In this document: positions 1 to 64,000 of the stretch, one piece after another
Layout: the number at the start of each line of letters is the position of its first letter
How positions within the stretch are numbered: the first letter of the stretch is position 1
NCBI GenBank assembly: GCA_964438295.1
Contig: CAYTKR010000004.1
Span: forward strand, 9,849 to 73,848
DNA from: an uncultured Anaerolineales bacterium
GTDB lineage: Bacteria; Chloroflexota; Anaerolineae; Anaerolineales; UBA11858
Direction: 5' to 3'
Length of the DNA stretch: 64,000 nt
Notes under the pieces: generated by a model
Database searches by the model: none
What the model saw: only the letters and a program-made list of their open reading frames with translations
Told to the model about the DNA's origin: nothing
Program-made: the position numbers and the translations under genes

Positions 1-2045
1 ATGCGCTTTGTTTTATCCAGCATCGAGCCCAGATCAGTCTGGAATGTGAGTTTCTCCAGTTGAGGGACGAAGTCCTCTAATTTGCTTTCCATATCTTCGC
101 GCACGAAATAGGCTGCGTCGGCAAAGCGCGCTCGGATGACGTCTTCATTGCCCCGAATGACAAGATCATAGGCACCATTGCCGGGTTTATTGGCGACGGT
201 GATGAAATAGGGGATCAACTCACCGTTTTTCTGGATGGGGAAATAGCGCTGGTGTTTTTTCATCACGGAGATGAGTACTTCGTCCGGGAGTTCGAGGTGA
301 CGGGGGTTGAACTCACCGAGAAGGGCAGTTGGCGCTTCAACTAGATGTGTGACTTCAAGCAACAAATCAGGGTCGTTGGGGATTTCACCATCGACCTTTG
401 CCGCCAGTGCGTGGATTTGATCTTCGATGACAGCCATGCGCTCTTCTGGATCTAGAAGGATACCTGCCGCTGCAATCTCATTGAAGTAGTCGCTGGAGCT
501 GTTAACGGGGATGGTTTTATTTTCAGTGAAGCGCAAACCCTGCGTGGTGCCCTGAGCTTGGAGCCCGGCGAATTCAAAGGGGATCAGGGCTTCGCCATGT
601 AGTGCCAACAACCAACGGATGGGTCGTGAGAAAGCAGTGTTGGTTTCATTCCAGCGCATGGTCTTGACGAAATGGATCTCAGCGACCAATTTGGGCAAGG
701 CCTCGGTTAGCACCTCGATGGATGTGCGGCCGTCTTGTTTCACCACTGCAACAACATATTCCCCGCCGTCGATCTCACGAGCTTCTAATTGGCCTACATC
801 AATGCCCTTAGAACGGGCAAACCCTTCGGCGGCCTTGGAGGGAACACCATCGGCGTCGAAGGCACGATTGGCAGGGGGGCCCTTGACCAATTCTTCAATA
901 TCTTCCTGGTTGGGGGCCAAATCTTCGACGTGGATGACTAAACGTCGGGGCGTGCCTAAGATCTTAATCTCACCATGCTCAAGGCGAAGTTCACCCAGCA
1001 AAGCGGGAACGCTCTTTCGTAACTGTGCCAGGGCATCTTCCAGGTCACCTGGGGGAAGTTCTTCGGTACCGATTTCTACAAGCACAGGTGCAGGGGTGTC
1101 AGGGTGGTGGGGTGCCGACGTGCTTGCATCCCCCTTGCTCCCACGTTCCCTTGCATCCGTGCCTTCTTCTCCAAGCCAGGGAAATTCCAAACGGGTGCGC
1201 TGTTCAATATATTCGTCCCCAATGCCACGTACCAGAGAGCGCATTCGGCGGAAGAATCCCGCCCGCTCGGTCACGCCAATGGCACCGCGTGTGTCGAGGA
1301 TATTGAAGGTATGTGAGCACTTTAGCAGATAGTCGTGGGCTGGCAGCACCTGATGGTTTTCCAGGCAAACCTTGGCCTCGGCTTCGTAGAGATCGAACAT
1401 TTGGCGCAAACGATCGACATTGGCCAGTTCGAAGGCATACTTGCTAGATTCTTGCTCGTTTTGCAAATAAACATCGCCATAGGTCATGCTCTGGTTCCAA
1501 CGGATGTCGCGAAAATCGCGCACACCCTGGATAGCCATGGCGATGCGCTCAAGCCCATAGGTCAGTTCAACGGCCACAGGGTCTAGTGTTTGCCCGCCAA
1601 CCTGTTGGAAGTAGGTGAATTGTGTGATCTCGAGACCATCCAGCCAGACTTCCCATCCCAAACCCCAGGCAGAGATGGCTGGTTGAGCCCAGTTATCTTC
1701 CACAAAACGGATATCATGTTTGTGGGGATCGATGCCAAGAGCAACCAGGGATTCCAGATAAAGCTCTTGGGGATTTCCAGGGTCGGGTTTGAGTATGACC
1801 TGATATTGGATGTGCTGGTAGAAACGGTTGGGATTTTCTCCGAAGCGACCGTCATCGGGTCGAATGGAGGGTTCTACGTATGCGACGTTCCAAGGTTCTG
1901 GCCCAAGGACGCGCAGTACAGTGCCGGGGTTCATAGTGCCAGCCCCGACCTCTGTGTGATAAGGCTGCCAAATCAGGCATCCCTTGTCGTTCCAGAAATC
2001 TTGCAGTGCAATGATGATTGATTGAAAGTCAAGTGGTTGGGTCAT
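1..2045 (-). CDS. glyQS: glycine--tRNA ligase, fused alpha (GlyQ) and beta (GlyS) subunits; 3' end runs off the window
   Basis: Hand translation of the minus strand gives an uninterrupted frame from ATG at 2045-2043 to position 1. It is absent from the ORF track because there is no stop in the window. The N-terminus [23 protein letters not shown] and the motif [22 protein letters not shown] are typical of GlyQ. After a linker ([26 protein letters not shown]) the frame continues [15 protein letters not shown] and ends [19 protein letters not shown], typical of GlyS. The plus-strand ORFs at 619-2021 are shadow ORFs. Confidence 0.9.
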
Positions 2046-2105
2046 AGATTGGATATTTTGTTTTCGGTATCAGGAATTAGGTATTGGGGGGGATTATACT
2101 CGGAA

Positions 2106-3509
2106 TTAGAACGTCAGCCAGCCCATCTCAAAGCCCAGGATTGCTGTTCCAATAAGGATAGCAATGATCGTGAGGATGATGCTCAGGACTGTGGCGAAGG
2201 TGATCGCAGAATCACGTGGTTTTTTCCCGCTGACCTCCCCGGTTTGGCCGTTGACAAGAATAGAATAGGATTGGCCCTTATAATGGTATGTTCCCACCCA
2301 AATTGGGAGTAATACATATTTAAAGGTCATGCCACTCCATTTGTGGTGTCCGGTTGAAAGATTGCGTTTTTTGCGATGAGGTAGGATCTTGAGATGCATA
2401 CTATTGCGAAAATTACCGATGATCAATTCCCGTGCGATCAAAGTTGCATCTGCTAATGAAATATCATAGGTCAGGGCTGGCCAACCAGCCAAAAATTCTG
2501 GTTTGAACTCGACGACTTCTTTGAGTTTGAAAGGGCGGATATCTTCTGAATGTTCCCGAGTGATAGATTTGCTGCCGGAGACCAGCATATCATCGAATAT
2601 TTGATATTCTACCCCTGAGCGTGATACCCAATGAGGATTATCATCGCTGCCTTCGTTGACTTCGCAGCGCCAGTGCAATTCCAGGATGCCGTCAAAGGTC
2701 CAGAATGGATAATACGCCGGACGCAAAGCCGTCTCTTGGGCGGATATGGAAGTTGATAGATCATCCGGCGTGAACCAGCCTTTTCCCAGCCATTCTTCAG
2801 CCAGATGCAAGGCTTGTTTTTGATCGATTTCTATGGGCCCAATAACTTGGGGATCAACGAGGTTCTTTGTTTCTTGGGACTCGATCAACTGGTTTGATCC
2901 ACAAAATGGACAGCGCAAGGCTCGTTGACCGGTTGGCCAGAGGCTGTCAGCACCGCAATTCTGACATTTGAGGTGATGCTGGGCCTCAGCCCACTGGTGT
3001 CCCCGTCGGGTTGGCAGCACAAATTCAAGCACCTGCTCCCCACTATCAGCTGCGAGTTCAGCATCGATCTCTCTTTCGAAGCCACAAAACAAACATTGCA
3101 ATGTCTGGCTCTGGGGATTGAATTCGGTTTGCCCTCCGCATTGGGAGCAGGCCAAGGTTTTTTCAGTCTGAGCAGCTATGGGTTCCTGGTTTTGGCGCGG
3201 CTGCACCCCCTCACCTGTGGGCAAGAGATCCTCTGCTTTGATCTTTCCATCCAACAGGGCGATTGCTCTGCGGGCGACTATGTTATAGGGGTCTGCTGCA
3301 AGGGCTGATTCAAGACAGGCGCGCTTTTCGTCGGGGTCGTCGGTGATTTCGGTCAGCCAAAGCCAGGGACGCGCATCATAGGGGTCCATGCGTATGCAAC
3401 GTTCAAGCAATCGGCGTGCCAGTTTGCGGCTGTCATTTTTGGCAGCCGTAATACCATCTCGTAGGGTATCTTCAAATTCACCTTCTGGCGAAAAGCCATA
3501 GGAAGTCAT
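2106..3509 (-). CDS. TPR-like / double zinc-ribbon membrane protein, function unknown
   Basis: 467-aa ORF with a helical TPR-like N-terminus. It has two CxxC..CxxC ribbons (CSQCGG..CLFCGF and CQNCGA..CPFCGS). A conserved-looking C-terminal part (LLPIWVGTYHYKGQSYSILVNGQTGEVSG) is followed by one TM helix. Confidence 0.75.
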   Translation of the reverse strand: MTSYGFSPEGEFEDTLRDGITAAKNDSRKLARRLLERCIRMDPYDARPWLWLTEITDDPDEKRACLESALAADPYNIVARRAIALLDGKIKAEDLLPTGEGVQPRQNQEPIAAQTEKTLACSQCGGQTEFNPQSQTLQCLFCGFEREIDAELAADSGEQVLEFVLPTRRGHQWAEAQHHLKCQNCGADSLWPTGQRALRCPFCGSNQLIESQETKNLVDPQVIGPIEIDQKQALHLAEEWLGKGWFTPDDLSTSISAQETALRPAYYPFWTFDGILELHWRCEVNEGSDDNPHWVSRSGVEYQIFDDMLVSGSKSITREHSEDIRPFKLKEVVEFKPEFLAGWPALTYDISLADATLIARELIIGNFRNSMHLKILPHRKKRNLSTGHHKWSGMTFKYVLLPIWVGTYHYKGQSYSILVNGQTGEVSGKKPRDSAITFATVLSIILTIIAILIGTAILGFEMGWLTF

Positions 3510-3540
3510 ACTGGAATTATAGCCTCAATTAAAAAGAATA

Positions 3541-3568
3541 CACCGCCGAGAAGAATCTCCCGGCGGTG
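3541..3568 (-). terminator. intrinsic terminator after the DsbA-like gene
   Basis: 8-bp GC stem CACCGCCG/CGGCGGTG. On the minus strand it is followed by TATTCTTTTTAATT. Confidence 0.6.
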
Positions 3569-3586
3569 CAATTTCTGAGAGCTGAA

Positions 3587-3628
3587 TACTGCTAACTGGT
3601 TACTGTTTACTGATCACTGATTCCTGTT
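3587..3628. repeat. heptanucleotide tandem repeat, 6 units (plus strand nACTGnT, i.e. AnCAGTn on minus)
   Basis: The units read TACTGCT AACTGGT TACTGTT TACTGAT CACTGAT TCCTGTT. The array abuts the stop codon of the DsbA-like gene. Confidence 0.7.
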
Positions 3629-4458
3629 CACGGAATCTCCCCAGATAGTTCCTGCTCGATCAAATTCTGGAAGACTTCAAAAGGTTGCGCCCCTACTAAT
3701 GGAATACCATTCACGAAGAAAGTCGGCGTAGAGCGCACACCCAGGCTGGCAGCGTATTCGTAATCTGCCATAACCTCTTCATTTTGGCGACCGCTATCCA
3801 GGCAGTCTGAAAAAGCATCCAAATCCAGGCTCAAATTGCTGGCATACTGTTCATAGGCGTTCTTATCTAAGCCTAATTCCATACTGAAGAGTAATTCACT
3901 GAATTCCCAATAAGTACCCTGTTCTCCAGCACAATTTGCTGCTGCGGCAGCCGGAGTTGCGTTGGGATGGATTGTCGTGAGCGGAAAGTCCCGATACACC
4001 AGTCGTACCTGATCGGGATAGGATTCTTGAATTTGAGGCCAAACCTCTAAATGCCATCTGCGGCAGTAGGGGCACTCATAGTCACTGAACTCGATAATCG
4101 TAATTGGTGCGTCATCAGATCCCCAAACTGGGTCATCATCTTCGGGAATGTCGTACCGCTGAACTTGTTGGGGTTCGGCCTGAACCTGTGCAGCCTGTGC
4201 GGGCGCGGCATCCGCAGTAGTTGGGGCTGTTGTCTCTGGGATTGTGCGTCCCCAAAAGATATAGCCTACAGCCAGTCCTACGACGAAGGCCAGGGGCAGC
4301 AGCGCGGCGTATACATGGGAACGCTTGAAGGTCAGTGTGCCAGTTTCAGAAGTTTCGTCTTCAAGTACTTCATCAATTTTGGGTTGGTCGAGGTCTTTTT
4401 CGATGACTTCTTCAGTGTCATCGATTTTGGCTTGGGTAGTGGTGGTCTCTTCTTCCAT
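3628..4458 (-). CDS. membrane-anchored DsbA-family thiol:disulfide oxidoreductase
   Basis: Acidic N-terminus, one TM helix (YAALLPLAFVVGLAVGYIFWG), and a thioredoxin fold with the CPYC active site (FSDYECPYCRRWH). Confidence 0.85.
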   Translation of the reverse strand: MEEETTTTQAKIDDTEEVIEKDLDQPKIDEVLEDETSETGTLTFKRSHVYAALLPLAFVVGLAVGYIFWGRTIPETTAPTTADAAPAQAAQVQAEPQQVQRYDIPEDDDPVWGSDDAPITIIEFSDYECPYCRRWHLEVWPQIQESYPDQVRLVYRDFPLTTIHPNATPAAAAANCAGEQGTYWEFSELLFSMELGLDKNAYEQYASNLSLDLDAFSDCLDSGRQNEEVMADYEYAASLGVRSTPTFFVNGIPLVGAQPFEVFQNLIEQELSGEIP

Positions 4459-4520
4459 AGTGGCGGGGATTATATCATGGTGAAGATTGCTGATTGATGA
4501 ATGGTGAATTAGGAATGTAG

Positions 4521-5525
4521 CTAGGGATGGTATTCATCTTCCCTTGGGGCCTGATTGACCGACTCGATAATATCGTCAAGCAGAGATAAGAACTCTTCTG
4601 GATGAACGCTGGTGAGGAGTTTTTTTCGGAATACCTTCGGGAGCCGATAGGGGGTCAGGTAGCGCACAGCATGCTTACGGAAGAGTACCAGGCCGATCTC
4701 CTCTCCATAGAATGCCAGGTTGCGTTCCAGGTGTTTGAGCATCATCTCGCGGACTTGCTCGAAGCTGACTTCTTCCCGGTCGAGGCGGTGAAAGATCCAG
4801 GGATTGCCGATGGCCGCACGCCCGATCATCACGGCGTCGCAGCCGGTATATTTTTTCATGCGATCGATATCGTCGGCGGTTTTCACATCACCATTGCCGA
4901 TCACGGGGATATTCACGGCCTCTTTGACCTCGGCGATCGCCTCCCAGTTGGCTTTACCCCTATAGCCTTGCTCTTTGGTGCGCCCGTGCAGGGCGATCAG
5001 CGCGCCACCGTTCTCTTCGACGATGCGGGCGATGAGGGGGTAATTGCGGCAGTCATCGTCCCAGCCCAGGCGGATCTTGCCGGTCAGGGGGATCTCTAAG
5101 GAGGCAGATAAGCGCTTGAAAATGCGCGCCACCTTCAAGGGAGTTCGCATCAGGCCCACCCCGGCGCCGCGGTTGGCGATGGTCTTGGACGGGCAGCCCA
5201 TATTAATATCGACGATGTCTGCCTCTAGCTCCTGGGCGCGCAGAGCGGCGGCCAACATCACCTCGGGATCTTCGCCATAAATCTGGATCACCACTGGGCG
5301 TTCGTCTTCTTCATAACGCAATTTGTCTGCGATCAGTTTGGGTGGCTTGAGAATCTCTTCGGCCTTGACGAATTCGGTATAGCTCATCGCCGAACCCAGC
5401 TCGCGACACAGGGAGCGGAAGGGCCAATCGGAAAAGCCGTCCATAGGTGAGAGGATGGCATCGCCGTGGATGGGGATGTGACCGATGTGGAAAGTGGGTG
5501 CGGGGTGCGGGGTGCGGGGGGGCAT
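4521..5525 (-). CDS. dus: tRNA-dihydrouridine synthase
   Basis: Dus signatures PMDGFSDWPFR, DINMGCP and HGRT..QGY are present over a 334-aa length. Confidence 0.9.
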   Translation of the reverse strand: MPPRTPHPAPTFHIGHIPIHGDAILSPMDGFSDWPFRSLCRELGSAMSYTEFVKAEEILKPPKLIADKLRYEEDERPVVIQIYGEDPEVMLAAALRAQELEADIVDINMGCPSKTIANRGAGVGLMRTPLKVARIFKRLSASLEIPLTGKIRLGWDDDCRNYPLIARIVEENGGALIALHGRTKEQGYRGKANWEAIAEVKEAVNIPVIGNGDVKTADDIDRMKKYTGCDAVMIGRAAIGNPWIFHRLDREEVSFEQVREMMLKHLERNLAFYGEEIGLVLFRKHAVRYLTPYRLPKVFRKKLLTSVHPEEFLSLLDDIIESVNQAPREDEYHP

Positions 5526-5532
5526 GGGGGAT

Positions 5533-5609
5533 TAGTGTTCAGTAACCAGTAAACAGTAGTCAGTTTGCCTTATCTGGTTACTGATTACTGGTCACTGGAA
5601 ACTGCTCAA
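5533..5609. repeat. heptanucleotide repeat block arranged as an imperfect palindrome
   Basis: Forward units are (TAGTGTT) CAGTAAC CAGTAAA CAGTAGT CAGTTTG. After the spacer ccttatc come the inverted units TGGTTAC TGATTAC TGGTCAC TGGAAAC TGCTCAA. The block fills the whole dus / radical-SAM spacer. Confidence 0.7.
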
Positions 5610-6487
5610 AGCAGCCTCATTTGTGAACTCTGCTTCGTGATTTTCTCGGGTGTGAAAACGGGCATTTGGGTGGCGATACCGTATTTGTAGACTGCTTTCT
5701 GGAAGAGATCATCCAACTGGCGCCAGTTGGGGGCGTTGCAGATGTAGCGACTTCCGTAACGCTGCACGTAGCGCTGTTTGACGCCAGGGAAGAGCTGATC
5801 GAGTTTGTCGTAGTAGTAGTCGCGGGAGCCCTCGCGCAGGCTCATGCCGAACCAGGGCAGGATGTAGGAGGCGCCGTTTTGATGGGCCAGTTCGACGATA
5901 TTGGAGATATTTTCAGGGGTGTCCTCGATAAAGGGCAGGATGGGCTGCATGGTGACCCCGGTGAGGATCCCGGCATTCGAGAGCGTTTTCATTGCCTCCA
6001 AGCGCGCAGATGTCGGCGGCGCTGCGGGCTCGAGCTTCTTCGCTAAAGCATCATCCGCGGTGGTGATAGTGAAACTGACCGCGGCGTAAACCTGGTTGAT
6101 CTCTTTCAGAGTTTCCAGGTCGCGAATAACCAGGTCGGACTTGGTGATGATGTGCACGGGAAATTGGTTCCTGGCAATAACTTCCAACGCCTGGCCAGTC
6201 AGGTTGACCTTGGCTTCGATGGGCATATAGGGGTCGTTCATCGAGCCGGTGCCGATAGTGCCTCGCACGCGCTTGCGGGGCAGCACATCTTCCAGCAGTT
6301 CGATGGCATTAGTCTTGATGTGAATGTCAGCGAAGTTCTCGATCTGGTAGCAGGTGGAGCGCGAGTCGCAGTAGATGCACTGGTGCTGGCAGCCCCGGTA
6401 CAGGTTCATGTTGTACTTCAGCCCGAAGTAGGTATCGGGCTGTTTGACATGATTGAGGATGGTCTTGCGCTGGATTTCGGTGATCAT
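5606..6487 (-). CDS. radical SAM protein (SplB / COG1533-like)
   Basis: CxxxCxxC cluster motif CQHQCIYCDS near the N-terminus; 293 aa. Confidence 0.85.
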   Translation of the reverse strand: MITEIQRKTILNHVKQPDTYFGLKYNMNLYRGCQHQCIYCDSRSTCYQIENFADIHIKTNAIELLEDVLPRKRVRGTIGTGSMNDPYMPIEAKVNLTGQALEVIARNQFPVHIITKSDLVIRDLETLKEINQVYAAVSFTITTADDALAKKLEPAAPPTSARLEAMKTLSNAGILTGVTMQPILPFIEDTPENISNIVELAHQNGASYILPWFGMSLREGSRDYYYDKLDQLFPGVKQRYVQRYGSRYICNAPNWRQLDDLFQKAVYKYGIATQMPVFTPEKITKQSSQMRLL

Positions 6488-6495
6488 GGATCTGA

Positions 6496-6528
6496 AGACT
6501 TCCGAAGTCTCCGAGACTTCGGAAGTCT
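6496..6528 (-). terminator. 33-nt perfect palindrome / REP-like hairpin downstream of radA
   Basis: AGACTTCCGAAGTCTC-c-GAGACTTCGGAAGTCT, with 16-nt arms, lies between the radA stop (6531) and the radical-SAM start (6487). Confidence 0.6.
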
Positions 6529-6530
6529 GA

Positions 6531-7931
6531 TTACTCCTCCACCAACGCCTTTTTCAACGCTTCCCTAAGCGACCTTACTTCCACCACTTCAATTCCTTTG
6601 GGCCACTTCTGGCCTTTACCAATTCGTCGGGGCACGACTGCTGTCTTGAAGCCCAGTTTTGCTGCCTCGCGCAATCGGGCTTCCATCTGGCCGACCATGC
6701 GCAGTTCACCAGACAGGCCCACTTCGCCGATGAGCACGGTGTCAGCCCGTACAGGGGCGTCCTTGACTGAAGATGCAATAGCGGCAGCGACGGCCAGGTC
6801 GGCGGCGGGTTCGCTGATCTTCAGGCCGCTGATCACGTTGACAAAGACGTCCTGTTCGGCCAGGCGGACTCCAACCCGGCGGCTGAGCACGGCAACATTC
6901 AGTAACAGGCGGTTGAAGTCGATGCCGTTGGGTGTACGGCGAGGGTTGCCAAAGGAGGTGTGGCTGGTCAGGCCCTGGATTTCGACCAGCAGAGGACGAG
7001 TGCCCTCCATAGTCACGGCGATAGCCGAGCCAGGGGCGTTGACCATGCGCTCGGCCAGGAAGGCCTCTGAGGGGTTGCTGACCTCGACCAGGCCGCGGTC
7101 GCGCATCTCGAAGACGCCTACCTCGGATGTGGCACCGTAGCGGTTCTTGACCGTGCGCAGCAGGCGGTATACCTGGAAGCGATCTCCCTCTAGATAGAGC
7201 ACGGCGTCGACGATGTGCTCCAATACGCGCGGCCCGGCGATGGTGCCTTCTTTGGTGACGTGCCCGATGATGAAGACAGTCACCCCGCTGGCTTTGGCCA
7301 ACTCTCTCAATCGAGAAGCCGTCTCGCGCACCTGGGTGACAGAACCGGCAGAAGATTCCAGTTGAGGGAGATAGGTGGTCTGGATGGAATCCACTACGAT
7401 CAGTTGGGGCTTTACCACCTCAATGTGCTCCAAAATGATATCCAGGTTGGTTTCGGTGACCAGGAAGAGATCATCAGGTAGATTGCTCTTCTCTTCACCT
7501 GATTCAGGAGACAGTAGCCGCATGGCGCGCATTTTGATCTGCCGGTCGGACTCTTCGCCGGAGATATACAAGACGGTGCCCTGGCTGGCCATTTCTAAGG
7601 TAGCCTGCAGCAAGAGAGTCGATTTGCCGATGCCAGGGTCGCCGCCGATGAGCACAACGGAGCCTGGGACGATGCCGCCGCCCAGAACCCGCGAGAACTC
7701 TTCGATGGGCACTGGGATGCGATCTTCGACATCGCCGGTGATTTCGGAGAGGCGCCTTGGGGTGGAGCGTTCTCCCATGCTGGGGCGGGCGTGCTTTGCA
7801 GATGGAGTGGTCTTTTCGATGGTCTCTGCGACCATGCTGTTCCAGGAATCACACTTGGGGCAGCGGCCCATTTGCCGGGGCGAAGTGCGCCCGCATTCCT
7901 GACAGACATATTGTGTATACGTTTTTGCCAT
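6531..7931 (-). CDS. radA: DNA repair protein RadA/Sms
   Basis: N-terminal zinc finger (YVCQECG..CPKC), Walker A GGDPGIGKSTLLLQ, the KNRYG motif, and a Lon-like C-terminal domain. Confidence 0.95.
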   Translation of the reverse strand: MAKTYTQYVCQECGRTSPRQMGRCPKCDSWNSMVAETIEKTTPSAKHARPSMGERSTPRRLSEITGDVEDRIPVPIEEFSRVLGGGIVPGSVVLIGGDPGIGKSTLLLQATLEMASQGTVLYISGEESDRQIKMRAMRLLSPESGEEKSNLPDDLFLVTETNLDIILEHIEVVKPQLIVVDSIQTTYLPQLESSAGSVTQVRETASRLRELAKASGVTVFIIGHVTKEGTIAGPRVLEHIVDAVLYLEGDRFQVYRLLRTVKNRYGATSEVGVFEMRDRGLVEVSNPSEAFLAERMVNAPGSAIAVTMEGTRPLLVEIQGLTSHTSFGNPRRTPNGIDFNRLLLNVAVLSRRVGVRLAEQDVFVNVISGLKISEPAADLAVAAAIASSVKDAPVRADTVLIGEVGLSGELRMVGQMEARLREAAKLGFKTAVVPRRIGKGQKWPKGIEVVEVRSLREALKKALVEE

Positions 7932-7986
7932 AATTTAAATTACCTGGTGTTTTTTGGAACGTTGAGCAAGACGGGGGGATTTCGGG

Positions 7987-8030
7987 AAAATAGGTGTGGG
8001 CAGCGCCTAGCCCCTGCCCACACCTATTTT
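7987..8030. terminator. 17-bp stem hairpin between the peptidase stop and the radA start
   Basis: AAAATAGGTGTGGGCAG-(10 nt)-CTGCCCACACCTATTTT. A/T runs on both sides would allow it to terminate in either direction. Confidence 0.6.
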
Positions 8031-8036
8031 CCCGGA

Positions 8037-9236
8037 TTAATTTAAGTCTCGCACCAGATCTCTAAGAGCGAGAGCAATATCAACCAGTTTGCTCGGGTCA
8101 ACGATATCGGGGTGATCTTTGGGGGTATGGGTGATATCCACAGCGAGTTGTTCCATGAATAGGCTGGATGTAATCGCCAACGCGGGCACCTGGTGTTGGA
8201 TAAACATGGAGTGATCGCTTTGATACCACTGAGCGCCCTCTTCGATCCCATTGTGAGGGGCAAAAGCCTTGTGAATGACATCAACGATTTCTGGCGGGGG
8301 ATTATAAAGCGAGTATGCTGTATCCCTGTCATGGTACCCGGCCCCATCCATGTTGACCGCCAGGAGGATCTCAGAGAATGTGTGCGACTGCGTTTGCAAA
8401 TAATGCATCTCTCCAGCCGCGGAGTAATAATCTTCACCGTTGACGGCCAGGATTTCAACCCCCAGTTTTCCTTCATATTCGGCTAGAAATTCAGCCAGAA
8501 GTAGTAAAATGACGATCCCCGTGCCGTTGTCGATTGCGCCTGGGGTGTTATCCTTGGCGTCGATATGAGCGACGAACACGACCCTGGGTTGAGTTGAGGC
8601 TCCCTTTTTAGCAATTACATTGCATCCTTTAGCTGGGGCGCGTTCAGCGTTGATCTCAATAGATACTTCTTCTCCCTCGAATTGTGCTAGACGGTCACCT
8701 TCGACATCCTTCATATATACAGAAGGGATATCGAAATCACCATCCTCGATCAGCGGGAAGGGATACATCCCGCCCGCCAGTTCTGGGTTGCGGGAGGTTG
8801 CCGCGATGATGGCAGCAGGTTTCTTCTCCTCGAGCAGGCGGACGATCTTCTGGTGGTGTTCAGGATTGTAGAAGATGAAATTTTTGGGCATCAACTGCTC
8901 ATTGGTGATCTCGCCTTTCAAGAGGATTATCTTCCCTTCGATTTCAGCAGATTCTAGCTCTTTAAAGGTGGAGATGACCACAAGCGGAGAGTCTTCCTTG
9001 CCTCCCAGAGTATAGGGGCTGACGAACGCATTGAATGACTCCCTGCCAGCAGAGAGCTGAGCGCCACCCTCCGACCAGTCGATGCAGTCGAATTCGGGTT
9101 TCGTTGTTTCGAAACCAAAAGAGCTGACAATTTCTGCGAACCACTGGGTGGCCTGACGATTTCCCTGGCTGCCGACCCGCCGGTTAGGGATTTCGAGACA
9201 TAGTTTATCGAGAAGGGATTTTGCCCTGGTGATCAT
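8037..9236 (-). CDS. M28-family aminopeptidase
   Basis: M28 zinc-ligand region VVFVAHIDAKDNTPGAIDNGTG and NGEDY. I prefer the ATG at 9236 (MITRAKS) because the track start, GTG at 9263, lies inside the clpC terminator hairpin. TATAAT sits about 9 nt upstream of the ATG, so the leader may be very short. Confidence 0.8.
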   Translation of the reverse strand: MITRAKSLLDKLCLEIPNRRVGSQGNRQATQWFAEIVSSFGFETTKPEFDCIDWSEGGAQLSAGRESFNAFVSPYTLGGKEDSPLVVISTFKELESAEIEGKIILLKGEITNEQLMPKNFIFYNPEHHQKIVRLLEEKKPAAIIAATSRNPELAGGMYPFPLIEDGDFDIPSVYMKDVEGDRLAQFEGEEVSIEINAERAPAKGCNVIAKKGASTQPRVVFVAHIDAKDNTPGAIDNGTGIVILLLLAEFLAEYEGKLGVEILAVNGEDYYSAAGEMHYLQTQSHTFSEILLAVNMDGAGYHDRDTAYSLYNPPPEIVDVIHKAFAPHNGIEEGAQWYQSDHSMFIQHQVPALAITSSLFMEQLAVDITHTPKDHPDIVDPSKLVDIALALRDLVRDLN

Positions 9237-9253
9237 AGAACCAATTATAAACG

Positions 9254-9294
9254 AACAGGGCACGGAAACCTGTTCGGGTATTCCGTGCCCTGTT
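9254..9294 (-). terminator. hairpin downstream of clpC
   Basis: 14-bp stem AACAGGGCACGGAA / TTCCGTGCCCTGTT with a 13-nt loop, about 65 nt after the clpC stop. Confidence 0.55.
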
Positions 9295-9358
9295 TAGTTT
9301 TATCGATTGCTCGGGCGAACACGGTCAGGAGACCTGTTCGAGCAGTGACTGCGATTGA

Positions 9359-11902
9359 CTAGGCCGCTACAATCTCTTCGGGTTCGTCCTCGGATGAGTC
9401 TGCTTTGCCTTCAGCAGGGAGCAAGACGATCTCAGGTTCATCGTCCTCGGTGGGCTCGATGTCCACCAGCACGGTATCTCCAAGGTCGAACTTTCCAGCC
9501 AGGATCGCGTCCGAGAGCGGTTCCTCGATTTTTTGCTGGATCACGCGTCGTAACGGACGAGCGCCCATGTCGGGGTCATAGCCCAGGTCTGCGATTAGGT
9601 CAATTGCCTCGGGGGTGATATCCATGCTGATAGCGTGTTCGACCAATCGTTCGGATACTTTGCCCAACTCCAGGCCAACGATCTCGCGGATATCTTCCTT
9701 GGCGAGCGCTTTGAAGACGATCACGCTATCCAGGCGGTTGATGAACTCAGGGCGGAAGAGGCGCTTGAGGGATTTCATCAGCTGCTTGCGCATTTTCTGA
9801 TACTCCTGGCGCTCTTCGGTTTCTTCGTCACGCTTGAGTTCGAAACCCAATCCGGTCTGGCGCTTGATCATATCGGCGCCGACGTTGGAGGTCATCACGA
9901 TGATGGCGTTACGGAAATCGACCTTGCGACCCTTGGCATCCGTGAGCTGGCCCTCTTCCATGATCTGCAGGAGCATGTTGTGAGCTTCGGGGTGGGCTTT
10001 TTCGATCTCGTCGAAAACGATAATTGAATAAGGTCGCCGACGGATTGCCTCGGTGAGTTGACCAGCTTCGTCGTAGCCGATATACCCAGGAGGGGCACCG
10101 ACCAGCCGGCTAACCGAATGTCGCTCCATAAACTCAGACATGTCCAACTGGATCAGGGCATCCTCGCTGCCGAAGAGGAAACGCGCCAGGGATTTGGTCA
10201 ATTCCGTTTTTCCGACGCCGGTGGGGCCAAGGAATACAAAAGTTCCAATAGGCCGACGGGGGTCTTTCAACCCAGCACGAGCTCGGCGGACGGCTTTTGA
10301 GATGGTCTCGATGGCTTCATTCTGACCGATGATGGAATGTTTTAGTTCATCCTCCATCAACAGCAAGCGCTCGGATTCTTCCTCGGCCATCTGCATCACC
10401 GGCACACCGGTCCACATGGCGACAACTTCAGCGATATCATCGGGTGTGACGTTGGGGCTGTTTTCTCGGTCCCAAGTTGTGCGCAACCGTTCGAGTTCGG
10501 CTTCGATTTCAGTGCGTTGTTTTTCCAAGCCTTGGATATCGGCTTCGAAGGCCTCACCTGCTGTATCTTCTTTGGCTTCGTCGACCTTTTTGCGGATATC
10601 CCTTAGTGCACTTGTTAATTTTTTTGTGGTCTCAGCGACAGGGCTTTTGTACATGCGTACGCGTGAGGCGGCTTCGTCGATCAGGTCGATGGCTTTGTCG
10701 GGTAAGAAACGGTCAGAAACATAGCGAGTTGACAGGTTGGTGGCCGATTCTAAGGCTTCGTCCAAAATGGATAGCTGATGGTGAGCCTCATAGGCCGGGC
10801 GAATGCCGCGCAAGATTTCGATGGTCTCTTCCGGACTGGGCTCTTCAACGAAGATGGGCTGGAAACGGCGCTCGAGAGCTGCATCACTCTCGATGTGTTT
10901 GCGATATTCATCAAGCGTGGTCGCGCCAATCACTTGCAATTCACCACGTGAGAGGGCGGGCTTCAAAATGTTGGCTGCATCCATGGCGGATCCAGCCGAA
11001 CCGGCCCCCACTAACATATGTACTTCGTCGATGAAAAGAATGGATTCTGATGTTTTAAGTTCTTGGATGACGCGCTTTAAACGGTCTTCGAACTGGCCAC
11101 GATACATGGTACCGGCGACCAAAGACCCCACATCGAGTTGCAGGAGGCGTTTGCCCAAAAGGGGGATGGGCACATCGCCCTCCAAAATCCTTTGAGCAAG
11201 ACCTTCGACAATGGCGGTCTTTCCAACGCCAGGTTCGCCGGTCAGGGCCGGGTTGTTCTTCGTCCGCCGAGCCAGGATTTGAACAACGCGCTCAATTTCC
11301 ATTTGACGACCGATGACCGGGTCAAGTTTGCCGTCTTCTGCCATCTGGGTCAGGTCGGTGGCAAGTTGGTCAACCAAAGGTGTCTTGGACTTAGATTTGC
11401 CCTTGCCTTCGGTTTCCTTTGCCTTTTGACGGCGTTGCTGCCGTCGCTCGCGTTGAGCGGACTTGGTTTCCTTGAGAATTCGATGAGTTTGGCGGCGAAC
11501 CTGCTCAGGCGTGACGCCTAACTGCCTTAAGGCATCGAGGGCGATGCCCTCATTGAGTTCGATAATTCCCAGGAGCAGGTGCTCGACACCAATATAATGG
11601 TGTCCGAGTTGACGGGCCTGCTCGACTGCCAGTTCGAGAACTTTCTGTGTGCCAGGGGAAAGGGTCGGTCGCCGGGTGGTGAATTCACCTAATCCAACCA
11701 TTCTTTCTATTAGATCTTGTACCCGGTCGAATTCCAGGCCGAGTTCGCGCAGAACACGCCCGGCAATACCACCGTCTTCCAGCATCAAACCTAAGAGAAG
11801 GTGTTCAGTTCCAATATGACTGTGCCGCATTCGCTCGGCTTCTTCGTGGGCCAAGCTAAGTACCCGCCTCGCTCTTTGTGTAAATCGTTCCATGTTAGAC
11901 AT
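9359..11902 (-). CDS. clpC: ATP-dependent Clp protease ATP-binding subunit ClpC
   Basis: Double Clp_N repeat (HIGTEHLLLGL and YIGVEHLLLGI), two Walker A sites (GEPGVGKT and GPTGVGKT), and a UVR-like middle region. The start was moved to the ATG at 11902 (MSNMERF), which has AGGAGG 7 nt upstream. Confidence 0.95.
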   Translation of the reverse strand: MSNMERFTQRARRVLSLAHEEAERMRHSHIGTEHLLLGLMLEDGGIAGRVLRELGLEFDRVQDLIERMVGLGEFTTRRPTLSPGTQKVLELAVEQARQLGHHYIGVEHLLLGIIELNEGIALDALRQLGVTPEQVRRQTHRILKETKSAQRERRQQRRQKAKETEGKGKSKSKTPLVDQLATDLTQMAEDGKLDPVIGRQMEIERVVQILARRTKNNPALTGEPGVGKTAIVEGLAQRILEGDVPIPLLGKRLLQLDVGSLVAGTMYRGQFEDRLKRVIQELKTSESILFIDEVHMLVGAGSAGSAMDAANILKPALSRGELQVIGATTLDEYRKHIESDAALERRFQPIFVEEPSPEETIEILRGIRPAYEAHHQLSILDEALESATNLSTRYVSDRFLPDKAIDLIDEAASRVRMYKSPVAETTKKLTSALRDIRKKVDEAKEDTAGEAFEADIQGLEKQRTEIEAELERLRTTWDRENSPNVTPDDIAEVVAMWTGVPVMQMAEEESERLLLMEDELKHSIIGQNEAIETISKAVRRARAGLKDPRRPIGTFVFLGPTGVGKTELTKSLARFLFGSEDALIQLDMSEFMERHSVSRLVGAPPGYIGYDEAGQLTEAIRRRPYSIIVFDEIEKAHPEAHNMLLQIMEEGQLTDAKGRKVDFRNAIIVMTSNVGADMIKRQTGLGFELKRDEETEERQEYQKMRKQLMKSLKRLFRPEFINRLDSVIVFKALAKEDIREIVGLELGKVSERLVEHAISMDITPEAIDLIADLGYDPDMGARPLRRVIQQKIEEPLSDAILAGKFDLGDTVLVDIEPTEDDEPEIVLLPAEGKADSSEDEPEEIVAA

Positions 11903-12141
11903 GGCACTACCTCCTAAAACTATTAATGAGCGGGTGATCAAATAACCAAATATTTGGTTTCACAGGATCTCTAATCCAATTGTATAGTTGTTTTGGGTCA
12001 GTGATCCCTTACATCCTACTTTCAACTTCTACTCGCAGTTTTCAATTCTACCAGAGTTAGTCCGATTTGAATCTCAGGGGAGTGAATTCTTATAAATATC
12101 TAATGCGTTTTGAATTTTCTGGAAATTGGTTGAGATGAAAA

Positions 12142-12165
12142 AGGCGCACCTGATTAGGTGCGCCT
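12142..12165 (-). terminator. intrinsic terminator of rpsA
   Basis: AGGCGCACC-taatca-GGTGCGCCT, followed by TTTTTCATCTC on the minus strand. Confidence 0.7.
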
Positions 12166-12180
12166 GGAAGTGTCTTTGAC

Positions 12181-13752
12181 TTACTCTTCTTCGGGTTCCG
12201 GTTCTTCTGCCTCCGCCTCAGTATCTTCGGCGTCCTCGGCATCTGGTTCTTCGGCATCATCAGGAGTATCTGACTCGGGTTCCTCAGCTTCAGTTTCGGG
12301 TTCTTCTTCGGCTGCTTCCTCATCAGCTTTTACTTCAGTCTCCTTCGCATCGGCATCCGCTTCGTCTGCTTCAGCTTCTGCTTCGGCATCAATTTCTTCT
12401 TCGACCTCTTCCGTCTCGGATACCTCCACTGCTTCAACAACCGTCTCTGTTTCTGCCTCGATTTCTTCGGCTTGTGCTTCGACAACAGGTTCTTCAGTCT
12501 TTTCAGCTACAACGTCTGCTTCCGCTTCTTCGTCATAGGGAGATTCGAAGGTGGAATCTACTTCTTCTTTGACCATCTTCCAATCCAGGTCGATGTAGGC
12601 CCCTGAGTCTACCTTGCGCAAGCTGAGACCGATGCGGAACTTCTCACGGTCGATGTTGATGATGCGCAGGGTCAGGGTATCACCTACTTTGACGACCTCT
12701 TTGGGATGCTCAACCCGGTCAGGGCTCAATTCAGAGATGTGGATCAGACCTTCGAGGTCGCGCTCACCCAATTTGGCGAAGGCGCCAAAGTCGGTGAGAT
12801 GAGTGATGGTACCTTCAATGAGTTGACCTTCTTTGAGATCCTTTATTTTGACCAGCCAGGGGTTTTCCTGGAGCTGACGGATGGAAAGACCGATGCGCTT
12901 GCGTTCCTGATCGAGGCTGATGACTTTGACCTCGACTTCTTGCCCGATCTTGAGGACATCTTTTGGATGCTTGATGCGTTCCCACGAGATCTCAGACAGG
13001 TGAACCAAGCCGTCGGCGCCATCGATATTTACGAAGGCACCAAAGTTGGCCAGGCTGGTAACACGACCCTTGCTGACCGTACCAACAGCGAGTTCATCCA
13101 AAAGGCGGTCTTTGAGGGTCTCACGGGTTTCATTCAGTGCCTTGCGTTCTGAAAGGATCAGACGGCGGCGAGAGCGATCAACCTCGATGACGGTAACCTC
13201 TATGGGTTCACCGATCAACTTGCCCCAGCGTGTCTCAGGGGAGTCACCAGTCGTGCGACGGGTCAGGCTAATCTGTGAGCCAGGGACAAAACCGCGCAAT
13301 TTGCCAATTGGAACGAGAAGCCCACCTTTATTGAATCCGGAAATATGACCTTCATAGCCATCACCAGATTCTTTCAACTGTTCAACGAGTTCCCAATCGA
13401 GTTCCTCTTGCGCGCGAGTGAAAGAAACAGTCAGGTTTCCACTGCGGTCTTCGGGTGTTAGGACATACACCTTAATTGGTTGCCCAACTTCAAAACTTTC
13501 CAAGATCTCAGTATCAATTTGGTCAAGTTCTCTTCCAGCGATGATTCCTTCAGATTTTGCACCAATGCTGACCAGGATTTCAGAATTCGAGATGGCGGCG
13601 ATTACTCCTTCTCTCATTTCTCCGGACTTGGGCAAATCGATGTCTAAGCCCTGCTCATCGAGCAGTTCTTCCATCGATGGTTGGGGTTCGGGCGCTTCTT
13701 CTACTTCTTCCTCAACAATGTTTTCTTCAACGAGAGCTTCACTATCTTTCAT
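12181..13752 (-). CDS. rpsA: 30S ribosomal protein S1 with a long acidic C-terminal tail
   Basis: Four S1 domains with repeated G.V..(L/I)..FGAF(V/A).L/I..(G)L(V/I)H(I/L)SE(I/L)S patterns. A tail of about 115 aa made almost only of E/A/D/T/V follows. Confidence 0.9.
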   Translation of the reverse strand: MKDSEALVEENIVEEEVEEAPEPQPSMEELLDEQGLDIDLPKSGEMREGVIAAISNSEILVSIGAKSEGIIAGRELDQIDTEILESFEVGQPIKVYVLTPEDRSGNLTVSFTRAQEELDWELVEQLKESGDGYEGHISGFNKGGLLVPIGKLRGFVPGSQISLTRRTTGDSPETRWGKLIGEPIEVTVIEVDRSRRRLILSERKALNETRETLKDRLLDELAVGTVSKGRVTSLANFGAFVNIDGADGLVHLSEISWERIKHPKDVLKIGQEVEVKVISLDQERKRIGLSIRQLQENPWLVKIKDLKEGQLIEGTITHLTDFGAFAKLGERDLEGLIHISELSPDRVEHPKEVVKVGDTLTLRIINIDREKFRIGLSLRKVDSGAYIDLDWKMVKEEVDSTFESPYDEEAEADVVAEKTEEPVVEAQAEEIEAETETVVEAVEVSETEEVEEEIDAEAEAEADEADADAKETEVKADEEAAEEEPETEAEEPESDTPDDAEEPDAEDAEDTEAEAEEPEPEEE

Positions 13753-13873
13753 CTTGATTATTCATACACTCCAGGTTTATAGGATCGACGTTACATTATA
13801 AGGGCTAAGGGATAACTTGGCAACCTTTGTGGTAAGATTGTCGGGAACTTTTAATATAGAGAGAAATAAATCA

Positions 13874-14959
13874 ATGCCAACCATTTACCCCTTTACAGCG
13901 ATAGTCGGCCAGGAGCGCATGAAGCGTGCGCTAATTTTGAATGCAGTTTCTCCCCGAATTGGTGGAGTTTTGATCCGTGGCGAGCGCGGTACGGCAAAAT
14001 CGACAGCAGCGCGAGCTTTGGCCGCTTTGCTACCTCAAGTCAAAGTGATCAGCCAGTGCCGCTTTGGATGTGACCCTGAACGTTCGCATACTTGGTGCAC
14101 GGAATGCCGGGAACGCGCCGATCAAGAATTTGAGATGCGCACGACTCCTTTCGTGAACTTACCTGTTTCTGCGACAGAGGATCGTGTCGTTGGCACTCTG
14201 GATATCGAGAAGGCAATTCAAAAAGGTGAGCGACATTTTGAACCAGGTGTGTTAGCAGCAGCCAACCGGGGTTTGCTGTATATTGATGAGGTCAACCTTC
14301 TGGATGATCATGTGGTGGACCTCTTGCTGGATTCTGCAGCGATGGGCATGAACATTGTCGAGAGGGAGGGCATCTCCTTCAGCCACCCGGCGCGCTTCAT
14401 TTTGGTAGGGACCATGAATCCCGAGGAGGGGGATCTGCGCCCACAGTTATTGGACCGTTTCGCCTTGTCCGTAGATATCTCTGGTATCCGATCCCCACAA
14501 GAACGTGTCTTTATCATGGAGCGCAACCTGGCATTTGAGTCTGATGCCGATGGTTTCCGCGATCAATGGATCGACAAAGAGCAAGAACTTTCGGAAAGAA
14601 TCAAACGTGCCCGCCAACTCGTCGGGCATGTGAAATACACTCGCAGGGATTTACTCTCGATAGCTGCCCTGAGCGCGTCTTTGAATGTCGACGGTCATCG
14701 TTCTGACCTGGTGATCCTCAAAGCGGCGCGCGCTCATGCTGCCTTTGAGGGGCGTACCCAAGTCACCGAGCGAGATATCGCCCTGGCGGCAGAGTTGGCA
14801 TTCCCACACCGCATCAAGCGTGGCCCTTTCGATCAGGCGGATATTGGCTTCGACGAATTACAAGAGCGCATTGAACAGTTGCAAGGGGCTTCAGCTCCTT
14901 TAGAAGAACGCCAGCCTGGTTCCGACGATCAAGCAGTCGACGAAAAAAAAAAGCCGTAG
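13874..14959 (+). CDS. ChlI/BchI-like AAA+ ATPase (Mg-chelatase I-subunit family)
   Basis: MPTIYPFTAIVGQERMKRALILNAVSPRIGGVLIRGERGTAKST matches the ChlI N-terminus and Walker A. Walker B is LLYIDEVNLLDDH. I prefer the ATG at 13874 over the track TTG at 13817. Confidence 0.9.
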   Translation: MPTIYPFTAIVGQERMKRALILNAVSPRIGGVLIRGERGTAKSTAARALAALLPQVKVISQCRFGCDPERSHTWCTECRERADQEFEMRTTPFVNLPVSATEDRVVGTLDIEKAIQKGERHFEPGVLAAANRGLLYIDEVNLLDDHVVDLLLDSAAMGMNIVEREGISFSHPARFILVGTMNPEEGDLRPQLLDRFALSVDISGIRSPQERVFIMERNLAFESDADGFRDQWIDKEQELSERIKRARQLVGHVKYTRRDLLSIAALSASLNVDGHRSDLVILKAARAHAAFEGRTQVTERDIALAAELAFPHRIKRGPFDQADIGFDELQERIEQLQGASAPLEERQPGSDDQAVDEKKKP

Positions 14960-14973
14960 CTGACAACGTCAGC
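14947..14973 (+). promoter_or_regulatory. candidate -1 programmed frameshift cassette (A_AAA_AAG heptamer, 5-nt spacer, 6-bp hairpin)
   Basis: The zero frame reads GAA AAA AAA AAG CCG TAG. The heptamer is at 14947-14953 and the hairpin GCTGAC-AAC-GTCAGC at 14959-14973. The -1 frame is open from 14875 into the VWA ORF. Confidence 0.4.
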
Positions 14974-15024
14974 GAGGAAAAAGAAGAATCAACCCGCGCA
15001 CCTGCCGAACCTGCCAAGCAGGAT

Positions 15025-15909
15025 GTGTTCGACTCGGTATCTTCGAACTGGTGGGATGGGGGGGAGAAAGTCAAACCAAGCGAAGCCTTTGATGCAAGGA
15101 AACTTGAGACACAGCTGGACCGTCTCTCACGGCGGCGCAGCGGCCGACGATCGCGCACGCGCACCGAGCGTAAGCGCGGCCGCTATATCCAATCTCGTCC
15201 TGCTCAAGGCAAAACCTCCGATATTGCCTTCGATGCCACCATTCGCGCTGCGGCTCCATACCAAAAAGAGCGCCAGGAGCAGCGCAAAGAAGTGGCTTTC
15301 GCCATCCGGCCCCAAGATTTGCAGCAGAAAGTACGTGTCAAGCAGACAGCCAATTTGGTGATGTTTGTGGTTGACGCCTCATGGTCTATGGCGGTTGCTG
15401 AACGTATGGCAGCTACGAAGGGTGCCATCCTCTCCTTGCTGACCGACGCCTACCAACGACGAGATCGTGTAGGGCTGATCGTCTTTCAAAAAGATCGCGC
15501 CACACTGATCCTTCCGCCGACCAATTCGGTACAGTTGGCTCAGCATGCCCTTACCGATATTCCCGTGGGTGGAAAGACTCCCTTAGCAGCAGGTTTGTTC
15601 CTGGCTCATCAAGTCATTCAACAGCAGAGCATGATCTATCCCGATGTCGAACCACTGATGATCATGCTTACTGATGGGGCCGGCAATGTCTCTATGGGGG
15701 ATCAACCTCCCCAAGAGGAAGCGCATAAATTGGCTGAGAAGATTGCCCTGGATGAGATCCGTAGCGTGGTGATCAATATGGAACACGCTGCCTTCGACCA
15801 GGGTTTGGCCCAAGAGTTAGCCAATCACCTCGACGCACCTTGTTATACACTGCACGAACTCAAAGCGGAGACGCTGTATCAGGCTGTACGGGATGAGATG
15901 GACTCATAA
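15025..15909 (+). CDS. VWA-domain protein equivalent to the C-terminal half of ChlD/BchD
   Basis: Basic segment RRRSGRRSRTRTERKRGRYIQSRP, then DATIRAAAPYQ and the MIDAS motif VVDASWSM. The track start is GTG with no convincing SD. The same frame is open 150 nt further upstream. Confidence 0.85.
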   Translation: MFDSVSSNWWDGGEKVKPSEAFDARKLETQLDRLSRRRSGRRSRTRTERKRGRYIQSRPAQGKTSDIAFDATIRAAAPYQKERQEQRKEVAFAIRPQDLQQKVRVKQTANLVMFVVDASWSMAVAERMAATKGAILSLLTDAYQRRDRVGLIVFQKDRATLILPPTNSVQLAQHALTDIPVGGKTPLAAGLFLAHQVIQQQSMIYPDVEPLMIMLTDGAGNVSMGDQPPQEEAHKLAEKIALDEIRSVVINMEHAAFDQGLAQELANHLDAPCYTLHELKAETLYQAVRDEMDS

Positions 15910-16029
15910 GTTCGGTTCGTGTGTCGTGGGGAGCGGAATTAGAAGAGTATCGAAATTAGATATTGGGAATTCGAAATATCGAAAATCCCATAGCTAATCT
16001 CCAAGATCTATCAGAAAGGGAGCAAATCC

Positions 16030-17532
16030 ATGTCTGAACAAGAAACTAGGGAAGAAGAGCCAACCCCCAAATACGAAGACAATCTCTCCATAACCCATCA
16101 TACGGTCACCATAAATGGGAAAGAAATTCGCTACACCGCCACCACGGGCACGATGATCTTGAAAGAAGAGGTCGATGAGTCCGGTGATGGGAATGAACAG
16201 CGCCAGACCGAGAAGCCCAAAGCGGCCATCTTTTTCACGGCTTACACACTGGATAAAGATGAAGCCACTCCCAGTGCCGAACACCGAAAGATACGGCCAC
16301 TCACCTTTTCGTTCAACGGTGGACCAGGGTCTTCGTCGGTGTGGCTGCATATGGGGTTGCTGGGGCCGCGCCGGGTCAAGATGAGCGACGAAGGCGAAAT
16401 GCTCCCACCTCCCTTCGAGTTGGTGGACAATGAATTCTCCTTGCTGGATCTTACGGATCTGGTTTTTATTGATCCGGTTACCACAGGTTACAGCCGCACG
16501 CTACCAGGAGAAAGCTCCAAACAGTTCCATGATTTCAAGAAAGATATTGAATCTGTAGGGGATTTCATCCGCCTGTATACCAGCCGCTACCAGCGCTGGG
16601 TCTCCCCCAAGTTTTTGATTGGTGAGAGCTATGGAACCACGCGCTCCGCCGGTTTAGCCGGATACCTGCAAGAGCGGCATGGAATGTACCTCAATGGCAT
16701 CATGCTAATCTCCTCGATCTTGAATTTCCAGACAGCGCGCTTCATGCCTGGTAACGATTTGCCATATGTTTTGTTTTTGCCCACATATACTGCCACAGCC
16801 TGGTATCATGGCAAACTCGATGCGAAGCTGCAAAAGAACCTGCGCGATACGTTAGATGAAGCAGAAATATTTGCCCTGGGTGAATACAACTCGGCATTGA
16901 TGAAGGGGGATGGGTTGACCCTCAGTGAGAAGAATAAGATCATTCAAAAATTGGCGCGCTATACGGGTCTTTCTCCAGAATATATCCGACGAACGAATAT
17001 GCGCGTGGAGATCATGCGCTTTACCAAAGAGCTGCTGCGGGATGAGCGCCGCACGACGGGCCGTTTAGATACGCGTTTTAAAGGCATCGACCGCGATTCT
17101 GCCGGAGAAGGCTGGGAATTCGATTCTAGTTTGGCAGCAATCACCGGGCCGTATACCGCCACGCTCAACGATTACCTGCGTTCCGAGCTGGAATTCGAGA
17201 GCGACCTGCCCTATGAGATCCTGACCAGCCGGGTGCAGCCTTGGAGCTACGACCAGCACCAGAACCAGTATGTCAACGTGGCCGAGACTTTACGCAAGGC
17301 GATGTCGATCAACAAATATTTAAAGGTCTTTGTTGGCAACGGCTATTACGATTTAGCAACACCTTACTTTGCCACGCTCTACACCTTTGATCACATGGCA
17401 TTGGATGAGAGCTTGCGGGATAACGTATCGATGGGTTTCTATGAGGCTGGGCATATGATGTATATCCATCTGCCATCGTTGGATAAATTGAAAGGGGATT
17501 TGACAGAGTTTGTCAGATCGGCTCTGTCATGA
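16030..17532 (+). CDS. S10-family serine carboxypeptidase
   Basis: FNGGPGSSS and the catalytic GESYG motif (IGESYGTTR); 500 aa. Confidence 0.85.
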   Translation: MSEQETREEEPTPKYEDNLSITHHTVTINGKEIRYTATTGTMILKEEVDESGDGNEQRQTEKPKAAIFFTAYTLDKDEATPSAEHRKIRPLTFSFNGGPGSSSVWLHMGLLGPRRVKMSDEGEMLPPPFELVDNEFSLLDLTDLVFIDPVTTGYSRTLPGESSKQFHDFKKDIESVGDFIRLYTSRYQRWVSPKFLIGESYGTTRSAGLAGYLQERHGMYLNGIMLISSILNFQTARFMPGNDLPYVLFLPTYTATAWYHGKLDAKLQKNLRDTLDEAEIFALGEYNSALMKGDGLTLSEKNKIIQKLARYTGLSPEYIRRTNMRVEIMRFTKELLRDERRTTGRLDTRFKGIDRDSAGEGWEFDSSLAAITGPYTATLNDYLRSELEFESDLPYEILTSRVQPWSYDQHQNQYVNVAETLRKAMSINKYLKVFVGNGYYDLATPYFATLYTFDHMALDESLRDNVSMGFYEAGHMMYIHLPSLDKLKGDLTEFVRSALS

Positions 17533-17620
17533 AATGGATTAATGTGAGAGGATAGTTGAACGCAGATTTTCTACTGAGAGCCTAACTGCTCAGGCTAAAG
17601 CCTTCGCAGAGCGAATTCCG

Positions 17621-17665
17621 AAAAAAGGGTGTGCGTGGAGTGCACTCCACGCACACCCTTTTTTC
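17621..17665. terminator. bidirectional intrinsic terminator
   Basis: AAAAAAGGGTGTGCGTGGAGTGCACTCCACGCACACCCTTTTTT is a perfect palindrome with flanking A6/T6 runs. Confidence 0.8.
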
Positions 17666-17732
17666 GCTTCCTTCGGTTCGATGTCGACACCAACCATAGA
17701 TCAATATCCAGAAATTGATAGGAGAGGCAAAT

Positions 17733-18554
17733 ATGAAAATCTTGATTGCTGCGGATATGGAGGGAATTTCAGGGGTTACAAATTGGGATCAGGTTGATCC
17801 TTCAAAGGCAGAGTATCCCCGCTTTTGCGAGATCATGACCGCCGATGTCAATGCTGCGGTGCTGGGCGCTTATGAAGGCGGGGCTACGGAAGTCGTCGTT
17901 TCGGATGGTCATGCGGGTGGCTATAACATTTTGATCGAAGGTTTGGATCCGCGCATGCGCCTGAATTCGGGCAATTCGGCGCCCTTTGCGATGGTCCAGG
18001 GAATGCAGATGGGAGATGTTTCCGGAGTGATCTTTGTGGGCTACCACGCCCGCAGTGGAACAGAGAAGGCGGTCTTAGCGCATACCTGGTCCAGTCTGCG
18101 CATTGCCAATGTCTGGCTCAATGATACTCTGGTGGGAGAGTGTGGCTTGAACGCCGCGGTGTGCGGAGCGTTCGGCGCGCCGGTGCTGATGATTACGGGG
18201 GATCAAACCACCATTGCACAAGCAGAAGAGTTGCTTGGCTCCTTGGAAACAGCGGTTGTAAAGCACTCCACGAGCTTCTCTTCCGCAGAGTGCCTTCATC
18301 CGCAAGTCGCTCAAGGAATGATCCGAGATGCCGCGCAACGGGCGGTGTCCAAATTGAAGGAGGGCAAAGCGCCTCTGCCCTTCACGGTTTCCGAGCCAGT
18401 CCAGGCGGTCATCGAATTTCGATTGTCAGAAATGGCGGACAAAGCTGGTCGCCTTCCTGGAGCAAATCGTATAGATGCCACGCGCATCGAATTGTCTGCA
18501 CCTGATATGCCCACAGCTTATATCAACTTCCGGGCGGCCGTGCAGGCAGCTTGA
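17733..18554 (+). CDS. M55-family D-aminopeptidase (DppA-like)
   Basis: The N-terminus MKILIAADMEGISGV is characteristic. GGAGAGG lies 5 nt upstream of the ATG at 17733. Confidence 0.9.
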   Translation: MKILIAADMEGISGVTNWDQVDPSKAEYPRFCEIMTADVNAAVLGAYEGGATEVVVSDGHAGGYNILIEGLDPRMRLNSGNSAPFAMVQGMQMGDVSGVIFVGYHARSGTEKAVLAHTWSSLRIANVWLNDTLVGECGLNAAVCGAFGAPVLMITGDQTTIAQAEELLGSLETAVVKHSTSFSSAECLHPQVAQGMIRDAAQRAVSKLKEGKAPLPFTVSEPVQAVIEFRLSEMADKAGRLPGANRIDATRIELSAPDMPTAYINFRAAVQAA

Positions 18555-18638
18555 GATTTTTTACCCTGAGTTTACAAATCCTATAGGGCTTGTGAACAAC
18601 CCTTGGTTAGAATGAAAGCAAATGAAAAGGAGATTGCT

Positions 18639-19673
18639 ATGAAACGTTTCGCGTTGATCATCTCATTTTTGGTTCTGCTTTCGATGGCCTGTTCCCTGAT
18701 CAATTTTTTCGATCAGGATCAGGAGAGTCTAAATACTGAAGCGGCACAACCACTGCCTGAAGAGCCGCCCCAGCAGGGTCAGTCTCAACGTCGTTGTGGG
18801 GATGGAGTCTGTGATGGGCCAGAGAACAAGGAAACCTGTCCGGATGACTGCTCCCAACCCAGAGCGGAGTCTGAGCAACCAGGCCAGGGAGCAGTTGAAG
18901 AGCATTGGGTCATGAATCCCACCACTGGGGTGGAGTTGTATGTCCACATCACTTATCCCACAGGGGAAGGACCGTTCCCAGCCTTGGTCGTGGTCCCTGG
19001 CGGCATCGGAGCGGGGAATAAATTCCGCTTACCTGGTGCGATGGCAGAAGCATTGGCCGATGCAGGAATTGTCGCTGTGACCTTCGACCCCGATGGCCGC
19101 GGCCAGAGCGGTGGCGAAGAGGATTACAACGGTCACGCCCAACAAGACGGGTTGGCCGCGGTGATCGAATTTGCGACGGCTCTTGTCAAAATCGATCCCC
19201 AACGCATTGGGTTGGCATCGTTTTCGTACGGCATCACCATGGCATCCGGGACGTTGGCCCGATACCCTGAACTGCCGATCATGTTCTTAATGGATTGGGA
19301 AGGCCCCGCCGATCGTTTCGATACCACCGTCGAATGCAGCAATGGCACCAGAATTGATTTCAACCCCTGTGATGATGATGCCTATTGGGCGCAGCGCGAG
19401 GCTCTGACGTTTATCTCCAATGTGCGTGTTGCGTATCAGCGGCTGCAGAGCGAAAAGGATCATGTGCAACCCGATGTGAGCCATGCGATCAATATGATTA
19501 ACAACGCGGTGAACGGTGAGGCACCTTGGGCGCGGCTGAACGATTTACGCCCTAACGAAACCTATGACCTTGATGCCCCTCCAGCGTTGATCCCTGATGA
19601 GATGGACAAGGGTTTGGATTTGTTAGCGGTCCAATATGCTCTGGAGTTGTTTACGTTGCATGGCATTCCCTGA
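18639..19673 (+). CDS. secreted lipoprotein, alpha/beta-hydrolase-like, with a small Cys-rich insert
   Basis: Signal/lipobox MKRFALIISFLVLLSMAC-S, then the Cys-rich CGDGVCDGPENKETCPDDC, then a hydrolase-like body (PALVVVPGGIG). Confidence 0.7.
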   Translation: MKRFALIISFLVLLSMACSLINFFDQDQESLNTEAAQPLPEEPPQQGQSQRRCGDGVCDGPENKETCPDDCSQPRAESEQPGQGAVEEHWVMNPTTGVELYVHITYPTGEGPFPALVVVPGGIGAGNKFRLPGAMAEALADAGIVAVTFDPDGRGQSGGEEDYNGHAQQDGLAAVIEFATALVKIDPQRIGLASFSYGITMASGTLARYPELPIMFLMDWEGPADRFDTTVECSNGTRIDFNPCDDDAYWAQREALTFISNVRVAYQRLQSEKDHVQPDVSHAINMINNAVNGEAPWARLNDLRPNETYDLDAPPALIPDEMDKGLDLLAVQYALELFTLHGIP

Positions 19674-19844
19674 GATGGATATTTAAGTTGATGATGATTG
19701 TGAAAACAGGGTTTCAGTAGCTTTTGCGCCGCTGGAACCCTGTTTCGCGAAATAAGCCCCGATACGCGTTCCTGTCATAACGAATATTATGTGGGGGATT
19801 TTCATGTTTTTGTTGAAATACCCGAAAGAAACTGGAATTCGATA

Positions 19845-19872
19845 TTGACAAAGTTTGCTTTTTGTGTACAAT
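19845..19872 (+). promoter_or_regulatory. sigma70-type promoter of the GntR-led cluster
   Basis: TTGACA (19845-19850), a 16-nt spacer, then TACAAT (19867-19872). Confidence 0.6.
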
Positions 19873-19912
19873 TATACAAAGATACAATCATACAATAATA
19901 CAAAGATACAAT
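19866..19912 (+). promoter_or_regulatory. candidate operator array: near-palindrome GTAcAATTaTAC plus two 15-nt direct repeats ATACAAAGATACAAT
   Basis: The direct repeats are at 19874-19888 and 19898-19912 and are identical. They overlap the -10 box and the predicted transcription start. Confidence 0.45.
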
Positions 19913-19943
19913 TTGGCTAACCAACATAGTACTCGGAGTGTAT

Positions 19944-20357
19944 ATGCAAATAGAAATCGATCTGCTCTCGAAAATACCAATTTACGTGCAGATCATCGAC
20001 CAGGTCAAACACATGATTGCAACGGGCAGTCTGAAGCCCGGTGACCAGCTCCCCACTGTGCGGCAAATGGCGACAGACCTACGGGTAAATTTCAACACAA
20101 TTGCCCGTGCTTACCGGATGCTGGATGAAGAGGGTCTGATCTCTACCCAACATGGACGCGGGACCTATATCTTGCCGCCATCTTCGGAAGAGAATGGGGA
20201 GCGCTTGCGTCGCCAGGATATCGAATGGTTGACGCGACATTTTTTGAACGAAGCTGCGGGTCTAGAATACACGGCTGAAGAAGTTAGAAAGATTTTTGAA
20301 AGATATATCAATCAATGGATTGAAGGAGGCGCCCCACCTCCAGAACACAATCAGTAA
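19944..20357 (+). CDS. GntR-family transcriptional regulator, YtrA-like short subfamily
   Basis: wHTH region PGDQLPTVRQMATDLRVNFNTIARAYRMLDEEGLISTQHGRGTYI with only a short C-terminal extension. The ATG at 19944 has GGAG 6 nt upstream; the track start is GTG at 19938. Confidence 0.85.
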   Translation: MQIEIDLLSKIPIYVQIIDQVKHMIATGSLKPGDQLPTVRQMATDLRVNFNTIARAYRMLDEEGLISTQHGRGTYILPPSSEENGERLRRQDIEWLTRHFLNEAAGLEYTAEEVRKIFERYINQWIEGGAPPPEHNQ

Positions 20358-20374
20358 ATAGAGAGGAATATATT

Positions 20375-21307
20375 ATGAAAAACCCAACGTACCAACGTAT
20401 GCGAAAGTCCGATGTCAACGATCCCCGCATCAATGGCGTCGCAGGAGTCTTATTTGCCTTCTTTCTCACCATTGCGACCGCGGGCGCGGTGATCATGGGG
20501 ATAGAAAATGTAGATGCCTGGGTGATAATCGTCTATACCTTAGCATTCACTTTGGTCGGCCTTTACTTTATGTTTGCATTGAAGATCGCTGACCAATGGG
20601 AGAAAGCCGTTGTGCTGCGTTTTGGACGCTACCGTGGCTTGCTTGGCCCGGGGCTGTTTTGGATCATCCCTATTGTTGATACGGTCCCCGAATGGATCGA
20701 CCATCGTGTGATGGTGACCCCTTTCAGCGCTGAAAAAACATTGACCAAGGATACTGTTCCCGTCGACGTGGACGCGGTTCTGTTCTGGATGGTTTGGGAT
20801 GCCGAGAAGGCTGCCTTGGAAGTCGAGGATTACAAGATGGCCATAGCTTGGGCTGCGCAAACCGCGCTGCGCGAAGTCATCGGGCAGATGGATTTGGCCG
20901 ATATCCTGGTGGGGCGCGCCAAGATGGACGAGGATTTGCAGAAGATCATCGATGAGCGCACAACGCCTTGGGGTGTCACAGTACAATCGGTCGAGATCCG
21001 CGATATTGTCATACCACAGGAGTTAGAAGATACCATGTCACGCCAAGCGCAGGCCGAACGTGAACGCCAAGCCCGGGTGATCTTAGGTGAATCCGAAAAG
21101 CAAATCGCCGACTCGTTTTCCGAAGCTTCCAAAGCTTATGCTGATAACCCCACTGCCTTGCACCTGCGAGCCATGAACATGCTCTTCGAAGGACTGAAAG
21201 AAAAAGGTGCTATGGTCATCGTTCCCAGCAGCGCGGTGGACACCATGAATCTCGGCGGCCTGAGTGGGATGGTATCGCTGGCGAAAACTTCTGAAATCAA
21301 AGAATAA
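20375..21307 (+). CDS. SPFH/band-7 (stomatin-like) membrane protein
   Basis: N-terminal TM helices followed by an SPFH core (EKAVVLRFGRYRGLLGPGLFWIIP.., ALREVIG, RQAQAERERQA). Confidence 0.9.
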   Translation: MKNPTYQRMRKSDVNDPRINGVAGVLFAFFLTIATAGAVIMGIENVDAWVIIVYTLAFTLVGLYFMFALKIADQWEKAVVLRFGRYRGLLGPGLFWIIPIVDTVPEWIDHRVMVTPFSAEKTLTKDTVPVDVDAVLFWMVWDAEKAALEVEDYKMAIAWAAQTALREVIGQMDLADILVGRAKMDEDLQKIIDERTTPWGVTVQSVEIRDIVIPQELEDTMSRQAQAERERQARVILGESEKQIADSFSEASKAYADNPTALHLRAMNMLFEGLKEKGAMVIVPSSAVDTMNLGGLSGMVSLAKTSEIKE

Positions 21308-21386
21308 TCCCGATTGTTGGAAGCATGATATTTTGGCTCAGGGCCGCTGAAATGCCCTGGGCCAATCTGGATGAAAGGAGCCTCTC

Positions 21387-21614
21387 GTGGATGAAATCAA
21401 AAAATGGGAATACCAAGTTCTAACAATAGGATCGTTCTGGTCTGGAACAAAAGATGAACAAATTGCCGCCACACTGAATGCCTGGGGGGAAGAGGGGTGG
21501 GAAGCCATCCATGTGTACACACCCTCTAACAGCAACAAGGTGACGATTGTTGCCAAAAGGCAATTGACTGAATTGGTTCGCAGGCAGCGAACCCGGTTAC
21601 AGCGAGATTGGTAA
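21387..21614 (+). CDS. DUF4177-like small protein
   Basis: The KWEYQVLTI....LNAWGEEGWE pattern; GTG start with GAAAGGAG upstream. Confidence 0.7.
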   Translation: MDEIKKWEYQVLTIGSFWSGTKDEQIAATLNAWGEEGWEAIHVYTPSNSNKVTIVAKRQLTELVRRQRTRLQRDW

Positions 21615-21638
21615 TGTATTTGTGATGAGGAATAATCT

Positions 21639-22145
21639 ATGGCTTATCATGGTGCACATATTGCCGCTGCGGCGGCAGCAAAGAAACGAAGACTTGCAGA
21701 AGAAGCAGAGGAAGAGAAAATGACTAAGTACAATGAAGATAACAATGAGAAATGGGAATACAAGATCGTGCGCTCAGAATCGGGAGCCTTCCGGAATCCT
21801 AATGTATTGGCTGCTCTTATCGAAGAGGAGGCCTTAGCAGGATGGGAAATGTTGGAGAAGTTTGACAATCGCCGCGTCCGATTCCGGCGCTCCGTTGATG
21901 CTCGCAAACGTGATGAGATGCTCCCAAATGGCTATGATCCCTATCGCACAAATTATGGCAGCTCGCTCACGCGGACGGGCATAATGATTGCCCTTGGCTT
22001 GTTGATGCTTGGAGTATTTATGTTCAGCTTGTTGGCGTACCGCGGAGGGTCTAGTTTCCCCATTGCAGGTGTCGTCCCTGTGATCGCGATTCTTGTTGTA
22101 ATTGTGGCAATTGCAGCAGTAGTCGCAGTTGCTCGATCCCGTTAA
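21639..22145 (+). CDS. DUF4177-like domain protein with C-terminal TM helices
   Basis: KWEYKIVRSE...LAGWEMLEKFD, followed by two hydrophobic helices. Confidence 0.7.
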   Translation: MAYHGAHIAAAAAAKKRRLAEEAEEEKMTKYNEDNNEKWEYKIVRSESGAFRNPNVLAALIEEEALAGWEMLEKFDNRRVRFRRSVDARKRDEMLPNGYDPYRTNYGSSLTRTGIMIALGLLMLGVFMFSLLAYRGGSSFPIAGVVPVIAILVVIVAIAAVVAVARSR

Positions 22146-22155
22146 TCATTTTTAT

Positions 22156-22206
22156 GTTTCACGTGCAACAGGTTTCCGAATGCGGGAATCGTGTTTCACG
22201 TGAAAC
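22156..22206 (+). promoter_or_regulatory. pair of 14-bp palindromes, GTTTCACGTGcAAC and GTTTCACGTGAAAC
   Basis: The copies are at 22156-22169 and 22193-22206 (the second is perfect), with starts 37 nt apart. They lie in the 85-nt gap before the YhfC/ABC genes. Confidence 0.45.
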
Positions 22207-22230
22207 TTCAGTTGAGAGAATATAGGTAAA

Positions 22231-23097
22231 TTGATGGATGTATTCGTTCGTGCGTTGAATCCGTTTTTGATGATTGCTATGCCGCTTGCTCTGGGCGTTG
22301 TTCTTGCAAAACGCTGGAGGGTGGAGTGGAAAATCTTCGGTATTGGAGCCGTTGTGTTTATCGCCTCCCAAGTTTTACATATCCCCTTCAATCAGTGGGT
22401 GTTATCTGCGGGCATCGAGCGATTTGGTTTGGCTGGGGCAAAAAGTGGAAGCGGGTTGGTAGCCCTGGCTGTTTTGTATGGGCTATCTGCGGGAGTGTTC
22501 GAAGAGAGCGCGCGATATCTGACCTATCGTTTTTGGTTGAAGGATGAGAGAATCTGGAAATCAGCGGTGATGTTTGGAGCTGGGCATGGTGGCATCGAAG
22601 CTATCCTTCTCGGAGCGCTAGCCCTTTATGCGCTGATCCAAGCCCTGGTTTTGCGTGGTTCAAATTTGACGCAGGTCCTGCCCCCAGAACAGATCCAGTT
22701 AGCTCAATCCCAACTTGAATTTTATTGGTCTATGCCATGGCATCTAGCTTTGATGGGAGCCGTAGAACGAGTCGGAGCACTGTGCTTTCATCTGTCGGCT
22801 GCGGTGCTGGTGTTGCAGGCCTTTACACGTCAGAACCCCTTGTGGGTTGGAGCAGCCATCATCTGGCATACCGCCATAAACGCGCTGGCATTGATTGCAT
22901 TGCAGGTTTGGGGCGTCTATATCAGCGAAGGGGTCGTGCTTTTCATGGGATTACTGAGTATCGGAATCGTGCTGTTATTGCGCGATGATCATAGTGAGCA
23001 AGAACAGACCTCGGGTGCGCCTCCCATGCTAAATATTGAGCCCGAACAACCTGTGTTTTCAGAAGAAAATCTAGAAGACAGCAAGTACATTTCTTAG
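22231..23097 (+). CDS. YhfC-family intramembrane metalloprotease-like protein
   Basis: Polytopic membrane protein with FEESARY and GAGHGGIEA motifs. Confidence 0.75.
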   Translation: MMDVFVRALNPFLMIAMPLALGVVLAKRWRVEWKIFGIGAVVFIASQVLHIPFNQWVLSAGIERFGLAGAKSGSGLVALAVLYGLSAGVFEESARYLTYRFWLKDERIWKSAVMFGAGHGGIEAILLGALALYALIQALVLRGSNLTQVLPPEQIQLAQSQLEFYWSMPWHLALMGAVERVGALCFHLSAAVLVLQAFTRQNPLWVGAAIIWHTAINALALIALQVWGVYISEGVVLFMGLLSIGIVLLLRDDHSEQEQTSGAPPMLNIEPEQPVFSEENLEDSKYIS

Positions 23098-23105
23098 GTG
23101 CTTTT

Positions 23106-24041
23106 ATGGATAATTCGCAGATGATTGAGTTAGAAGGACTGTCGAAATCTTTTGGCAAAGTACAAGCTGTCGACAATTTGTCGTTCTCTGTACAGGCCGG
23201 GGAGATCTTTGGTTTATTAGGCCCCAATGGGGCTGGAAAGACGACCACCATCCGTATGTTAAGTGCTTTGATCGGGCCGAGTGCCGGAAAAGCTTGGGTT
23301 CACGGTTTTCAGGTGGGGCGGCAGGATCAGGAGATCCGTCGTAGTGTGGGCATCTTGACCGAGTCGCCGGGATTGTATAACCAGCTTAGCGCACAGAGAA
23401 ACCTCGATTTCTATGCCCAAATGTATGCTGTGGATGATACGGCTGGATACACCGGACAGGTGGAGCACTATCTGAAAATGCTGGGTCTGTGGGAGCGACG
23501 TCATGATGCCGTGGGTACGTTCTCCAAAGGAATGCGACAGAAATTGGCCATTGCCAGGGCGCTGCTGCATGAGCCCAGTGTGCTCTTTTTGGATGAGCCT
23601 ACCAGTGGCCTTGATCCGCAGGCAGCACGTATGTTGCGGGGTTTTATCGCTGATCTGAAGAGCGATGGACGAGCGATAATTCTATGTACCCATAACCTTG
23701 ATGAGGCGGATCGATTATGCGACCGCATTGCGGTGCTCAAGGGTAACTTATTGGCGTTAGATACGCCCACGGCGCTGCGACGAAAACTCTTCGGTCGCAA
23801 AGTTGTTTTTCATTTGAAAACGGCTGAGGCGCGTTTTGCTGAAGCCCTGGAAAACTTTGAGTTTGTGCAGTCTGTCGAGTTTATCGATAAAAAGCTTGTG
23901 ATTGGGTTAGATGAGCCAGAGCAACATAACCCTGGACTCGTCCGAGCGTTAGTTGAAGCAGGTGCTGAGGTTCAATTCGTTGGCGAACTGCGTCGCAGAC
24001 TTGAAGATGTTTACCTGCAGTTAGTGAACCAAGAGAATTGA
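23106..24041 (+). CDS. ABC transporter ATP-binding protein
   Basis: Walker A GPNGAGKTT, signature FSKGMRQK, Walker B LLFLDEPTSGLD. Confidence 0.9.
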   Translation: MDNSQMIELEGLSKSFGKVQAVDNLSFSVQAGEIFGLLGPNGAGKTTTIRMLSALIGPSAGKAWVHGFQVGRQDQEIRRSVGILTESPGLYNQLSAQRNLDFYAQMYAVDDTAGYTGQVEHYLKMLGLWERRHDAVGTFSKGMRQKLAIARALLHEPSVLFLDEPTSGLDPQAARMLRGFIADLKSDGRAIILCTHNLDEADRLCDRIAVLKGNLLALDTPTALRRKLFGRKVVFHLKTAEARFAEALENFEFVQSVEFIDKKLVIGLDEPEQHNPGLVRALVEAGAEVQFVGELRRRLEDVYLQLVNQEN

Positions 24042-24051
24042 TGGTGTTGCT

Positions 24052-24846
24052 ATGAAAAAAATCTGGACTCTGATCCGAAAAGAATGGGCCGAAGTATTCA
24101 AAAATCGCTTTGTTTTATTCACTGTTGCCTTCTTGCCCTTGCTATTCACAGCTCTACCGTTGATCATTCTCTATGTCAGTAGATCATCTGGAGATTGGAG
24201 TGATGCCATGGCGTTGTCCGATTTGCCACCTCAATTCCTTGAGATGTGCAGCGGATTGGACACCAGCGGCTGTATGCAGTACTTTATCGTCAGTCAATTC
24301 ATGCTTTTGTTCATGATGGTGCCGATGATCGTGCCGATCACCTTTGCCTCCTATTCTATTGTCGGGGAGAAGACCACCCGCACTCTCGAGCCTCTGCTAG
24401 CAACTCCGATTACGACCTTGGAACTTTTAGCGGGCAAGGCGCTGGCGGCGTCCATTCCGGCAGTGGTAGCAACTTGGCTGAGCTTCTTCTTGTATATGGT
24501 TGGGGCGCGAATGTTGGCAGTCAGTCCAGGAGTTTTGGGAAAGTTGTTCGATCCCTTGTGGTTAAGCGCTATCTTTGTGGTGGGGCCCCTGTTAGCCCTG
24601 GCTGGAGTCAGCTTGGCTGTGATGATCTCCTCCCGGGTCACGGACCCGCGGGTTGCGGAACAAATCTCTGCTATCTTTGTGTTACCTTTAATTGGTTTAT
24701 TTGTTGGTCAATCCACGGGGTTGATCTTCGTCAATGAACAGATCATTTTGTGGATGGCAGTAGGGTTATTGGTTCTCGATGCGGGATTGTTCGCTTTTGC
24801 AATCCAACTTTTTCAACGTGAGACGATCCTAACACGTTGGAAGTAG
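24052..24846 (+). CDS. ABC-2 type transporter permease
   Basis: Six predicted TM segments, starting 10 nt after the ATPase gene. Confidence 0.8.
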   Translation: MKKIWTLIRKEWAEVFKNRFVLFTVAFLPLLFTALPLIILYVSRSSGDWSDAMALSDLPPQFLEMCSGLDTSGCMQYFIVSQFMLLFMMVPMIVPITFASYSIVGEKTTRTLEPLLATPITTLELLAGKALAASIPAVVATWLSFFLYMVGARMLAVSPGVLGKLFDPLWLSAIFVVGPLLALAGVSLAVMISSRVTDPRVAEQISAIFVLPLIGLFVGQSTGLIFVNEQIILWMAVGLLVLDAGLFAFAIQLFQRETILTRWK

Positions 24847-24953
24847 ATGCCGTTAATCGCCAAAATCTCATCTCTATTTTTCTAATTTGCGGTTAGAATA
24901 ATGATGTCCCCCTTTGTGCCATAACATTGGGGTGATGTTTTCAGGGTAATTTA

Positions 24954-25694
24954 ATGAAACGAGCTATTCCATTTTTGTTGATATTGGTTCTATTGACCTC
25001 GCCAAATTTTGCAGCGGCTCAGGTTGAATCTGATCCACTGGTTATTAGCTTAGGTAAGGATTTTGGCTATGCTGCGGGTGGGAAAATCCAGGGCAGCTTT
25101 TCTTTGAAAGTACGCTCACCTGATGACCTCGTGCGTGTCGATTATTTGATCGATAATGTTCTCGTCCATACGGCGACTGAACCTCCTTTTCGTTTTCAGT
25201 TCAATACGGCGGATTTCTCAGCGGGTGAGCACAGTTTTAAGGCCGTTGGCTATCGAGAAAATGGCGCTCAGATCGTTTCTAGTGAGTTTACGCGCGAGTT
25301 TATCGATGCCAAGCAGGCTTGGGACAGCGTGGGTAAACTCATCGTGCCATTATTTGTCGTTGTAGGGGGTGTCTCTCTACTGGCTGCACTGGGATCAGTG
25401 AATTTTGGAAGAAAACGAGATTTCAAACTGGGAGAATACGGTCTGGCCGGAGGTGTTGTTTGTCCACGCTGCCAGCTACCGTATGCAAGGAATGTCCTAG
25501 CCCCAAACTTGGTTATTGGGAAGTTATCCCGATGCCCGCATTGTGGTAAATGGGCTGTACTGCCACGTGCATCTCAAATTGCTCTAAAAGCGGCTGAAGA
25601 TCGTTTTGCTGTAAAAGGTGTAATCGACTTAGAAGCGTTAGATGACGATAAGGATTATCGCAGGTTGCTCGATGACTCTCGTTTTGAGGATTGA
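24954..25694 (+). CDS. single-pass membrane protein: signal peptide, Ig-like ectodomain, cytoplasmic zinc ribbon
   Basis: Signal peptide MKRAIPFLLILVLLTSPNFAAAQ, TM helix LIVPLFVVVGGVSLLAALG, and the ribbon CPRC...CPHC. Confidence 0.7.
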   Translation: MKRAIPFLLILVLLTSPNFAAAQVESDPLVISLGKDFGYAAGGKIQGSFSLKVRSPDDLVRVDYLIDNVLVHTATEPPFRFQFNTADFSAGEHSFKAVGYRENGAQIVSSEFTREFIDAKQAWDSVGKLIVPLFVVVGGVSLLAALGSVNFGRKRDFKLGEYGLAGGVVCPRCQLPYARNVLAPNLVIGKLSRCPHCGKWAVLPRASQIALKAAEDRFAVKGVIDLEALDDDKDYRRLLDDSRFED

Positions 25695-25709
25695 TGAAAA
25701 GAGAAGATT

Positions 25710-26948
25710 ATGGCTACTCTCAATCAAGATAACCCAGATGTAGAATATCTGAACAGATTGGTTGAAATCAATCAGATACTGAATTCAGAGCTCGAACTGA
25801 GGCAGCAGTTGAAATATATTCTTGGCACGGCGGTAGACATCCTCGGCTGTGAAGCCACTTCTCTGATGTTCTACGATGAAGATGATCAATTGTTGAGTTT
25901 TGCGGTCTCCATAGGCGCGGAGTCCGAAGATCTTGAATCTATTCAAGTTCCTCTTGAGGGCAGCATTGCTGGGATAGTGTTCACCCAAAACCAACCCATG
26001 CTGATAAATGATGTCTCTCAAGAGCCCAATCACTACACTGTGGTTGAAGAGAGAACCGGGTTTAAAGTTCGAAGCCTCCTAGGAGTACCGATAAGTATTC
26101 GCGACCAAACGATCGGTGTGATGGAAGGCTTGAACAAATTGGATGGTGATTTTTCGGACCAAGATGTGCAGCTTCTCTCCTTGGTGGCTGCACAAGCCGC
26201 TGTGGCCATCAACAATGTGCGCATTATCAACGAACTACAGAATGCCAATGAAGAGTTACGGAAAGCGGACAAGCTTAAAGCTGACTTTATGGCCGTTTCA
26301 TCCCATGAGCTGCGCACGCCCTTGGGTATCATTCTTGGGTATGCTACGTTTCTGAAGGAAGAGGCTGAAGGAGACCTTTCAGAAATAGCTGAAACTGTAC
26401 ATACTGCCGCTATGCGATTACGCACATTGCTGGAAGACATGACCAATATGAACTTGTTACATACAGGCGCCACAGAGCTTCGACTTCAACCCTTGCAGGT
26501 TCAGTCAATGATCAGCGAAGTGTATGATGATGTATCTCAAATGGCTGAGGCAGGAGATTATCAGATAGACTTACTCTTGCCATCCCAAGAACTCTGGATT
26601 AATGCAGATGTGCGGCTCCAAAAAGTATTTGAAAACCTATTGAACAATGCCATGCGGTTTACGCCACCAGACGGTGAGATCACCTTAAAGCTATCGAGCA
26701 CTGATGAAGTGATTCTAATTGAGGTCAAAGATAGTGGGATTGGCATTGCCCCCGAAGAAGTCGAACGCATCTTTGAACAGTTCTATCAAATAGAACATCA
26801 CATGAGACGTCGCTATGAAGGTTTAGGTTTGGGATTAGCAATTGCCCAGGGGATGGTAGAACTTCATCAGGGCCGGATTTGGGCGGCATCAGATGGCCCA
26901 GGGAAGGGATCCACTTTCAAGGTTCAACTTCCGAGATATTATCCTTAA
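25710..26948 (+). CDS. GAF-domain sensor histidine kinase (no cognate response regulator adjacent)
   Basis: GAF region, H-box SSHELRTPL, and N and G boxes (LLNNAMRFTP, DSGIGI, GLGLGLAI). Confidence 0.9.
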   Translation: MATLNQDNPDVEYLNRLVEINQILNSELELRQQLKYILGTAVDILGCEATSLMFYDEDDQLLSFAVSIGAESEDLESIQVPLEGSIAGIVFTQNQPMLINDVSQEPNHYTVVEERTGFKVRSLLGVPISIRDQTIGVMEGLNKLDGDFSDQDVQLLSLVAAQAAVAINNVRIINELQNANEELRKADKLKADFMAVSSHELRTPLGIILGYATFLKEEAEGDLSEIAETVHTAAMRLRTLLEDMTNMNLLHTGATELRLQPLQVQSMISEVYDDVSQMAEAGDYQIDLLLPSQELWINADVRLQKVFENLLNNAMRFTPPDGEITLKLSSTDEVILIEVKDSGIGIAPEEVERIFEQFYQIEHHMRRRYEGLGLGLAIAQGMVELHQGRIWAASDGPGKGSTFKVQLPRYYP

Positions 26949-26988
26949 ACGAAAAAGCTGGCTTCTTGATTAGCCAGCTTTTTCGTTT
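26947..26988. terminator. bidirectional intrinsic terminator between convergent genes
   Basis: AAACGAAAAAGCTGGC-(10 nt)-GCCAGCTTTTTCGTTT with 16-bp arms. Confidence 0.8.
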
Positions 26989-26992
26989 ACTC

Positions 26993-27997
26993 TCAGGCCC
27001 CATGTTCAAGAGCCCAGTTCTCGATTTTTTCCTCTACCTGCTCTAAAAAGATATCCAAAGCCTCGACGCGTTCTGGGAAATCCTCGCCCAGTAATCCGAG
27101 TTGTTCGAAGGCCGATTGCCATTTTTGGAACGCGGTATCGCCCTCTGGTAGACAACCGGTGACATGAGTCCAGGTATGAAGTAGTGGCCAGATCACGTCT
27201 TTTGGTTTTGGGCTGGCTAACAGAGCTTCGAAGGCGCGCGCGTAGTAGTCTTTGCGGTAAAGATGAATACCAGGCGGTCGATTGATAATGGAAGTGCTGC
27301 TGAAGGTTGTTTTCCACACCGACACCCAATCTTGAAGCGTTTCGACTTCCACGCGTGGCGCTCCAAGCAAACCCATCAATCCAGCATACATTCCTGGCTG
27401 TTCCAAGGCTTGCACACGTCTGGCGAAGGCAATTAAAAAACGTCGATCTGTGAGAGGCTCACCTACCAATAGCGCTAGCCCATTGGCAGTATCTTCGATG
27501 CACTTCAAGTACTCAGAGACAGTATGATGGTTGCTCGTTGTGGGCGCTTCATGCAAAGACATCCAACCTTTGCGAGCATTTTCGATCAAAGTGCGCACGC
27601 GTATCATTGTATGATCTTCCCTATGAAACATCCCTCGAACTGTGGCGATCGTGAAATCGAGGAAATGCTGGGGGTCATGCATAACTTGGGCGTTATACAA
27701 GCTTGGCCCCATCCAGGGGTGCACACGTAGTTCTCGACCTTTTAAATATTCCTTTTGAGAATGGTGCTCGATATCCAGATGGACTTCATCAGTAAGCCTT
27801 AGGATTTCACGTGCTATCCTGGGGGTATCTGTGTGGATGAAGACAAGGTCAATATCCGTTGTGTTTCCCAGCAGTGGATCATCCCCCATCACCAGCGAAC
27901 CTCGCAAATATGCGGCCAAGATATCATAATTGGCACGCGTAATTTTCTCTACGGTTGTATCAGCAAATTGTTTCAGGATACCAGAAGTAATTTGCAT
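26993..27997 (-). CDS. Pol-beta-superfamily nucleotidyltransferase-domain protein, function unknown
   Basis: The N-terminal LRGSLVMGDDPLLGNTTDIDLVFIH fits the GS...DxD NTase motif. The C-terminal two thirds is helical with no recognised family. Confidence 0.65.
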   Translation of the reverse strand: MQITSGILKQFADTTVEKITRANYDILAAYLRGSLVMGDDPLLGNTTDIDLVFIHTDTPRIAREILRLTDEVHLDIEHHSQKEYLKGRELRVHPWMGPSLYNAQVMHDPQHFLDFTIATVRGMFHREDHTMIRVRTLIENARKGWMSLHEAPTTSNHHTVSEYLKCIEDTANGLALLVGEPLTDRRFLIAFARRVQALEQPGMYAGLMGLLGAPRVEVETLQDWVSVWKTTFSSTSIINRPPGIHLYRKDYYARAFEALLASPKPKDVIWPLLHTWTHVTGCLPEGDTAFQKWQSAFEQLGLLGEDFPERVEALDIFLEQVEEKIENWALEHGA

Positions 27998-28038
27998 CTC
28001 TCTTCCTCCTTACTCCGGAGCAGGACTCGACTCAGTGA

Positions 28039-28686
28039 TCAGTTATCAATTTTGATTTCGAGCGGCAGCTCAGTTTGGAAGGGGGGTAACTCCAAGCTTT
28101 GGCGGATGCGATTCTCAACCAGTTGCAGGTCTTCTAAGTTGGCAACATAGTTAAGATTGTTCGTATCGATGGATAGAATTTTGGGTCCGTTGAAACCATC
28201 TCCAAAAAAATTCTCATATGCCCGATTTAGCTCGGCAATATAATCTGAATCCATGTCCCTTTCGTAAGGTCGATCTCGGTGTGCGATACGTTGCATCAGC
28301 ACATCGGTGCTTGCTCGCAAATAGACGATCAGATTTGGGAGATGGATTTTTTCAGCTAAGGCATCATGCACTTGGTGATAGGTGTCGAGTTCATCATTTT
28401 CGAGGTTGATCCCGGCAAAGAGAGCGTCTTTTTTGAACGTGTAATCTGCAATCACATTCTTCCCCGGTTTCAAAAGTTTAGAAACAGCCCGCTGCTGATG
28501 ATAGCGGCTGAGCAAAAAGAAAATCTGGGTTTGAAATGCGTATCGCTCTCGATCGGAATAGAAATCTGCTAGAAACGGGTTTTCTTCGAATACTTCCAGA
28601 AGCATTTCAGCTTCAAATATTGGTTGTAGAAGACGGGCTAATGTGGTTTTGCCGACGCCGATGACGCCTTCGATCGCGATGTACAT
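28039..28686 (-). CDS. deoxynucleoside kinase
   Basis: P-loop MYIAIEGVIGVGKTTLARLL, then ENPFL..FY and the DR/ERD motifs of the dNK family. The start was moved to the ATG at 28686, which has GAGGGA upstream. Confidence 0.85.
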   Translation of the reverse strand: MYIAIEGVIGVGKTTLARLLQPIFEAEMLLEVFEENPFLADFYSDRERYAFQTQIFFLLSRYHQQRAVSKLLKPGKNVIADYTFKKDALFAGINLENDELDTYHQVHDALAEKIHLPNLIVYLRASTDVLMQRIAHRDRPYERDMDSDYIAELNRAYENFFGDGFNGPKILSIDTNNLNYVANLEDLQLVENRIRQSLELPPFQTELPLEIKIDN

Positions 28687-28765
28687 ATTCCCTCGAATTC
28701 GCTTTGTTTGGAGAGGTATCAATTTTCTTCAAGGATACCAGCCTTTGATTTCTGCCACAAGGTTC

Positions 28766-28793
28766 TTGACAAATGCGAATCTAACATTATAAT
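28766..28793 (+). promoter_or_regulatory. consensus sigma70 promoter of ssb
   Basis: TTGACA (28766-28771), a 16-nt spacer, then TATAAT (28788-28793). Confidence 0.65.
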
Positions 28794-28831
28794 AAAAGTG
28801 CAGAATAATTTCAAATTACAAGGAAAACGAT

Positions 28832-29203
28832 ATGGCTGGTCTCAACCGTGTACAACTAATTGGTCATTTGGGAAAAGATCCGGAGAGCCGATACACCCCC
28901 TCCGGGCGGCAGGTCTGTTCCTTCAGTATCGCCGTTGGACGTCGCTGGAAGGGCTCCAATGGGGAAGAAAAACAGGCTACAGATTGGTTCAATGTGGATG
29001 CCTGGGGTCGTTTGGGGGAGATATGCCAACAGTACCTGGGCAAAGGACGATTGGTGTTTGTGGAAGGGCGCCTGCAAATCGATCGAGTTGAGGGTGACGG
29101 CGATACTCGCTTTTTCACCAAGGTGGTCGCTTCTCAGATGCAAATGCTTGACCGCAAGCCAGAAGAACCTGAAGATGCCCTCGAATTGGTCGAAGAAGAA
29201 TAA
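28832..29203 (+). CDS. ssb: single-stranded DNA-binding protein, short form with a non-canonical C-terminus
   Basis: OB-fold N-terminus MAGLNRVQLIGHLGKDPESRYTPSGRQVCSFSIAV. The tail ends PEDALELVEEE instead of D-D-(I/L)-P-F. Confidence 0.9.
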   Translation: MAGLNRVQLIGHLGKDPESRYTPSGRQVCSFSIAVGRRWKGSNGEEKQATDWFNVDAWGRLGEICQQYLGKGRLVFVEGRLQIDRVEGDGDTRFFTKVVASQMQMLDRKPEEPEDALELVEEE

Positions 29204-29251
29204 GGACCTTCCAGACTCCCTTGGGGTTGATTGCAATATCCCTAACAATTT

Positions 29252-29767
29252 CTACGCTCGTGCCTCGAGTTCCAGCAACCAGGCTTTTGTTTCCAGGCCT
29301 CCGTACCCGCTATAACCGTGCAACTTCCCATCAGAGCTGATCACCCGGTGACAAGGGATCACTAAGGGGATTGGGTTGGTAGCTTCGGCGCGGCCCACAG
29401 CGCGCGAGGCCTTGGGGTTACCGACTTGAGCGGCGATCTCACCATATGTGCGTGTTTCACCGCGTGGAATTTCACAGGTTGCCCTGAGTGCTTTTTGTTG
29501 AAAAGGTGTCATCACTGACCAATCGATGGGCAAATCGAACGTCTCTCGCTCACCGTTTAGAAATTCCCCAATTTGACGTGTGCACTCTTCCGTGCGCTGC
29601 TCATCATGGACTACTACGCGCCGATGACGTTTATCCAAGGCTTCGGTAAACTTATTACTGTCATCGAGTAGCGAAACCGCCACAAGTCCATTTTCACCGA
29701 TGGCAACCCACACTACGCCAAGGGGTGTAATGATAGTACTCCCAACATAGATAGTTTCTGAATTCAT
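29252..29767 (-). CDS. ogt: methylated-DNA--protein-cysteine methyltransferase
   Basis: Active site IPCHRV and YGEIA..G.P.ASRAVG. Confidence 0.9.
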   Translation of the reverse strand: MNSETIYVGSTIITPLGVVWVAIGENGLVAVSLLDDSNKFTEALDKRHRRVVVHDEQRTEECTRQIGEFLNGERETFDLPIDWSVMTPFQQKALRATCEIPRGETRTYGEIAAQVGNPKASRAVGRAEATNPIPLVIPCHRVISSDGKLHGYSGYGGLETKAWLLELEARA

Positions 29768-29815
29768 AATTACTCCAATAAACTGTTCAACCTGCCGACA
29801 TGCAACATTGAACGT

Positions 29816-30715
29816 TTAATAATTCGTCACCATATCGATCATGCCGCGCTCTCGAGCGCGGTGTTCGCACCAAAAAAAGATCACTGCGGCGAGCACGGCA
29901 AAGACGGCTGTCAGACCCAGCAGGATGCCCATCAGTTGGGCATTATTGAATCCCGAAAGGGTGGGAAAGGCCTCAGCAACAGAGCCAACTAGAGAGCGTC
30001 TCAACAGCTCCAGCCAGTAGGTGATTGGCATGAAAAAGCCCACCGGGCGCAAGAATTTGGGCAGCACCTCCAGCGGGAAGATGGCGCCACTGAAAAGGTA
30101 TAGCGCCCCTGCAGTGATATCGCCAATGAACCAGACGTGTTGTGCGATCAGCAAGGTGATCCCAGCCAGCATGAGTCCCATCATCGCCAGCATGATCACC
30201 CCAATAAACAAGGATAGAAAGAACAACCCCCAGTTCACCTCGGCCAGTTCGATCTGTATATGGAGGAAGGCAACGCCGAATAAGATCGTGATCAGCACCG
30301 AGATCGAAGAGACAATGAAGCGTGCTACACCTCTACCGAGCAAATAGGTTGGCATGTGGATGGGAGCGACGTACATATACTTGAGAGTTTTGTAATGCTC
30401 GCGGTCGTCGATCACCGCCCATGAGATGCCGGTCATCACCCCCCCCACATACATGTAGAACGCATTCCCCAAGTAGATGTAGGGGAAGATCGGCGTATCG
30501 AAGTTCCCATTGGTGATGATGCTGTACATAACCACCAGGATAGCCGCACCTGCGAGCGGTTTGGCGATGGAGTAGATTGCGAAAAGGAATGGATCTGTCC
30601 AGTTAGATTCGATCTGCCACCCCAGCCAGGCGGCGATGCGGAAGGTGCGTGTGAAGGTGCTGCGATCAGGGATTAGGGATTGGAGATTAGTAATTGTTGA
30701 TTTGCTTGCTTGCAT
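29816..30715 (-). CDS. ABC-2 type transporter permease
   Basis: Polytopic membrane protein. I prefer the start MQASKST at 30715, because the track start overlaps the upstream permease. Confidence 0.75.
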   Translation of the reverse strand: MQASKSTITNLQSLIPDRSTFTRTFRIAAWLGWQIESNWTDPFLFAIYSIAKPLAGAAILVVMYSIITNGNFDTPIFPYIYLGNAFYMYVGGVMTGISWAVIDDREHYKTLKYMYVAPIHMPTYLLGRGVARFIVSSISVLITILFGVAFLHIQIELAEVNWGLFFLSLFIGVIMLAMMGLMLAGITLLIAQHVWFIGDITAGALYLFSGAIFPLEVLPKFLRPVGFFMPITYWLELLRRSLVGSVAEAFPTLSGFNNAQLMGILLGLTAVFAVLAAVIFFWCEHRARERGMIDMVTNY

Positions 30716-30726
30716 TGTTGCCCTTT

Positions 30727-31611
30727 CTACCTCCTGCTTTCCGTCAGCCGGCCTTCGCGGATGGCTAATTTTTCCATGTACGATAGGAGCAGTTTGGCCG
30801 CGGTGAGAAAGATCACACACAGGATTGCGAGGATGCCCATTTCTACTGTCACGCTAAGAAAACCCAGAGCGGCCCCAGATGGGAATACTAATTGACGCAT
30901 CGCATCCAACCCCAAGGTTAGAGGGATGATTGATGCGGTCGCTGCTACCCAGATGTTGAAGCTCTTGATGGGGAAGTAGAACCCCGAAAACAGGTATACT
31001 GGCTCCTGGGCAAGGTTGGACAGATGCCAAGCTTCGCGACTTAGGAGTAAGAACAGCGAGGCGAATAACATGCCCATGCCGTATAACGCCACCATCGCTA
31101 AGGTGAAAACTAGGAAGAGTTGACCAAAACTGGCTACAGCGTAGGGAATCTTGAAGACCCAACTTCCCAGGATGGTGATGGCCAAGGCTCTCAATGTGGT
31201 GGCTACCAGACCCCCGAGCGCCATCCCCAGTAGGATCGCCATCATCGAGTTGGGTGCCATAATGTATAAAGACAGGTTGCCCATCTCTTTTTCCCAATAA
31301 AGTTGGCTGGACATACTCCAAAGTACATTCATCCAGAAAGCCGTCATCGCTCCGCCCATAACTACAAAGCCGACATACTCATCCGGCGCGTCAATAGCCC
31401 GGTAGACAAACACATATGCTGAAACGGCCAACATGGGCAGTAATATATCGAAGATCATCCACGACTTCTCGCGCTGCTGCCCAATGATGCGCGGGTAAGC
31501 GCGCGCAATCACAGTTTGGAAGAACAACTTTACGCCCGTATTCTTCTCAAGCTGCTGACTGTTGTCAGCGGACAGCGTTCTGTCGTCTGCTGTCTGTGGT
31601 CTATTGCTCAC
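30727..31611 (-). CDS. ABC-2 type transporter permease
   Basis: Polytopic membrane protein. The likely start is GTG at 31611 (VSNRPQTADD), overlapping the ATPase stop by 11 nt. The track start at 31704 would lie inside the ATPase gene. Confidence 0.75.
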   Translation of the reverse strand: MSNRPQTADDRTLSADNSQQLEKNTGVKLFFQTVIARAYPRIIGQQREKSWMIFDILLPMLAVSAYVFVYRAIDAPDEYVGFVVMGGAMTAFWMNVLWSMSSQLYWEKEMGNLSLYIMAPNSMMAILLGMALGGLVATTLRALAITILGSWVFKIPYAVASFGQLFLVFTLAMVALYGMGMLFASLFLLLSREAWHLSNLAQEPVYLFSGFYFPIKSFNIWVAATASIIPLTLGLDAMRQLVFPSGAALGFLSVTVEMGILAILCVIFLTAAKLLLSYMEKLAIREGRLTESRR

Positions 31612-32605
31612 CCGCTTCCACCTCCTCCATGCTGCGACCCACCAGGTCGACGAAGACATCTTCCAAGGTAGGTTCGCGCTTCTGCAGGTTGAGGATATGC
31701 ACATCGTTGGAGGTCATCATGTTGACCACTCCACCCAGAGCGTCGTCTTTCTCAAGGATCAGGTCCAATTCGGCAGAGCCATCTTTGGGAGCATGAACCA
31801 CTTTCCTCACTCCGGGCAACCCTTCGAAGGAATCCACATTCAGCCCGTTCAGGGGGCTGACCTCCATCTTGAAGATGGCATCCTGTTGAAGTCGGCGTTT
31901 CAAATTGGCAGGTTTATCACAGGCCAAAACTCGCCCTTCGTTGATGATCGCCACGCGGTCGCACAGTTCGTCGGCTTCGACCATATAGTGCGTGGTCAGC
32001 AGCAGGGTACGGCTACGGTCTTCGTCAATCCAATCGCGTATGAAACCGCGTACGTCACGCGATGCGCCCACATCGAGGCCCAGGGTTGGTTCGTCCAGGA
32101 AAAGTACATCGGGATTGGTCATAAAGCCGCGCACGATATTCATCTTTTGGCGCAGGCCGGTGGAGAGATCAGACGATTTGGTGTTCATACGGTCTCCAAG
32201 ACCGACAACCTCGAGCAAGTGCTTGATGCGCCGATTAGCCTCCTTGGAGGGGATGCCATAAAACTGGCTGAACATCCAAAGATTTTCGCGCACGGTGAGC
32301 AAGCCATACCCAGATGACTCGCCCCCTGAGACCATATTGATACGAGCGCGTACCTTTGGGGGGTCCTTGATGACATCGAAACCGCTAACACAGGCCTGGC
32401 CGGTAGTAGGCGCCAGCAGGGTTGTTAGGATCTTGATTAACGTGGTCTTGCCCGCCCCATTAGGACCCAGTAGCCCAAACAATTCTCCTTGGGGAATTTC
32501 CAGATCGACCTTGCGCAGGGCTTCTAGTTCCTTGGGGTCAGATTTCTTACCACCGCGAATCTTGTAGATTCGCCCTAGGTTTTTTGTGTGAATGGCTGAG
32601 TTCAT
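31601..32605 (-). CDS. ABC transporter ATP-binding protein
   Basis: Walker A GPNGAGKTT, signature LSTGLRQK, Walker B VLFLDEPTLGLD. Confidence 0.9.
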   Translation of the reverse strand: MNSAIHTKNLGRIYKIRGGKKSDPKELEALRKVDLEIPQGELFGLLGPNGAGKTTLIKILTTLLAPTTGQACVSGFDVIKDPPKVRARINMVSGGESSGYGLLTVRENLWMFSQFYGIPSKEANRRIKHLLEVVGLGDRMNTKSSDLSTGLRQKMNIVRGFMTNPDVLFLDEPTLGLDVGASRDVRGFIRDWIDEDRSRTLLLTTHYMVEADELCDRVAIINEGRVLACDKPANLKRRLQQDAIFKMEVSPLNGLNVDSFEGLPGVRKVVHAPKDGSAELDLILEKDDALGGVVNMMTSNDVHILNLQKREPTLEDVFVDLVGRSMEEVEAGEQ

Positions 32606-32789
32606 TAGAATGTGATTAAAACTATCAGATTTGATGGTTTATCGTAGGTTAAGCGTAGGGTAAGCGTCAAGCAATTTATGAAGTCTTTTAGTATATTTAT
32701 CATCGAAGGGCGATTTCTCTTCTTCTCCTCCTTAGAGAGAGCCGGGTATGGCGAACCCGGCTCTCGGTGATTCTGTAGCAAATTAGGGG

Positions 32790-33287
32790 TTATCCTGCGG
32801 GGGTTTGTTCAGCCAATAACTCTTGAAGTTGAACTTTGTGCAGAATAGGGTGCATGACAGCGTGTTCCAGCATAGCGTCAATACAGTAGCGGGTGCCCCA
32901 ATTGGACTCATACTCTCGTCTGTGAAAGTATTTTTCGTCAACATCGGCCAGAGGTGTGCTCCAGCGTTCGATCAAGTGCGTGATATAGCCGTCGGCCTGG
33001 GCTGCGATGACATCCAATGCTGGTGCCGGTTCGATCATAGGGTCTGGCAATTCTAGTTGTTTACAGATCCAGGTGATATAGCCGCGGTCTGCCCTGAGCA
33101 CGTGCGATAGCAGCGCTTCCAAGGAGACGTAACTGGGGTCGTCGGTCTCTGGTAACGTAAGGTCAATTTTCTTGGCTTCCTTCCAGAATGAAAGACATTC
33201 ACGTAGATACAATCCGCGCAGATGAACCATGGTGCGAGCGCCACCGTAGCGATATTCGGGAAGTGTATTGGCTTGTACTGGTGTCAT
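32790..33287 (-). CDS. DinB-family protein
   Basis: Four-helix-bundle-sized protein (165 aa) with His-containing motifs (LSHVL, LEHAVMHPILH). Confidence 0.8.
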   Translation of the reverse strand: MTPVQANTLPEYRYGGARTMVHLRGLYLRECLSFWKEAKKIDLTLPETDDPSYVSLEALLSHVLRADRGYITWICKQLELPDPMIEPAPALDVIAAQADGYITHLIERWSTPLADVDEKYFHRREYESNWGTRYCIDAMLEHAVMHPILHKVQLQELLAEQTPAG

Positions 33288-33994
33288 GAGTCTGTGTCCT
33301 TGGATTTCTCATTCATTGCCTGAAGCCAACTCACGATTGGCTCAAGATTCCGATAGTGCTCAAAACAGTAATCCACTAATGCCGCTGAATGCAACTCTGC
33401 TGGATGTCCGGTTTCATTCCCAGCGGTCAGACCGCTGTATAAGAGCAGTTCCGCGTTTTGGTGCTCAGGGTCGTATCCGCGTGGGACGCGTTTGTAAGTC
33501 TTTTGCCCGACTCCGTAGCCTTTCTCGGCTACCTCAACAACAGTCTGTGCCAAAGCAGGGCCAAGTTCAGGATCTACAACGGCCTCACGGTAGGTTTTGA
33601 GGATCGGTTTGACAAAGGAATATAACCCAGCCCCTAGCATCAAGTTATCAGCATCCAGGTGGAAGTAGTATCCAGGATTTTCGAACTTAGCGCCTTCCCC
33701 AACCCAGAACCATAACCCCAGGTTTGTTTTATAGGGAGTTTTGTCCTTAGAAAAGCGCGTGTCCCGGTAAATGCGAAAGATGGATTTATTGACGCGCGGG
33801 TCAGCGTTGACACCAGGGGATATTTCTCCTAAGCGTTCCCCCATAGCAACCACAAAATCGCGCGCAGGGGTCATGACAAAATTCTCGAAATCAGGTTTGT
33901 GCTCTGTGAACCAGGTCTTGTTGTTATTGGCAGCCAGTTCAACGAAGAATAGGATGGCTTCTTCGGAAAATCCATCGAAGGGGGAAGCGGACAT
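33284..33994 (-). CDS. DUF2461 / TIGR02453-like protein
   Basis: FDGFSEEAILFFVELAANNNKTWFTEHKPDFE is typical of this family. It overlaps the DinB-family gene by 4 nt. Confidence 0.8.
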   Translation of the reverse strand: MSASPFDGFSEEAILFFVELAANNNKTWFTEHKPDFENFVMTPARDFVVAMGERLGEISPGVNADPRVNKSIFRIYRDTRFSKDKTPYKTNLGLWFWVGEGAKFENPGYYFHLDADNLMLGAGLYSFVKPILKTYREAVVDPELGPALAQTVVEVAEKGYGVGQKTYKRVPRGYDPEHQNAELLLYSGLTAGNETGHPAELHSAALVDYCFEHYRNLEPIVSWLQAMNEKSKDTDS

Positions 33995-34053
33995 ATCACT
34001 TGCTCCTTGGGCATCAATTTATCAGGTCTGACGGAACGCGGATCCATTATATT

Positions 34054-34067
34054 CGAACTAATGTTCT
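34054..34067. promoter_or_regulatory. candidate LexA (Cheo-type) SOS box
   Basis: CGAACTAATGTTCT has a perfect GAAC-N4-GTTC core. It lies in the divergent region between the DUF2461/DinB operon and dnaE. Confidence 0.5.
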
Positions 34068-34241
34068 AGCACAAGTTTAGCAAACTTAAAGAATCGGATT
34101 CTTTAAGTCCAATTTGAAAAATTCTTCGAACCTCTGTGCTATAATGCCGATTAGTCACCTAGTCTTGTAGTTGTATAGTCTGGTGGCCTTTCGTTCTATT
34201 TGGCTATTTGACAATCAGACTAAGAGACTATCAGACTAACC

Positions 34242-37200
34242 ATGTCATTCGTCCATCTCCATACCCACACAGAATATTCCTTGCTCGATGGCTTTAGCAA
34301 TATCAAGAAGCTGGTTCAGCGCGCTGCAGAATTGGAGATGCCCGCCTTGGCGATCACCGATCATGGCACCATGTTCGGCGCGATCGATTTCTATAATGCA
34401 GCCACGGATGCTGGCATCAAACCTGTGATTGGGTTGGAAGCATATATGGCAGCTCGGCGGATGACCGACCGGATTGCCCAATACGACAAGAAGTCATCGC
34501 ATTTGTTGCTCTTAGCCCAAAACCAAACCGGGTATCAGAATCTGTTGAAGATTGCCTCTGCTGCCCAGTTGCAAGGCTTCTATTATTTCCCACGTATTGA
34601 CCACGAATTCCTGGCCGACCATGCTGAAGGGCTGATCTGCACATCAGGTTGCATGGCGGCCGAGATTCCCCGTTTGATCAATCTCGGTGATCTCGAGGGA
34701 GCCCGAACCAAATTAGATTGGTATTACGACGTCTTCGGGGCGGAGAATTTCTATCTCGAACTCCAGGAGCACGAAATTCCAGAGTTGCATAATATCAACA
34801 AAGCCCTGCTGGAACTTGGCCCGCGCTACAACGCTCGCTATGTAGCTACCAACGATGTCCACTACATCAACCCTTCTGATGCGGAGTTGCAGGATATCTT
34901 GTTGGCTGTGCAGACCGGCTCACTTTTGACCGATCCCAAGCGCATGCGCATGTCCGATAGCACGTACTATCTGAAAAGTGCTGAAGAGATGAGTCGAATC
35001 TTTGCCGAAGTTCCCGAAGCGCTTACCAACACGCTGCTCATCGCTGAGCGCTGCGAAGTCGATTTAGGATTCAAAGGTTACCGCCTGCCCGATTTCCCTG
35101 TTCCCGAAGGCTATGATACGCAATCATATTTGCGAGAGTTATGTGAGCGCGGCCTGGAATGGCGCTACAGTTCCAACGCGCAAAACGAAGTTTATCAGGA
35201 GCGCCTGAATTACGAACTCGAGATCATTCACACCATGGGCTTTGATGCCTACTTCTTGATTGTTTGGGATTTATGCCAATACGCCAAGAAGCAAGGGATC
35301 TGGTACAACGCCCGAGGCTCTGCGGCGGGTTCGATTGTGGCCTACGCCTTGGAGATCACTCTGGTTGATCCCATCGAGCATGAGCTGATTTTCGAGCGTT
35401 TCCTCAACCCCGGGCGCGTCTCCATGCCCGATATCGACCTGGATTTCCGAGACGACCGTCGTGCTGAGATGATGGAATACACCGCTCACAAATACGGCGA
35501 TGACAAGGTTGCCCAGATCATCACCTTTGGCACCATGAAAGCCCGCGCTGCCATCCGCGATGTCGGGCGTGTCAAAGATATCCCCATCAACGAAGTCGAC
35601 CGCATTGCCAAACTGATCCCCGCCATCCCAGGGAAGCCTGTAACAATTGAACAGGCGCTGGAAACCGTTCCTGAATTCAAGCAGGCATACAAATCTACGG
35701 CTTACATACAAGATTTAATCGATACAGCCATGGGGATGGAAGGTGTGGTCCGGAATGCTGGGACTCATGCTGCGGGAGTGGTGGTCACAGATAAGCCCAT
35801 TATTGAGTATTTACCTCTCCACCGGCCTACTGGCTCAGCACAGGATAGCCCGGTCAAAACTGTTACTCAGTTCGAAATGTCAGTCATCGACGAACAGGGC
35901 TTGCTCAAGGTCGATTTCCTGGGCCTCTCCACGCTGACGGTGATGGCCCGGGCATGCGACCTGATCAGAGAACGGCACGGGGTTAAGCTCAACCTCAATA
36001 ATATTCCCTTAGATAACCCTGAAACGTACGAGCTCCTTGGGCGTGGTGAGACAGCCGGGGTTTTCCAGGTTGAAGGGGCTGGGATGCGGCGCAACCTGGT
36101 GCAGATGAAGCCGAAGAACCTGGATCATGTGATCGCCATGGTAGCCCTCTTCCGCCCTGGGCCGATGGATTTCATCCCTAGCTATATCAAACGTATGCAT
36201 GGCCAGGAAGAGATCGAATACCTGCACCCCGAGTTAGAGCCGATTTTGGGGGAAACCTACGGAATTACGGTCTATCAGGAGCAAATCATGTACACGGCCA
36301 TGAACATGGCTGGGTACACGGCTTCCGAAGCGGATTTTTTGCGCAAAGGCGTCGCCAAGAAAAAAGCCGATGTGCTCTTGCAGCAGCGTAACCGCTTTGT
36401 GGGTGGAGCAGTCGAGAATGGCGTTTCAGAAGAGGTTGCCAACAAAATCTTCGATAATTGGGAAGCCTTCGCCCGTTACGGCTTCCCCAAAGGCCATGCC
36501 GCCGATTATGGCGTTATCGCAGTGCAAACCGCGTATCTCAAAGCCCACTACCCTGTTGAGTATATGACGGCGCTGCTTTCGGTTGAGTTGAACAATTCCG
36601 ACAAAGTCGCTGCTTATGTTGCCGACTGTCGTCGGATGGGCATAGATGTCTTGCCGCCGGATATCAACTCCAGTGCCTGGGATTTCACAATAGAAGACGA
36701 GAGATTAGAAACTGAAGACGGAAGTGAGGTCGATCCTCGGCTTGACCAGAGTGATGACGAAGAGTCTCCCGACTCTGGTCAAAGTATCCGATTTGGATTA
36801 GGCGCGGTCAAGAATGTTGGGCATGGACCAGTAGATACATTGCTAGAAGCTCGTAAAGAAGGCCCCTTTGACGACCTCGACGACTTTATCCGGCGAGCCG
36901 ATTTGCGCAAAGTCGGCAAACGTGCCCTGGAATGTCTGATCAAAGTAGGGGCTTTAGATGTCTTTGGTACACGCCCGGCTTTATTCGATGCCCTCGACCG
37001 GATCGTCTCCATTAGCTCGTCCTATTTTGCAGCTGCCGATTCTGGGCAAATGACCATGTTTGGGCCGGGAACCGGTCTGGACGAAAGTATCGAATTGCCC
37101 GCTTTCAATGCCGAAGTCACTCGCCGCGAACAGCTCGATTGGGAGCGCGAGTTAATTGGTCTCTATGTTTCTGATCACCCCCTCAGCACGGTGATGGAAG

Positions 37201-38255
37201 CCATCGATCAGAACGTCACCCATTATTCCACAGAACTAGTCGAGGCGAACGATAAGCAGCTAGTTCGGGTCGCCGGCCTGATCTCCCGTATCCGGCCTCA
37301 TACCACAAAAAAAGGCGCCCCCATGGGATTCGTTACCCTTGAAGATGTACAAGGGATGATCGACCTGGTGGTCTTCCCCAGGACTTGGGAGAAGTACCGT
37401 GATATCATCGATTTCGACGCCATTGTGATGGTCGATGGCAAAGTGGATGCCCAAGGTGCAGAGCCAAAAATACTTGTCGATCATTTCAGCACAGAGCTGA
37501 ATCATGTCACCCCTTTGGAGCAGACTTATCCTCCCTCTGCTGGACCATCCGGCCCAAGGTTTGGCGTGGCCCCAGGCCCTCAACCTGATATGCGCCCCCA
37601 GCCAGAGTCCACGCAATCTACCTCCCAAGAAAATGCCGCAGAGCCACCATCCTATGAACCCGATGCATGGGATGACGATGGCCTGCCTCCTCCTCCAGAT
37701 GCATTTCCAGATGATTGGGGTGAGACTAGCGGGATTCCTTTGGTGATTGCCGATGCACCCGCGGTAGATGAAGATATTGATGAGAAAACTGAGGATCCTC
37801 AAGAGACGGTATCACTGGTCGAAGAGGCCTTATCCTTAGCCCAAGAATTTCAAGAAGTGCAACAGTTACAGCAGTTGCAGGAAGTCATCGAGGAAGAAAC
37901 CGCGCTGGATTCAGCTTCATCCGATCCCGATCTCAAGGATGTGATTGCTGAACCGCCTCTTCCGGCGATCCAGCCCCTGCCCAAATTGGATGGTGACGAC
38001 GTCCACATGGTCACGGTCATTATGAGACCTTCATTGGGCCGCATCCGTGATAGTTTATTAATGCGCCGCATTTTTGGAAAGCTGATCAGCTACCCTGGTG
38101 TGGATCGCTTCGCTTTTCATATCTTCGAGGATGGGCGCGGCTACCTGCTGGACTTTCCTAATTACTCAACTCATCTGAACCCCGACTTGATCTCTGAATT
38201 GCATGCCCTGGTGGGAGAAGAAAATATCCGCATCGAAACGATCACTTTTCAATGA
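34242..38255 (+). CDS. dnaE: DNA polymerase III alpha subunit with an internal acidic insert and a C-terminal extension of about 250 aa
   Basis: PHP motif FVHLHTHTEYSLLDG, polymerase core (PDIDLDF, GLLKVDFLGL), and OB region. A P/E/D-rich segment and a final structured-looking ~75 aa follow. Confidence 0.95.
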   Translation: MSFVHLHTHTEYSLLDGFSNIKKLVQRAAELEMPALAITDHGTMFGAIDFYNAATDAGIKPVIGLEAYMAARRMTDRIAQYDKKSSHLLLLAQNQTGYQNLLKIASAAQLQGFYYFPRIDHEFLADHAEGLICTSGCMAAEIPRLINLGDLEGARTKLDWYYDVFGAENFYLELQEHEIPELHNINKALLELGPRYNARYVATNDVHYINPSDAELQDILLAVQTGSLLTDPKRMRMSDSTYYLKSAEEMSRIFAEVPEALTNTLLIAERCEVDLGFKGYRLPDFPVPEGYDTQSYLRELCERGLEWRYSSNAQNEVYQERLNYELEIIHTMGFDAYFLIVWDLCQYAKKQGIWYNARGSAAGSIVAYALEITLVDPIEHELIFERFLNPGRVSMPDIDLDFRDDRRAEMMEYTAHKYGDDKVAQIITFGTMKARAAIRDVGRVKDIPINEVDRIAKLIPAIPGKPVTIEQALETVPEFKQAYKSTAYIQDLIDTAMGMEGVVRNAGTHAAGVVVTDKPIIEYLPLHRPTGSAQDSPVKTVTQFEMSVIDEQGLLKVDFLGLSTLTVMARACDLIRERHGVKLNLNNIPLDNPETYELLGRGETAGVFQVEGAGMRRNLVQMKPKNLDHVIAMVALFRPGPMDFIPSYIKRMHGQEEIEYLHPELEPILGETYGITVYQEQIMYTAMNMAGYTASEADFLRKGVAKKKADVLLQQRNRFVGGAVENGVSEEVANKIFDNWEAFARYGFPKGHAADYGVIAVQTAYLKAHYPVEYMTALLSVELNNSDKVAAYVADCRRMGIDVLPPDINSSAWDFTIEDERLETEDGSEVDPRLDQSDDEESPDSGQSIRFGLGAVKNVGHGPVDTLLEARKEGPFDDLDDFIRRADLRKVGKRALECLIKVGALDVFGTRPALFDALDRIVSISSSYFAAADSGQMTMFGPGTGLDESIELPAFNAEVTRREQLDWERELIGLYVSDHPLSTVMEAIDQNVTHYSTELVEANDKQLVRVAGLISRIRPHTTKKGAPMGFVTLEDVQGMIDLVVFPRTWEKYRDIIDFDAIVMVDGKVDAQGAEPKILVDHFSTELNHVTPLEQTYPPSAGPSGPRFGVAPGPQPDMRPQPESTQSTSQENAAEPPSYEPDAWDDDGLPPPPDAFPDDWGETSGIPLVIADAPAVDEDIDEKTEDPQETVSLVEEALSLAQEFQEVQQLQQLQEVIEEETALDSASSDPDLKDVIAEPPLPAIQPLPKLDGDDVHMVTVIMRPSLGRIRDSLLMRRIFGKLISYPGVDRFAFHIFEDGRGYLLDFPNYSTHLNPDLISELHALVGEENIRIETITFQ

Positions 38256-38352
38256 CCCTAACATGTTCAGGGTACTCGGGCTGCTAAAAACAAGAAGACT
38301 CACCACGAAGACACGAAAACAGAAAGGGGGCAATTCGTGTCTTGATGTTTTT

Positions 38353-39177
38353 ATGGCAATATGTCTAGCATTCCCAATGCTCTTCGTGGCTTGCTCTTCC
38401 GTCTCTTCGGTCGAAGAAATTCCCGCAGAATCAATCTCAACCGTAGCTGCGACAAATGCATATCAGAATCATGATTGGTGGCAGCCTGCTCCAGAAACTT
38501 CTTGGCAGTGGCAGTTAAGTGGTGAGATCGATACATCCTTCGATGTAGCGATGTACGATATCGACCTCTTCGATGCACCTCAGCGCGTGATCGATGAGCT
38601 GCACGCTGCTGGACGAGTTGTGATCTGCTACTTCAGCGCCGGGAGTTGGGAAGATTGGCGCGAAGATGCGGGTGAATTTCCACCAGAGATCCTTGGCAGA
38701 GAACTCGAAGGTTGGCCAGATGAGAAATGGTTGGATATCCGTAGGGAAGATCTGTTAGCTTCGATCATCACAGCGCGTTTGGATCTCGCCGTTGCCAAAG
38801 GGTGTGATGGTGTCGAGCCAGACAATGTCGATGGGTACACCAACCAGAGCGGGTTTCCGCTCGAGTATCAGGATCAACTTGAATACAATATCTGGTTAGC
38901 TGAAGCTGCCCACACCCGCGGGTTGTCCATCGGTCTGAAAAACAATTTGGAACAAATCCCAGATTCAGTAGATCATTTTGATTGGGCACTCAATGAGGAA
39001 TGCTTTTTCTATGCTGAGTGCGAACTCTTGAATCCATTCATACAAGCTGGAAAAGCGGTTTTTGGGGTAGAATATGAACACCGCAGCGATGAGTTTTGTC
39101 CTTCCGCCAACGCCATGGATTTTGATTTTTTGGTAAAGAATTGGGACCTGGATTCCTGGCGGGAAGCTTGCCGCTGA
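38353..39177 (+). CDS. GH114-like endo-alpha-1,4-polygalactosaminidase family lipoprotein
   Basis: WQWQLSGEIDTSFDVAMYDIDLFD, VICYFSAGSWEDWR and EKWLDIR resemble Glyco_hydro_114. The lipobox is LFVAC-S. The start could also be 38263. Confidence 0.75.
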   Translation: MAICLAFPMLFVACSSVSSVEEIPAESISTVAATNAYQNHDWWQPAPETSWQWQLSGEIDTSFDVAMYDIDLFDAPQRVIDELHAAGRVVICYFSAGSWEDWREDAGEFPPEILGRELEGWPDEKWLDIRREDLLASIITARLDLAVAKGCDGVEPDNVDGYTNQSGFPLEYQDQLEYNIWLAEAAHTRGLSIGLKNNLEQIPDSVDHFDWALNEECFFYAECELLNPFIQAGKAVFGVEYEHRSDEFCPSANAMDFDFLVKNWDLDSWREACR

Positions 39178-39216
39178 CCAAATCTCTTATCCGTATCCAT
39201 TGCCAAAGGAAAAAAT

Positions 39217-39774
39217 ATGAAACGAAAACAAACCTTACTTCTATTAATGGTAACGCTATTGATTGCCAGCCTGGCATGTTCATTGGTTGGAGCTGCCGAG
39301 GAGGCTGTTGACGCACCTGAAGCGCCTGCAGCGGAATCCGATCCGGATACCGACCAAGAAGATACTGATGCTGGAGAGAGTCATTCAGATTCAGAAGAAG
39401 AGGGTGAAGACAGCCATTCTGATGATATTGACGCGGCTGACGCTGAAGAAGAAGCGGAAGACACCACCGAAGCAGATGCTGAAGCTCAGGACTATGATAC
39501 GGAGTTTCCGCTTCCTGCAGATGTGCAGAACTTCACCGGTGGCGGTGATCAGGTCAATTTTGCTACCAGCTTGAACGTTGAAGATTCAATCCAGTTCTAC
39601 CGCGATGCGCTTACTGCGCTGGGCTTGACTGAACGTACGCTTAATACTGCCATTACCGAAACCACGTTTAGCATGGTCTTCGATGGCCATGAAAACGGCG
39701 AAGCCATTGTTGTTCAAGGTGTCGATCTAGGCAACGGCACAACCAATATCAATATCCGCTTCGAGGATGTATAA
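39217..39774 (+). CDS. acidic lipoprotein, function unknown
   Basis: Signal/lipobox MKRKQTLLLLMVTLLIASLAC-S, a D/E-rich linker of about 80 aa, and a small C-terminal domain. Confidence 0.65.
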   Translation: MKRKQTLLLLMVTLLIASLACSLVGAAEEAVDAPEAPAAESDPDTDQEDTDAGESHSDSEEEGEDSHSDDIDAADAEEEAEDTTEADAEAQDYDTEFPLPADVQNFTGGGDQVNFATSLNVEDSIQFYRDALTALGLTERTLNTAITETTFSMVFDGHENGEAIVVQGVDLGNGTTNINIRFEDV

Positions 39775-39780
39775 TAACTA

Positions 39781-39809
39781 TTCCCCGGAAAATTAAAGTT
39801 TCCGGGGAA
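39781..39809 (+). terminator. intrinsic terminator
   Basis: TTCCCCGGAAA-(7 nt)-TTTCCGGGGAA, followed by a T-rich tract. Confidence 0.7.
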
Positions 39810-39831
39810 TTAATTATTGAAGGAGAATCAA

Positions 39832-40050
39832 ATGGTCAGCCAAGAACTCATTGAAATTTTACGCTGCCCTGCCTGCGTGCGGGACACAGAAGGATTACTG
39901 GAATACTACAAAGAAACCTGGTTCATTTGCCAGGACTGTGGGCGCAAGTACCCTGTTCGCGATGACATCCCAGTCATGTTGATCGATGAAGGTGATAAGT
40001 GGGTTGAGACCGCTAAAGACGATCTTCCCATTCCCCCACCAGAGAAATGA
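39832..40050 (+). CDS. Trm112-family zinc-ribbon protein
   Basis: LIEILRCPAC...CQDCGRKYPVRDDIPVML, with GAAGGAG upstream of the ATG at 39832. Confidence 0.8.
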   Translation: MVSQELIEILRCPACVRDTEGLLEYYKETWFICQDCGRKYPVRDDIPVMLIDEGDKWVETAKDDLPIPPPEK

Positions 40051-40057
40051 TTTTCGG

Positions 40058-40086
40058 GTAGTTGCCCAACACGGTTGGGCAACTAC
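40058..40086 (+). terminator. 13-bp stem hairpin after the Trm112-family gene
   Basis: GTAGTTGCCCAAC-acg-GTTGGGCAACTAC. Confidence 0.65.
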
Positions 40087-40136
40087 AGATTGATTTCCTT
40101 TAATCGCCAACGCGGGTCGCTTCCTACGCACTGGGT

Positions 40137-40715
40137 ATGCCTAATCTACAACCCATAATTTCCAAACTGACCAGTGGGGATGATGCCTTGGCTGAAGCTG
40201 CTGCGATAGAGATCGCTGCTTTCGGCAGTGAGGCGCTACCAGCATTGGAATCACTACTCGCCTCTGAAAATACAGACCTCCGCTGGTGGCTCACGCGTAC
40301 TTTGGCGCTGATCGCGGACCCTCGGGCATCAACTTTGCTCCTAGAGTCTCTTCAAGACGCAGATGTTGCAGTTCGTCAATGTGCTGCCCTGGCATTGAAA
40401 GAGCAACCCACTCCAGAAGCGATCCCAGCGCTTATCACCGCCCTTGATGACACAGATCGTCTGCTCTCACGTCTGGCAGGGGATGCGCTCATTGCACAGG
40501 GAGAGGCAGCGGTTCCGGCATTAATTGAAATCTTGGAAAAGGGGGGACAACGCCAACAAGGGGAAGCTGCTAGAGCCTTAGCTCTGATTGAGGATACGCG
40601 TGCCATCCCCGTGATGTTCGAAGTTTGGGAACGTGGTTCCATTTTGGTTCAGCATTGGATCGAGCAGGGTTTCGAACGAATGGGGGTGGGGATGACGTTT
40701 TATCATCCAGAATGA
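40137..40715 (+). CDS. HEAT-repeat (PBS-lyase-like) protein
   Basis: Repeated A.ALG.....A.P.L...L.D.D..VR helical repeats. Confidence 0.75.
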   Translation: MPNLQPIISKLTSGDDALAEAAAIEIAAFGSEALPALESLLASENTDLRWWLTRTLALIADPRASTLLLESLQDADVAVRQCAALALKEQPTPEAIPALITALDDTDRLLSRLAGDALIAQGEAAVPALIEILEKGGQRQQGEAARALALIEDTRAIPVMFEVWERGSILVQHWIEQGFERMGVGMTFYHPE

Positions 40716-40758
40716 GTAGAGACGCCCCACCGGGGCGTCTCTACTCATTCTGGATGAT
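40702..40758. repeat. 57-nt perfect palindrome (27-bp stem, 3-nt loop), REP-like with a GTAGAGACGCCCC core
   Basis: ATCATCCAGAATGAGTAGAGACGCCCC-acc-GGGGCGTCTCTACTCATTCTGGATGAT. The left arm contains the last codons and the stop of the HEAT gene. Confidence 0.7.
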
Positions 40759-40763
40759 TTATA

Positions 40764-40786
40764 GACGGCCATGAGGCCGTTTTTTT
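40764..40786 (+). terminator. canonical intrinsic terminator
   Basis: ACGGCC-atga-GGCCGT followed by TTTTTTG. Confidence 0.75.
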
Positions 40787-40787
40787 G

Positions 40788-41285
40788 TTACCCGATGAAT
40801 GCCCAAGCGGCCCAAACCCCGATCATGATCAACCCCAAGGCGAAGCGTGCCAAAAAAGACATTCCTAAACCCAACAGCAATCCGCGGACCACCTCTGTGG
40901 CTGCTTTACTGTCGCCCAGACGGCGGAATTCCATCAGGTAAAGGATCAAGGGGGCAGCGATGATGCCACCGATAGGGGGAAACACAAAGGTAAAGATCAC
41001 ACCCGCAACCAGTGCGGCGATGATCGAACTCCAAGAGGCGCCCTTCTCACGGGCTTTGGCCCCCATCAGCACGTTGTCCGCGCCGACGGCAACCAGCATC
41101 AGCAGCGTGATCAACGCGAACAACACGCCACCAAGGTTGCCAAACCCAAACACGATACCATATAGCAGAGCCGCGCTCCAAATGACGACATTGCCTGGGA
41201 AAATGGGAACGATCAGGCCTAATTGACCCACTGTCATGGTTAGGATGATAAGCACTAAAGATGTTGTTTCTAGCCAGGCGGGCAT
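40788..41285 (-). CDS. DUF456-like membrane protein
   Basis: 165 aa with four hydrophobic helices and Gly-rich motifs. Confidence 0.75.
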   Translation of the reverse strand: MPAWLETTSLVLIILTMTVGQLGLIVPIFPGNVVIWSAALLYGIVFGFGNLGGVLFALITLLMLVAVGADNVLMGAKAREKGASWSSIIAALVAGVIFTFVFPPIGGIIAAPLILYLMEFRRLGDSKAATEVVRGLLLGLGMSFLARFALGLIMIGVWAAWAFIG

Positions 41286-41304
41286 TATTTCTCCTTGGGC
41301 ATTA

Positions 41305-41339
41305 AGACCCTAGAGGATTTTGGAATCCTTTTAGGGTCT
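41305..41339. repeat. hairpin family AGACCCTAnAGG..CCTTTAGGGTCT, copy 1
   Basis: AGACCCTAGAGGATT-TTGG-AATCCTTTTAGGGTCT, 20 nt upstream of the DUF456 start. The second copy is at 53227-53260. Confidence 0.6.
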
Positions 41340-41382
41340 GATGATTTATTTTTATCAGGAGTTACGCACTTGAAGCGGATTG

Positions 41383-41427
41383 GGCTGGATAGGGGGTGGG
41401 GGCTACGCCCCCACCCCCTATCCAGCC
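41383..41427 (-). terminator. 21-bp perfect GC-rich hairpin downstream of serS
   Basis: GGCTGGATAGGGGGTGGGGGC-tac-GCCCCCACCCCCTATCCAGCC. Confidence 0.65.
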
Positions 41428-41493
41428 ATATTCTCGTTGGACTGCGTAAGTCCAATTTATATTGTATACGAAAACTTCGATCTGGAGTTGCTA

Positions 41494-42768
41494 TTATACC
41501 GGCTCAATCACCTCGATACCGCCCATCCAGTGGCGAAGGACCTCGGGGATGACCACGGAGCCGTCAGCCTGTTGGTAGTTCTCGATAATGGCAATCATCA
41601 CGCGTGGCAGCCCCAATCCGGACCCGTTGAGGGTGTGCAATAAGCGAGGCTTTCCACCCTCTTCAGGCCGGTAACGAATGTTAGCCCGGCGCGCCTGGAA
41701 GTCGGTCACGTTCGAGACGGAGGAAGCTTCCAGCCACTCTCCACAGCCTGCGGCCCAAACCTCGAGGTCGAATGTGATGCTAGCCCCAAAGCCCAGGTCA
41801 CCGGTGCAGAGCTGGTGTGTGCGATAAGGCAGCCCAAGCAGTTCGGCAGTTTCTTCGGCATCGGCGAACATCTTCTCGAAAGCCACAGGCGAATCTTCAG
41901 GCTTTGTGAACATGTACATCTCGACCTTGTCGAATTGGTGGCCGCGTTTGATGCCGCGCACATCGCGTCCGGCGCTCATTTTTTCTCGACGGAAGCAGGG
42001 CGTGTAAGCGGTGTAGTAAAGCGGCAGATCTTCTTCAGGGATGATCTCATCCATGTGGTAGCCGGTCAGCGGTACTTCGGCTGTGGGCACGAAGTACAGG
42101 TCTTCCTCGTGGTCTTTGTACAAGTTGTCGGCGAACTTTGGAAGTTGCCCGGCGCCAAAGACCGTATCTGTGCGCACCATGAAGGGAGTATATTTCTCGG
42201 TGTAGCCCTGTTTGATATGCAGGTCGAGCATGAAGGCGATCAGCGCTCGCTGCAGGCGGGCACCCGCGCCACTGAGTACGTAGAAGCGCGAGCCTGTGAT
42301 CTTGACGCCGCGCTCGAAATCCAGGATACCCAGCGCGGGCCCAAGGTCCCAGTGAGGCTTGGGTTCGAAGTCAAATTCGGGAATCTCGCCCGAGGTTTTC
42401 AGGACCACGTTCTCGCTTTCATCCAGCCCTAGGGGAGTCCGCTCGTCCGGTATGTTGGGCAGCGTGGACATGCCGGCATCCAGCGATGCCTGCACCTCCC
42501 GCAATTTTTCGTCGATGTGGCTGATCTTATCTCCTACAGCGCGCATCGCCTCGATCTTGGACTGCCGCTCATCGGCATCCTTCATCTTTCCGATCTCTTT
42601 TGAGACTTTGTTGCGCTCTGCTTTGAGAGCTTCCACTTCTTGAATCAGATCACGGCGCTGCGCGTCCAATTCAAGCACCTGTTCGACGGGTGCAGGGTCT
42701 TCCTGGCGCTTCTTCAGCGCCTCCCGTACGATGCTAGGGTTTTCGCGGATCAAGTTGATGTCTAACAT
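41494..42768 (-). CDS. serS: serine--tRNA ligase
   Basis: [11 protein letters not shown]..., coiled-coil arm, and class II motifs (FRRE, GSGL..R). The start was moved to the ATG at 42768, which has GGAGG 6 nt upstream. Confidence 0.95.
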
Positions 42769-42923
42769 TTTGCACCTCCGGCACATTGTGGTTGGGATTG
42801 GATTTAGGCCGAGGCCTATTCCACAATGAGCGGCGATAGAGTATATTGATTTAAACACTCTATGCCCGTGCAGTTTTGAAATTCGTTTCAAAACTGTTAT
42901 GCTATTATTTTGAGCGTAGCTCC

Positions 42924-43288
42924 AAAATAATAGCCCCCCTCTCCGTGCAGGACGAGGGGGGCGCTCGTGGTGCCACCTGCTTTCTCCGCTCTTCCCCCTC
43001 TCCCTCTGGGAGAGGAAAGGGGTGAGGGCGAACTCAAACTCGCTCTAACGGGCGAACCCGGCTTCCTTCAGCCAAAAGTACTCCGTCCTTTTGGTTTGGC
43101 AATTTTTGCATCGCAAAAACTGCTGTAAAAAAGATTACCCCGTAATCTTTTGACTCTTCAGAAGCGATTCCCCAAGATGGGGGACGGAGGGGATTTCATC
43201 GTTTGGCCTGCCGCCTCACACCGACCGGCGGCTCTCTGAAAGGTTGGGCGATTACTTGTCTCCGTGCAGATCTTTTCGAGATCGGAAT
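42924..43288 (-). promoter_or_regulatory. T-box leader (tRNA-sensing riboswitch) of serS
   Basis: The minus strand carries AGAGAG and GGUGUGAG in the stem I region and AGUA/GAA S-turn elements. The T-box core is AGGUGGCACCACGAG (42964-42978). The terminator stem GCCCCCCUC/GAGGGGGGC (42933-42962) is followed by UAUUAUUUU. Confidence 0.7.
42994..43029 (-). repeat. REP-like element CCCTCACCCC-N-CCTCTCCC-N3-GGGAGAGG, copy 1 (inside the T-box leader)
   Basis: The minus strand reads CGCCCTCACCCCTTTCCTCTCCCAGAGGGAGAGGGGGAAG. It aligns with the element at 60493-60530. Confidence 0.6.
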
Positions 43289-43294
43289 GTTGCG

Positions 43295-43322
43295 ATTATA
43301 CCGAATGATGGCAGTGAGTCAA
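43295..43322 (-). promoter_or_regulatory. sigma70-type promoter of the serS T-box leader
   Basis: On the minus strand, TTGACT (43322-43317), a 16-nt spacer, then TATAAT (43300-43295). Confidence 0.5.
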
Positions 43323-44506
43323 GATTCGGCGAGATGTTTCTTCCCAAAGATCGCTGGCAGCAGAGGTAACGCCAGGATATTCAGCAACGCAAGTATTGCA
43401 AACGTCCAGCGGAAACCGACTGCGTCGGCGGAGATACCACTGATGGCCATTCCCGCACCTTGAGCCACATTGGTCACCGCCATTAGGATCGAGAACATCG
43501 AAGCGGCGATGCGCTTCTCAGTGTATTTCATCGCCAGAGCAAAGAAAACGGTCTGCTGGGTGCCGTAAGCCAAACCATACATGGCCACTAATGGCCAGGC
43601 CATGGCTGGACCGTTGATGAAGGCCAATAGCAGGATCCCAACCAAACCGACACCCATCGCCAGTAAAGTGGCGTTCTTCATCCCAATACGTCCATAGAGA
43701 CGGCCGCCAATTGCACCACCTAGAACTACACCGACTCCCCAAACAGTTGTGAAGTATCCTGCCATGCTCAAAGAGATGCCGAAGTCGGTTTGCAAGAAGG
43801 CATTTACCAATGGGTTGGCTCCCTGGATGATGAAGAAGAACAAGAATCCCAACAGCGCTAAGAAGATGACGGTCTTTTGTTTGAAGGCCGAAAAAGCGCT
43901 CCAATCGAATTCTTCTCCTGCGAGACGTTCTTCCTCCTTGACCCCAAGTACCAGGGGGATGGGTATTAAGGTAATCGCTGCCAGAGTCCAGAATACTGCC
44001 GCCCAGGAGACGTGCTCGGCTAATAGCCCCACCACGGAGGCCGTCACCACCACAGCTAGAGCGCGCCCGCCGACCATGAATCCCTGAATGGTACCTTGTT
44101 CTTCGGGAGGCGTCGTGTCTAATGCTAATCCATCGGTACAGGTGTCATAGAGCGCCATACCCATTTGGAGAATGAATGCCAGGGCAACAAAGCCCCAGTA
44201 ATATTCTGCAGGATCGACGAACGAAACCAGAATCAGGCAGATAACCTGAATTAGCAAACCTACTAGGATATAAGGTTTGCGGTGGCCCATGCCAAAAAGG
44301 TTGACGCGATCGCTGAGCATTCCTAGGAAGATCTTGAGCACGAATGGGAGCAGGGCGATGGAGGCAAAGATGCCTACATCGGTCATCGACAGGCCCCGCG
44401 ATAGGAAATAAAGCGCATTTAGGGCAGTGAAGTAACTTAGGATCGTGCCCTGGGTGAGGTACAACGAGCCGAACATGCCGTAACGTAGTGTTTTGTTGGT
44501 GTACAT
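43319..44506 (-). CDS. MFS transporter
   Basis: Twelve predicted TM helices and the MFS loop motif GMLSDR. I prefer the ATG at 44506, which has GGAGA 6 nt upstream. Confidence 0.85.
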   Translation of the reverse strand: MYTNKTLRYGMFGSLYLTQGTILSYFTALNALYFLSRGLSMTDVGIFASIALLPFVLKIFLGMLSDRVNLFGMGHRKPYILVGLLIQVICLILVSFVDPAEYYWGFVALAFILQMGMALYDTCTDGLALDTTPPEEQGTIQGFMVGGRALAVVVTASVVGLLAEHVSWAAVFWTLAAITLIPIPLVLGVKEEERLAGEEFDWSAFSAFKQKTVIFLALLGFLFFFIIQGANPLVNAFLQTDFGISLSMAGYFTTVWGVGVVLGGAIGGRLYGRIGMKNATLLAMGVGLVGILLLAFINGPAMAWPLVAMYGLAYGTQQTVFFALAMKYTEKRIAASMFSILMAVTNVAQGAGMAISGISADAVGFRWTFAILALLNILALPLLPAIFGKKHLAES

Positions 44507-44641
44507 GTGCATTCTCCGTTTATTTATGAGGAAAGTAGGCACCTAGGAAAACAGATTTGTTCAAGTTCTTCTTACCTATTACAGAAATTCTAGATTTTCC
44601 AGCTCTCCATGTTTCCTCAAAAATATGCTGAATTCTGATCT

Positions 44642-45913
44642 TCAAATTATATCTTTATTCAATCTCGGGGGAGTAGCCCAAAGCCCAGCGATGGACAGAC
44701 CAAACAGGATTATGGCGATGACGAACAAGGAGATGAAAAAATCTCCACTTTGATCGTAAGACACACCCATCAGGAAAGGGCCGATGCTGCTTCCTGCGAC
44801 GGCTGCGGTCCAGACGCTGCCGCGGATCTTGCCCAGGTGCTCGCGCCCGAAATAGCGCACCCAGACGGTATTGCCCAGCCCGCCGAAAAGACCCTGCGCC
44901 ATGCCCAGGATGATGGTATACACCAAAACAACAGAGCCAACCGGAACGTAGAGCAGTGTGCCAACAGCTACGCCGTACAACCCTAGTGCACCGAAGGCCA
45001 TCCAGCGAAGTTGCACCCGGTCAGCAATTAGGCCACCTATGATCTGGAAGATGGCTGAAGCCACCATTAGGATGGTATAGCTGGCGGCGGCTTGCTGTTC
45101 GGTGAGGCCTTTGGCGGTGAAGATGGGCAGCAAATTGAAGGTGATCGCCGTGGCGATCGCGGCCCAAGCGAACCAGGATAGGGTCAAGATCCAATAAGCG
45201 CGTGTGTGCAGGGCAGCTTTGAGCGTGAGTTCGTTCTGGGATAGTTTACCGGATGCAGCTTGGTTCGATTTTATGGGGCTATCCCCATCGATGTTCTGCC
45301 CAATTTCCTCGGGGCGATTGATGTAGAAGATGTAGACCAATGGCATTAAGACCGCGAACACCGTGACTCCAGCCAGTAGATATGTGGTCCGCCAACCGAT
45401 CTGGCTGATCAGGGCTAATATCCCTATGGGCACCAGGCCGATCATCAGATTGAGGGCCACATTTTTGATCCCCGATACAGTGCCCAGCTTGTCCCGAAAC
45501 CACATCGGTAGCATATTAACCGAAAGCAGTTCCAAAGCTCCCTGTCCGAACATGCGCAAGAAGAGGAAGGCGAAGAAAAGCATCGGCAGACTTCTAACCT
45601 GCGAGATGAAAACACAGGCCAGGCTGACCAGACTGATGATCAAGAAGAGCATCTTGCGGATGCCTACGCGATCAGCCCACTGACCGATATACGATTGGGG
45701 CAGGGAGGCTAGCACAGTTCCGAGCATATAGGCACCGGTAAGCTGGCTCAAGCTGAGGTCAAGTGCTGCTCTTAGCGACGGATTGAAGACAGAGACCATG
45801 TAGGTCTGGCCGGGGCTGGTGAAGAATGCCGCCAGGGTGGAGATGGGCAGGATGATCCAGCCGTAATAAAAGTTGGTTCGCTTGGCGAACCAGTGATTGT
45901 TTGTTGATATCAT
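44642..45913 (-). CDS. MFS transporter
   Basis: Twelve predicted TM helices and the motif GQWADRVGIRK. Confidence 0.85.
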   Translation of the reverse strand: MISTNNHWFAKRTNFYYGWIILPISTLAAFFTSPGQTYMVSVFNPSLRAALDLSLSQLTGAYMLGTVLASLPQSYIGQWADRVGIRKMLFLIISLVSLACVFISQVRSLPMLFFAFLFLRMFGQGALELLSVNMLPMWFRDKLGTVSGIKNVALNLMIGLVPIGILALISQIGWRTTYLLAGVTVFAVLMPLVYIFYINRPEEIGQNIDGDSPIKSNQAASGKLSQNELTLKAALHTRAYWILTLSWFAWAAIATAITFNLLPIFTAKGLTEQQAAASYTILMVASAIFQIIGGLIADRVQLRWMAFGALGLYGVAVGTLLYVPVGSVVLVYTIILGMAQGLFGGLGNTVWVRYFGREHLGKIRGSVWTAAVAGSSIGPFLMGVSYDQSGDFFISLFVIAIILFGLSIAGLWATPPRLNKDII

Positions 45914-45931
45914 GTGGATATATTTTGGGCA

Positions 45932-47011
45932 CTAAAGGGTTGTCAAACCTTTTTGGTCTGGTATTGAAATCTTTCTCCGCACTTTCAAAATAGCGATCTT
46001 GGTGGGGTGGTTGAAGGGTGCTGGATCGGTGGGTGGCGCATTAACGATCGTTTCTGGGTAACCAGTGATATCTTCAGGTACCGTGATCAAGGATTCGATG
46101 GATAGATACCCATCGGCACATAGTGTTTCAAGGGAAGCAAAATAATCTTTTCCGCTCAAGAATAGGGCGTTGTTGATCGCCACCAGGTAGCCACCATCGC
46201 TTACCAGTGGACGCACTTTATTGATCAGGCGCGTGCTTTCATTGACCAGGTCAACCGATCCTTTCTTCGTGCTGGAAAAGAAGGGTGGGTCGAGGATCAC
46301 GCAGTCGAACAGCTCTCCTTTGCGCTTGAGTTGGGATACTATGCTGAAGAAATCGTTGGCCTTCAATTTCATTTTGCCGATGTCCAGTCGGTTGAGTATG
46401 CCGCTTGTGCGGGCTAATTCCAGGAACTTACGCTTGAGATCGGTTTGCAAGACGTACTCCGCACCTCCCGCCAGGGAGGCTACTCCCAAGCTGCCAGTAT
46501 ACGCAAAAGTATTCAGGACGCGCCATCCTTCGATAGAACTCAGGACAGGCCCTTCGACATGGCTCAGGACAGGCCCATCGGCTTCGCTCAGGGCAGGGCC
46601 TCCCGCGTTATCGATCAGCCAGCGCCGCAGGTTTCGTGTATCCAAATAGAAGCTGGCATCTTGTTGCATCAACAGGTCGAGAGCGTACCAGACTCCGTGC
46701 TCGCGGGTTTTTTCGGTTGGCGAATCGCCAAGGGCAAGTACTCCTCTCCTTCGAGCAGGATCACGCGCCGAGCGAGTCTTATGAACCACGCAATCGATCC
46801 AAGGTAGCCTCTCGAGCAATATTGCTTGTGCCTTGCCTAAAATGTCCACTGATTCCCCATAGTTGAATAGCACCAAGGTTGTGCCATAGAGGTCGACGAC
46901 CAGGTCTGGGCAGCCCTCATAAAAACCGTTGAACAATCTAAGACTTCGGCCGTCTGATAAACTTGAGCGGGCGTCACAGGCTTGGGAGAGGACTTCTTCC
47001 AGTGGGAGCAT
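45932..47011 (-). CDS. class I SAM-dependent (RlmI-like) methyltransferase with an in-frame repeat insertion
   Basis: VLNTFAYTGSLGV, DxxxFDCVILDPP and F motifs. The insertion GPALSEAD-GPVLSHVE-GPVLSSIE lies just before the SAM-binding fold. Confidence 0.8.
   Translation of the reverse strand: MLPLEEVLSQACDARSSLSDGRSLRLFNGFYEGCPDLVVDLYGTTLVLFNYGESVDILGKAQAILLERLPWIDCVVHKTRSARDPARRRGVLALGDSPTEKTREHGVWYALDLLMQQDASFYLDTRNLRRWLIDNAGGPALSEADGPVLSHVEGPVLSSIEGWRVLNTFAYTGSLGVASLAGGAEYVLQTDLKRKFLELARTSGILNRLDIGKMKLKANDFFSIVSQLKRKGELFDCVILDPPFFSSTKKGSVDLVNESTRLINKVRPLVSDGGYLVAINNALFLSGKDYFASLETLCADGYLSIESLITVPEDITGYPETIVNAPPTDPAPFNHPTKIAILKVRRKISIPDQKGLTTL
46527..46598. repeat. 24-bp tandem repeat x3 inside the methyltransferase CDS
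   Basis: The three units are ccttcgatagaactcaggacaggc, ccttcgacatggctcaggacaggc and ccatcggcttcgctcagggcaggg. Confidence 0.8.
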
Positions 47012-47113
47012 GCTGGGGATTATAGCACTTGTAGCGGCGAGCCCTGGAGTGTTTTTGAGCGCGTTTTACTACACGATGATAAGGGGTCTCTGGGAATTCC
47101 CGTAATGAACTCC

Positions 47114-47162
47114 AGATTTGGGGGTATGGGGTGTGCAGAGCACGCCCCATACCCCCAAATCT
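47114..47162. repeat. GC-rich hairpin in a divergent intergenic region
   Basis: AGATTTGGGGGTATGGGG(tg)-tgcagagca-(cg)CCCCATACCCCCAAATCT. Its G5-T-G4 core is similar in style to the hairpin at 41383. Confidence 0.6.
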
Positions 47163-47244
47163 GCCAACTTCCACGGCGATTCCGAGAGAGCCGTGCGAAG
47201 AGTTAGACCATCGATCGATTGGTTGCGGTAGAATAAAAGCAGAT

Positions 47245-48393
47245 ATGAACGCCATTTCCCATCCCATCGAAATTATCTGTTCGCCTGACTTTTTAGGATG
47301 GCTCTTAGAAGAGCGCGTCAGCTTGGCCTTCACCACGTACCAGACGAACCGCCTGTTTATGCTGGGCGTCAAGCAAAATGGAGCACTTTCTGCCTTTGAA
47401 CGACTTCTCGATCGCCCGATGGGGTTGTTCGCCGAATCTGATCGCCTGTATGTGGGTTGCCGCTACCAGATCTGGCAGTTCGACAATGCCCTGCCACCGG
47501 ATGCGAACCATAACGGCTACGATGCCTTGTACGTTCCCCGCCGTAGCTACACTACCGGTGATGTTGATGTGCATGATGTACGTCTGGATATGAAGGGTGA
47601 CCGCTTGGTGTTTGTCAATACACTTTATAGCTGCCTAGCGACAATCAGCGAACGCTATAGTTTCAAACCGATTTGGCAGCCCCCTTTCATTTCTAGTCTG
47701 GCCCCTGAAGACCGTTGCCATCTCAATGGCTTGGCGATCGTAGGCGGACAGCCCCGCTACGTCACGGCGGTTTCCCGCTCTGATTTGCAACACGGCTGGC
47801 GGAAACAACGCGAAAAAGGGGGGATTCTGATTGATGTCCAAACCAACGAAGTCCTGCTTGATAACCTTTCAATGCCTCACTCCCCACGATGGCATCATGA
47901 TAAACTCTGGTTGCTCAACGCTGGCAGCGGCGATCTGGGTTACGTAGATCTGAGAGCGGGGCGTTTTGAGCCGGTTATATTCTGCCCGGGATTTGCCCGC
48001 GGGCTGGCTTTCCATAAAAACTATGCCATTGTCGGTCTCTCCAAACCTCGGCGGGTCAAAGCTTTTGAAGGTCTTAGCCTGGAGGATCGACTGACTGCGA
48101 ATGAGAGCGATGCTATCTGTGGACTGGCGGTGATCGACATGACGAGCGGCAGCGTGGCTCATTGGCTCAAAGTCGAGGGCCTGATAAGCGAACTTTACGA
48201 TATTGCCGTGCTCCCAGACGTGCACCGTCCGATGGCGCTGGGTTTCAAATCCGATGAAATTTGCCGTTTCGTCTCTATCGACTACCCCAATGCCGACCCA
48301 GTATTCCAGGAGATCAAGAAAAATCCAGAAAAATTTTCTGCTCCGATAGATTTTCTCGCATTGCAAAACACCGAAACAAAAGATCGGCCTTAA
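47245..48393 (+). CDS. conserved hypothetical protein, resembles the TIGR03032/DUF4915 family
   Basis: SPDFLGWLLEERVSLAFTTYQTNRLFMLGVK and HSPRWHHDKLWLLN look like that family. This is recalled from memory and not verified. I prefer the start ATG at 47245. Confidence 0.6.
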   Translation: MNAISHPIEIICSPDFLGWLLEERVSLAFTTYQTNRLFMLGVKQNGALSAFERLLDRPMGLFAESDRLYVGCRYQIWQFDNALPPDANHNGYDALYVPRRSYTTGDVDVHDVRLDMKGDRLVFVNTLYSCLATISERYSFKPIWQPPFISSLAPEDRCHLNGLAIVGGQPRYVTAVSRSDLQHGWRKQREKGGILIDVQTNEVLLDNLSMPHSPRWHHDKLWLLNAGSGDLGYVDLRAGRFEPVIFCPGFARGLAFHKNYAIVGLSKPRRVKAFEGLSLEDRLTANESDAICGLAVIDMTSGSVAHWLKVEGLISELYDIAVLPDVHRPMALGFKSDEICRFVSIDYPNADPVFQEIKKNPEKFSAPIDFLALQNTETKDRP

Positions 48394-48963
48394 AATACCA
48401 AATACCCATCCAACCATGGGAGATCAGTAACACAGCCCCTGCCTGACCTGAATCTTTTTCTGAGTGTGTAATACCATACCTTCACAAGTCTGGGGCCGCG
48501 CTTGGGGTGAACTCAGATATCTGCTGCTAGCGATTGTTCATCCTCAACATGGTTAGTTAATATTTACGTCGGTTTTATAGACTCCCACTTCTACCCCCGA
48601 TACACTCACATAAGCTATCAACCAAAATTGGGCATGGAATATCTTTTGATTTATGCACTTGAATAATTGTGTGCTCAAAATTTTATCGCCTAACAGTGTT
48701 CAATCTACGTGCATTTCATAGAAATGGAATCATCATACGGAGTCACCAGCATGGTAGATCAAATGGGTTCACAGTCAACCGCGGTCCCCCAGATGAATAA
48801 CGCCCAAAAGTCATCTGAAGAGAGCAATCGTTCGGATTTTTTGTTCATCTGGTTGCGCATCCAATGGCTGAAATCTCGCCTGGCTTACATTCTCTCTCGA
48901 CTACGTGCGCTGCACTTCCGCCGCGGCTGGGGCTCTCGCTCCAGGAGAGAACTCCGCCGAATA

Positions 48964-50829
48964 ATGAAGGCCGCTGCATCAATGTTGTTAGCTGCCTCGA
49001 TGTTGCTGGTTCCCCTCAGCCCGGCTTACTCCGCGGATGTCACGTTTGCCGAACGGACGGGCATAGACAATCCCTTCAACGGCGTGGATGTAGGAAATTC
49101 CAGTTCTCCCAGATTCGTGGACATTGATGGGGATGGCGATATGGATGCCTTCATTGGAGAATATGGTGGCTCTGTTCTCTATTATAAAAATACCGGCACA
49201 AATCTAGCCCCCAAATTTACCCAACAAACTGGCGCCGACAATCCTTTAGATAGCGTGAGTACGGGAACAAACAGCGTCCCCTGTTTTGTGAATGTGGATG
49301 GAGATGGCGATATGGACGCCTTCATCGGGGCTGGGAATGGAAAAATACTCTATTATAAGAACACCGGTACAAACCTGGCCCCAGTCTTTACCCAACAAAC
49401 CGGCGGCGACAATCCCTTCGACGGCGTGGATGTGGGTGACGATAGCGCGCCAACCTTCGTGGACGTGGACGGGGATGGGGATAAGGATGCCTTCATTGGG
49501 GCATTTGACGGAAAGATCTATTACTATAAGAACACCGGTACGAACCTGGCCCCAGTCTTTACCCAACAGACCGGCGGCGATAACCCCTTCGACGGCGCAG
49601 ATGTGGGGTTTAGCAGCGCTCCAACTTTCGTAGATGTGGATCGAGATGGCGATGAGGATGCCTTCATCGGGGCATTTGACGGTACGATCTATTACTATAA
49701 GAATACCGGTACCAATCTAGCTCCAGTCTTCACCCAGCAAACCGGCGCTGATAACCCCTTTGATGGGGTGGATGTGGGGAGCGCAAGCAAACCCAGCTTC
49801 GCAGATATAGACGGGGATGGGGATAAGGATGCCTTCATTGGGGCTGACGATGGGAAGATCTATTATTATGAGAATACCAGCCCACCTCCCTCATCAGACG
49901 AAGGCGGCGATGACGCTGCTGATGCCGGCAGTGACGATAGCTCCGGATGCAGTTTTGGAGTAGGGGAATCGGGGGGTACGTATAACTGCGATTTTGGGAA
50001 GGTAGTACTCCCCGCGGGCACCGTTGATGAGGCCTGTCAACTGGTCATCGAAGAAAGTTCCAGCGGTAACTTCAAGCTGGGCGATCAGGTTTATGACGTA
50101 AAGTTGATTTGTAATGGTCAGAATGTGACACAGCTTCCCAAGTCAATCAAGGTTTGCATCCGGCCGACGATGGGGGGTACGGTGGGGAAACAGCTCTTTC
50201 ATCAGCACAACGAAGCCAGCGTGTTCACCCCGCTGGATGTTGTGGGTGGCCCGGCGGGTCATGTCTGTGGGCAGACCAGCAAACTCTCGCTCTTTGGCCT
50301 GGGGACGCTGCAGCTGCCAGATACCGGTTTCACACCTGGTGTGGTGACATTGCTCGAAGAGCAACCTGCTGAGCTAATCTACTCGGAGACAGGGGGTTTG
50401 AGATTGGAGATACCATCGTTGGGGGTGGAACTGCCCATCGTTGGAATTCCACTGACAGGGGAGGGCTGGAATGTAAATTGGCTTGGAGAGTCCGCTGGCT
50501 ATCTTGAGGGCACCGCCTTCCCTACCTGGGCAGGCAACACCGCCATCACCGCCCACGTCTGGGATGCGAACAATCAACCAGGGCCATTCGTTGATCTGCA
50601 CATGTTGCATTTCGGTGATCAACTTTTCATCAATGCCTGGGGGAAAGTTTACACTTACGAGGTGCGTGATGTAATGCAAGTGCGCTCTGATGACCTGCGC
50701 GCCCTACCGCACGATGACTACGACGTGTTGACGCTGATCACGTGCCAGGGTTTCAATGCGTCCAGCGGAGAGTATGATTGGCGATTAGCTGTGAGGGCGG
50801 TGCTTGTATCAGTAGACAGTAATCAGTAA
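48964..50829 (+). CDS. secreted FG-GAP repeat protein carrying an internal LPDTG motif and a C-terminal sortase domain
   Basis: Signal peptide MKAAASMLLAASMLLVPLSPAYSA, then five FG-GAP/calcium-loop repeats (DIDGDGDMDAFIG type). LPDTG is at 50314-50328. The sortase domain has His (AITAHVW), TLITC (Cys codon 50743-50745) and Arg (WRLAVRA). An alternative upstream start at 48709 cannot be excluded. Confidence 0.85.
   Translation: MKAAASMLLAASMLLVPLSPAYSADVTFAERTGIDNPFNGVDVGNSSSPRFVDIDGDGDMDAFIGEYGGSVLYYKNTGTNLAPKFTQQTGADNPLDSVSTGTNSVPCFVNVDGDGDMDAFIGAGNGKILYYKNTGTNLAPVFTQQTGGDNPFDGVDVGDDSAPTFVDVDGDGDKDAFIGAFDGKIYYYKNTGTNLAPVFTQQTGGDNPFDGADVGFSSAPTFVDVDRDGDEDAFIGAFDGTIYYYKNTGTNLAPVFTQQTGADNPFDGVDVGSASKPSFADIDGDGDKDAFIGADDGKIYYYENTSPPPSSDEGGDDAADAGSDDSSGCSFGVGESGGTYNCDFGKVVLPAGTVDEACQLVIEESSSGNFKLGDQVYDVKLICNGQNVTQLPKSIKVCIRPTMGGTVGKQLFHQHNEASVFTPLDVVGGPAGHVCGQTSKLSLFGLGTLQLPDTGFTPGVVTLLEEQPAELIYSETGGLRLEIPSLGVELPIVGIPLTGEGWNVNWLGESAGYLEGTAFPTWAGNTAITAHVWDANNQPGPFVDLHMLHFGDQLFINAWGKVYTYEVRDVMQVRSDDLRALPHDDYDVLTLITCQGFNASSGEYDWRLAVRAVLVSVDSNQ
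49045..49899 (+). repeat. five tandem 171-bp (57-aa) coding repeats (FG-GAP units)
   Basis: Units start at 49045, 49216, 49387, 49558 and 49729. Units 3 and 4 are nearly identical at the protein level. Confidence 0.85.
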
Positions 50830-50844
50830 CCAGTAAACAGTTAC
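50810..50844. repeat. heptanucleotide tandem repeat, 5 units
   Basis: CAGTAGA CAGTAAT CAGTAAC CAGTAAA CAGTTAC. The array spans the last codons (VDSNQ) and the stop of the FG-GAP/sortase gene. Confidence 0.65.
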
Positions 50845-50915
50845 TATTAACTCGAAAAGTCCTGGGTGGTGTGACGTGCTGCTCGGGACTTCACCGTGTA
50901 CCTTGGACCAGGGAG

Positions 50916-52433
50916 TTATCCCGGCAGTTCAATTGTGAAACGCGTTCCTCTGCCCCACTCACTCTCAACCCCAATCAGCCCCCCGTGCATCTCGACAATC
51001 GACTTGGCAATCGCTAGCCCCAACCCAGTCTCACCGCCCTCGCCGTTGCGGGCGTCATCCACGCGGTAAAAGCGGTCGAAAATCCGCGAGATATCTGCTG
51101 GGTTTATGCCGGATCCAGTATCGGCCACGCAAAACTTGACCGATGGCTGACCACTGACTACCGACTGTTGACCGCTAACTGAAATTACCCCTCCCTCTGG
51201 CGTGTAGCGCAAAGCATTGCTGACCAGATTGCCCAATACCTGCATCATGCGGTCAGGATCGGCGTTGATGCGCGGCAGGTCAGGGTCTGCCTGGATGGTG
51301 AGTTCGATGCCTTTTTTGCCAGCAGCGTGTTGATAAGCTGCCTTAACCTGCTCTAGCAACCCGAGCGGGGCAATCGGGGCGCGGTTGAGCGAGAGTTCCC
51401 CAGCTTCGGCCAACGAGAGTGTGCGCAGGTCGTCGACTAGGCGCTGCAGGTGATGCACTTCCTTATGCATTGTTTCCAGCCGCTCGGGGGTTGGCTTGAG
51501 TACGCCATCGCGCATAGACTCGATGTACCCGGCGATGACCGTCAGTGGGGTGCGCAGATCGTGGGCAATGTCGGCCGTCATCTGACGGCGCTGCTCACTG
51601 AGATGGGCCAGGTCAGCGCTCATCTGGTTGAAGTCACGCGCCAGTTGGCCGATCTCATCTTTGGAGTGCACCTTGACCTGTCGACCAAACTCTCCTTTGG
51701 CAGTGTGACGGATAGCAGAGGTCAGTTCGCGCAAAGGACGGGTCAGTCCGCGGGTGAGCACCAAGCTGATCACTAAAGCAATGGCCATAGCCCCGAGGGT
51801 GGCATAGAGCAGCGATTGGTTGGTGCGCGCTAGGAATAGCTCTTCGCGCTGTGCCATGGATGGGATATCGCCTGTAGGGATTACGATACCTATAGTTTCT
51901 CCCTCGATTTCAATGATCGTTCCGTCGATATCTTCAGTTGGCACAAAATCTCCCAAATGGTACTTCCCAGCAGGTACAACCACCCGGCCTTGTGTGTTTA
52001 TGAGAGCAAAGGTCAGCGGTTGCGTGCCCGTCGGATTGCCAGGTTCAGTTTGTTGCTGCGGTAGTTGAGCGGGTTGTTGTGGAGGCGGTTGCTGCTGCTG
52101 GGGTGGCGCATCCCCTGGTTGGCGCGGTTGCTGCCCTGCAGGAAGTTGTCCCAGAGGTGGATTCTGAATTTCCCCTACAGGTTGCTGAAGTTGTCCTTGT
52201 TGTCCGCCCTGTGGATTCTGGCGGCGGATAATTGATTCAAAGAAGCCGCGCCACGAGCCAGTCGCCTCGTAGTACGTTGTCGCCCGATCCATGAAATTAT
52301 TCTGCGCGTTGCTCAGCACCAACGCTTCGAAATCTTTCTGCGTGGTGTAACGCGTGATGGCCGCAGCCAACAATGCCACAGTCAGGCTGACGGCCAGGAA
52401 GGCCAGGAGTAGCTTGGGGGCTAGGGAACGCAT
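50916..52433 (-). CDS. sensor histidine kinase (TM-periplasmic-TM-HAMP-HisKA-HATPase)
   Basis: H-box ADIAHDLRTPL, N box LGNLVSNALRYTP, and G boxes DTGSGI and GLGLAI. The periplasmic region has an unusual Q/P-rich stretch. Confidence 0.9.
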   Translation of the reverse strand: MRSLAPKLLLAFLAVSLTVALLAAAITRYTTQKDFEALVLSNAQNNFMDRATTYYEATGSWRGFFESIIRRQNPQGGQQGQLQQPVGEIQNPPLGQLPAGQQPRQPGDAPPQQQQPPPQQPAQLPQQQTEPGNPTGTQPLTFALINTQGRVVVPAGKYHLGDFVPTEDIDGTIIEIEGETIGIVIPTGDIPSMAQREELFLARTNQSLLYATLGAMAIALVISLVLTRGLTRPLRELTSAIRHTAKGEFGRQVKVHSKDEIGQLARDFNQMSADLAHLSEQRRQMTADIAHDLRTPLTVIAGYIESMRDGVLKPTPERLETMHKEVHHLQRLVDDLRTLSLAEAGELSLNRAPIAPLGLLEQVKAAYQHAAGKKGIELTIQADPDLPRINADPDRMMQVLGNLVSNALRYTPEGGVISVSGQQSVVSGQPSVKFCVADTGSGINPADISRIFDRFYRVDDARNGEGGETGLGLAIAKSIVEMHGGLIGVESEWGRGTRFTIELPG

Positions 52434-52437
52434 GGTT

Positions 52438-52528
52438 CAGTTTGCAGTAGTCAGTTTTCAGTAAACAGTAAGCAGTGACCAGTGATCAGTAAACTGATTA
52501 CCGTTTACTGATCACTGGTCACTGGTTG
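52438..52528. repeat. heptanucleotide repeat block: 8 forward CAGTNNN units, then 5 inverted units
   Basis: Forward units are CAGTTTG CAGTAGT CAGTTTT CAGTAAA CAGTAAG CAGTGAC CAGTGAT CAGTAAA. The inverted units are CTGATTA CCGTTTA CTGATCA CTGGTCA CTGGTTG. The block fills the whole HK/RR spacer and extends into the RR 3' end (VTSDQ-stop). Confidence 0.8.
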
Positions 52529-53200
52529 AAAGCGATACCCTACACCAAAGACCGTCTCGATGCGCTGCGGGTTGCTGGGGTCGGTCTCGATTTTCGTACG
52601 TAGGTTCCGGATGTGCACATCTATAGTGCGCTCAACGCCCTCGAAAGCCGTACCCTGCAAGCTTTCCAGTAGATCCAGACGGGAGAAGACGCGTCCCGGG
52701 GCGGACATCAGCACCCCCAGCAGATCGAACTCCGAGGGGGTCAGATCGACAAATTGATCCCCGACCTTTACGGTGTGTTCATCCTGGTTGATGGTGATCC
52801 CGCCTCCGCGCAGGATATTAGCTGGTGGCGCGACCTGACTGGTACGCCGCAACACCGCCCGAATGCGGGCCACCATTTCTTTCATGCCAAAGGGCTTAGT
52901 GACATAGTCGTCAGCGCCCAACTCCAGGCCCAGCACTTTGTCGGTCTCTTCCAATTTGGCAGTCAGCATGATGATGGGCGTATCGCTCTCTTTTCGATAG
53001 TGGCGCATGAAATCGTAGCCGCCCATCTCAGGCATCATGATATCGAGGATGATCAAATCAGGCTTTTCATGCCGCGCCACAAAGAGGGCTTCTCGGCCGT
53101 TCTCGGCGGTGGCAACCTGGAAGCCCTCTTCGGTGAGATATTCTCTTAGCAGCGTGCGCACATTGGCTTTGTCGTCTACGACGAGAATGGTTTTGGTCAT
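52505..53200 (-). CDS. OmpR-family response regulator
   Basis: Receiver domain (ILVVDD, DLIILDIMMP, LTAK) plus a winged-helix output domain (VHIRNLRTKIE, GVGYRF). The start was moved to the ATG at 53200 (MTKTILVVDD). Confidence 0.9.
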   Translation of the reverse strand: MTKTILVVDDKANVRTLLREYLTEEGFQVATAENGREALFVARHEKPDLIILDIMMPEMGGYDFMRHYRKESDTPIIMLTAKLEETDKVLGLELGADDYVTKPFGMKEMVARIRAVLRRTSQVAPPANILRGGGITINQDEHTVKVGDQFVDLTPSEFDLLGVLMSAPGRVFSRLDLLESLQGTAFEGVERTIDVHIRNLRTKIETDPSNPQRIETVFGVGYRFQPVTSDQ

Positions 53201-53226
53201 ATTGTTATTGTACCTAATTATTTCCC

Positions 53227-53260
53227 AGACCCTAAAGGTTTCCAAAAACCTTTAGGGTCT
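53227..53260. repeat. hairpin family AGACCCTAnAGG..CCTTTAGGGTCT, copy 2
   Basis: AGACCCTAAAGGTTT-CCAA-AAACCTTTAGGGTCT is a perfect 15-bp stem. It lies 27 nt upstream of the response-regulator start and 13 nt after the stop of the upstream gene. Confidence 0.65.
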
Positions 53261-53272
53261 ATTTTTCGTTGG

Positions 53273-54703
53273 TCAAGGCGTCGCCTTCCAGGTCAGGTAA
53301 TCGAAGGTCAGGCCATTGGTATCGAAATGAGTCGGGCGCAGCCAGCCATAATAGGTGCCCGTACCAGGCGTGAACTGATAGCAATAGTAATCAGTTTCAG
53401 AAATGGGCCAGATGGCAGCCTGGTTGTACGAGGCATTCTCGCAGTCAGACTTGGCTGGCTCGCTGGCCATGGCAGCGGAGAAGAGAACTTCATTTGGTGA
53501 GATCTGCATCACTGTGAGGGTATTGCGGGTCATTTCCCTGTATAGGAACCCAGCGAAGGTGCCGCTGCAGCTCTCATTGAGATTTCCGTATTGCACATCG
53601 AAGCACTCCCCAGGGAGCATGGTGACCTGATCGCCCTGGCTCTCGACGAAGAGAGCATTGGGATTGATGGGCTGCATCTGGGGTGGATCAACCTCGAAGG
53701 TCATGAAATCGAAGGTGACGCCATCCTGGTCGAAACGCTCAACCCGAATCCAACCGTAGGTCGTGTTGACGATATTGCTGATCTGGAAGCAGAAGTACTT
53801 ATCTTCCAGGGCAGAGTGTGCAATCGGAATATAGATTTCAGCTTCACAGGTAGCTTTGTCGGGCTCGTCATCACGGTTTGTTGCCAGTTCGGTATTATTC
53901 TCTCCATGAAATTTTCCGCTCGTCACAGGGTTGAACTGGTACATGATGTCTGCCGCCGAGTCGCTGCAATCTACTTCCTGACCGTTGTTGAGATCGAAGC
54001 ATTGCCCATCCAACAGAGTCAGTTCGGTACCCGTTATCTGCGCCTCGGGATTGTTTTCCGGTTCAGGGGTTGGGGCCGGGGTGTTGCCGCCGCTGGGAAT
54101 GACTTTGATTGCAACTCTCAGCGGGCTATTCGGCGGAGCGTCCATCCCAAAAACATGACCCTGTGCATCAACCATCTTCCATGCGGAGACATAAGCACCC
54201 GGTTGAGCGGGGGCCTGCATTTCGACAGATAGCGTTGTCGTGTGCCCCGGCGCTACCGGCGTAGAAATAGAAAGAATTTCCTCTGAAACACTGATATCGC
54301 CTCCCAGCATCTTCAATTTGTATTGCGGCTTCCAGGTGCAGTCGCCGGTATTCTCGATGGTCCAATTGACCTGAAAGACCTCATCTGGCTGGAACTGCTG
54401 GCCGTTGGTGACATCGGCGTTGGCGATGAAGCCCTCGCTACATTGAACTCCGTTCTGGGGCTGGGAAGGCTGAACTGGTTGATTAGGTTCCTCTGGCTCT
54501 GGAATGTCAGGTTCTTCCGGTTCATCCTGTTGTTCTGGGGGAAGTTCGATCTCAGGCTCACTTGTATCAGGTTGTTGAACGGTTTGATCCTCGGGTGGAG
54601 TATCCACCTCGGGGGTCTCTGATAATCCTGGCAAGGAACAGGCAAATTGTGCCAAGGCTAATGTAACGATAATCGACATTAGAACAATGACTTTGTACTT
54701 CAT
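53273..54703 (-). CDS. secreted lipoprotein with a duplicated C-terminal domain, function unknown
   Basis: Signal/lipobox MKYKVIVLMSIIVTLALAQFAC-S (ATG at 54703 with AGGAGG upstream) and a P/E-rich linker. A possible NBR1-FW-like segment (NWTIENTGDCTWKPQYKL) is followed by two related ~125-aa modules ending YGWIRVERFDQDGVTFDF and YGWLRPTHFDTNGLTFDY. Confidence 0.7.
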   Translation of the reverse strand: MKYKVIVLMSIIVTLALAQFACSLPGLSETPEVDTPPEDQTVQQPDTSEPEIELPPEQQDEPEEPDIPEPEEPNQPVQPSQPQNGVQCSEGFIANADVTNGQQFQPDEVFQVNWTIENTGDCTWKPQYKLKMLGGDISVSEEILSISTPVAPGHTTTLSVEMQAPAQPGAYVSAWKMVDAQGHVFGMDAPPNSPLRVAIKVIPSGGNTPAPTPEPENNPEAQITGTELTLLDGQCFDLNNGQEVDCSDSAADIMYQFNPVTSGKFHGENNTELATNRDDEPDKATCEAEIYIPIAHSALEDKYFCFQISNIVNTTYGWIRVERFDQDGVTFDFMTFEVDPPQMQPINPNALFVESQGDQVTMLPGECFDVQYGNLNESCSGTFAGFLYREMTRNTLTVMQISPNEVLFSAAMASEPAKSDCENASYNQAAIWPISETDYYCYQFTPGTGTYYGWLRPTHFDTNGLTFDYLTWKATP

Positions 54704-54783
54704 GACGGCCTCCTTTGGAGTACTCTCCATTTACTCGTTTGAAAAACATGAAGCTTGTGAAGTGGTCTTAGGATAGCACAGAG

Positions 54784-54803
54784 ATGTTCAGAAGTTGTTT
54801 AGA
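54784..54803 (-). promoter_or_regulatory. conserved 20-nt upstream element, copy A
   Basis: The plus strand reads ATGTTCAGAAGTTGTTTAGA, identical to copy B. It lies 80 nt upstream of the ATG at 54703. Confidence 0.5.
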
Positions 54804-55035
54804 TCGTGTTTAGCACCCCTATAGAAATTGTAAGAGAAATTTATATTTCAAGAGCTATTAATTTGGTATGCGGCTTGTCAGAGATAAGTGCTTCGGGTGA
54901 CATCCATAGCATTTACCCCCCAAATCTACAAACTTCTTCAGAGTACCTAGGAAGCCTACTAATTTGGAGTATTAAGGTGTAAATTATGATTTATAATTGA
55001 TATTATGAAATAAGTTGCACAAAGGAGGTATTTTT

Positions 55036-56229
55036 ATGTATGAAAGGGTTATTTTTGACTTCCTAATGGTTCTTATCCCCATCTTGGCCATCGTTGCAGT
55101 GATCAGGGCGGTTTATCGGGGATCGTATATGGCAGAGGATACGATAGAGGCCTGGAAAGGCTCTCGAATTCGCAATATCAAGCGTGAGGGCCGCGTCATT
55201 TTGTCGGATGATGTAATTATTCAACTTTTCAAGGGGCTGAGTCGCTTTGCCAGTACGGTTGTAGTTTTGGTAGGTATGGCCATCTATATTCCACTGGTGT
55301 TGAATTTGTTTCCTTCTACAAAATGGGTGGCGGAAAGCATATTTACCTCAGCGACAGACAAACTGATTGCTTTCAAAGACGCTCTAATTGCCTTCCTTCC
55401 GACCTTACTTTTCTTGATTGCTGTTGGTCTAATAGTACATTTCATCATAGGCGCCGTTAAGCTTTTCTTCCTTGAGATCGAAATTGGAGATATTGAAATC
55501 CCCAGGTTTCATAGAGATTGGGCTCAACCAAGTTTTCAGATGGTACGTGGAGTAATTGTCATGATCACGGCCTTGTATATGTATTCACAGATTCCTGGCA
55601 GTCAAACTGTCACAGTACAGGGAGCAGTCGTTATCACCTCGTTACTGGCTGGAATTGGAGCGCGTGACATTATTACGGATATGGTTTCCGGTTTGGTGCT
55701 CACGTTTTCTCGCACCTTTAGTATTGGCGATTTTGTAGAAATTGGCAATGTGAGCGGCAGAGTCGGTGAAAAATCTCTCCTGGTGACGCGCATCCGTACC
55801 CCTCAAGGGGAAGAAGTATCTATCCCGAATGGCAAAGTATTACGCAACCAGGTAGTCAATGTCAGTAGCCTGAAGACGAGTAAACCATTGCTGAAGACGT
55901 CCGTTACAGTCAGTTATCAAGAAGATTGGCGCCGTGTGCAAGATCTGCTGCAAAAGGCTGTCGAGGGCACCCCAGAAATTCTTTCCGATCCTGCCCCGAA
56001 TGTCCTCCAATCCAGCTTAGATGATTTTTATGTGCAGTACCAGCTGATTTTCTTCATAGATTTCACGGATAGCAAACTAAAGAAAATGAAAATCTTAACC
56101 AATCTTCACCAGAATATTCGCGATCTATTCGAAGAGGCTGGTGTGAACTTGATTACACCGCAATATATGAGTTCTTGGGCTGAAGCATTGGATGGCGGTT
56201 CTGTGGAACCAGATTTACAAGGTCAATAG
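55036..56229 (+). CDS. MscS-family mechanosensitive channel
   Basis: TM helices followed by the MscS beta domain (SIGDFVEIGNVSGRVGEKSLLVTRIRTPQGEEVSIPNGKV). AGGAGG lies upstream of the ATG at 55036. Confidence 0.85.
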   Translation: MYERVIFDFLMVLIPILAIVAVIRAVYRGSYMAEDTIEAWKGSRIRNIKREGRVILSDDVIIQLFKGLSRFASTVVVLVGMAIYIPLVLNLFPSTKWVAESIFTSATDKLIAFKDALIAFLPTLLFLIAVGLIVHFIIGAVKLFFLEIEIGDIEIPRFHRDWAQPSFQMVRGVIVMITALYMYSQIPGSQTVTVQGAVVITSLLAGIGARDIITDMVSGLVLTFSRTFSIGDFVEIGNVSGRVGEKSLLVTRIRTPQGEEVSIPNGKVLRNQVVNVSSLKTSKPLLKTSVTVSYQEDWRRVQDLLQKAVEGTPEILSDPAPNVLQSSLDDFYVQYQLIFFIDFTDSKLKKMKILTNLHQNIRDLFEEAGVNLITPQYMSSWAEALDGGSVEPDLQGQ

Positions 56230-56249
56230 AGCAAAGTGAGGTAATTAGC

Positions 56250-57227
56250 ATGGTTAGTTTAGTAAAGAGAGTACTTGGCAACTTAGCATTTGATTTTGGG
56301 CTGCTGTTATTCCTAGCCGCCATGGTTTCTATTCTTAGTTTGTTTGGCCTGAGGCGAATTCGGGCTGATTATAAGGAATTGGTCGAACATACATTTGAAA
56401 TTGAGCGCCTGACAGCAAGGATCGAGATCGATTTGCTTAGAGCTGTTGAGCTTGAAGAACAATTTCTTTTGCAATTGGAACATGAAGGATTTGAAGCTGC
56501 TGCCGAAAAATACCTTGTTCCTCACCAGGAGTTTACAGACAACCTGGAAGATGATATCGCCCAACTGATGGATTTGGTTAAAGACCACAAGGTATTGGGT
56601 GATGAAGAGATTGAAAAGAATCTCAACCAATTAAAAGAGAAAGTCAACCGCTATGAGGCCAATTACGAATTATTGATCCAGGATGTCGAGAAACGCGGCA
56701 CACTCGAATCAGGTCTTGAAGGCAATTTTCGTAATCGCGCAGCCTATGTGGACAATCTCATCTCTTCTCATGGAAACCATTTTGAGATGCACTACACGCT
56801 TTGCAAAATGCGCTTTCATGAAGAAGAATATCTTCTCGTCCGTGATCCAAAGTTGGCTGAAACCGTTAATCTTTGGTACCACGATCTGGCCATCCAAGTA
56901 CAAGAATCCGATCTGCCACGGGCTGAGATTGCCACGATCTCATATGAGCTGGAATTCTACGACAATGAATTTCTAGATGTGGTAGAAATTGACCAAGAAA
57001 TTGATAGACTGCATTCTGAAATACGCGAATTAGTTGATGAAATTTCCTACATCGCGGAAGATATCGATCGCATTGCCCGCGAAGAAGCCGCACGCGATTT
57101 AGATGATGCAGATAAGGTGGCCCGGCAAACCATTCAACTGGTTACGATGAGCGTTGTCGTCATTTTGGTATTTGGCCTCGGCTTGGCACTGGCCATGTCT
57201 TTTCAGATGCGCAAGGGTGATGAATGA
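56250..57227 (+). CDS. two-TM protein with a ~270-aa helical extracytoplasmic domain and no output domain
   Basis: TM1 is FGLLLFLAAMVSILSLFGL and TM2 is LVTMSVVVILVFGLGLALAMSF. The protein ends 8 aa after TM2. The coiled-coil-rich middle resembles a sensor-type helical bundle. Confidence 0.65.
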   Translation: MVSLVKRVLGNLAFDFGLLLFLAAMVSILSLFGLRRIRADYKELVEHTFEIERLTARIEIDLLRAVELEEQFLLQLEHEGFEAAAEKYLVPHQEFTDNLEDDIAQLMDLVKDHKVLGDEEIEKNLNQLKEKVNRYEANYELLIQDVEKRGTLESGLEGNFRNRAAYVDNLISSHGNHFEMHYTLCKMRFHEEEYLLVRDPKLAETVNLWYHDLAIQVQESDLPRAEIATISYELEFYDNEFLDVVEIDQEIDRLHSEIRELVDEISYIAEDIDRIAREEAARDLDDADKVARQTIQLVTMSVVVILVFGLGLALAMSFQMRKGDE

Positions 57228-57259
57228 GGCGTAATCATAGCGGATTAGTGAAAGGCTGT

Positions 57260-58789
57260 CTAAGGTCTGCTCTCTGGAATGCAAACAAGCTGTGATTGCC
57301 TGATTTGACAAGAGCCGCTGACTTCCTTGTTGGGATGTTGGATAGTACAAGCCGCGCCTACAACCAAGCTTCTGCAGGCATCTAACGCCCTTTGGTGTTG
57401 TTCGTTGTTTCTTTGAGAGCCTCCTGCTTCCGGGGGTTCAGCTTTGAGTGTTTCTCCAGGCTCTAGATTCAGGCTCGCCAATCCAGGGTAATTGGCAGCG
57501 AATTGTGTTACGCGAAAAACATTATCGCCAAAATCATAGCTCCAAACGATTTCGCCTGCTGGCGTGACCTCAAAGAAAAAGCCATTCGGGCCGCTGCAGA
57601 TCAGCGTATTGCCATTGGGTAAACGCTGCGCCCCAGAGATGTGGTCGGCGAAAAAGTCGGGGGGATTTTCGGCCTGGTACGTCCAGGTGGGGGCCTCAGG
57701 GCCATATGCCGCGCCAGGTGTCAGGCTATAGCTGCCATCTTCGTTTGAGGGTGGAGTAATCTCATCTACGGTGGAGTAAACACGGGCGGCCTTGTGCCCG
57801 TTGTTGAACACCAAGATATTGCCTCCACCGGGGTAATCGGTGGGAATCCATTGGGCGTCATGCTGAACATAAAGCTGCCGATCCTCTTCGGTTCCAGAGT
57901 CATAGGCCTCAGGGTTGCCCCAACGATAGAGCAAGTCGCCCGCGGGCCCGGCGGCTTCTTCGGTGGTTGTGTCGTGATCAATGATCCAAATCTCGCTAAA
58001 CCCATGCACGCTGAGCATGATCTGATCCAGTACAGCGTTGTAGTCGATGGCGTTGGTGTGGTTCCAGTCCGCACTGGACTCGCGGGCGGTGTGATTGAGA
58101 TCGATCAACTCAGGATGTTCAGCTACCACGCCGTAGTTCCCTTTGGTTGCATCATAATCCTGAACGAGATGATCCCAGACATGCCACTCCCAGACGATTT
58201 GATCGGTGTTGGGATCCACCTCGATGACGTGATCCGGCCAGAGTTCGCCATCTTTTAGTAAGCTGGGATCGCGCCCGGCGGCGATGGCCTCGGCGCGAGT
58301 CTTATACTCCCATGCGATCATCAGGATGTTGCCGTTGGGGAGTTGCTCGATATCGTGGTGCTGCTGCACCTGGTTGTTAGCATACCTGAATTCCCAGACG
58401 ACAGTATTGTCGGGGGCGATCTCCTGCACCACACCGCCGGATCCGCCGGCGTCGAAAACGCCTGTTTTTACCGTGCCGGGTTGCAGCAGGTTGCCGTTCT
58501 CCAGCAGATACACAGAATTGCCTGGAGTGTAGTCGCTTCCCCAGGTGTAGACGGCCACACCCTCGGCGTTCATCAGGTGAGTTTCAGTGGAACGAATGGG
58601 GGAGAAAAAGTATAGTGCTTCCGAAGAGAGCTGTTCCTCTGAGGATAGCAAATTGTTTTCGCCAGAATCATCTGGGACCGAAACTTCGCTTGTAGCCTCG
58701 GCTGTTTGATCAGTGAAGCCTGCCAGGAGTGAACAGGCTAGAGTGCTGAAAAGGATAATCGTGATCAGGAGAAGCTTTTTGCTGTGCAT
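57260..58789 (-). CDS. arylsulfotransferase (ASST)-like beta-propeller lipoprotein with a C-terminal 4-Cys module
   Basis: Lipobox FSTLAC-S, then ASST-like motifs LLENGNLL and QQHHDIEQLPNGNILMIAWE. The tail is ALDACRSLVVGAACTIQHPNKEVSGSCQIRQSQLVCIP. Confidence 0.7.
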   Translation of the reverse strand: MHSKKLLLITIILFSTLACSLLAGFTDQTAEATSEVSVPDDSGENNLLSSEEQLSSEALYFFSPIRSTETHLMNAEGVAVYTWGSDYTPGNSVYLLENGNLLQPGTVKTGVFDAGGSGGVVQEIAPDNTVVWEFRYANNQVQQHHDIEQLPNGNILMIAWEYKTRAEAIAAGRDPSLLKDGELWPDHVIEVDPNTDQIVWEWHVWDHLVQDYDATKGNYGVVAEHPELIDLNHTARESSADWNHTNAIDYNAVLDQIMLSVHGFSEIWIIDHDTTTEEAAGPAGDLLYRWGNPEAYDSGTEEDRQLYVQHDAQWIPTDYPGGGNILVFNNGHKAARVYSTVDEITPPSNEDGSYSLTPGAAYGPEAPTWTYQAENPPDFFADHISGAQRLPNGNTLICSGPNGFFFEVTPAGEIVWSYDFGDNVFRVTQFAANYPGLASLNLEPGETLKAEPPEAGGSQRNNEQHQRALDACRSLVVGAACTIQHPNKEVSGSCQIRQSQLVCIPESRP

Positions 58790-59148
58790 GTTGGTTTGCT
58801 TTCGTGTTGTTCCTAGCTAGAGCGATTAAAACCTATAGAACTTACGCAGTTTGGAGAGGAAATTGATCGTTAAAATCACAAATAAGCCGGTTGAGGCTCT
58901 CGAACCCAGCGGAGGGCTTCGAGAACATTTCGGTAAGCTCAATTCGCCGCCTCAGCCCTCCGGCGTAATTTTCGGATAGATATTTAGTACACTGTAAAAT
59001 AAGTTATTCTCGATTATCTCACTGAGCGGAGGAGCAGAAGCGTCTTTCGACTACTTCCCGAACTGCTTCGGGCTTCCGCTCAAGATGCTTCTGCTCCGTA
59101 GTCGAAGTGACACAGGATCCACTTCAAGTTACTTTGTTTACAATGTAT

Positions 59149-60477
59149 TTAGTTCGATTGAGAGTCATCAAGCGGGGTGCCGTCGAAACCGGGGTAGTCA
59201 GAATAGTAACGTTCAACACGGAAGACGGCATTGCGTACGGGATCGGGCTCGTGGATCTGGTATTCCCAGACCGATTGGCCTGAATAAGTTACCTCGAAGA
59301 GGTATGAGTCCCCTCCGTTGCAAGTCAACGTATTGCCGTTGGGGAGCCGCTGGGCCCCCGAAATGGATTTAGCATAAAAGTCGGTGGGATTTGGGGCTGT
59401 ATAGATCCAGACCGGTTCGTCGGGGTTGTAGGCGGAACCCGCGGCAAGGGGGTAGGTGCCGTCAGGGTTCACTGGTGGCGTTATCTCGACGATCGATGAG
59501 TATTTACCATCCGGACGTCTCATGCCGTTGTTGAAGATCAAGATGTTGCCCTCCCCAGGCAGCCCGGCCCCAATCCACTCGGCGTCGTGTTGGTGAAAGA
59601 GCTGCTGATCGGCGTCAGTCCCTGCATCGTAGGTTTGGGGGTTGCCCCAGCGATAGAGCAGGTCACCGCCCACCCCGCTATTGCCACCTGTGTGACCAGC
59701 CGCTTCAGCAGTGGTTGTGCTGTGGTCAATGACCCAGACTTCGCTGAAGCTGTGGACACTCAGCAAGATCTGATCCAGTTCTGCGTTGTAATCAACGGCG
59801 TTGGAGTGGAACCAATCGGCGGCGTTAAACCCGACATAGTTCAGGTCGATCAGCTCGGGGTGGTCGGCAACGACGCCAAAGTTGTCCTTGGTGGCATCAT
59901 AATCCTGAATGAGATGGTCCCAGGCATACCACTCCCAGACGATATCGCCCGTGGTGGGCCCGGTGGGTTGCACCTCGATGATACTGCCCGGCCACAACTC
60001 GCCATCTTTCAAAAGCGATGGATCGCGACCCGCGGCAAGGGCCTCAGCTTCAGTCTTGTACTGCCAGGCGATCATCAGCACGTTGCCATTGGGCAGCATC
60101 TCGACGTCGTGGTGCTGCAAGTGTGTGCTGCTGGAGTACTCATACTCCCAAGTGACATTTCCATCCCAGTCGATCAACTGGACGATGCCGCCTGCACCGT
60201 CTGCTCTGAAGGTACGATTACGCGCTCCGCCAGTGTAAAGCAGTTGACCGTTTTCCAGGAAATACACTACATTGCCAGGTTTGTAGTTGGTTTCCCAGGA
60301 GTGGACGATGTTCCCTGCATTGTCCACCAGGTTGACTGTCGTTGTGTGGAGTAGTACGAACAGGTTGTAGTCTTCGGTGCCAGGTTCTTCCTGACCAGCG
60401 GCCTTATCCACTAACGCAAACGCCGGGATCGATACGCTCAGCAAAACGATTAGGATAGTAAGGGAAATTTTCTTCAT
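59149..60477 (-). CDS. arylsulfotransferase (ASST)-like secreted protein (paralog without the 4-Cys module)
   Basis: The signal peptide and long blocks match the 57260-58789 protein (AAGRDPSLLKDGELWP, DYDATK.NFGVVA.HPELIDLN). Confidence 0.7.
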   Translation of the reverse strand: MKKISLTILIVLLSVSIPAFALVDKAAGQEEPGTEDYNLFVLLHTTTVNLVDNAGNIVHSWETNYKPGNVVYFLENGQLLYTGGARNRTFRADGAGGIVQLIDWDGNVTWEYEYSSSTHLQHHDVEMLPNGNVLMIAWQYKTEAEALAAGRDPSLLKDGELWPGSIIEVQPTGPTTGDIVWEWYAWDHLIQDYDATKDNFGVVADHPELIDLNYVGFNAADWFHSNAVDYNAELDQILLSVHSFSEVWVIDHSTTTAEAAGHTGGNSGVGGDLLYRWGNPQTYDAGTDADQQLFHQHDAEWIGAGLPGEGNILIFNNGMRRPDGKYSSIVEITPPVNPDGTYPLAAGSAYNPDEPVWIYTAPNPTDFYAKSISGAQRLPNGNTLTCNGGDSYLFEVTYSGQSVWEYQIHEPDPVRNAVFRVERYYSDYPGFDGTPLDDSQSN

Positions 60478-60492
60478 GCTGATCTCCTTTCT

Positions 60493-60530
60493 CCCCTCAC
60501 CCCAACCCCTCTCCCTCAGGGAGAGGGGAG
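60493..60530 (+). repeat. REP-like element CCCTCACCCC-N-CCTCTCCC-N3-GGGAGAGG, copy 2
   Basis: CCCCTCACCCCAACCCCTCTCCCTCAGGGAGAGGGGAG lies between the DUF1566-like gene and the ASST paralog. Confidence 0.6.
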
Positions 60531-60585
60531 TCGTGCGCGCCAGAGGCGGGCCTCCGGCCAGTGATACGGGATAAGGGTATAAAAT

Positions 60586-62214
60586 CTATGGTTGCCCTTG
60601 TCCTGAGCCCGTTGGAGGGGCACCACCAGGGCCGCCTGCGGGCACGCAAGCCAAGGTGCTTTGTATGTTCGTACAACTGCCGTCTAATGTTCCTCGGGGA
60701 GTATTGATGGTGCAAGCTGCCCCTTCACTCAAGGCTGAACAAGCATCGATGGCTTCTTGTGGAGGCGCGCCTTGAGCGCCGGGACCTGGGCCAATGACCG
60801 TTGATGAAGTTTGTCCAGGCCCTTGGGATTGGCCTGAGTCCGCAGGGATCCCTGCAAATTCCGAGCTGGCCAGAGCGTTCGGATCGGTTTCACCGCCGGT
60901 GAGAACCTCTCCTGTGGTGCCGCCGGATACACAGCGGGCATAGTTGTAGATGCGTACGGCATCACCCTGCGGGCCGTGGCCTGTTGGGTAATTGGAAGGA
61001 TCACCACTTTTTTGGTCAGCCCGTTGTGCCCCGGCGCCATGGACATCCATCCAGGTGCCGTTCATATAGCCCATCGAGCGACCGAAGTTGATGTATACAC
61101 CTGAACGACTAAAGCCATCAGCATTGGTATGTGTGGTGCTGCTCCAATAGGCTGGATAATCTGATTGACCAGCTTCGTTCGTGATCATAGAGACATTGAA
61201 GATAGGATCGATGGCCGCTGAGTTGGTTGTGTCTGGTGAGCGAGAGTAATCGACGATGCTGTGCAATTCTTTTGCATTGGGCAATCGCCAATCGCTGATA
61301 CCGCCATATTCGAGACTGAAGCAGTAGTTCAAAGCGCCTTCCCAGTCCAGAGAATTTCCGCTGTCAGATTGCATCCAGGTCAGGCCAGTGGCCAAGTCGC
61401 CAACAGTTCCAGCTTGTCCTGAGCTTGACGAAGGGTCACCGTTGTCGACGAAGTTGTTGATTCCATAGTTGGTGTTGCCGCGTACATAAATTACAAAGTA
61501 AGTCTTAGCCTGGCCACCACGCGTCGAGCCAGTGGGATACCCTTTGATTCGTCCGTCTGCGAAGTTGACCCCAAACATGGCCTGGCTACCGTTCATGACA
61601 CTGCCACCATAGATTGTGCTGGTGGCCCACTGCGAGTCGATAGTGCGTTCACCAGCGGAGGTGTTTCCATACTCGAAGACGAAGTAATCGGTATCGATGA
61701 AAGGAATACCTGTGCAAGTGCCTTCTTCGACACACCGACTGACGTCGGTGCCACTGAAATCGATCAATGAATATAGTTCTTTGATGGTAGGTAAGCGCCA
61801 ATCGTTGTACCCACCCAATGTCAGACTGGATGCGCTCGCAACCGCCTGGTCATAAGTCATTTTATTCCCAGGGTCTTGCTGCCACATCAATTCTGTCACC
61901 AGGTCGGTTATTGTGCCGTCACCATTATCCTGATAGCGTGCCTGATTGCCAATCACCTGGCCATCCTGTCCGTAGTAGGATTGTCCTTCTTCCGGGCAAG
62001 GGATGCTCGTGGAATCGCTGTAGCAATATTCTTGTCCAGTATCCACAATGGCGTAGTTGTAGCCAGTTGCGTCAGCCGTATTCTGCGCCACAGATTGGGA
62101 AAAGGCGTCCGCGCTATTTGCTAGAACTGAGGCGAATGGGAATAAAATATTGCTGGCCGTGATGGCGAAACCGAGTGCAATTGCAACAATAAAGGCTTTT
62201 CTTTGCTTGTTCAT
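60586..62214 (-). CDS. DUF1566 (Lcl C-terminal domain)-like secreted protein with a C-terminal 4-Cys module
   Basis: Two DUF1566-type motifs (DWRLPTIKELYSLIDF and DWRLPNAKELHSIVDY). The tail is AIDACSALSEGAACTINTPRGTLDGSCTNIQSTLACVP. The ATG at 62214 has AAGGAG upstream. Confidence 0.75.
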   Translation of the reverse strand: MNKQRKAFIVAIALGFAITASNILFPFASVLANSADAFSQSVAQNTADATGYNYAIVDTGQEYCYSDSTSIPCPEEGQSYYGQDGQVIGNQARYQDNGDGTITDLVTELMWQQDPGNKMTYDQAVASASSLTLGGYNDWRLPTIKELYSLIDFSGTDVSRCVEEGTCTGIPFIDTDYFVFEYGNTSAGERTIDSQWATSTIYGGSVMNGSQAMFGVNFADGRIKGYPTGSTRGGQAKTYFVIYVRGNTNYGINNFVDNGDPSSSSGQAGTVGDLATGLTWMQSDSGNSLDWEGALNYCFSLEYGGISDWRLPNAKELHSIVDYSRSPDTTNSAAIDPIFNVSMITNEAGQSDYPAYWSSTTHTNADGFSRSGVYINFGRSMGYMNGTWMDVHGAGAQRADQKSGDPSNYPTGHGPQGDAVRIYNYARCVSGGTTGEVLTGGETDPNALASSEFAGIPADSGQSQGPGQTSSTVIGPGPGAQGAPPQEAIDACSALSEGAACTINTPRGTLDGSCTNIQSTLACVPAGGPGGAPPTGSGQGQP

Positions 62215-62264
62215 GGTTTGCTCCTTGATTATACAAGTAATCTTGGACAAATCTTAACAAACGC

Positions 62265-62284
62265 ATGTTCAGAAGTTGTTTAGA
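62265..62284 (-). promoter_or_regulatory. conserved 20-nt upstream element, copy B
   Basis: The plus strand reads ATGTTCAGAAGTTGTTTAGA, 50 nt upstream of the ATG at 62214. Confidence 0.5.
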
Positions 62285-62402
62285 AGTTTTGTGAATTCTG
62301 TTGGTTTCTTGGTGTGGATTTCTAGCCCCTTCCCCCAAGAATTGGTGGTAATAATTCTGCTTTCTCTAATTGGGCGTGTGTGTCATTACCCTGGGATTGG
62401 TA

Positions 62403-62963
62403 TCAGTTTGGATTACAGATTGAATGGATCAGTTGGACATGATGCTGTTTTTGATCCCAGGCTAAAAGGGGGGGTGGGTTGAAATCTGAAATTTGATTCT
62501 TCCCTATTGCTTTGGCGGCTTGCTGGCGAAATTGGGCTGTTTCAACCGAACCCCCAATCCCTATGCTGACTTGAAAGCCGAGCTCATTGATTTGCCCAAG
62601 GATTCTCTCGGCGATATCCTTTGCTTCAGCGACCGTTGTATCATATAGTAGGACTGCAAATTCATCTCCTCCCCAATGGCTAACCAAGTCTGTTTTCCTG
62701 ACATGCTGAATAACACTCTTCGCTACAGCTTTTATGGCCATATCTCCAGCATGATATCCTTGTTCCCGGTTGATTTCCTTAAGATTATCCAGGTCGATAA
62801 AGAGAGCAATAAACCCACCCTCAAGTGTTGCAATTTCGAAGGCCTCTCGTGTTGGTAATCGTGTCAGGGGATTGCGAACATAAAAAGGCTTTGAATCACG
62901 AAGTACCCAATCAGCGATCATAAAGCGCAAGCGATTGATAAGGGTGGCATGTATTCCTAGCAT
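62403..62963 (-). CDS. stand-alone GGDEF-domain protein (diguanylate cyclase-like)
   Basis: The GGDEF motif is intact (SHWGGDEFAVLL) and FIDLDNLKEINREQGYHAGD is present. At 186 aa there is no sensor domain. Confidence 0.8.
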   Translation of the reverse strand: MLGIHATLINRLRFMIADWVLRDSKPFYVRNPLTRLPTREAFEIATLEGGFIALFIDLDNLKEINREQGYHAGDMAIKAVAKSVIQHVRKTDLVSHWGGDEFAVLLYDTTVAEAKDIAERILGQINELGFQVSIGIGGSVETAQFRQQAAKAIGKNQISDFNPPPLLAWDQKQHHVQLIHSICNPN

Positions 62964-63024
62964 CTCTACTTCCTCTCTGGGGTATGATTTCCAAACTAGT
63001 TAGTGCAAGGATCGTACCAATTCG

Positions 63025-63044
63025 TTGTTCAGAAGCTGTTTAGG
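63025..63044 (-). promoter_or_regulatory. conserved 20-nt upstream element, copy C
   Basis: The plus strand reads TTGTTCAGAAGCTGTTTAGG, matching copies A and B at 17 of 20 positions. It lies 61 nt upstream of the ATG at 62963. Confidence 0.45.
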
Positions 63045-63405
63045 AGCATTGAATAAATCATGTAGATACTCGCGAGGAATTTAGGAATATATAAAAAAAC
63101 AGCAAGAACCGTATTTAGATAGTCAGGTGAGATTATCTCCAACCTTGTTGTGGGTAGACTGGGGAAAGAAGGATCTCAGCTTGAGTAAGAATTGAATATG
63201 CCAAGCCAAGAGCCTTAGCAGGGGTGCGTTCGGAAGGCGTGTGATTTCTATTTTCTTTTCCATGCGGTTATCTTACCGCTTCACCGCCTTCCTTTCACTC
63301 ACCGGTTGGTTTAGAGTTTTGGATATCAACAAAGCTCATAATACCATGGCAATGTCTTTTACCTTCCAAGAAACCCCGAAGTTCACTTGCCGAATAACGT
63401 CAATT

Positions 63406-64000
63406 CTAAGTTTTGCTGTGGAAAATAGCCAAGCATACTTCATCTACTGTTCCGGGGTCAGCGATGTTTAGCCATGGAAGTTCGGCCAAAGGAGGCGTTC
63501 CCGCCCCATAAGAGCAGATCGTGATTTGGCGAAACTGGGCTTCGGTCTCCAGCCTTTCAAACACCGTGTTGAAGATTTCCCCGCCAAAGGGATTGAAAAG
63601 GAAGAACACGGTCCCTTTGGAATAATCGACATCCCGGGCATCGGCTTGGATGAATTTTGCTCCAGTCAACCCCAGTCGTGCGGCACGCTGGACTGCGTAT
63701 TGGTAATAGGTGGGTTCGTACTCCACGCCGATGCAGGGGATGCCCGCCAGAAGATGCACCAGCATGATGACTTTTCCCAGGCCTGATCCTAAATCGTAGA
63801 AGACATCATCCAGCGAGAACTGTACCTGGTCGTATAGTTCCAGGATCACACTGACGGGCGTGGGCTCGTAACGCACCATCCCATAGGTGCGTTCAGAGGT
63901 TGGTTCTGGGTGCGGCAGAGGGATCAGCACGCCCTCGATCAGGCTGTCCAGGTTTTCATAGCCATAATGAGGTTGACCGTGATTTTCAGGGGAGTAATTT
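63406..64000 (-). CDS. class I SAM-dependent methyltransferase-like protein; 5' end probably outside the window
   Basis: SAM motif I VFYDLGSGLGKV. The frame stays open from the track start GTG at 63930 to position 64000 (NYSPENHGQPHYGYENLDSLIEG), so the true start is uncertain. Confidence 0.65.
   Translation of the reverse strand, partial: NYSPENHGQPHYGYENLDSLIEGVLIPLPHPEPTSERTYGMVRYEPTPVSVILELYDQVQFSLDDVFYDLGSGLGKVIMLVHLLAGIPCIGVEYEPTYYQYAVQRAARLGLTGAKFIQADARDVDYSKGTVFFLFNPFGGEIFNTVFERLETEAQFRQITICSYGAGTPPLAELPWLNIADPGTVDEVCLAIFHSKT

Follow-up and report, generated by a model that had tools for sequence, protein, structure and literature searches.

A cluster of frameshifted magnesium-chelatase genes of the chlD type, which carry a -1 shift (fs-genes), was reported and tested by Antonov et al. 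in NAR in 2013 (PMC3711429). Mg-chelatase cassettes from other taxa gave 63, 40 and 10 % shifted product in E. coli for A11, A9 and A7 runs, respectively (PMC3711429). Frameshifted chelatase genes were reviewed by Atkins et al. in 2016, with A_AAA_AAR under purifying selection (PMC5009743), and Kuznetsov et al. in 2022 listed fs-chlD genes of Anaerolineae that lack a large subunit; some Anaerolineae have both fs-chlD and chlI (PMC9227772). The rationale is that, where there is no separate chlI, one fs-chlD gene makes both subunits. A 2020 paper by Antonov in MBE reportedly also deals with fs-chlD, or frameshifted magnesium-chelatase, genes. The earlier note on the DNA studied here knew of no description of recoding for chelatase I/D pairs, but it was described and tested in 2013 (PMC3711429), reviewed in 2016 (PMC5009743) and listed for Anaerolineae in 2022 (PMC9227772).

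A second parallel is dnaX. Transcriptional slippage at a 9-nt homopolymer is known for dnaX of Thermus thermophilus, and Chlorobi have a two-ORF dnaX with A7-A10 runs (PMC3711429, PMC5009743).

Our locus lies in a 64-kb stretch of Anaerolineales DNA, the whole of which was analyzed and is called the window. As in published fs-chlD genes, two adjacent ORFs of ~1 kb are found, with a Mg-chelatase AAA+ ORF first and an otherwise-annotated ORF 3' of it in the -1 frame. Also shared are a poly-A or A_AAA_AAR shift site with the zero-frame stop directly after it, a long product that would be a ChlD-type medium subunit, a short product that would be a ChlI-type small subunit, and, with the Anaerolineae members, the lack of a large subunit, here within the window. 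Nothing essential sets the locus apart from this class, and its Anaerolineales lineage was not found by name in the accessible fs-chlD literature. We consider it likely (probability about 0.87) that the two ORFs, ORF1 and ORF2, are parts of one recoded gene that belongs to the known fs-chlD class (family TIGR02442, putative cobaltochelatase / ChlD). We infer that the locus shifts frame in its own host.

Two overlapping reading frames

The zero frame holds the following features.

13874..14959, + strand: ChlI-like AAA+ ORF (ORF1); 361 aa, ~40 kDa; ends DEKKKP-TAG
13979-14005, + strand: Walker A, GERGTAKST, within ORF1
14273-14302, + strand: Walker B, LLYIDEVNLL, within ORF1
14943..14952, + strand: A10 homopolymer (G-A10-G), the putative conserved recoding tract
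14947..14953, + strand: A_AAA_AAG heptamer in X_XXY_YYZ phase, inside A10; possible ribosomal -1 slip site
14957..14959, + strand: zero-frame stop TAG, 2 codons past the A10 tract

ORF1 is a complete ChlI-like AAA+ module. It has Pfam matches to Mg_chelatase, AAA_5 and AAA_lid_2 and, like BchI, covers nearly the whole BchI-ChlI profile (TIGR02030, positions 1-324 of 337). Its ATG at 13874 lines up with the starts of homologs; the mechanical ORF start is a TTG at 13817.

In the -1 frame, a TGA at 14872-14874 is followed by an open stretch from 14875 to a TAA at 15907-15909, which gives these features.

14875..14959, + strand: overlap in which the zero and -1 frames are both open; 85 nt; the shift must fall inside it
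14953..15909, + strand: -1-decoded part, with an acidic/Pro-rich linker and a ChlD-type VWA/MIDAS domain; 318 aa
15007-15036, + strand: motif EPAKQDVFDS, in the -1-decoded part
15025..15027, + strand: GTG, gene-caller start of the VWA ORF; first start codon in frame past the stop at 14872-14874
15049-15063, + strand: motif WWDGG, in the -1-decoded part
15133-15186, + strand: motif RRSGRRSRTRTERKRGRY (RRSGRR..), in the -1-decoded part
15232-15264, + strand: DATIRAAAPYQ (AAPxQ segment), in the -1-decoded part
15373-15387, + strand: MIDAS DASWS, in the -1-decoded part
15667-15687, + strand: motif LTDGAGN, in the -1-decoded part

All sequence statements of the earlier note hold. ORF1 ends GAC GAA AAA AAA AAG CCG TAG inside the A10 run, with the TAG at 14957-14959; A_AAA_AAG at 14947-14953 is in the slippery phase; from 14875 on, the -1 frame is free of stops and reads into the VWA ORF; and the downstream ORF carries RRSGRRSRTRTERKRGRY, DATIRAAAPYQ and the MIDAS motif. 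After a slip, the -1 reading is ..DEKKK-AVADNVSEEKEESTRAPAEPAKQD-VFDSV...

Standard decoding would yield the 361-aa ChlI-like AAA+ ATPase, terminated by the TAG just past A10. Some decoding events would switch to the -1 frame at the tract. By a ribosomal route, tRNA-Lys would re-pair on A_AAA_AAG; by a transcriptional route, RNA polymerase would stutter and add one A to the mRNA. Both routes would lead to the identical protein, ..DEKKK-AVADNV..., a 678-aa ChlD-like subunit in which the acidic/Pro-rich linker and then the VWA/MIDAS domain follow the same AAA+ module. Short and long products would presumably co-assemble in an I/D-type AAA+ motor complex, and tract length would set their ratio.

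The conceptual -1 fusion (678 aa, ~76 kDa) scores 793.3 bits on NCBIfam TIGR02442 "putative cobaltochelatase," a hypothetical equivalog with a curated cutoff of 779.45, and its match extends unbroken over profile positions 1-640 of 641. The separate halves score 509.9 and 275.2, both below the cutoff, and only the fusion passes. Each of the best 120 matches in the database consists of one in-frame ORF (636-736 aa) with 63-79 % identity over the full length, and in-frame relatives have a conserved KKK island within an otherwise variable linker. ORF1 and ORF2 are thus halves of one family-level protein.

Gene callers nevertheless annotate the locus as two genes. If this annotation were correct, a ChlI-like gene would be followed by an independent short VWA gene translated from the GTG at 15025, by initiation or termination-reinitiation. 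An AGGA directly upstream of the GTG and a 9/12 promoter-like match at 14960-14989 are in keeping with such an arrangement. However, the AGGA ends 1 nt upstream of the GTG, which is poor spacing, and it is the only such element, in line with the earlier note's description of a GTG that lacks a properly spaced SD. Promoter-like matches occur at chance (3 found versus 1.7 expected), and nothing above chance was found for an internal promoter or terminator between the ORFs. From 14875 up to this GTG, the -1 frame has no other ATG, GTG or TTG. The conserved linker segment EPAKQ is upstream of the GTG, similarity to in-frame homologs starts at the tract, and, as noted, neither half alone reaches the family cutoff. 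The GTG at 15025 is probably not the functional start, and most orthologs have no start codon before the WWEGG and GRRS motifs. We regard two independent genes as very unlikely.

The A tract in Anaerolineales orthologs

We compared 74 distinct, close orthologous loci from Anaerolineales. Shared synteny (RadA, ClpC and S1, divergent from chlD) shows that these loci are true orthologs. Frame state was scored by the frame of the WW.GG motif; two loci, L034 and L132, have extra frame breaks. Among the 74, a -1 shift is needed in 57, 11 are in-frame, and 3-5 need +1, of which three are clean (L038, L138 and L151) and two dubious. The +1 minority could be errors; L038 comes from an 'MFD...' MAG. Such MAGs, which also supplied L034, are presumably long-read assemblies.

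The junction has an A7-A11 tract in 73 of the 74 distinct loci, and 76 of 78 close loci have such a tract in the corresponding place. The run is A9-A10 in 47 of 55 intact -1 orthologs. The base that follows it may be C, G or T, and thus the G of A_AAA_AAG is not conserved. By this comparison, the conserved element is the A7-A11 homopolymer and not A_AAA_AAG specifically. The earlier note had asked whether orthologs keep the tract and the overlapping -1 frame, which they do, and whether they keep the heptamer and a hairpin that follows it; here the base after the run varies and the hairpin is not conserved.

The adjacent zero-frame stop is conserved as well. It lies 1-8 codons past the tract, mostly 1-2, and within 1-3 codons in most -1 loci. 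In several orthologs the overlap is just 13-16 nt, essentially the A tract itself. Because the -1 frame is closed directly upstream of the tract in these loci, the shift site is pinned to the tract.

In 49 of 58 -1 loci, more than 10 codons, and as many as 124, separate the tract from the first ATG, GTG or TTG in the VWA frame. Such late starts fall beyond the conserved EPxxQxVF, WWEGG and GRRS motifs. Judged from these positions, independent initiation of the VWA half is not possible in most orthologs.

In-frame orthologs keep the same tract and have an alternative-frame stop 0-2 codons past it, an arrangement that is new relative to the accessible fs-chlD literature. Also new relative to that literature is the finding of at least 11 switches of frame state along the ortholog tree. 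In one ortholog, L123, the tract is replaced by an in-phase C_CCA_AAA heptamer.

Within the window, A10 is the sole run of A or T of at least 8 bases. AAAAAAG occurs 11 times versus 12.3 expected, and dinucleotide-preserving shuffles give 1.15 expected A9 matches per window. The heptamer, an A9 run and the hairpin are each at chance level within the window and were therefore not used as evidence. The signal rises far above chance by its position, exactly in the 85-nt overlap where the two halves of one protein family meet, and by being conserved from species to species.

Homopolymers are error-prone in sequencing, in-frame close relatives exist, and some odd loci (L034 and L038) come from the MAGs mentioned above. 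An assembly or sequencing error would mean that the true tract is A11 (or A8) and the gene a plain in-frame ChlD. Five independent assemblies of the window's own sequence, from five SRA runs, all have A10, with 0 mismatches over 733-900 nt; because they agree, A10 is not an assembly error, and the tract length whose verification the earlier note had proposed is reproduced. The -1 state is also the majority state: the 57 of 74 distinct orthologs that have it come from many projects and vary in tract length and flanks. Moreover, the nearest in-frame relative has A10 too; what separates it is an indel next to the tract and not the length of the run. An error of this kind is hardly credible.

Because homopolymers are slippery for DNA polymerase too (PMC3711429), the tract might instead be a contingency locus for phase variation, or the remains of a decayed fusion gene, with -1 as the OFF state of the VWA half. 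The 11 or more frame-state switches, and the 1-nt indel at the tract that separates in-frame from -1 orthologs, would fit this explanation. However, 57 of 74 lineages are out-of-frame in the same way with an intact VWA ORF of at least 300 codons at 64-76 % identity, which is not expected of an OFF or decaying state. The same A10 consensus is present in five independent samples, and the product is a cytoplasmic AAA+ protein rather than a surface antigen. DNA-level variation or pseudogenization is therefore improbable.

A single recoded gene remains the preferred reading. The proposal of the earlier note, that the zero frame of one AAA+ coding region yields a short I-type product and a -1 shift a long one of D type, has strong support from the ortholog comparison and from published experiments on homologs. 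The locus would represent a well-conserved case of two AAA+ machine subunits made from one gene in a ratio set by a homopolymer, parallel to dnaX.

Possible ribosomal and transcriptional slippage

The earlier note had proposed a dnaX-type cassette, in which the heptamer is followed by a hairpin.

14959..14973, + strand: hairpin GCUGAC-AAC-GUCAGC; 6 bp; 5 nt after the heptamer; -9.6 kcal/mol

The heptamer is in phase, and the hairpin (GCTGAC-AAC-GTCAGC) is indeed present 5 nt past it at 14959-14973. As a dnaX-type cassette this is incomplete: an upstream SD-like element is missing, and the hairpin is at chance level and not conserved. The 30 nt before the shift site contain no GGAG, GAGG, AGGA or AGGAG. 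For the hairpin, z is -1.27, and folds at least as stable arise in 22 of 200 shuffles; 26 % of 40-nt windows from the same gene also fold as well. It is not conserved in A9-A10 orthologs, and L143, which has the same GAA AAA AAA AAG CCG-stop context, lacks it. The hairpin at 14959..14973 is probably incidental.

When the 40 nt 3' of the tract were folded in 30 and then 68 loci and compared with same-gene windows, no general structure was found (median percentile 0.74), and the hairpin was rejected as a conserved stimulator at long tracts. Compared with the remainder of the same gene, sequences downstream of A9-A11 tracts are on average less structured, with a median z of +0.7 to +1.0. Short-tract orthologs have stabler downstream structure (median -11.4 kcal/mol versus -5.4 and -4.2; Mann-Whitney p ~1e-4). 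This association of downstream hairpins with short rather than long tracts is new with respect to the accessible fs-chlD literature.

The resemblance to E. coli dnaX (tau/gamma) is nonetheless considerable. Both have an in-phase A_AAA_AAG heptamer and two products with a common N-terminal AAA+ module, one of which is extended at the C terminus, and in both a complex presumably requires the two in a fixed ratio. The polarity is reversed, however, in that the shift here yields the longer product; dnaX-like polarity exists among the in-frame chelatase orthologs. Our locus also differs in lacking an upstream SD-like stimulator, in having a hairpin of 6 bp that is neither above chance nor conserved, and in having its heptamer within an A10 run.

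A strictly ribosomal -1 PRF of the E. coli dnaX type, with a slip on A_AAA_AAG stimulated by the GCUGAC-AAC-GUCAGC hairpin, is a plausible mechanism to which we give somewhat less than even odds. The heptamer and hairpin are suitably placed, the run is in X_XXY_YYZ phase in all A7 orthologs, short-tract orthologs have the stabler downstream structure described above, and the literature names the phenomenon PRF (PMC5009743). Because L123 has C_CCA_AAA in place of the tract, ribosomal PRF is probably used in part of the family. The missing SD-like stimulator, the chance-level hairpin, its absence from the identical tract context of L143, the low structure downstream of A9-A11 tracts and the variable base after the run all argue against a strictly ribosomal mechanism. 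Furthermore, nine or more A's are an efficient site of RNA-polymerase slippage (PMC5009743), and shift efficiency in E. coli rose with run length (PMC3711429). Orthologs occur in -1, +1 and in-frame states, a mixture that Antonov et al. 2013 took as the criterion for transcriptional realignment, although the few +1 loci could be errors. No tRNA genes were found in the window, where tRNA-Lys was sought to judge the slipperiness of AAG.

Because the run is A10, RNA-polymerase slippage is at least as likely here as ribosomal slippage. We put mainly transcriptional slippage at slightly better than even odds as the source of the shift at A10, and mainly ribosomal slippage just short of even; the two may act together. 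The dnaX genes of T. thermophilus and Chlorobi are similar in having a homopolymer of at least 9 bases with nearby alternative-frame stops, orthologs that differ in whether the long or the short product depends on the shift, and long tracts that lack conserved RNA structure. They differ in belonging to another gene family, and A7 and C_CCA_AAA chelatase orthologs point to a ribosomal contribution in part of our clade. Heterogeneous mRNA for any chelatase gene was not found in the literature.

A broader scheme is speculative and, in our judgment, rather unlikely as a whole. Rather than a classical ribosomal frameshift site, the A tract of the Anaerolineales clade might be a place where RNA polymerase stutters in either polarity, with the long or the short product in frame. 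Its role in setting the ratio between I-type and D-type subunits might be why it was kept through at least 11 frame flips. Ribosomal PRF would then be confined to short-tract or C_CCA_AAA orthologs with hairpins, and the orphan I/D pair, conserved beside S1/ClpC/RadA with no large subunit, would have some role besides inserting metal into tetrapyrroles.

Genomic context and function

As the earlier note had remarked, the window has no ChlH/CobN-like large subunit. Its sole ORF above 900 aa (1337 aa, 34242-38255) was considered as CobN/ChlH by size and rejected, because it is DnaE. The window also contains no second chlI, no tetrapyrrole genes, and no cobalamin riboswitch or other Rfam family. 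Because a large subunit, tetrapyrrole gene and cobalamin riboswitch are all absent from the window, the functional argument for an I:D pair is one carried over from distant homologs. The role of an I/D motor in anaerobes that lack ChlH/CobN, and the question of ribosome versus polymerase, are both raised by the 2016 and 2022 papers (PMC5009743, PMC9227772).

The locus would best be annotated as one recoded gene with products of ~40 and ~76 kDa, and not as "Mg-chelatase ChlI" plus "VWA domain protein." Automated pipelines split the chelatase gene in two for most members of the clade.

Like BchI/BchD (ChlI/ChlD) of Mg-chelatase and the ChlID-type small and medium subunits that work with CobN in aerobic cobaltochelatase, the gene encodes an AAA+ module, an acidic/Pro-rich linker, and a VWA domain with MIDAS (DxSxS) and AAPxQ. 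In contrast to Mg-chelatase and cobaltochelatase systems, the locus has no ChlH/BchH/CobN beside it in the 64-kb window. The fusion also differs from BchD-ChlD proper in that it scores 455.3 on that equivalog (TIGR02031), below the cutoff of 499.55, whereas it exceeds the TIGR02442 cutoff. Among named relatives, uncultured Anaerolineales/Anaerolineae MAGs come closest, at ~80 % identity.

A chelatase gene divided at an adenine tract

The ChlI-like AAA+ ORF (ORF1) and the downstream VWA/MIDAS ORF (ORF2) meet at a run of ten adenines. The recoding site at this junction is real and conserved, and it represents a further member of a published, experimentally supported class, the frameshifted chlD-type chelatase genes (fs-chlD). 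ORF1 ends GAC GAA AAA AAA AAG CCG TAG, and the junction comprises the following features.

Features of the junction (window coordinates)
13874, +: ATG start of ORF1, which aligns with homolog starts (mechanical start TTG at 13817)
14957-14959, +: TAG stop of ORF1
14943-14952, +: A10 homopolymer, the sole A or T run of at least 8 bases in the 64-kb window
14947-14953, +: A_AAA_AAG heptamer, in X_XXY_YYZ phase
14959-14973, +: hairpin GCTGAC-AAC-GTCAGC
14872-14874, +: TGA in the -1 frame (the frame of ORF2), after which no stop occurs until TAA at 15907-15909

The earlier note had described the ORF1 end, the A10 run, the heptamer phase, the hairpin, and the open -1 frame, and all proved exact on recheck. 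On its own, each of the heptamer, the A-run, and the hairpin is statistically ordinary within the window. AAAAAAG occurs 11 times versus 12.3 expected, and dinucleotide-preserving shuffles of the window contain an expected 1.15 A9 matches. The folding of the hairpin (-9.6 kcal/mol, z = -1.27) is matched by 22 of 200 shuffles. What carries the case, therefore, is where the signals lie and what other genomes show.

A conceptual -1 fusion, made by reading nucleotide 14953 twice, has 678 amino acids (about 76 kDa). It scores 793.3 bits on the NCBIfam model TIGR02442 "putative cobaltochelatase" (curated cutoff, 779.45) and spans profile positions 1-640 of 641 in a single stretch; the separate halves score 509.9 (ORF1) and 275.2 bits (ORF2). 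Pfam assigns Mg_chelatase, AAA_5, and AAA_lid_2 to ORF1, and VWA_2/VWA to ORF2. The best 120 matches to the fusion in a collection of 5.8 billion proteins are single in-frame ORFs of 636-736 amino acids, 63-79% identical over their full length, mostly from Anaerolineae/Chloroflexota and named "magnesium chelatase subunit D" or "putative cobaltochelatase." Across the homolog alignment, the linker varies strongly apart from a KKK island, which coincides exactly with the window's A-tract. These protein comparisons indicate that ORF1 and ORF2 are one gene. ORF1 alone matches positions 1-324 of 337 of the BchI-ChlI profile and is thus a complete small-subunit-like module. [quoted passage not shown]

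The earlier note took recoding of such I/D pairs to be undescribed, a belief that earlier publications on fs-chlD show to be incorrect. Annotation had split frameshifted chelatase genes into two neighbours, each about 1 kb long, and chelatase cassettes in E. coli gave 63% (A11), 40% (A9), and 10% (A7) shifting (Antonov 2013, PMC3711429). A section of the review by Atkins et al. 2016 (PMC5009743) covers the chelatase case, with "A_AAA_AAR ... under strong purifying selection." Kuznetsov et al. 2022 (PMC9227772) report fs-chlD genes of both -1 and +1 types, and Anaerolineae fs-chlD genomes that lack the large subunit and the CHL/B12 pathways. The remaining interest lies in transcription versus translation as the level of slippage, in a frame state that changed repeatedly while the tract stayed in place, and in the orphan function.

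The junction in orthologous loci

Starting from the fusion aligned with 31 homologs, the junction was surveyed in 80 loci from GTDB species representatives, 80 from metagenome contigs, and a further set found by exact protein look-up. Frame states were assigned first by tblastn of the N- and C-terminal parts, then from the frame in which the conserved WW(E/D)GG motif is read. With close orthologs defined by at least 64% identity in the N-part, this gave 74 distinct loci.

Frame of the VWA part relative to the AAA+ part (distinct close loci)
-1, as in the window: 57/74
In-frame: 11/74
Clean +1: 3/74 (L038, L138, L151)
Extra frame breaks: 2/74 (L034, L132)
Unclear: 1/74

Tract length (intact -1 loci)
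A9: 34/55
A10: 13/55
A8: 3/55
A7: 4/55
A-run of at least 6 absent: 1/55 (L123)

Together with the TIGR02442 score of the fusion, the -1 majority strongly supports the proposal that a -1 shift joins the ChlI-like ORF to the VWA ORF. An A7-A11 run is present at the junction in 73 of the 74 loci (76 of 78 before dereplication). The zero-frame stop in -1 loci lies 1-8 codons past the tract, mostly 1-2. The shift site is pinned down by L020, L027, L029, L051, and L080, in which the -1 frame is closed directly upstream, because the overlap of 13-16 nt is essentially the tract alone. Among the more distant relatives (<64% identity; Streptomyces, Dehalococcoidia, methanogens, and others), all 66 are in-frame, and an A-run of at least 6 is missing from 57. 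In-frame and frameshifted genes are true orthologs, as judged by synteny: chlD follows RadA, ClpC, and S1, which lie on the other strand. In-frame orthologs L081-L091, L001, L003, and L004 retain an A7-A11 tract. The +1 state of L038 (an "MFD..." MAG, presumed long-read), at an A9-A10 tract, may be erroneous; L138 and L151, also +1 at an A9-A10 tract, are metagenome contigs whose platform is not stated.

Independent initiation of the VWA part would be a rival to recoding. The window's VWA GTG has no properly spaced SD, as noted earlier (AGGA lies just 1 nt upstream), and the window's -1 frame contains no ATG, GTG, or TTG ahead of this GTG at 15025. As a general mode, independent initiation is excluded by start-codon positions in -1 orthologs. 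The first ATG, GTG, or TTG in the VWA frame is >10 codons past the tract in 49 of 58 -1 loci, and in L027, L106, L166, L032, L110, L080, and L122 it is 85-124 codons past, beyond the conserved EPxxQxVF, WWEGG, and GRRS segments. The similarity of -1 loci to in-frame homologs starts right at the tract. Between ORF1 and ORF2 there is no terminator, and no promoter above chance.

An assembly error in the A10 run is ruled out by independent assemblies. Several SRA runs, each assembled on its own, yielded contigs that encode exactly the ORF1 (361 amino acids, ending KKKP) and ORF2 proteins of the window. Five such contigs (SRR31802802, SRR24302411, SRR24302418, SRR8146441, and SRR24302424) all carry A10 and match the window without a single mismatch over 733-900 nt. 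L081, the closest in-frame relative, is 85% identical in its N-part and has A10 too; it differs by a 1-nt indel right beside the tract and not in run length. Neither pseudogenisation nor simple phase variation fits the orthologs: the out-of-frame state is the majority one, shared by 57 of 74 distinct lineages, and -1 lineages have diverged to 64-80% protein identity, yet their VWA ORFs are intact and conserved.

On a neighbour-joining tree of orthologs, the frame state changed at least 11 times, and the tract was kept in every state. In-frame orthologs have an alternative-frame stop 0-2 codons past the tract in nine of ten distinct cases; in L085 and L082 this stop is the homologous TGA that ends the short ORF in L018. 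Since the tract is kept in all states and these stops accompany it in in-frame orthologs, it appears to be used both ways, and apparently works in both polarities, like dnaX. In-frame chlD orthologs share the polarity of E. coli dnaX, in that slippage would give the short product.

Slippage by the ribosome or by RNA polymerase

Ribosomal and RNA-polymerase slippage would yield one identical protein. For this A10 tract, we put RNA-polymerase slippage at about 55%, and -1 slippage by the ribosome at a little under even odds.

Ribosomal slippage is favored by the A7 tracts, all of which are in X_XXY_YYZ phase, and by L123, which has an in-phase C_CCA_AAA heptamer in place of poly-A. The AAA+/VWA linker of L123 (Ga0105097_10000408) reads ACC CCC CCA AAA GCA TAA, with C_CCA_AAA preceded by C7 and a stop one codon later, which suggests that the type of slippery site switched within the orthologous clade. 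Also in favor of the ribosome, downstream structure is far more stable at short tracts (A7-8, n = 8) than at long ones. Median downstream MFE is -11.4 kcal/mol for A7-8 (z -0.82), -5.4 for A9 (z +0.7), and -4.2 for A10-11 (z +1.0); the short- versus long-tract comparison gives a Mann-Whitney p of about 1e-4, a statistic that ignores kinship. Tract length thus looks to be traded off against downstream structure. At 5-8 nt past the tract, the A7-A8 orthologs L025, L044, L040, L109, and L166 have GC-rich stem-loops of -11 to -19.5 kcal/mol, such as the CGCCGG-N6-CCGGCG of L025 and L044. These exceed their own-gene background only in L025, L044, L109, and L166 (0.01-0.09), and not in L040 (0.40-0.48).

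In favor of RNA-polymerase slippage at long tracts, bacterial slippage is efficient at 9 consecutive A or T bases, and the RNAP hybrid spans 9-10 bp (PMC5009743); in E. coli, chelatase-cassette efficiency also rose with run length (PMC3711429). RNA after A9-A11 tracts is less structured than the gene average, and no SD-like stimulator lies upstream of the tract in the window. Moreover, the orthologs include -1, +1, and in-frame states, and Antonov 2013 took such a mixture as the criterion for transcriptional realignment (PMC3711429). The dnaX-type cassette of the earlier note is upheld for its in-phase A_AAA_AAG, and weakened by the z-score of its hairpin and by the missing upstream element. 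The comparison of orthologs that it had proposed supports the tract and the -1 state; the base after the A-run is not conserved, which also favors RNA polymerase, and the hairpin is missing in L143 despite an identical GAA AAA AAA AAG CCG-stop context.

Gene neighbourhood and other features of the window

Neighbours of the chlD-like gene
Upstream, opposite strand: RadA, M28 peptidase, ClpC, S1
Downstream in the window: S10 and M55 peptidases

The window (6531-13752, -) and L082-L086 share the order RadA, (M28 peptidase), ClpC, S1, with the chlD-like gene running divergently. Genes after chlD vary across loci (S10 peptidase, CitMHS transporter, M1 peptidase, aminotransferase); thus, there is no conserved operon partner. 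A search of the 64 kb agrees with the earlier observation that the window has no ChlH/CobN-like large subunit, and a 1337-aa ORF considered as CobN/ChlH is DnaE. The 64-kb window also contains no second chlI, no Rfam family (cobalamin riboswitches included), and no tRNA gene. An active AAA+ motor of the I/D type would fit the intact Walker A (GERGTAKST), Walker B (LLYIDEVNLL), and MIDAS (DASWS ... LTDGAGN) motifs.

The neighbouring multi-S1-domain protein (12181-13752, -; 523 amino acids) has an extremely acidic, low-complexity C-terminal tail of about 110 amino acids, rich in Glu, Ala, Thr, and Asp, whose complementary strand reads as a spurious Ser-rich ORF (12158-12538). Three successive ORFs of about 330 amino acids at 29816-32605 (-) (29816-30820, 30727-31704, and 31601-32605) overlap by about 100 nt each, and these overlaps may reflect only over-extended starts. 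The first contains a C8 run (30439-30446), the window's only other homopolymer of at least 8 bases. DnaE (34242-38255, +) and a GH114 glycoside-hydrolase ORF (38203-39177) share 53 nt, the end of the former with the mechanical start of the latter. A 706-aa ORF at 48709-50829 (+) joins FG-GAP repeats to a C-terminal sortase domain, an unusual fusion.

Follow-up and report, generated by a model that had tools for sequence, protein, structure and literature searches.

Secreted Chloroflexota proteins that carry an LPXTG motif and a predicted soluble sortase domain in one polypeptide

Sortases are anchored in the membrane and process, in trans, substrates that are encoded by separate genes; their classical acceptor is lipid II. 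The canonical cell-wall sorting signal combines an LPXTG pentapeptide with a hydrophobic segment and a positively charged tail. The proteins described here share with this pathway the pentapeptide, the pattern of motif conservation, the catalytic triad and Sec-exported passengers that resemble surface proteins, but not the hydrophobic segment and charged tail. Moreover, whereas the classical sortase and its substrates are separate proteins and the enzyme is held by a transmembrane segment, here both are part of one polypeptide and both membrane-retention elements are missing. Reviews divide sortases into six classes, A to F.

A variable passenger followed by a conserved C-terminal cassette, which is removed as the passenger is attached or released, is also found in the T9SS CTD with its sortase-like transpeptidase PorU, in Hedgehog/Hint proteins and in autotransporters. 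In Hedgehog a Cys thioester is formed in cis, too. However, the folds and the chemistry of these systems are unrelated to those of the proteins considered here and none has a sortase domain in cis; T9SS (PMC4560394) also depends on a peptidase that is a separate protein and on an outer membrane.

In sequence and structure the sortase domain reported here is best matched by class C pilus sortases (GBS SrtC1 and SrtC2, S. pneumoniae SrtC-1, A. oris SrtC-1 and E. faecalis Ebp SrtC), with which it has in common the eight-stranded barrel and the His/Cys/Arg triad. In class C enzymes the active site is covered by an N-terminal segment, the lid, located about 130-140 residues ahead of the Cys. The lid Pro overlaps with that of a bound LPAT peptide, and the lid acts as a pseudo-substrate (PMC3493515). 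The fused proteins have a segment at the same span, but it contains a true LPXTG-F in place of the DP[FWY] of the class C lid. The transmembrane anchor of class C sortases is characteristically C-terminal (PMC3493515), whereas the fusion family has neither an N- nor a C-terminal membrane anchor and only 25-28 residues after the Cys. Also unlike class C, the enzyme here forms the C-terminal end of secreted proteins that are large and varied.

The same order of modules is known from engineered proteins. Autocyclases, built as target-LPGTG-linker (7-19 aa)-SrtA, form an intramolecular thioester with first-order kinetics, and an amine or water then resolves it (Jia et al., 2023; PMC9985607); BISOP is a self-cleaving sortase purification tag (PMC2901362). 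The arrangement of target, LPXTG, a tether of roughly 20-30 residues and sortase is identical in autocyclases and in the natural proteins, and the natural spacing from G455 to β1 (19-26 residues) is comparable to theirs, an estimate that counts the approximately 14 N-terminal residues ahead of the first strand in truncated SrtA. However, autocyclases are laboratory constructs in which S. aureus SrtA is attached through flexible Gly-Ser linkers, whereas the fusions are natural, secreted and widespread, and their tether is a conserved peptide to which AF2 assigns high confidence.

The gene lies at 48964-50829 (+) of the window, the 64-kb stretch of DNA that was analysed as a whole, and encodes a 621-aa protein (Table 1). 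All parts named in an initial annotation made from the sequence alone are located there: translation and Pfam recover the signal peptide, the five FG-GAP repeats, the Cys-containing middle region, the LPDTG and the sortase elements AITAHVW, TLITC and WRLAVRA, which contain the catalytic His, Cys and Arg, respectively. The start of the protein coincides with that of its syntenic ortholog (L002), which has four FG-GAP repeats instead of five. Each of the five repeats includes a DxDGDGDxDAF Ca-loop, and YY[KE]NT motifs recur at residues 73, 130, 187, 244 and 301, exactly 57 aa apart, in agreement with a period of 171 nt in Tandem Repeats Finder; the Pfam matches are FG-GAP_3 (1.1e-14) and FG-GAP (2.2e-8). 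Residues 390-448 are predicted by AF2 to form β-strands. The initial annotation had also remarked that no hydrophobic helix and basic tail follow the LPDTG, and this holds: the place of the membrane-spanning helix is taken by a 166-aa soluble sortase domain, and the protein ends in VLVSVDSNQ.

Table 1. Parts of the fused protein and their positions in the window.
Feature	Residues	Position (strand)	Basis or remark
Sec-type signal peptide, MKAAASMLLAASMLLVPLSPAYSA	1-24	48964..49035 (+)	probable cleavage after AYSA; translation
Passenger, five 57-aa FG-GAP/Ca-loop repeats	25-305	49036..49878 (+)	Pfam, Tandem Repeats Finder
Pro/Ser/Asp-rich spacer and Cys-containing β-sandwich-like domain	306-450	49879..50313 (+)	last variable part of the passenger
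LPDTG sortase recognition motif	451-455	50314..50328 (+)	predicted scissile bond T454-G455
Conserved tether/docking peptide, F-x-P-G-x-V-T-x-L-P-x-Q-P-x4-Y	456-480 (25 aa)	50329..50403 (+)	F456 invariant
Soluble sortase catalytic domain, no transmembrane anchor	481-621	50404..50826 (+)	Pfam PF04203
Catalytic residues	H531, C594, R607	50554-50556, 50743-50745, 50782-50784 (+)	

Upstream of the gene lies a DUF4915 gene, and downstream, on the minus strand, are a histidine kinase and a response regulator, the two-component system that had been seen beside it. The impression of a curiosity tied to these neighbours did not survive, since the gene is one of a very large family in which they are not conserved partners: all-against-all clustering of ORFs from 82 loci gave no recurrent neighbour family, and synteny with the two-component system is limited to close relatives. 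The only large extra cluster of ORFs is an artefact of antisense ORFs inside the sortase coding region. As had been reported, the window contains no further LPXTG-type motif with a sorting tail, in any frame over its 64 kb.

A profile search returns 1,636 clusters (50% identity) at E<=1e-30. The module is the extreme C-terminus in all 150 clusters listed, in proteins of 280-3,239 aa, and the catalytic Cys lies about 25-28 residues upstream of the stop codon in nearly all of 82 modules (80 genomic loci). At least 580 loci are found in GTDB species genomes, nearly all of them Anaerolineales. Among 142 representatives, 87 have a Met start followed by an N-terminal hydrophobic stretch, and no transmembrane segment is detected in the module (KD(19) maximum 1.76, mean 1.08). 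The passengers are diverse, with 52 Pfam families among 60 members, and their types, which include Chlam_PMP, DUF11, Big, SdrD_B and FG-GAP, resemble surface proteins and adhesins. The window protein has the features that define the family, namely [LIVMA]Px[TS]G-F about 143 aa before TLxTC, a module at the extreme C-terminus, no transmembrane segment and a variable passenger with a signal peptide, and judged by its sequence it is a member of a large modular Chloroflexota family of predicted secreted LPXTG-sortase fusions. Short, seemingly stand-alone members were considered and rejected: one of 197 aa (P0083) is the C-terminal end of a giant SdrD_B-repeat gene broken by a frameshift, and others, such as P0042 (182 aa), are contig-end fragments or have mis-called starts.

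Absence of the LPDTG from homologs had been set in advance as grounds for abandoning the idea. Instead, the motif is conserved throughout the family, with L in 186/232, P in 232/232, T in 227/233 and G in 232/234 sequences. Conservation rises from 0.5-1.4 bits just upstream to 3.2-4.3 bits exactly from the Leu, while x, at 1.4 bits, is unconstrained; fixed L, P, T and G around a free x are the signature of a sortase substrate. The Pro, the Gly and the Phe that follows (236/239 sequences) match the catalytic triad in invariance, and T462, L464, Q467 and Y473 of the tether are also conserved, with insertions tolerated only after Y473 (P0007 and L006). Motif and sortase co-occur far beyond chance: [LIVMA]Px[TS]G is present in 142/142 newly returned representatives at a similar distance before the catalytic Cys (136-178 aa, mode 143). 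Members that seemed to lack the LPXTG are truncated, have a linker insertion (the same two proteins) or carry the variants WPLAGF, WPDTGF, LPESGF or PPKTGF. In a covariation analysis (MI with APC, Neff ~241) aimed at placing the motif on the enzyme, the subfamily signal is dominant; the weakly indicated pairing of L451 with position 580, in which A451 and I580 occur together in 8/11 cases, was set aside as evidence.

The fused domain appears to be a real sortase and looks active, as indicated by its match to PF04203 (residues 481-615, E=2.9e-19, 69.5 bits against a cut-off of 26.6, with the full model 1-125 covered), by the invariance of H531, C594 and R607 in alignments A1, A2 and A3 (including sets of 103 and 60 members) and by a dN/dS of 0.08 against the ortholog, a sign of strong purifying selection; the two proteins are 85% identical in the module. 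Classification by HMM, which the initial annotation had proposed, succeeds at the level of the superfamily (PF04203, MEROPS C60), with TIGR01076 (sortase_fam) also matched (47.2 against a cut-off of 39.35), but not at that of a class: the NCBIfam class C model NF033745 gives 51 bits against a cut-off of 160, and the domain scores far under the cut-offs of the class D, E, F and GN models. The AF2 model of the module alone (mean pLDDT 96.4, pTM 0.91) has a predicted eight-stranded β-barrel sortase fold, and the AF2 structures match many solved sortases in Foldseek with E ~1e-10 and TM 0.6-0.8, class C and D structures on top. Lack of a sortase fold or activity had likewise been named as a ground for refutation; the confident fold and the invariant residues speak for the opposite. 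Database names say no more than "sortase" or "LPXTG-site transpeptidase family protein."

Taken together, we favour, with a probability of roughly 0.55, a reading in which the family consists of secreted "auto-sortases," each composed of a variable passenger, here a β-propeller-type FG-GAP module with a Cys-rich β domain, and a C-terminal cassette in which the LPXTG is joined by a tether of some 20-25 residues to a sortase that is soluble and catalytically complete. Each protein would probably cut and attach itself without the usual membrane-bound sortase. We infer occupancy of the groove, cleavage, action in cis rather than in trans and the kind of acceptor along the following route. After Sec export and removal of the signal peptide, the tethered LPDTG would settle in the substrate groove of the sortase domain on the same chain, in the position held by the pseudo-substrate lid of class C sortases. 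Cys594 would then attack the T454-G455 bond to give a passenger-LPDT thioacyl enzyme, which would be resolved by an amine, most likely one of the cell wall or envelope, alternatively by another protein or by water. This would leave the passenger either bound covalently or set free, and the 167-residue sortase domain would be shed. With enzyme and substrate on one tether, a membrane anchor would be superfluous for either, which would explain why both the hydrophobic and basic tail of the substrate and the transmembrane segment of the sortase are missing. Against this reading, a soluble sortase would be far from lipid II.

Indirect support for the motif reaching its own enzyme comes from the models and from its place in the segment equivalent to the lid of class C sortases, the nearest structures. 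The motif region has a pLDDT of 89-97 in a 239-aa AF2 model; in the module-only model the first 10 residues, including the motif as a free N-terminus, still reach 93 without the upstream domain, and the tether is modelled as coil at 93-96. These values express confident placement rather than occupancy of the groove and are consistent with docking. The Pro of the class C lid lies 132-133 residues before the Cys (PMC3493515 and an alignment with E. faecalis SrtC), whereas P452 lies 142 before C594, and by linear distance from β1 the motif is about 5 residues further out than the lid Pro. An HMM alignment of low confidence places the class C DPF 4-9 residues after the LPXTG. The DP[FWY] motif itself is absent from the lid-equivalent segment, which contains LPxTGFxPG.

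As far as a stably docked, invariant G-F and tether are concerned, a structural lid that is never cleaved would account for them just as well. In such a protein the LPXTG-F would plug the active site permanently or reversibly, as a pseudo-substrate, in a secreted sortase that is targeted by N-terminal binding domains and acts on other proteins. The closest structural relatives bear such lids, which overlap the substrate peptide (PMC3493515), the AF2 confidence for motif and tether is very high, and F456 and the tether are as invariant as a structural element should be. However, class C lids have evolved the uncleavable DP[FWY], whereas here a cleavable consensus is kept, with Thr-Gly above 97% and x free, and a complete His/Cys/Arg triad that faces its cognate motif is expected to cut it. 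The substrates of such an enzyme are also missing from its surroundings, since 895 kb around 80 family loci contain no convincing case of a separate protein with classical LPXTG, transmembrane segment and basic tail. The 52 different, often giant, adhesin-like N-terminal architectures are unexpected on an enzyme, and the membrane anchor is absent. A permanent or reversible lid is unlikely.

The auto-sortase reading shares its evidence from architecture and conservation with a variant that is distinctly improbable, in which the cassette is a self-removing C-terminal pro-domain, perhaps a helper of folding or secretion, and water resolves the thioester to leave a passenger that is free and terminates in LPXT. 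Engineered autocyclases are known to hydrolyse as a side reaction (PMC9985607), and lipid II is not obviously within reach of a soluble enzyme. By contrast, an invariant Arg in a transpeptidase fold, together with a docked Gly-Phe leaving group, is more machinery than simple proteolysis would need, and proteins that resemble the passengers usually need anchoring.

It is very doubtful that the family acts by intermolecular polymerisation, with each subunit carrying its own class-C-like polymerase, the Lys or N-terminal amine of a neighbour attacking, and covalent fibres or a sheath being formed on filamentous bacteria. The nearest relatives are indeed the class C sortases that polymerise pili, engineered autocyclases give tandem or oligomeric products at high concentration (PMC9985607), and some genomes contain arrays of tandem paralogs, each with its own cassette. 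However, the module has no invariant Lys, the passengers are too diverse for a common acceptor motif of the pilin type, and clustering across the 82 loci shows no pilin-like neighbours. Least probable of all is cleavage of the LPXTG by a separate membrane-anchored housekeeping sortase, with the C-terminal domain as leaving group or recognition domain only: LPXTG is the canonical motif of such an enzyme, and the census of stand-alone sortases covered gene neighbourhoods only, but no stand-alone sortase occurs in the 895 kb, no retention signal holds the substrate at the membrane, and the invariant triad and low dN/dS argue that the fused domain is itself the enzyme.

If the auto-sortase reading is correct, sortases would have a new mode of action, in cis, stoichiometric and anchor-free, with hundreds of different secreted proteins carrying substrate motif and enzyme together as a single conserved cassette. 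We extend it tentatively, at odds somewhat below even, to a membrane-independent, single-use anchoring system of Anaerolineales and possibly other Chloroflexota, in which every surface protein would bring its own soluble sortase, form a thioester in cis and be ligated to an amine of the envelope, of a sheath or of a foreign partner. As the Gly-Phe leaving group would stay docked, the thioester could be reversible, a latent "warhead" until the correct acceptor is met. On this extended reading the family would be nature's equivalent of engineered autocyclases and self-ligating tags. Filamentous Chloroflexota abound in wastewater, in sediments and in subsurface habitats. The auto-sortase reading would explain how they display giant adhesin-like proteins and would offer a route into their poorly understood cell envelope. 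The cassette could also provide ready-made, evolution-optimised self-ligating or self-cleaving tags with a conserved, confidently modelled tether instead of an empirical Gly-Ser linker.

The family is apparently undescribed: the literature searched, in which subscription journals are mostly uncovered so that absence is not proven, holds no description of a natural LPXTG-sortase fusion and yielded engineered sortase fusions and papers on class C lids. A database search with one Anaerolinea-like module returned MAGs only, and a degenerate DNA pattern led to two cultured carriers, Longilinea arvoryzae KOME-1 and Levilinea saccharolytica KIBI-1. With cultured carriers at hand and a module of only about 170 residues, the hypothesis is directly testable.

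The window gene (48964-50829, +) translates as an intact 621-codon ORF. The initial annotation had read it as a sortase substrate and a sortase in one polypeptide, and every detail is borne out: the signal peptide, the five FG-GAP/Ca-loop repeats of 57 aa, the Cys-containing middle region, the LPDTG and a sortase fold with its His, Cys and Arg elements are all present (see table). The repeats also appear as a 171-nt period (Tandem Repeats Finder) and as a Pfam FG-GAP_3 match (1.1e-14). As had been claimed, neither a hydrophobic helix nor a basic tail is found at the C-terminus, which ends 27 residues beyond the catalytic Cys, and the protein thus falls outside the definition of a canonical sorting signal. 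An AGGAGA lies 15 nt upstream of the ATG at 48964. A GTG at 48709 would lengthen the open frame upstream by 85 codons. This basic extension (48709-48963), 5' of the Met and signal peptide, is near-identical in L002 (the locus of the syntenic ortholog) and contains no signal-peptide features; it is either translated or merely conserved 5' sequence.

Features of the window protein, with information content and residue counts for the motif columns
Feature	Position or sequence	Strand	Evidence
Sec-type signal peptide	MKAAASMLLAASMLLVPLSPAYSA	(+)	Translation of window gene
Five FG-GAP/Ca-loop repeats, exact 57-aa spacing	YY[KE]NT at aa 73, 130, 187, 244, 301	(+)	Motif positions
Pro/Ser/Asp-rich spacer and Cys-containing beta domain	aa 306-450	(+)	Translation
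LPDTG	aa 451-455, nt 50314-50328	(+)	Motif position
Motif Leu	L451		3.2 bits; 186/232
Motif Pro	P452		4.32 bits; 232/232
Motif x	x453		1.44 bits; variable
Motif Thr	T454		4.13 bits; 227/233
Motif Gly	G455		4.24 bits; 232/234
Phe after motif	F456		4.21 bits; 236/239
Sortase domain PF04203	aa 481-615	(+)	Pfam E=2.9e-19, 69.5 bits vs cut-off 26.6
Catalytic residues	H531 in AITAHVW, C594 in TLITC, R607 in WRLAVRA	(+)	

A survey of relatives, which the initial annotation had proposed, found the same fusion widely. Protein search with aa 383-621 retrieved 203 relatives, chiefly from Chloroflexota/Anaerolineae metagenomes and with many different N-terminal Pfam domains; where they reach far enough upstream, the spacing from [LIVMA]PxTG to the TLxTC Cys that follows it is fixed (mode 143 residues). 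Against 1.84 billion cluster representatives, the family profile gave 18,240 matches at E<=1e-3 and 1,636 at E<=1e-30, and in all 150 best matches of the latter (proteins of 280-3,239 aa) the module is the extreme C-terminus. Among 142 new representatives the motif always lies 136-178 residues before the Cys, 25-28 residues follow it, and no membrane-spanning segment occurs in the module (KD(19) maximum 1.76, mean 1.08). GTDB species genomes hold at least 580 loci, nearly all in Anaerolineales, with several genes per MAG and some tandem paralogs that each carry their own cassette (two or three copies at L019, L037, L039, L136 and L144; both L037 copies have PPKTGF, with Leu replaced by Pro). 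Cultured carriers are Longilinea arvoryzae KOME-1 (L133, 683-aa ORF, LPDTGF) and Levilinea saccharolytica KIBI-1 (L171, 1,091-aa ORF, LPVTGF). One member lies outside Chloroflexota, in a MAG that bears the label candidate division KSB1 (L071, JAFGSU010000288.1), and could reflect mis-binning or horizontal transfer. Databases name family members only "sortase", no curated NCBIfam model fits them, and the full-text literature searched yielded no account of an LPXTG-sortase fusion in nature, its incomplete coverage leaving room for an earlier mention.

The passengers are highly varied: 52 Pfam families occur among 60 full-length members, including Chlam_PMP, Big_5, Big_12, FG-GAP, DUF11, beta-helix, TIG, Kelch, Laminin_G and BNR, and the family also includes a giant SdrD_B-repeat surface protein. 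Such a repertoire is that of surface and adhesin-like proteins. The 895 kb of family neighbourhoods contain 80 fused modules, no convincing classical LPXTG protein with TM segment and basic tail, and no stand-alone sortase. The 197-aa "sortase" P0083 was rejected as a stand-alone enzyme, being the last piece of the SdrD_B-repeat gene at L001 (ERZ25039459 contig_5625, 938-6594), which apparent frameshifts break into three overlapping gene calls; other short "stand-alone" sortases of the family in databases are likely similar artefacts.

Conservation of the LPXTG in homologs, on which the initial annotation had made its proposal depend, is borne out (see table). In a 103-member alignment its Pro and Gly are as invariant as the catalytic His, Cys and Arg. 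Columns aa 441-450 of the family alignment hold only 0.5-1.4 bits, and the jump at L451 means that the conserved cassette begins exactly at the Leu of LPXTG, with x free, as in a sortase substrate and unlike an arbitrary structural loop. Rare variants (WPLAGF, WPDTGF, LPESGF, PPKTGF) retain Pro and Gly-Phe. The motif continues into a conserved tether, F-x-P-G-x-V-T-x-L-P-x-Q-P-x4-Y, and insertions of ~40 residues (P0007, L006) are tolerated only between its Tyr and strand β1, so that LPXTG and tether behave like a separately docking peptide. In P0007, P0005 and L006 (5080-6840) the inserts follow …QPxxxxY, some with Cys pairs, and the LPXTG-F tether is fully conserved. P0035, a partial relative from a Chloroflexi MAG, carries the docking peptide in tandem (LPSTGFRHGEVTQLPKQPAA twice) before a single sortase domain.

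The AlphaFold2 model of aa 383-621 (103 sequences) has a mean pLDDT of 92.4, with 89-97 in the LPDTG-containing coil, and that of the module alone (aa 449-621) reaches 96.4 (pTM 0.91). In the latter the first ten residues, LQLPDTGFTP, have pLDDT 93 despite being a free N-terminal coil; this confidence value suggests that the motif may pack against the sortase domain and not against the upstream one. Foldseek and sequence searches give class C sortases as closest relatives, followed by class D. By threshold, fold and triad the protein belongs to the sortase superfamily. HMM classing, also proposed initially, assigns it to no class: every NCBIfam class model scores below its cut-off (best, class C, 51 bits vs 160), and the DP[FWY] lid, TM anchor and pilin neighbours of class C are absent. 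The N-terminal class C lid covers the active site, superposes Pro for Pro on the LPAT peptide bound by SrtA, and is considered a pseudo-substrate (PMC3493515). Its Pro85 in GBS SrtC2 lies 133 residues before Cys218 (PMC3493515), and alignment puts that of E. faecalis SrtC 132 residues ahead of the Cys and 27 ahead of the β1 Pro; P452 of the window protein lies 142 before C594 and 32 before P484. By these spacings, the LPXTG falls within the segment equivalent to the lid, slightly (a few residues) more distant than the class C lid Pro. In structure, the protein resembles a class C sortase in which the pseudo-substrate lid turned into a true substrate or never ceased to be one. The class C analogy and the predicted rigid docking favour another reading, a secreted sortase targeted by its domains whose LPXTG is a pseudo-substrate lid and stays uncleaved; this is unlikely given the cleavable consensus kept by the family, the separate substrates missing from the 895 kb, and the diversity of passengers.

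The data are most economically explained by a self-contained auto-sortase cassette (probability about 0.55), for which we infer cleavage, cis action and acceptor. After export, the tethered LPXTG would sit in the groove of its own enzyme, and Cys594 would attack T454-G455 to form a thioacyl intermediate. An amine or water would then resolve this intermediate, so that the passenger is either attached or set free and the sortase domain is shed. Classical systems retain the substrate at the membrane by a hydrophobic/basic tail and the enzyme by a TM anchor. A self-contained cassette would render both dispensable, tethering substituting for co-localisation at the membrane, and would explain their absence in the family, the shuffling onto so many passengers, and the separate copy in each paralog. 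For the feasibility of such a cassette there is a precedent in experiments: engineered autocyclases of the same module order (target, LPGTG, 7-19-residue linker, SrtA) form an intramolecular thioester with first-order kinetics, after which an amine route, an intermolecular route or hydrolysis follows (PMC9985607). Sortase tags that cleave themselves are an established tool as well (PMC2901362). In the natural protein G455 and β1 are 19-26 residues apart, by estimate a comparable spacing, and by analogy the window protein may work most like an autocyclase. Self-cleavage ending in hydrolysis only is distinctly improbable, and intermolecular polymerisation into covalent fibres, for which a conserved acceptor Lys is lacking, more so. 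Cleavage by a separate housekeeping sortase is highly improbable and contradicted by the triad, which is invariant in the fused domain.

The gene content of the window (DnaE, ClpB-like, S1, RadA-like, SerRS) is that of an ordinary stretch of chromosome, and, as initially stated, none of its frames holds another LPXTG-like motif with a sorting tail. The reported adjacency to a two-component system and a TIGR03032-like gene (DUF4915) stood. When all neighbouring ORFs at 82 loci were clustered, no partner gene recurred beside the module, so these neighbours are incidental and a functional tie was rejected. L002, from an uncultured Anaerolineales MAG, is syntenic with the window at 83-94% nucleotide identity, and the two organisms are close relatives. 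The sortase domain has a dN/dS of 0.08 between the orthologs and is under purifying selection. Between the window gene and its ortholog (L002 4756-6717), dS changes sharply, from 0.12 (aa 25-382) to 0.49 (aa 383-450) and 0.98 (sortase domain), and the downstream two-component genes, too, share only ~83% nucleotide identity. This points to a breakpoint of recombination within the gene; passenger and cassette may therefore differ in history. Precisely one 57-aa FG-GAP repeat (window 49462-49632, aa 167-223) is missing from the L002 ortholog, and repeat number, 4 vs 5, thus differs between close relatives.

Elsewhere in the window, 53273-54730 (-) encodes a 485-aa secreted protein with one N_BRCA1_IG domain (3.6e-21) and two similar C-terminal modules of ~120 aa, which contain Cys pairs, end in YGW[IL]R…FD..G[VL]TFD[FY][ML]T[FW], and match no Pfam family; two related loci carry homologs of the protein at the corresponding position. 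The segment 57260-62250 (-) holds adjacent arylsulfotransferase (ASST) paralogs (57260-58789 and 59149-60477), after which comes a protein bearing two Lcl_C domains (60586-62250).

Follow-up and report, generated by a model that had tools for sequence, protein, structure and literature searches.

The window analysed here is a stretch of 64,000 nt from an uncultured Anaerolineales bacterium. It contains an operon that encodes a secreted Lcl_C (DUF1566) protein and two ASST-like proteins (Table 1). Pfam recognises Arylsulfotrans (3.8e-21) in the ORF of the ASST-like lipoprotein and Lcl_C (2.4e-42) in that of the Lcl_C protein. These two unrelated secreted proteins share a C-terminal segment of about 38 aa, as the initial annotation had claimed. 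The segments ALDACRSLVVGAACTIQHPNKEVSGSCQIRQSQLVCIP (ASST-like) and AIDACSALSEGAACTINTPRGTLDGSCTNIQSTLACVP (Lcl_C) align without gaps, with 20 of 38 residues identical and the same spacing of four cysteines, C-x8-C-x12-C-x8-C. In a BLASTP comparison of the whole proteins, the tail is the sole match (E = 8e-10). The ASST paralog was correctly described as lacking this module. It is 54% identical to the module carrier across the propeller and ends right behind it, and has no linker either. A G/P/Q linker had been reported ahead of each module; this is fully true of the Lcl_C protein, where about 48 aa are rich in G, P, Q and S, but only loosely of the ASST-like protein, where the linker is short and charged (EPPEAGGSQRNNEQHQR). 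The two tails end in ...LVCIPESRP (ASST-like) and ...LACVPAGGPGGAPPTGSGQGQP (Lcl_C), and neither contains a hydrophobic stretch. The module start formerly placed at 57263 corresponds to the core plus the last four residues, ESRP, and nothing more.

Table 1. Features of the window that bear on the four-cysteine module and the 21-nt element
Feature	Position	Strand	Remark
21-nt element copy, 2 mismatches	54785..54805	+	54 nt upstream of a 485-aa lipoprotein gene
ASST-like beta-propeller protein with lipoprotein-like signal peptide, module carrier	57260..58789	-	ORF and Pfam
C-terminal four-Cys module of the ASST-like lipoprotein (38-aa core)	57275..57388	-	only ESRP and the stop codon behind it
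Short charged linker from beta-propeller to module, ASST-like protein (...LEPGETLKAEPPEAGGSQRNNEQHQR)	57389..57469	-	paralog alignment ends where the linker begins
ASST-like paralog, 54% identical, without linker or module	59149..60477	-	ORF, Pfam and alignment
Secreted protein with two Lcl_C (DUF1566) domains, module carrier	60586..62250	-	translation probably begins at the ATG at 62214
G/P-rich tail of 17 aa behind the Lcl_C-protein module (AGGPGGAPPTGSGQGQP)	60589..60639	-	
Four-Cys module of the Lcl_C/DUF1566 protein, close to its C-terminus	60640..60753	-	
G/P/Q/S-rich low-complexity linker ahead of the Lcl_C-protein module	60754..60897	-	
21-nt direct-repeat element TGTTCAGAAG-T-TGTTTAGAAG	62266..62286	+	upstream of the Lcl_C-ASST-ASST operon
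21-nt element copy, 2 mismatches	63026..63046	+	upstream of the gene for a 186-aa protein

The closeness of the two genes is the one point in favour of chance similarity or of a recent partial gene duplication limited to this locus. The modules are 54% identical in DNA, 11 of the 20 identical residues are written with different codons, and nucleotide similarity ends at the flanks, which resemble each other at a random level. Because the DNA identity is this low and the flanks are unrelated, the codon-level comparison rules out a recent duplication, the explanation that had been named as a possible refutation. Together with the BLASTP score of the tail and the thousands of homologues elsewhere, this leaves chance or duplication with a probability close to nil.

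A profile of the copies identifies exactly four modules in this genome (E ~1e-14 to 1e-23). The next-best ORF scores E = 0.17-0.24, a 13-log gap to noise, and the similarity of the four copies is far above chance. The remaining two copies lie inside a loop of a YkcB-type GT-C glycosyltransferase (GT) and near the N-terminus of a 590-aa protein with LTXXQ motifs. The profile search that had been proposed for further members returned 1997 protein clusters at E <= 1e-3 and 373 at E <= 1e-10 (clusters counted at 50% identity, ~2000), and the module is present in 18 of 41 relatives. The family occurs in Chloroflexota, Myxococcota, a 0.8-Mb genome and others, and the majority of top profile matches are small signal-peptide proteins built of 2-8 tandem copies. 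Among orthologs, modules are 55-65% identical with ~1-3% gaps, whereas their linkers show 32-57% identity and up to 27% gaps; in the Lcl_C-protein orthologs, a linker with 32% identity and 22% gaps compares with 65% identity in the module. A region-restricted word search from the Lcl_C-protein tail retrieved orthologs only, and a search for related loci with an alignment of two sequences gave only 3 loci, which pointed to uncultured Anaerolineales. The module is thus portable, as initially suggested: it is an independently folding unit found on four kinds of carriers, with many members elsewhere.

The initial annotation could not assign the module to a named family, and database searches led to the same result. 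Pfam-A and NCBIfam HMMs gave no match on the window tails, the multi-repeat proteins or 39 diverse modules. DUF7406, the sole recurring sub-threshold name in these collections, was dropped since it does not score the modules of this genome. The module profile had 0 matches at E <= 10 to PDB sequences, and Foldseek with the module model had none at E <= 0.001; its best match, the antifungal protein NFAP2, was not significant (E = 0.31). A tblastn search of plasmids with a tandem-module protein gave no match, and a literature search by the motif string found no paper. The module is a real mobile domain and represents a sizeable family for which Pfam-A, NCBIfam and the PDB contain no model. As a result, its carriers are annotated only through their other domains or as hypothetical proteins.

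AlphaFold predicts one helix and three strands for the lone module (pLDDT 84.7). Within the glycosyltransferase, the module is modelled as a folded island with a pLDDT of 70-83 between disordered stretches at 25-30. All of the 328 modules compared have C1 and C3. The pair C2 and C4 is missing from 16 modules of 6 proteins, and neither of the two is ever lost alone, which implies disulfides C1-C3 and C2-C4. The earlier description of a disulfide-knotted unit stands as regards stabilisation by cysteines, but the paired loss points to two simple disulfides instead of a knot. Across the family, the cysteine spacing is 8/12-13/8-11, and some members have only two cysteines. With four cysteines at most of this pattern and no CxxxC/CxC, the module differs from defensin-like CS-alpha/beta and knottin folds. 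Like these and like EGF-like and TSR modules, it is tiny, stabilised by cysteines, reiterated and shuffled among extracellular proteins; unlike them, it has only two disulfides and another cysteine spacing, and is bacterial and widespread. Signal-like N-termini are present in 124 of the 141 top matches that have an initial Met, and the host genome encodes oxidising machinery with four VKOR and three DsbA-like genes. The module of the glycosyltransferase lies in a loop after about seven helices, which a simple N-in helix count places outside. Judged from export, the paired cysteine pattern and the VKOR/DsbA-like genes, the module fits the general class of disulfide-bonded extracytoplasmic domains. 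Its conserved positions are nearly all structural (Cys, Gly, Ala and core hydrophobics), and neither an aromatic platform nor a charged patch is conserved in the module alignment as the sign of a shared ligand site. Ser and Thr are frequent beside C2 and C3 at positions that are not invariant.

A role as a C-terminal tag was part of the initial proposal, with the question whether the module always occupies the extreme C-terminus after a linker. In the window and in most Anaerolineales cargo, it is indeed C-terminal or nearly so and follows a linker. However, it is internal in 21 glycosyltransferases, and in the 590-aa protein it is N-proximal. The latter position also occurs in fusions with Lcl_C, YHYH and subtilase in other phyla, where most family members are tandem-only module proteins. 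The module is thus not bound to the C-terminus, and a sorting signal is unlikely. The module also differs from LPXTG/sortase, PEP-CTERM, GlyGly-CTERM and T9SS CTD signals in having no obligatory extreme C-terminal location, and from the first three in having no signature motif with a hydrophobic helix and basic tail. Further residues, 17 in number, follow the module on the Lcl_C protein. A C-terminal sorting or anchoring signal read by a dedicated processing system is therefore highly improbable.

The glycosyltransferase carrier has PMT_2 (2.3e-32) and YkcB_C (6.8e-16) domains, and its closest solved fold, the top Foldseek match, is ArnT. It is followed by genes for GtrA_DPMS_TM (3.3e-27) and Glycos_transf_2 (7.6e-31) proteins. 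The locus thus has the three components of a transmembrane glycosylation system: a GT-C enzyme with adjacent genes for a GtrA-type protein and a GT2 polyprenyl-phosphate sugar synthase. Known systems of a GT2 enzyme, a GtrA-type flippase and a GT-C enzyme include YkcC/YkcB and CsbB/GtcA/YfhO of B. subtilis (see PMC8035078, PMC5836110). The domain and gene arrangement here is like theirs; the differences are that it belongs to Chloroflexota and has a cis-element in common with secreted proteins that carry the same mini-domain. The structure matches of the module-bearing enzyme include the eukaryotic PMT structure PDB 6P25 (Pmt1/Pmt2). In PMT, the MIR domain is inserted in the luminal, or outward, loop between TM7 and TM8. 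Like MIR, the module is an accessory folded domain that a PMT-type GT-C enzyme carries in its outward loop. There is no homology between them: MIR has ~200 aa in a beta-trefoil, and the module has 42 aa in a helix and three strands, flanked by ~80 and ~60 disordered residues. We know of no characterised GT2/GtrA/GT-C enzyme with a folded mini-domain in the outward loop after TM7.

An exact copy of the 21-nt element upstream of the Lcl_C-ASST-ASST operon is found upstream of the module-bearing glycosyltransferase on contig C39. The element has a repeat period of 11 nt and ~8 occurrences in the genome; direct repeats with this period are often bound by response regulators. It is kept upstream of the GT in 15 of 16 GT loci of family f1, and upstream of the module-less GT of G039. 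It also precedes 10 Lcl_C genes and is conserved across genera. Since the GT and Lcl_C-ASST operons have this element in common, the module carriers probably belong to one regulon, in agreement with the initial annotation. No half-site of the element turned up in the vicinity of the 590-aa carrier or of its two-component system. The two operons lie 2.5-5 kb apart in G006, G008 and G009, and the GT and cargo genes of G210 are on separate long contigs. This linkage occurs mostly within one genus and may be inherited synteny.

Partner or ligand binding is the most plausible role of the module. The segment is one copy of an independently folding extracytoplasmic domain of ~42 residues, with the consensus P-P-E-A-h-x-A-C-x-G-x3-G-x-A-C-[ST]-[FV]-x4-G-x-h-x-G-T-C-x5-8-L-[AV]-C-x-P. 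One helix is predicted to pack against three beta-strands, locked by the two disulfides. The domain is mobile and travels with flexible low-complexity linkers. In this lineage, it sits at the C-terminal end of proteins that are secreted or anchored by lipid (the ASST-like propeller, the lectin-like Lcl_C protein, a YHYH protein and small lipoproteins) and in the N-terminal part of an LTXXQ-motif protein. In a YkcB-type GT-C glycosyltransferase with GtrA and GT2 lipid-sugar synthase partners, it lies midway along an extended disordered loop that faces outward and comes after about seven helices; elsewhere it forms tandem arrays. As a small rigid knob on a flexible link, it would attach its different carriers to one shared envelope ligand. 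The best candidate for this ligand is a surface polymer or glycan made or modified by the co-regulated GT-C system, and tandem copies would provide avidity. We consider this disulfide-stabilised binding knob, for an envelope ligand tied to the glycosylation regulon, a reasonable possibility that falls somewhat short of an even chance.

The action of such a knob would be like that of LysM, SLH or cell-wall-binding repeats, to which the module is unrelated. Like LysM, SLH, CWB2 and choline-binding repeats, the module is a small autonomous extracytoplasmic unit, often in tandem and in any position, which low-complexity sequence links to unrelated catalytic or lectin domains in one surface-related regulon. 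Unlike them, it has two disulfides and little conserved surface, and no sequence or significant fold similarity to them. The likeness is one of architecture only (tethers, tandem copies and position independence). What counts for the binding knob is that unrelated lineages have repeatedly joined the module to Lcl_C and YHYH, and at opposite ends. Against it count the almost wholly structural conservation with no mark of a common ligand site, the GT-cargo linkage largely confined to one genus, and the small tandem proteins of other phyla, which adjoin two-component or ECF systems and not glycosyltransferases. In addition, several carriers are already lipid-anchored at the N-terminus and so need no extra anchor.

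Alternatively, the glycosylation system itself could use the module for docking or recognition. The copy in the GT loop would capture tagged substrates through module-module or module-enzyme contact, or the module or its linker would be the sugar acceptor, a bacterial analogue of domain-specific EGF/TSR O-glycosylation or of the MIR domain in PMT. The loop lies beside the catalytic face of the GT-C enzyme, the conserved cis-element connects GT and cargo operons that are neighbours in several genomes, and Ser or Thr often stands beside C2 and C3. GT orthologs of family f1 are restricted to genomes that have the module, and where GT homologs of other families lack it, every other protein lacks it too. 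However, in family f14 the GT is usually the sole module carrier, which means that the role of the module must not need a second module-bearing protein and weakens a purely homotypic docking model. Module-bearing cargo is present in G018 and G025 where such a GT is absent, the Ser/Thr positions vary, and members in other phyla are mostly tandem-only with no GT nearby. Docking or acceptor function is unlikely. Structural conservation would also suit an inert bead, a compact, protease-resistant, disulfide-locked unit with no specific binding that punctuates or caps long disordered linkers and affects their length, stiffness or free-end protection. The module always lies in or beside low-complexity linkers, and the loops of related GTs have the same floppy P/Q/G sequence with no module, one having a different small insert. 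The independent recurrence of Lcl_C and YHYH fusions across phyla at opposite termini, the 55-65% identity held across genera and the module-only proteins under dedicated regulators argue for a selected activity, and the bead has a small probability.

An envelope sensing or stress element that responds to redox, metal or folding stress is quite improbable. Free tandem proteins would then resemble CpxP, ZraP and Spy and serve as the output or the modulator of a neighbouring two-component or ECF system, and fused copies would couple enzymes to that stress circuit. Seven of nine informative small-tandem contexts adjoin an OmpR-type HK/RR pair or lie in an operon with ECF sigma, anti-sigma-like and Metal_resist genes, although this sample is small and partly non-independent. 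The tandem genes are often divergent from the HK/RR pair, like cpxP, or downstream of it, and their neighbours include YHYH, HupE/UreJ and EF-hand proteins. The 590-aa carrier joins the module with three LTXXQ motifs and is divergent from a HisKA_3/LuxR pair; the 11-nt period of the local direct repeat is also consistent with such control. However, the module itself has no LTXXQ helical domain, and the motifs occupy a separate C-terminal region with a sub-threshold Pfam match (22.2 bits, cut-off 24.3). The module has no conserved metal ligands beyond cysteine, and the disappearance of C2 and C4 as a pair speaks for disulfides and against a metal site of four cysteines. In other phyla, enzyme-fused copies do not have such neighbours, and those in another class showed no recurring theme among their neighbours.

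A broader reading, to which we assign a low probability, makes the module the address label within an envelope system that is so far undescribed and is controlled by a response regulator. In this system, the GT-C enzyme would glycosylate the module or linker or build a docking glycan. The YkcB-type enzyme would carry the label in its acceptor-side loop, and the targets would be lectin-like and enzymatic surface proteins. If true, this would be a bacterial counterpart of domain-specific EGF/TSR glycosylation, and the free tandem proteins of other phyla would be a soluble, stress-regulated form of the label. To our knowledge, no substrate of a YkcB-type GT-C system is known, even in Bacillus. 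The module offers a concrete handle on the acceptor side of these systems and on how uncultured Anaerolineales arrange secreted lectin-like and ASST-like proteins at their surface. Even if it merely stiffens linkers, the new domain definition stays useful. The 21-nt element, the repeated Lcl_C and YHYH fusions and the tandem proteins beside two-component systems make it a testable system and not a lone motif. Fusions recur in other phyla with Lcl_C, YHYH and subtilase, with the module at either end. In Lcl_C fusions, it is C-terminal here, N-terminal in G086 and G133, and present in four copies in P0003; in YHYH fusions, it is C-terminal in G001 and G041 and N-terminal in G192.

Two secreted proteins encoded on the minus strand of the window end in the same four-cysteine mini-domain (the module), as the initial annotation had claimed. 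One carries two Lcl_C (DUF1566) domains and the other is an ASST-like beta-propeller with a lipoprotein-like signal. Their ends align without gaps over 38 residues, 20 of them identical, with the spacing C-x8-C-x12-C-x8-C in each, and this tail is the sole match (E = 8e-10) in a BLASTP comparison of the whole proteins. The ASST-like paralog encoded between them also proved to lack the module: it is 54% identical to its sister over the propeller and terminates at the point where the sister's linker starts.

Features of the window and of other contigs (C4 and C39, source genome; C126, a relative's genome)
Feature	Location	Strand	Basis or context
DsbA-like (Thioredoxin_4) gene	window 3655-4137 = C4:13503-13985	-	
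485-aa lipoprotein gene	window 53273-54730	-	
21-nt element, variant	window 54785-54805		54 nt upstream of 485-aa lipoprotein gene
ASST-like propeller, second, lipoprotein-like signal	window 57260-58789	-	ORF + Pfam
Module core, ASST-like protein	window 57275-57388	-	gapless alignment
ASST-like propeller, middle paralog	window 59149-60477	-	ORF + Pfam
Secreted protein, two Lcl_C domains	window 60586-62250	-	ORF + Pfam
Module core, Lcl_C protein	window 60640-60753	-	gapless alignment
21-nt element, exact	window 62266-62286		upstream of Lcl_C operon
21-nt element, variant	window 63026-63046		upstream of 186-aa protein
21-nt element, two copies	C39:57-77 and 3999-4019		upstream of GT-GtrA-GT2 operon (exact, 158 nt before glycosyltransferase) and of adjoining DUF362 gene (variant)
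Locus of 590-aa carrier (L015)	C39:7857-11701		
5125-aa open frame	C39:19964-35338	+	
GT-C enzyme with different insert (L052, G026)	C126:1-2079	-	ORF

Regular-expression and HMM searches across all 246 contigs of the assembly, which is about 90% complete, found exactly four module copies, with E values of 1e-14 to 1e-23; the next ORF scored 0.17-0.24. Both copies outside the window are on contig C39. One is within a membrane protein of 793 aa that contains PMT_2 and YkcB_C domains; the other sits about 130 residues after the N-terminus in a secreted protein of 590 aa having three LTXXQ motifs. The latter protein gives a sub-threshold Pfam LTXXQ match, and its ortholog in the relative G003 has two tandem modules. 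A survey of 40 relatives detected the module in 12 of 13 genomes of the same genus (G012 lacks it), in 4 of 11 from other genera of the family and in 1 of 16 from other families of the order. The fetched loci hold 51 carriers: 16 glycosyltransferases, 17 Lcl_C proteins, 12 ASST-like proteins, three of the 590-aa type, one YHYH protein and two small lipoproteins. In one Anaerolineales family (f14) the sole carrier is usually the glycosyltransferase. Within a phylum sample of 301 genomes the module is confined to Anaerolineales.

The expected further members are numerous: querying 1.84 billion representative proteins with a profile retrieved 1997 clusters at E <= 1e-3, of which 373 reach E <= 1e-10. 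Of the 150 best matches, 142 are shorter than 400 aa and are made of tandem modules, two to eight of them detected, with P/G/R-rich linkers in between. Of the 141 proteins that start with Met, 124 have a signal-like N-terminus. Among larger carriers are an Lcl_C protein with four copies at its C-terminus, a YkcB-type enzyme with one module in a loop and one at the C-terminus, and a subtilase with five N-terminal copies. Lcl_C and YHYH carriers with an N- or C-terminal module are known from another class and from a 0.8-Mb genome, so the same partners were joined to the module independently, at either end. The module matches no named family, and the initial annotation could assign none: Pfam-A and NCBIfam gave no match over it in the window tails, in proteins of up to eleven matched stretches or in 39 diverse modules, a profile search of PDB sequences was empty, and a literature search for typical motif strings matched no paper in the library searched. 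DUF7406, a recurring sub-threshold name, does not score on the source genome's own copies. The module represents an undescribed family that falls into a known class, the small extracytoplasmic adaptor domains, and its genomic setting is unusually informative.

The consensus of 328 modules is P-P-E-A-h-x-A-C-x-G-[LK]-x-x-G-[DA]-A-C-[ST]-[FV]-x4-G-x-h-x-G-T-C-x5-8-L-[AV]-C-x-P. An AlphaFold2 model from a 39-sequence alignment (pLDDT 84.7), a check the initial annotation had suggested, predicts a helix (residues 2-9) and three strands (16-21, 24-33 and 36-41). Foldseek found nothing significant for it in the PDB, the top match being NFAP2 (E = 0.31). The first and third cysteines (C1, C3) are kept in all 328 modules, whereas C2 and C4 are jointly missing in 16 modules of six proteins and never lost singly. 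This pattern of loss implies probable C1-C3 and C2-C4 disulfides. With genes for four VKOR and three DsbA-like proteins in the source genome, disulfide formation outside the cytoplasm is plausible. Three of the four VKOR homologues lie in ORFs of 400-447 aa, a length that suggests fusion proteins. Between orthologs, modules are 55-65% identical with almost no gaps; linkers are 32-57% identical, with up to 27% gaps and variable length. The module is a domain in its own right, exported and with paired cysteines, and it is shuffled together with its linkers.

The module-bearing glycosyltransferase on C39 is followed by GtrA and GT2 genes, and the three together make up the classical arrangement for glycosylation outside the membrane. 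According to hydropathy and an AlphaFold model from 24 sequences, about seven helices precede a loop of about 230 residues; six more helices come after it, and an outward domain forms the C-terminus. In the loop, residues 270-352 and 399-456 are modeled as disordered (pLDDT 25-30), and the module is a folded island between them (residues 353-398, pLDDT 70-83). Among solved folds ArnT comes nearest, with STT3/AglB and Pmt next. The TM7-TM8 loop of ArnT is flexible and substrate-proximal, and the PMTs carry their MIR domain in the corresponding TM7-TM8 loop. In other Anaerolineales families the homologous enzymes share the P/Q/G-rich loop but lack the module, and one GT-C homolog (L052) has a different insert, beta-rich and about 70 aa long (GRVISIDGHTLRIRGRNGEFTVEV...), at the corresponding position. 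The disordered loop seems to be a hotspot for gaining small domains.

The carrier operons are linked by a 21-nt direct repeat, TGTTCAGAAG-T-TGTTTAGAAG, composed of two 10-mers (TGTTYAGAAG) with an 11-nt period. It occurs about eight times in the source genome (<=4 mismatches), with variants also ahead of the genes of two further secreted proteins. At the loci of relatives, the element keeps one orientation relative to the gene throughout. It precedes the glycosyltransferase in 15 of 16 such loci of family f1, a module-less glycosyltransferase of another family (G039), 10 Lcl_C genes and one small module lipoprotein (G018), and it is conserved across several genera. By chance, about 1e-4 occurrences would be expected per upstream region, as calculated from the count of 21-mers within four mismatches. 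The glycosyltransferase and Lcl_C operons are 2.5-5 kb apart in G006, G008 and G009. The common element and this proximity support the shared regulon proposed earlier and extend it to the glycosylation operon; module carriers, including the GT-C enzyme, form one set with a conserved cis-element.

What the module does can be stated with less assurance. It may be a rigid, putative binding knob on a flexible tether, whose envelope ligand would be tied to the GT-C system; this is our tentative preference. Such a role explains why the module's position is free, why tandem arrays occur, why in some genomes only the glycosyltransferase is a carrier and why regulation is shared, and tandem copies would add avidity. 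The absence of a conserved surface patch on the module, however, counts against it. Within the glycosylation system, the module could instead serve for docking or as the acceptor, and this we consider unlikely. Somewhat less likely still is an inert structural bead.

Neighboring genes bring in a role in envelope stress, redox or metal response. Ten small tandem-module proteins were taken from a homology search, and nine contexts were informative, in a small sample with some related pairs. An OmpR-type HK/RR pair directly adjoins four of the nine genes, of which three are divergent from it and one is downstream. In another two such a pair lies no more than about 3 kb away, and in two the gene is the last of an ECF sigma/small protein/Metal_resist operon. 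The 590-aa carrier on C39 is divergent from a HisKA_3 kinase/LuxR-type regulator pair, resembling cpxP beside cpxRA. A role of this kind is improbable. The C-terminal sorting tag of the initial annotation fares much worse: a portable disulfide module on co-regulated cargo stands, but the extreme C-terminus is not its fixed place, since it is internal in the glycosyltransferase loop, N-proximal in the 590-aa protein, N-terminal in other fusions and arrayed in tandem. A tag is therefore very improbable. Chance or duplication as the source of the likeness can practically be dismissed. The DNA of the two window modules is 54% identical, 11 of the 20 identical residues have different codons, and the 60 nt 5' of the modules are 30% identical (random level), so that recent partial duplication is excluded.

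Several minor observations concern the same loci. Small tandem-only proteins beside regulatory systems of the above kinds are found at loci L053, L054, L056, L058, L069 and L070, and neighbors of tandem-only proteins include YHYH, HupE/UreJ and EF-hand proteins. The 485-aa lipoprotein has repeated Cys-containing domains without the four-Cys module and shares the 21-nt element. The 5125-aa frame of C39 has its own repeated motif, F-C-x8-9-C ... F-C ... Y-C-[DG]-P; it was caught by a loose Cys expression and is unrelated to the module. Window positions 57260-62250 form a single operon of the Lcl_C lectin-like protein and the two ASST-like (arylsulfotransferase-like) propellers. Legionella Lcl recognizes sulphated glycosaminoglycans, according to the abstract of PMC11162425, which suggests a sulfated-glycan theme for this operon. 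The longest Lcl_C frame has a TTG start 16 nt from the 21-nt element (window 62214-62250), and the true start is more likely the ATG at 62214 (MNKQRKAF...), immediately ahead of the signal peptide.
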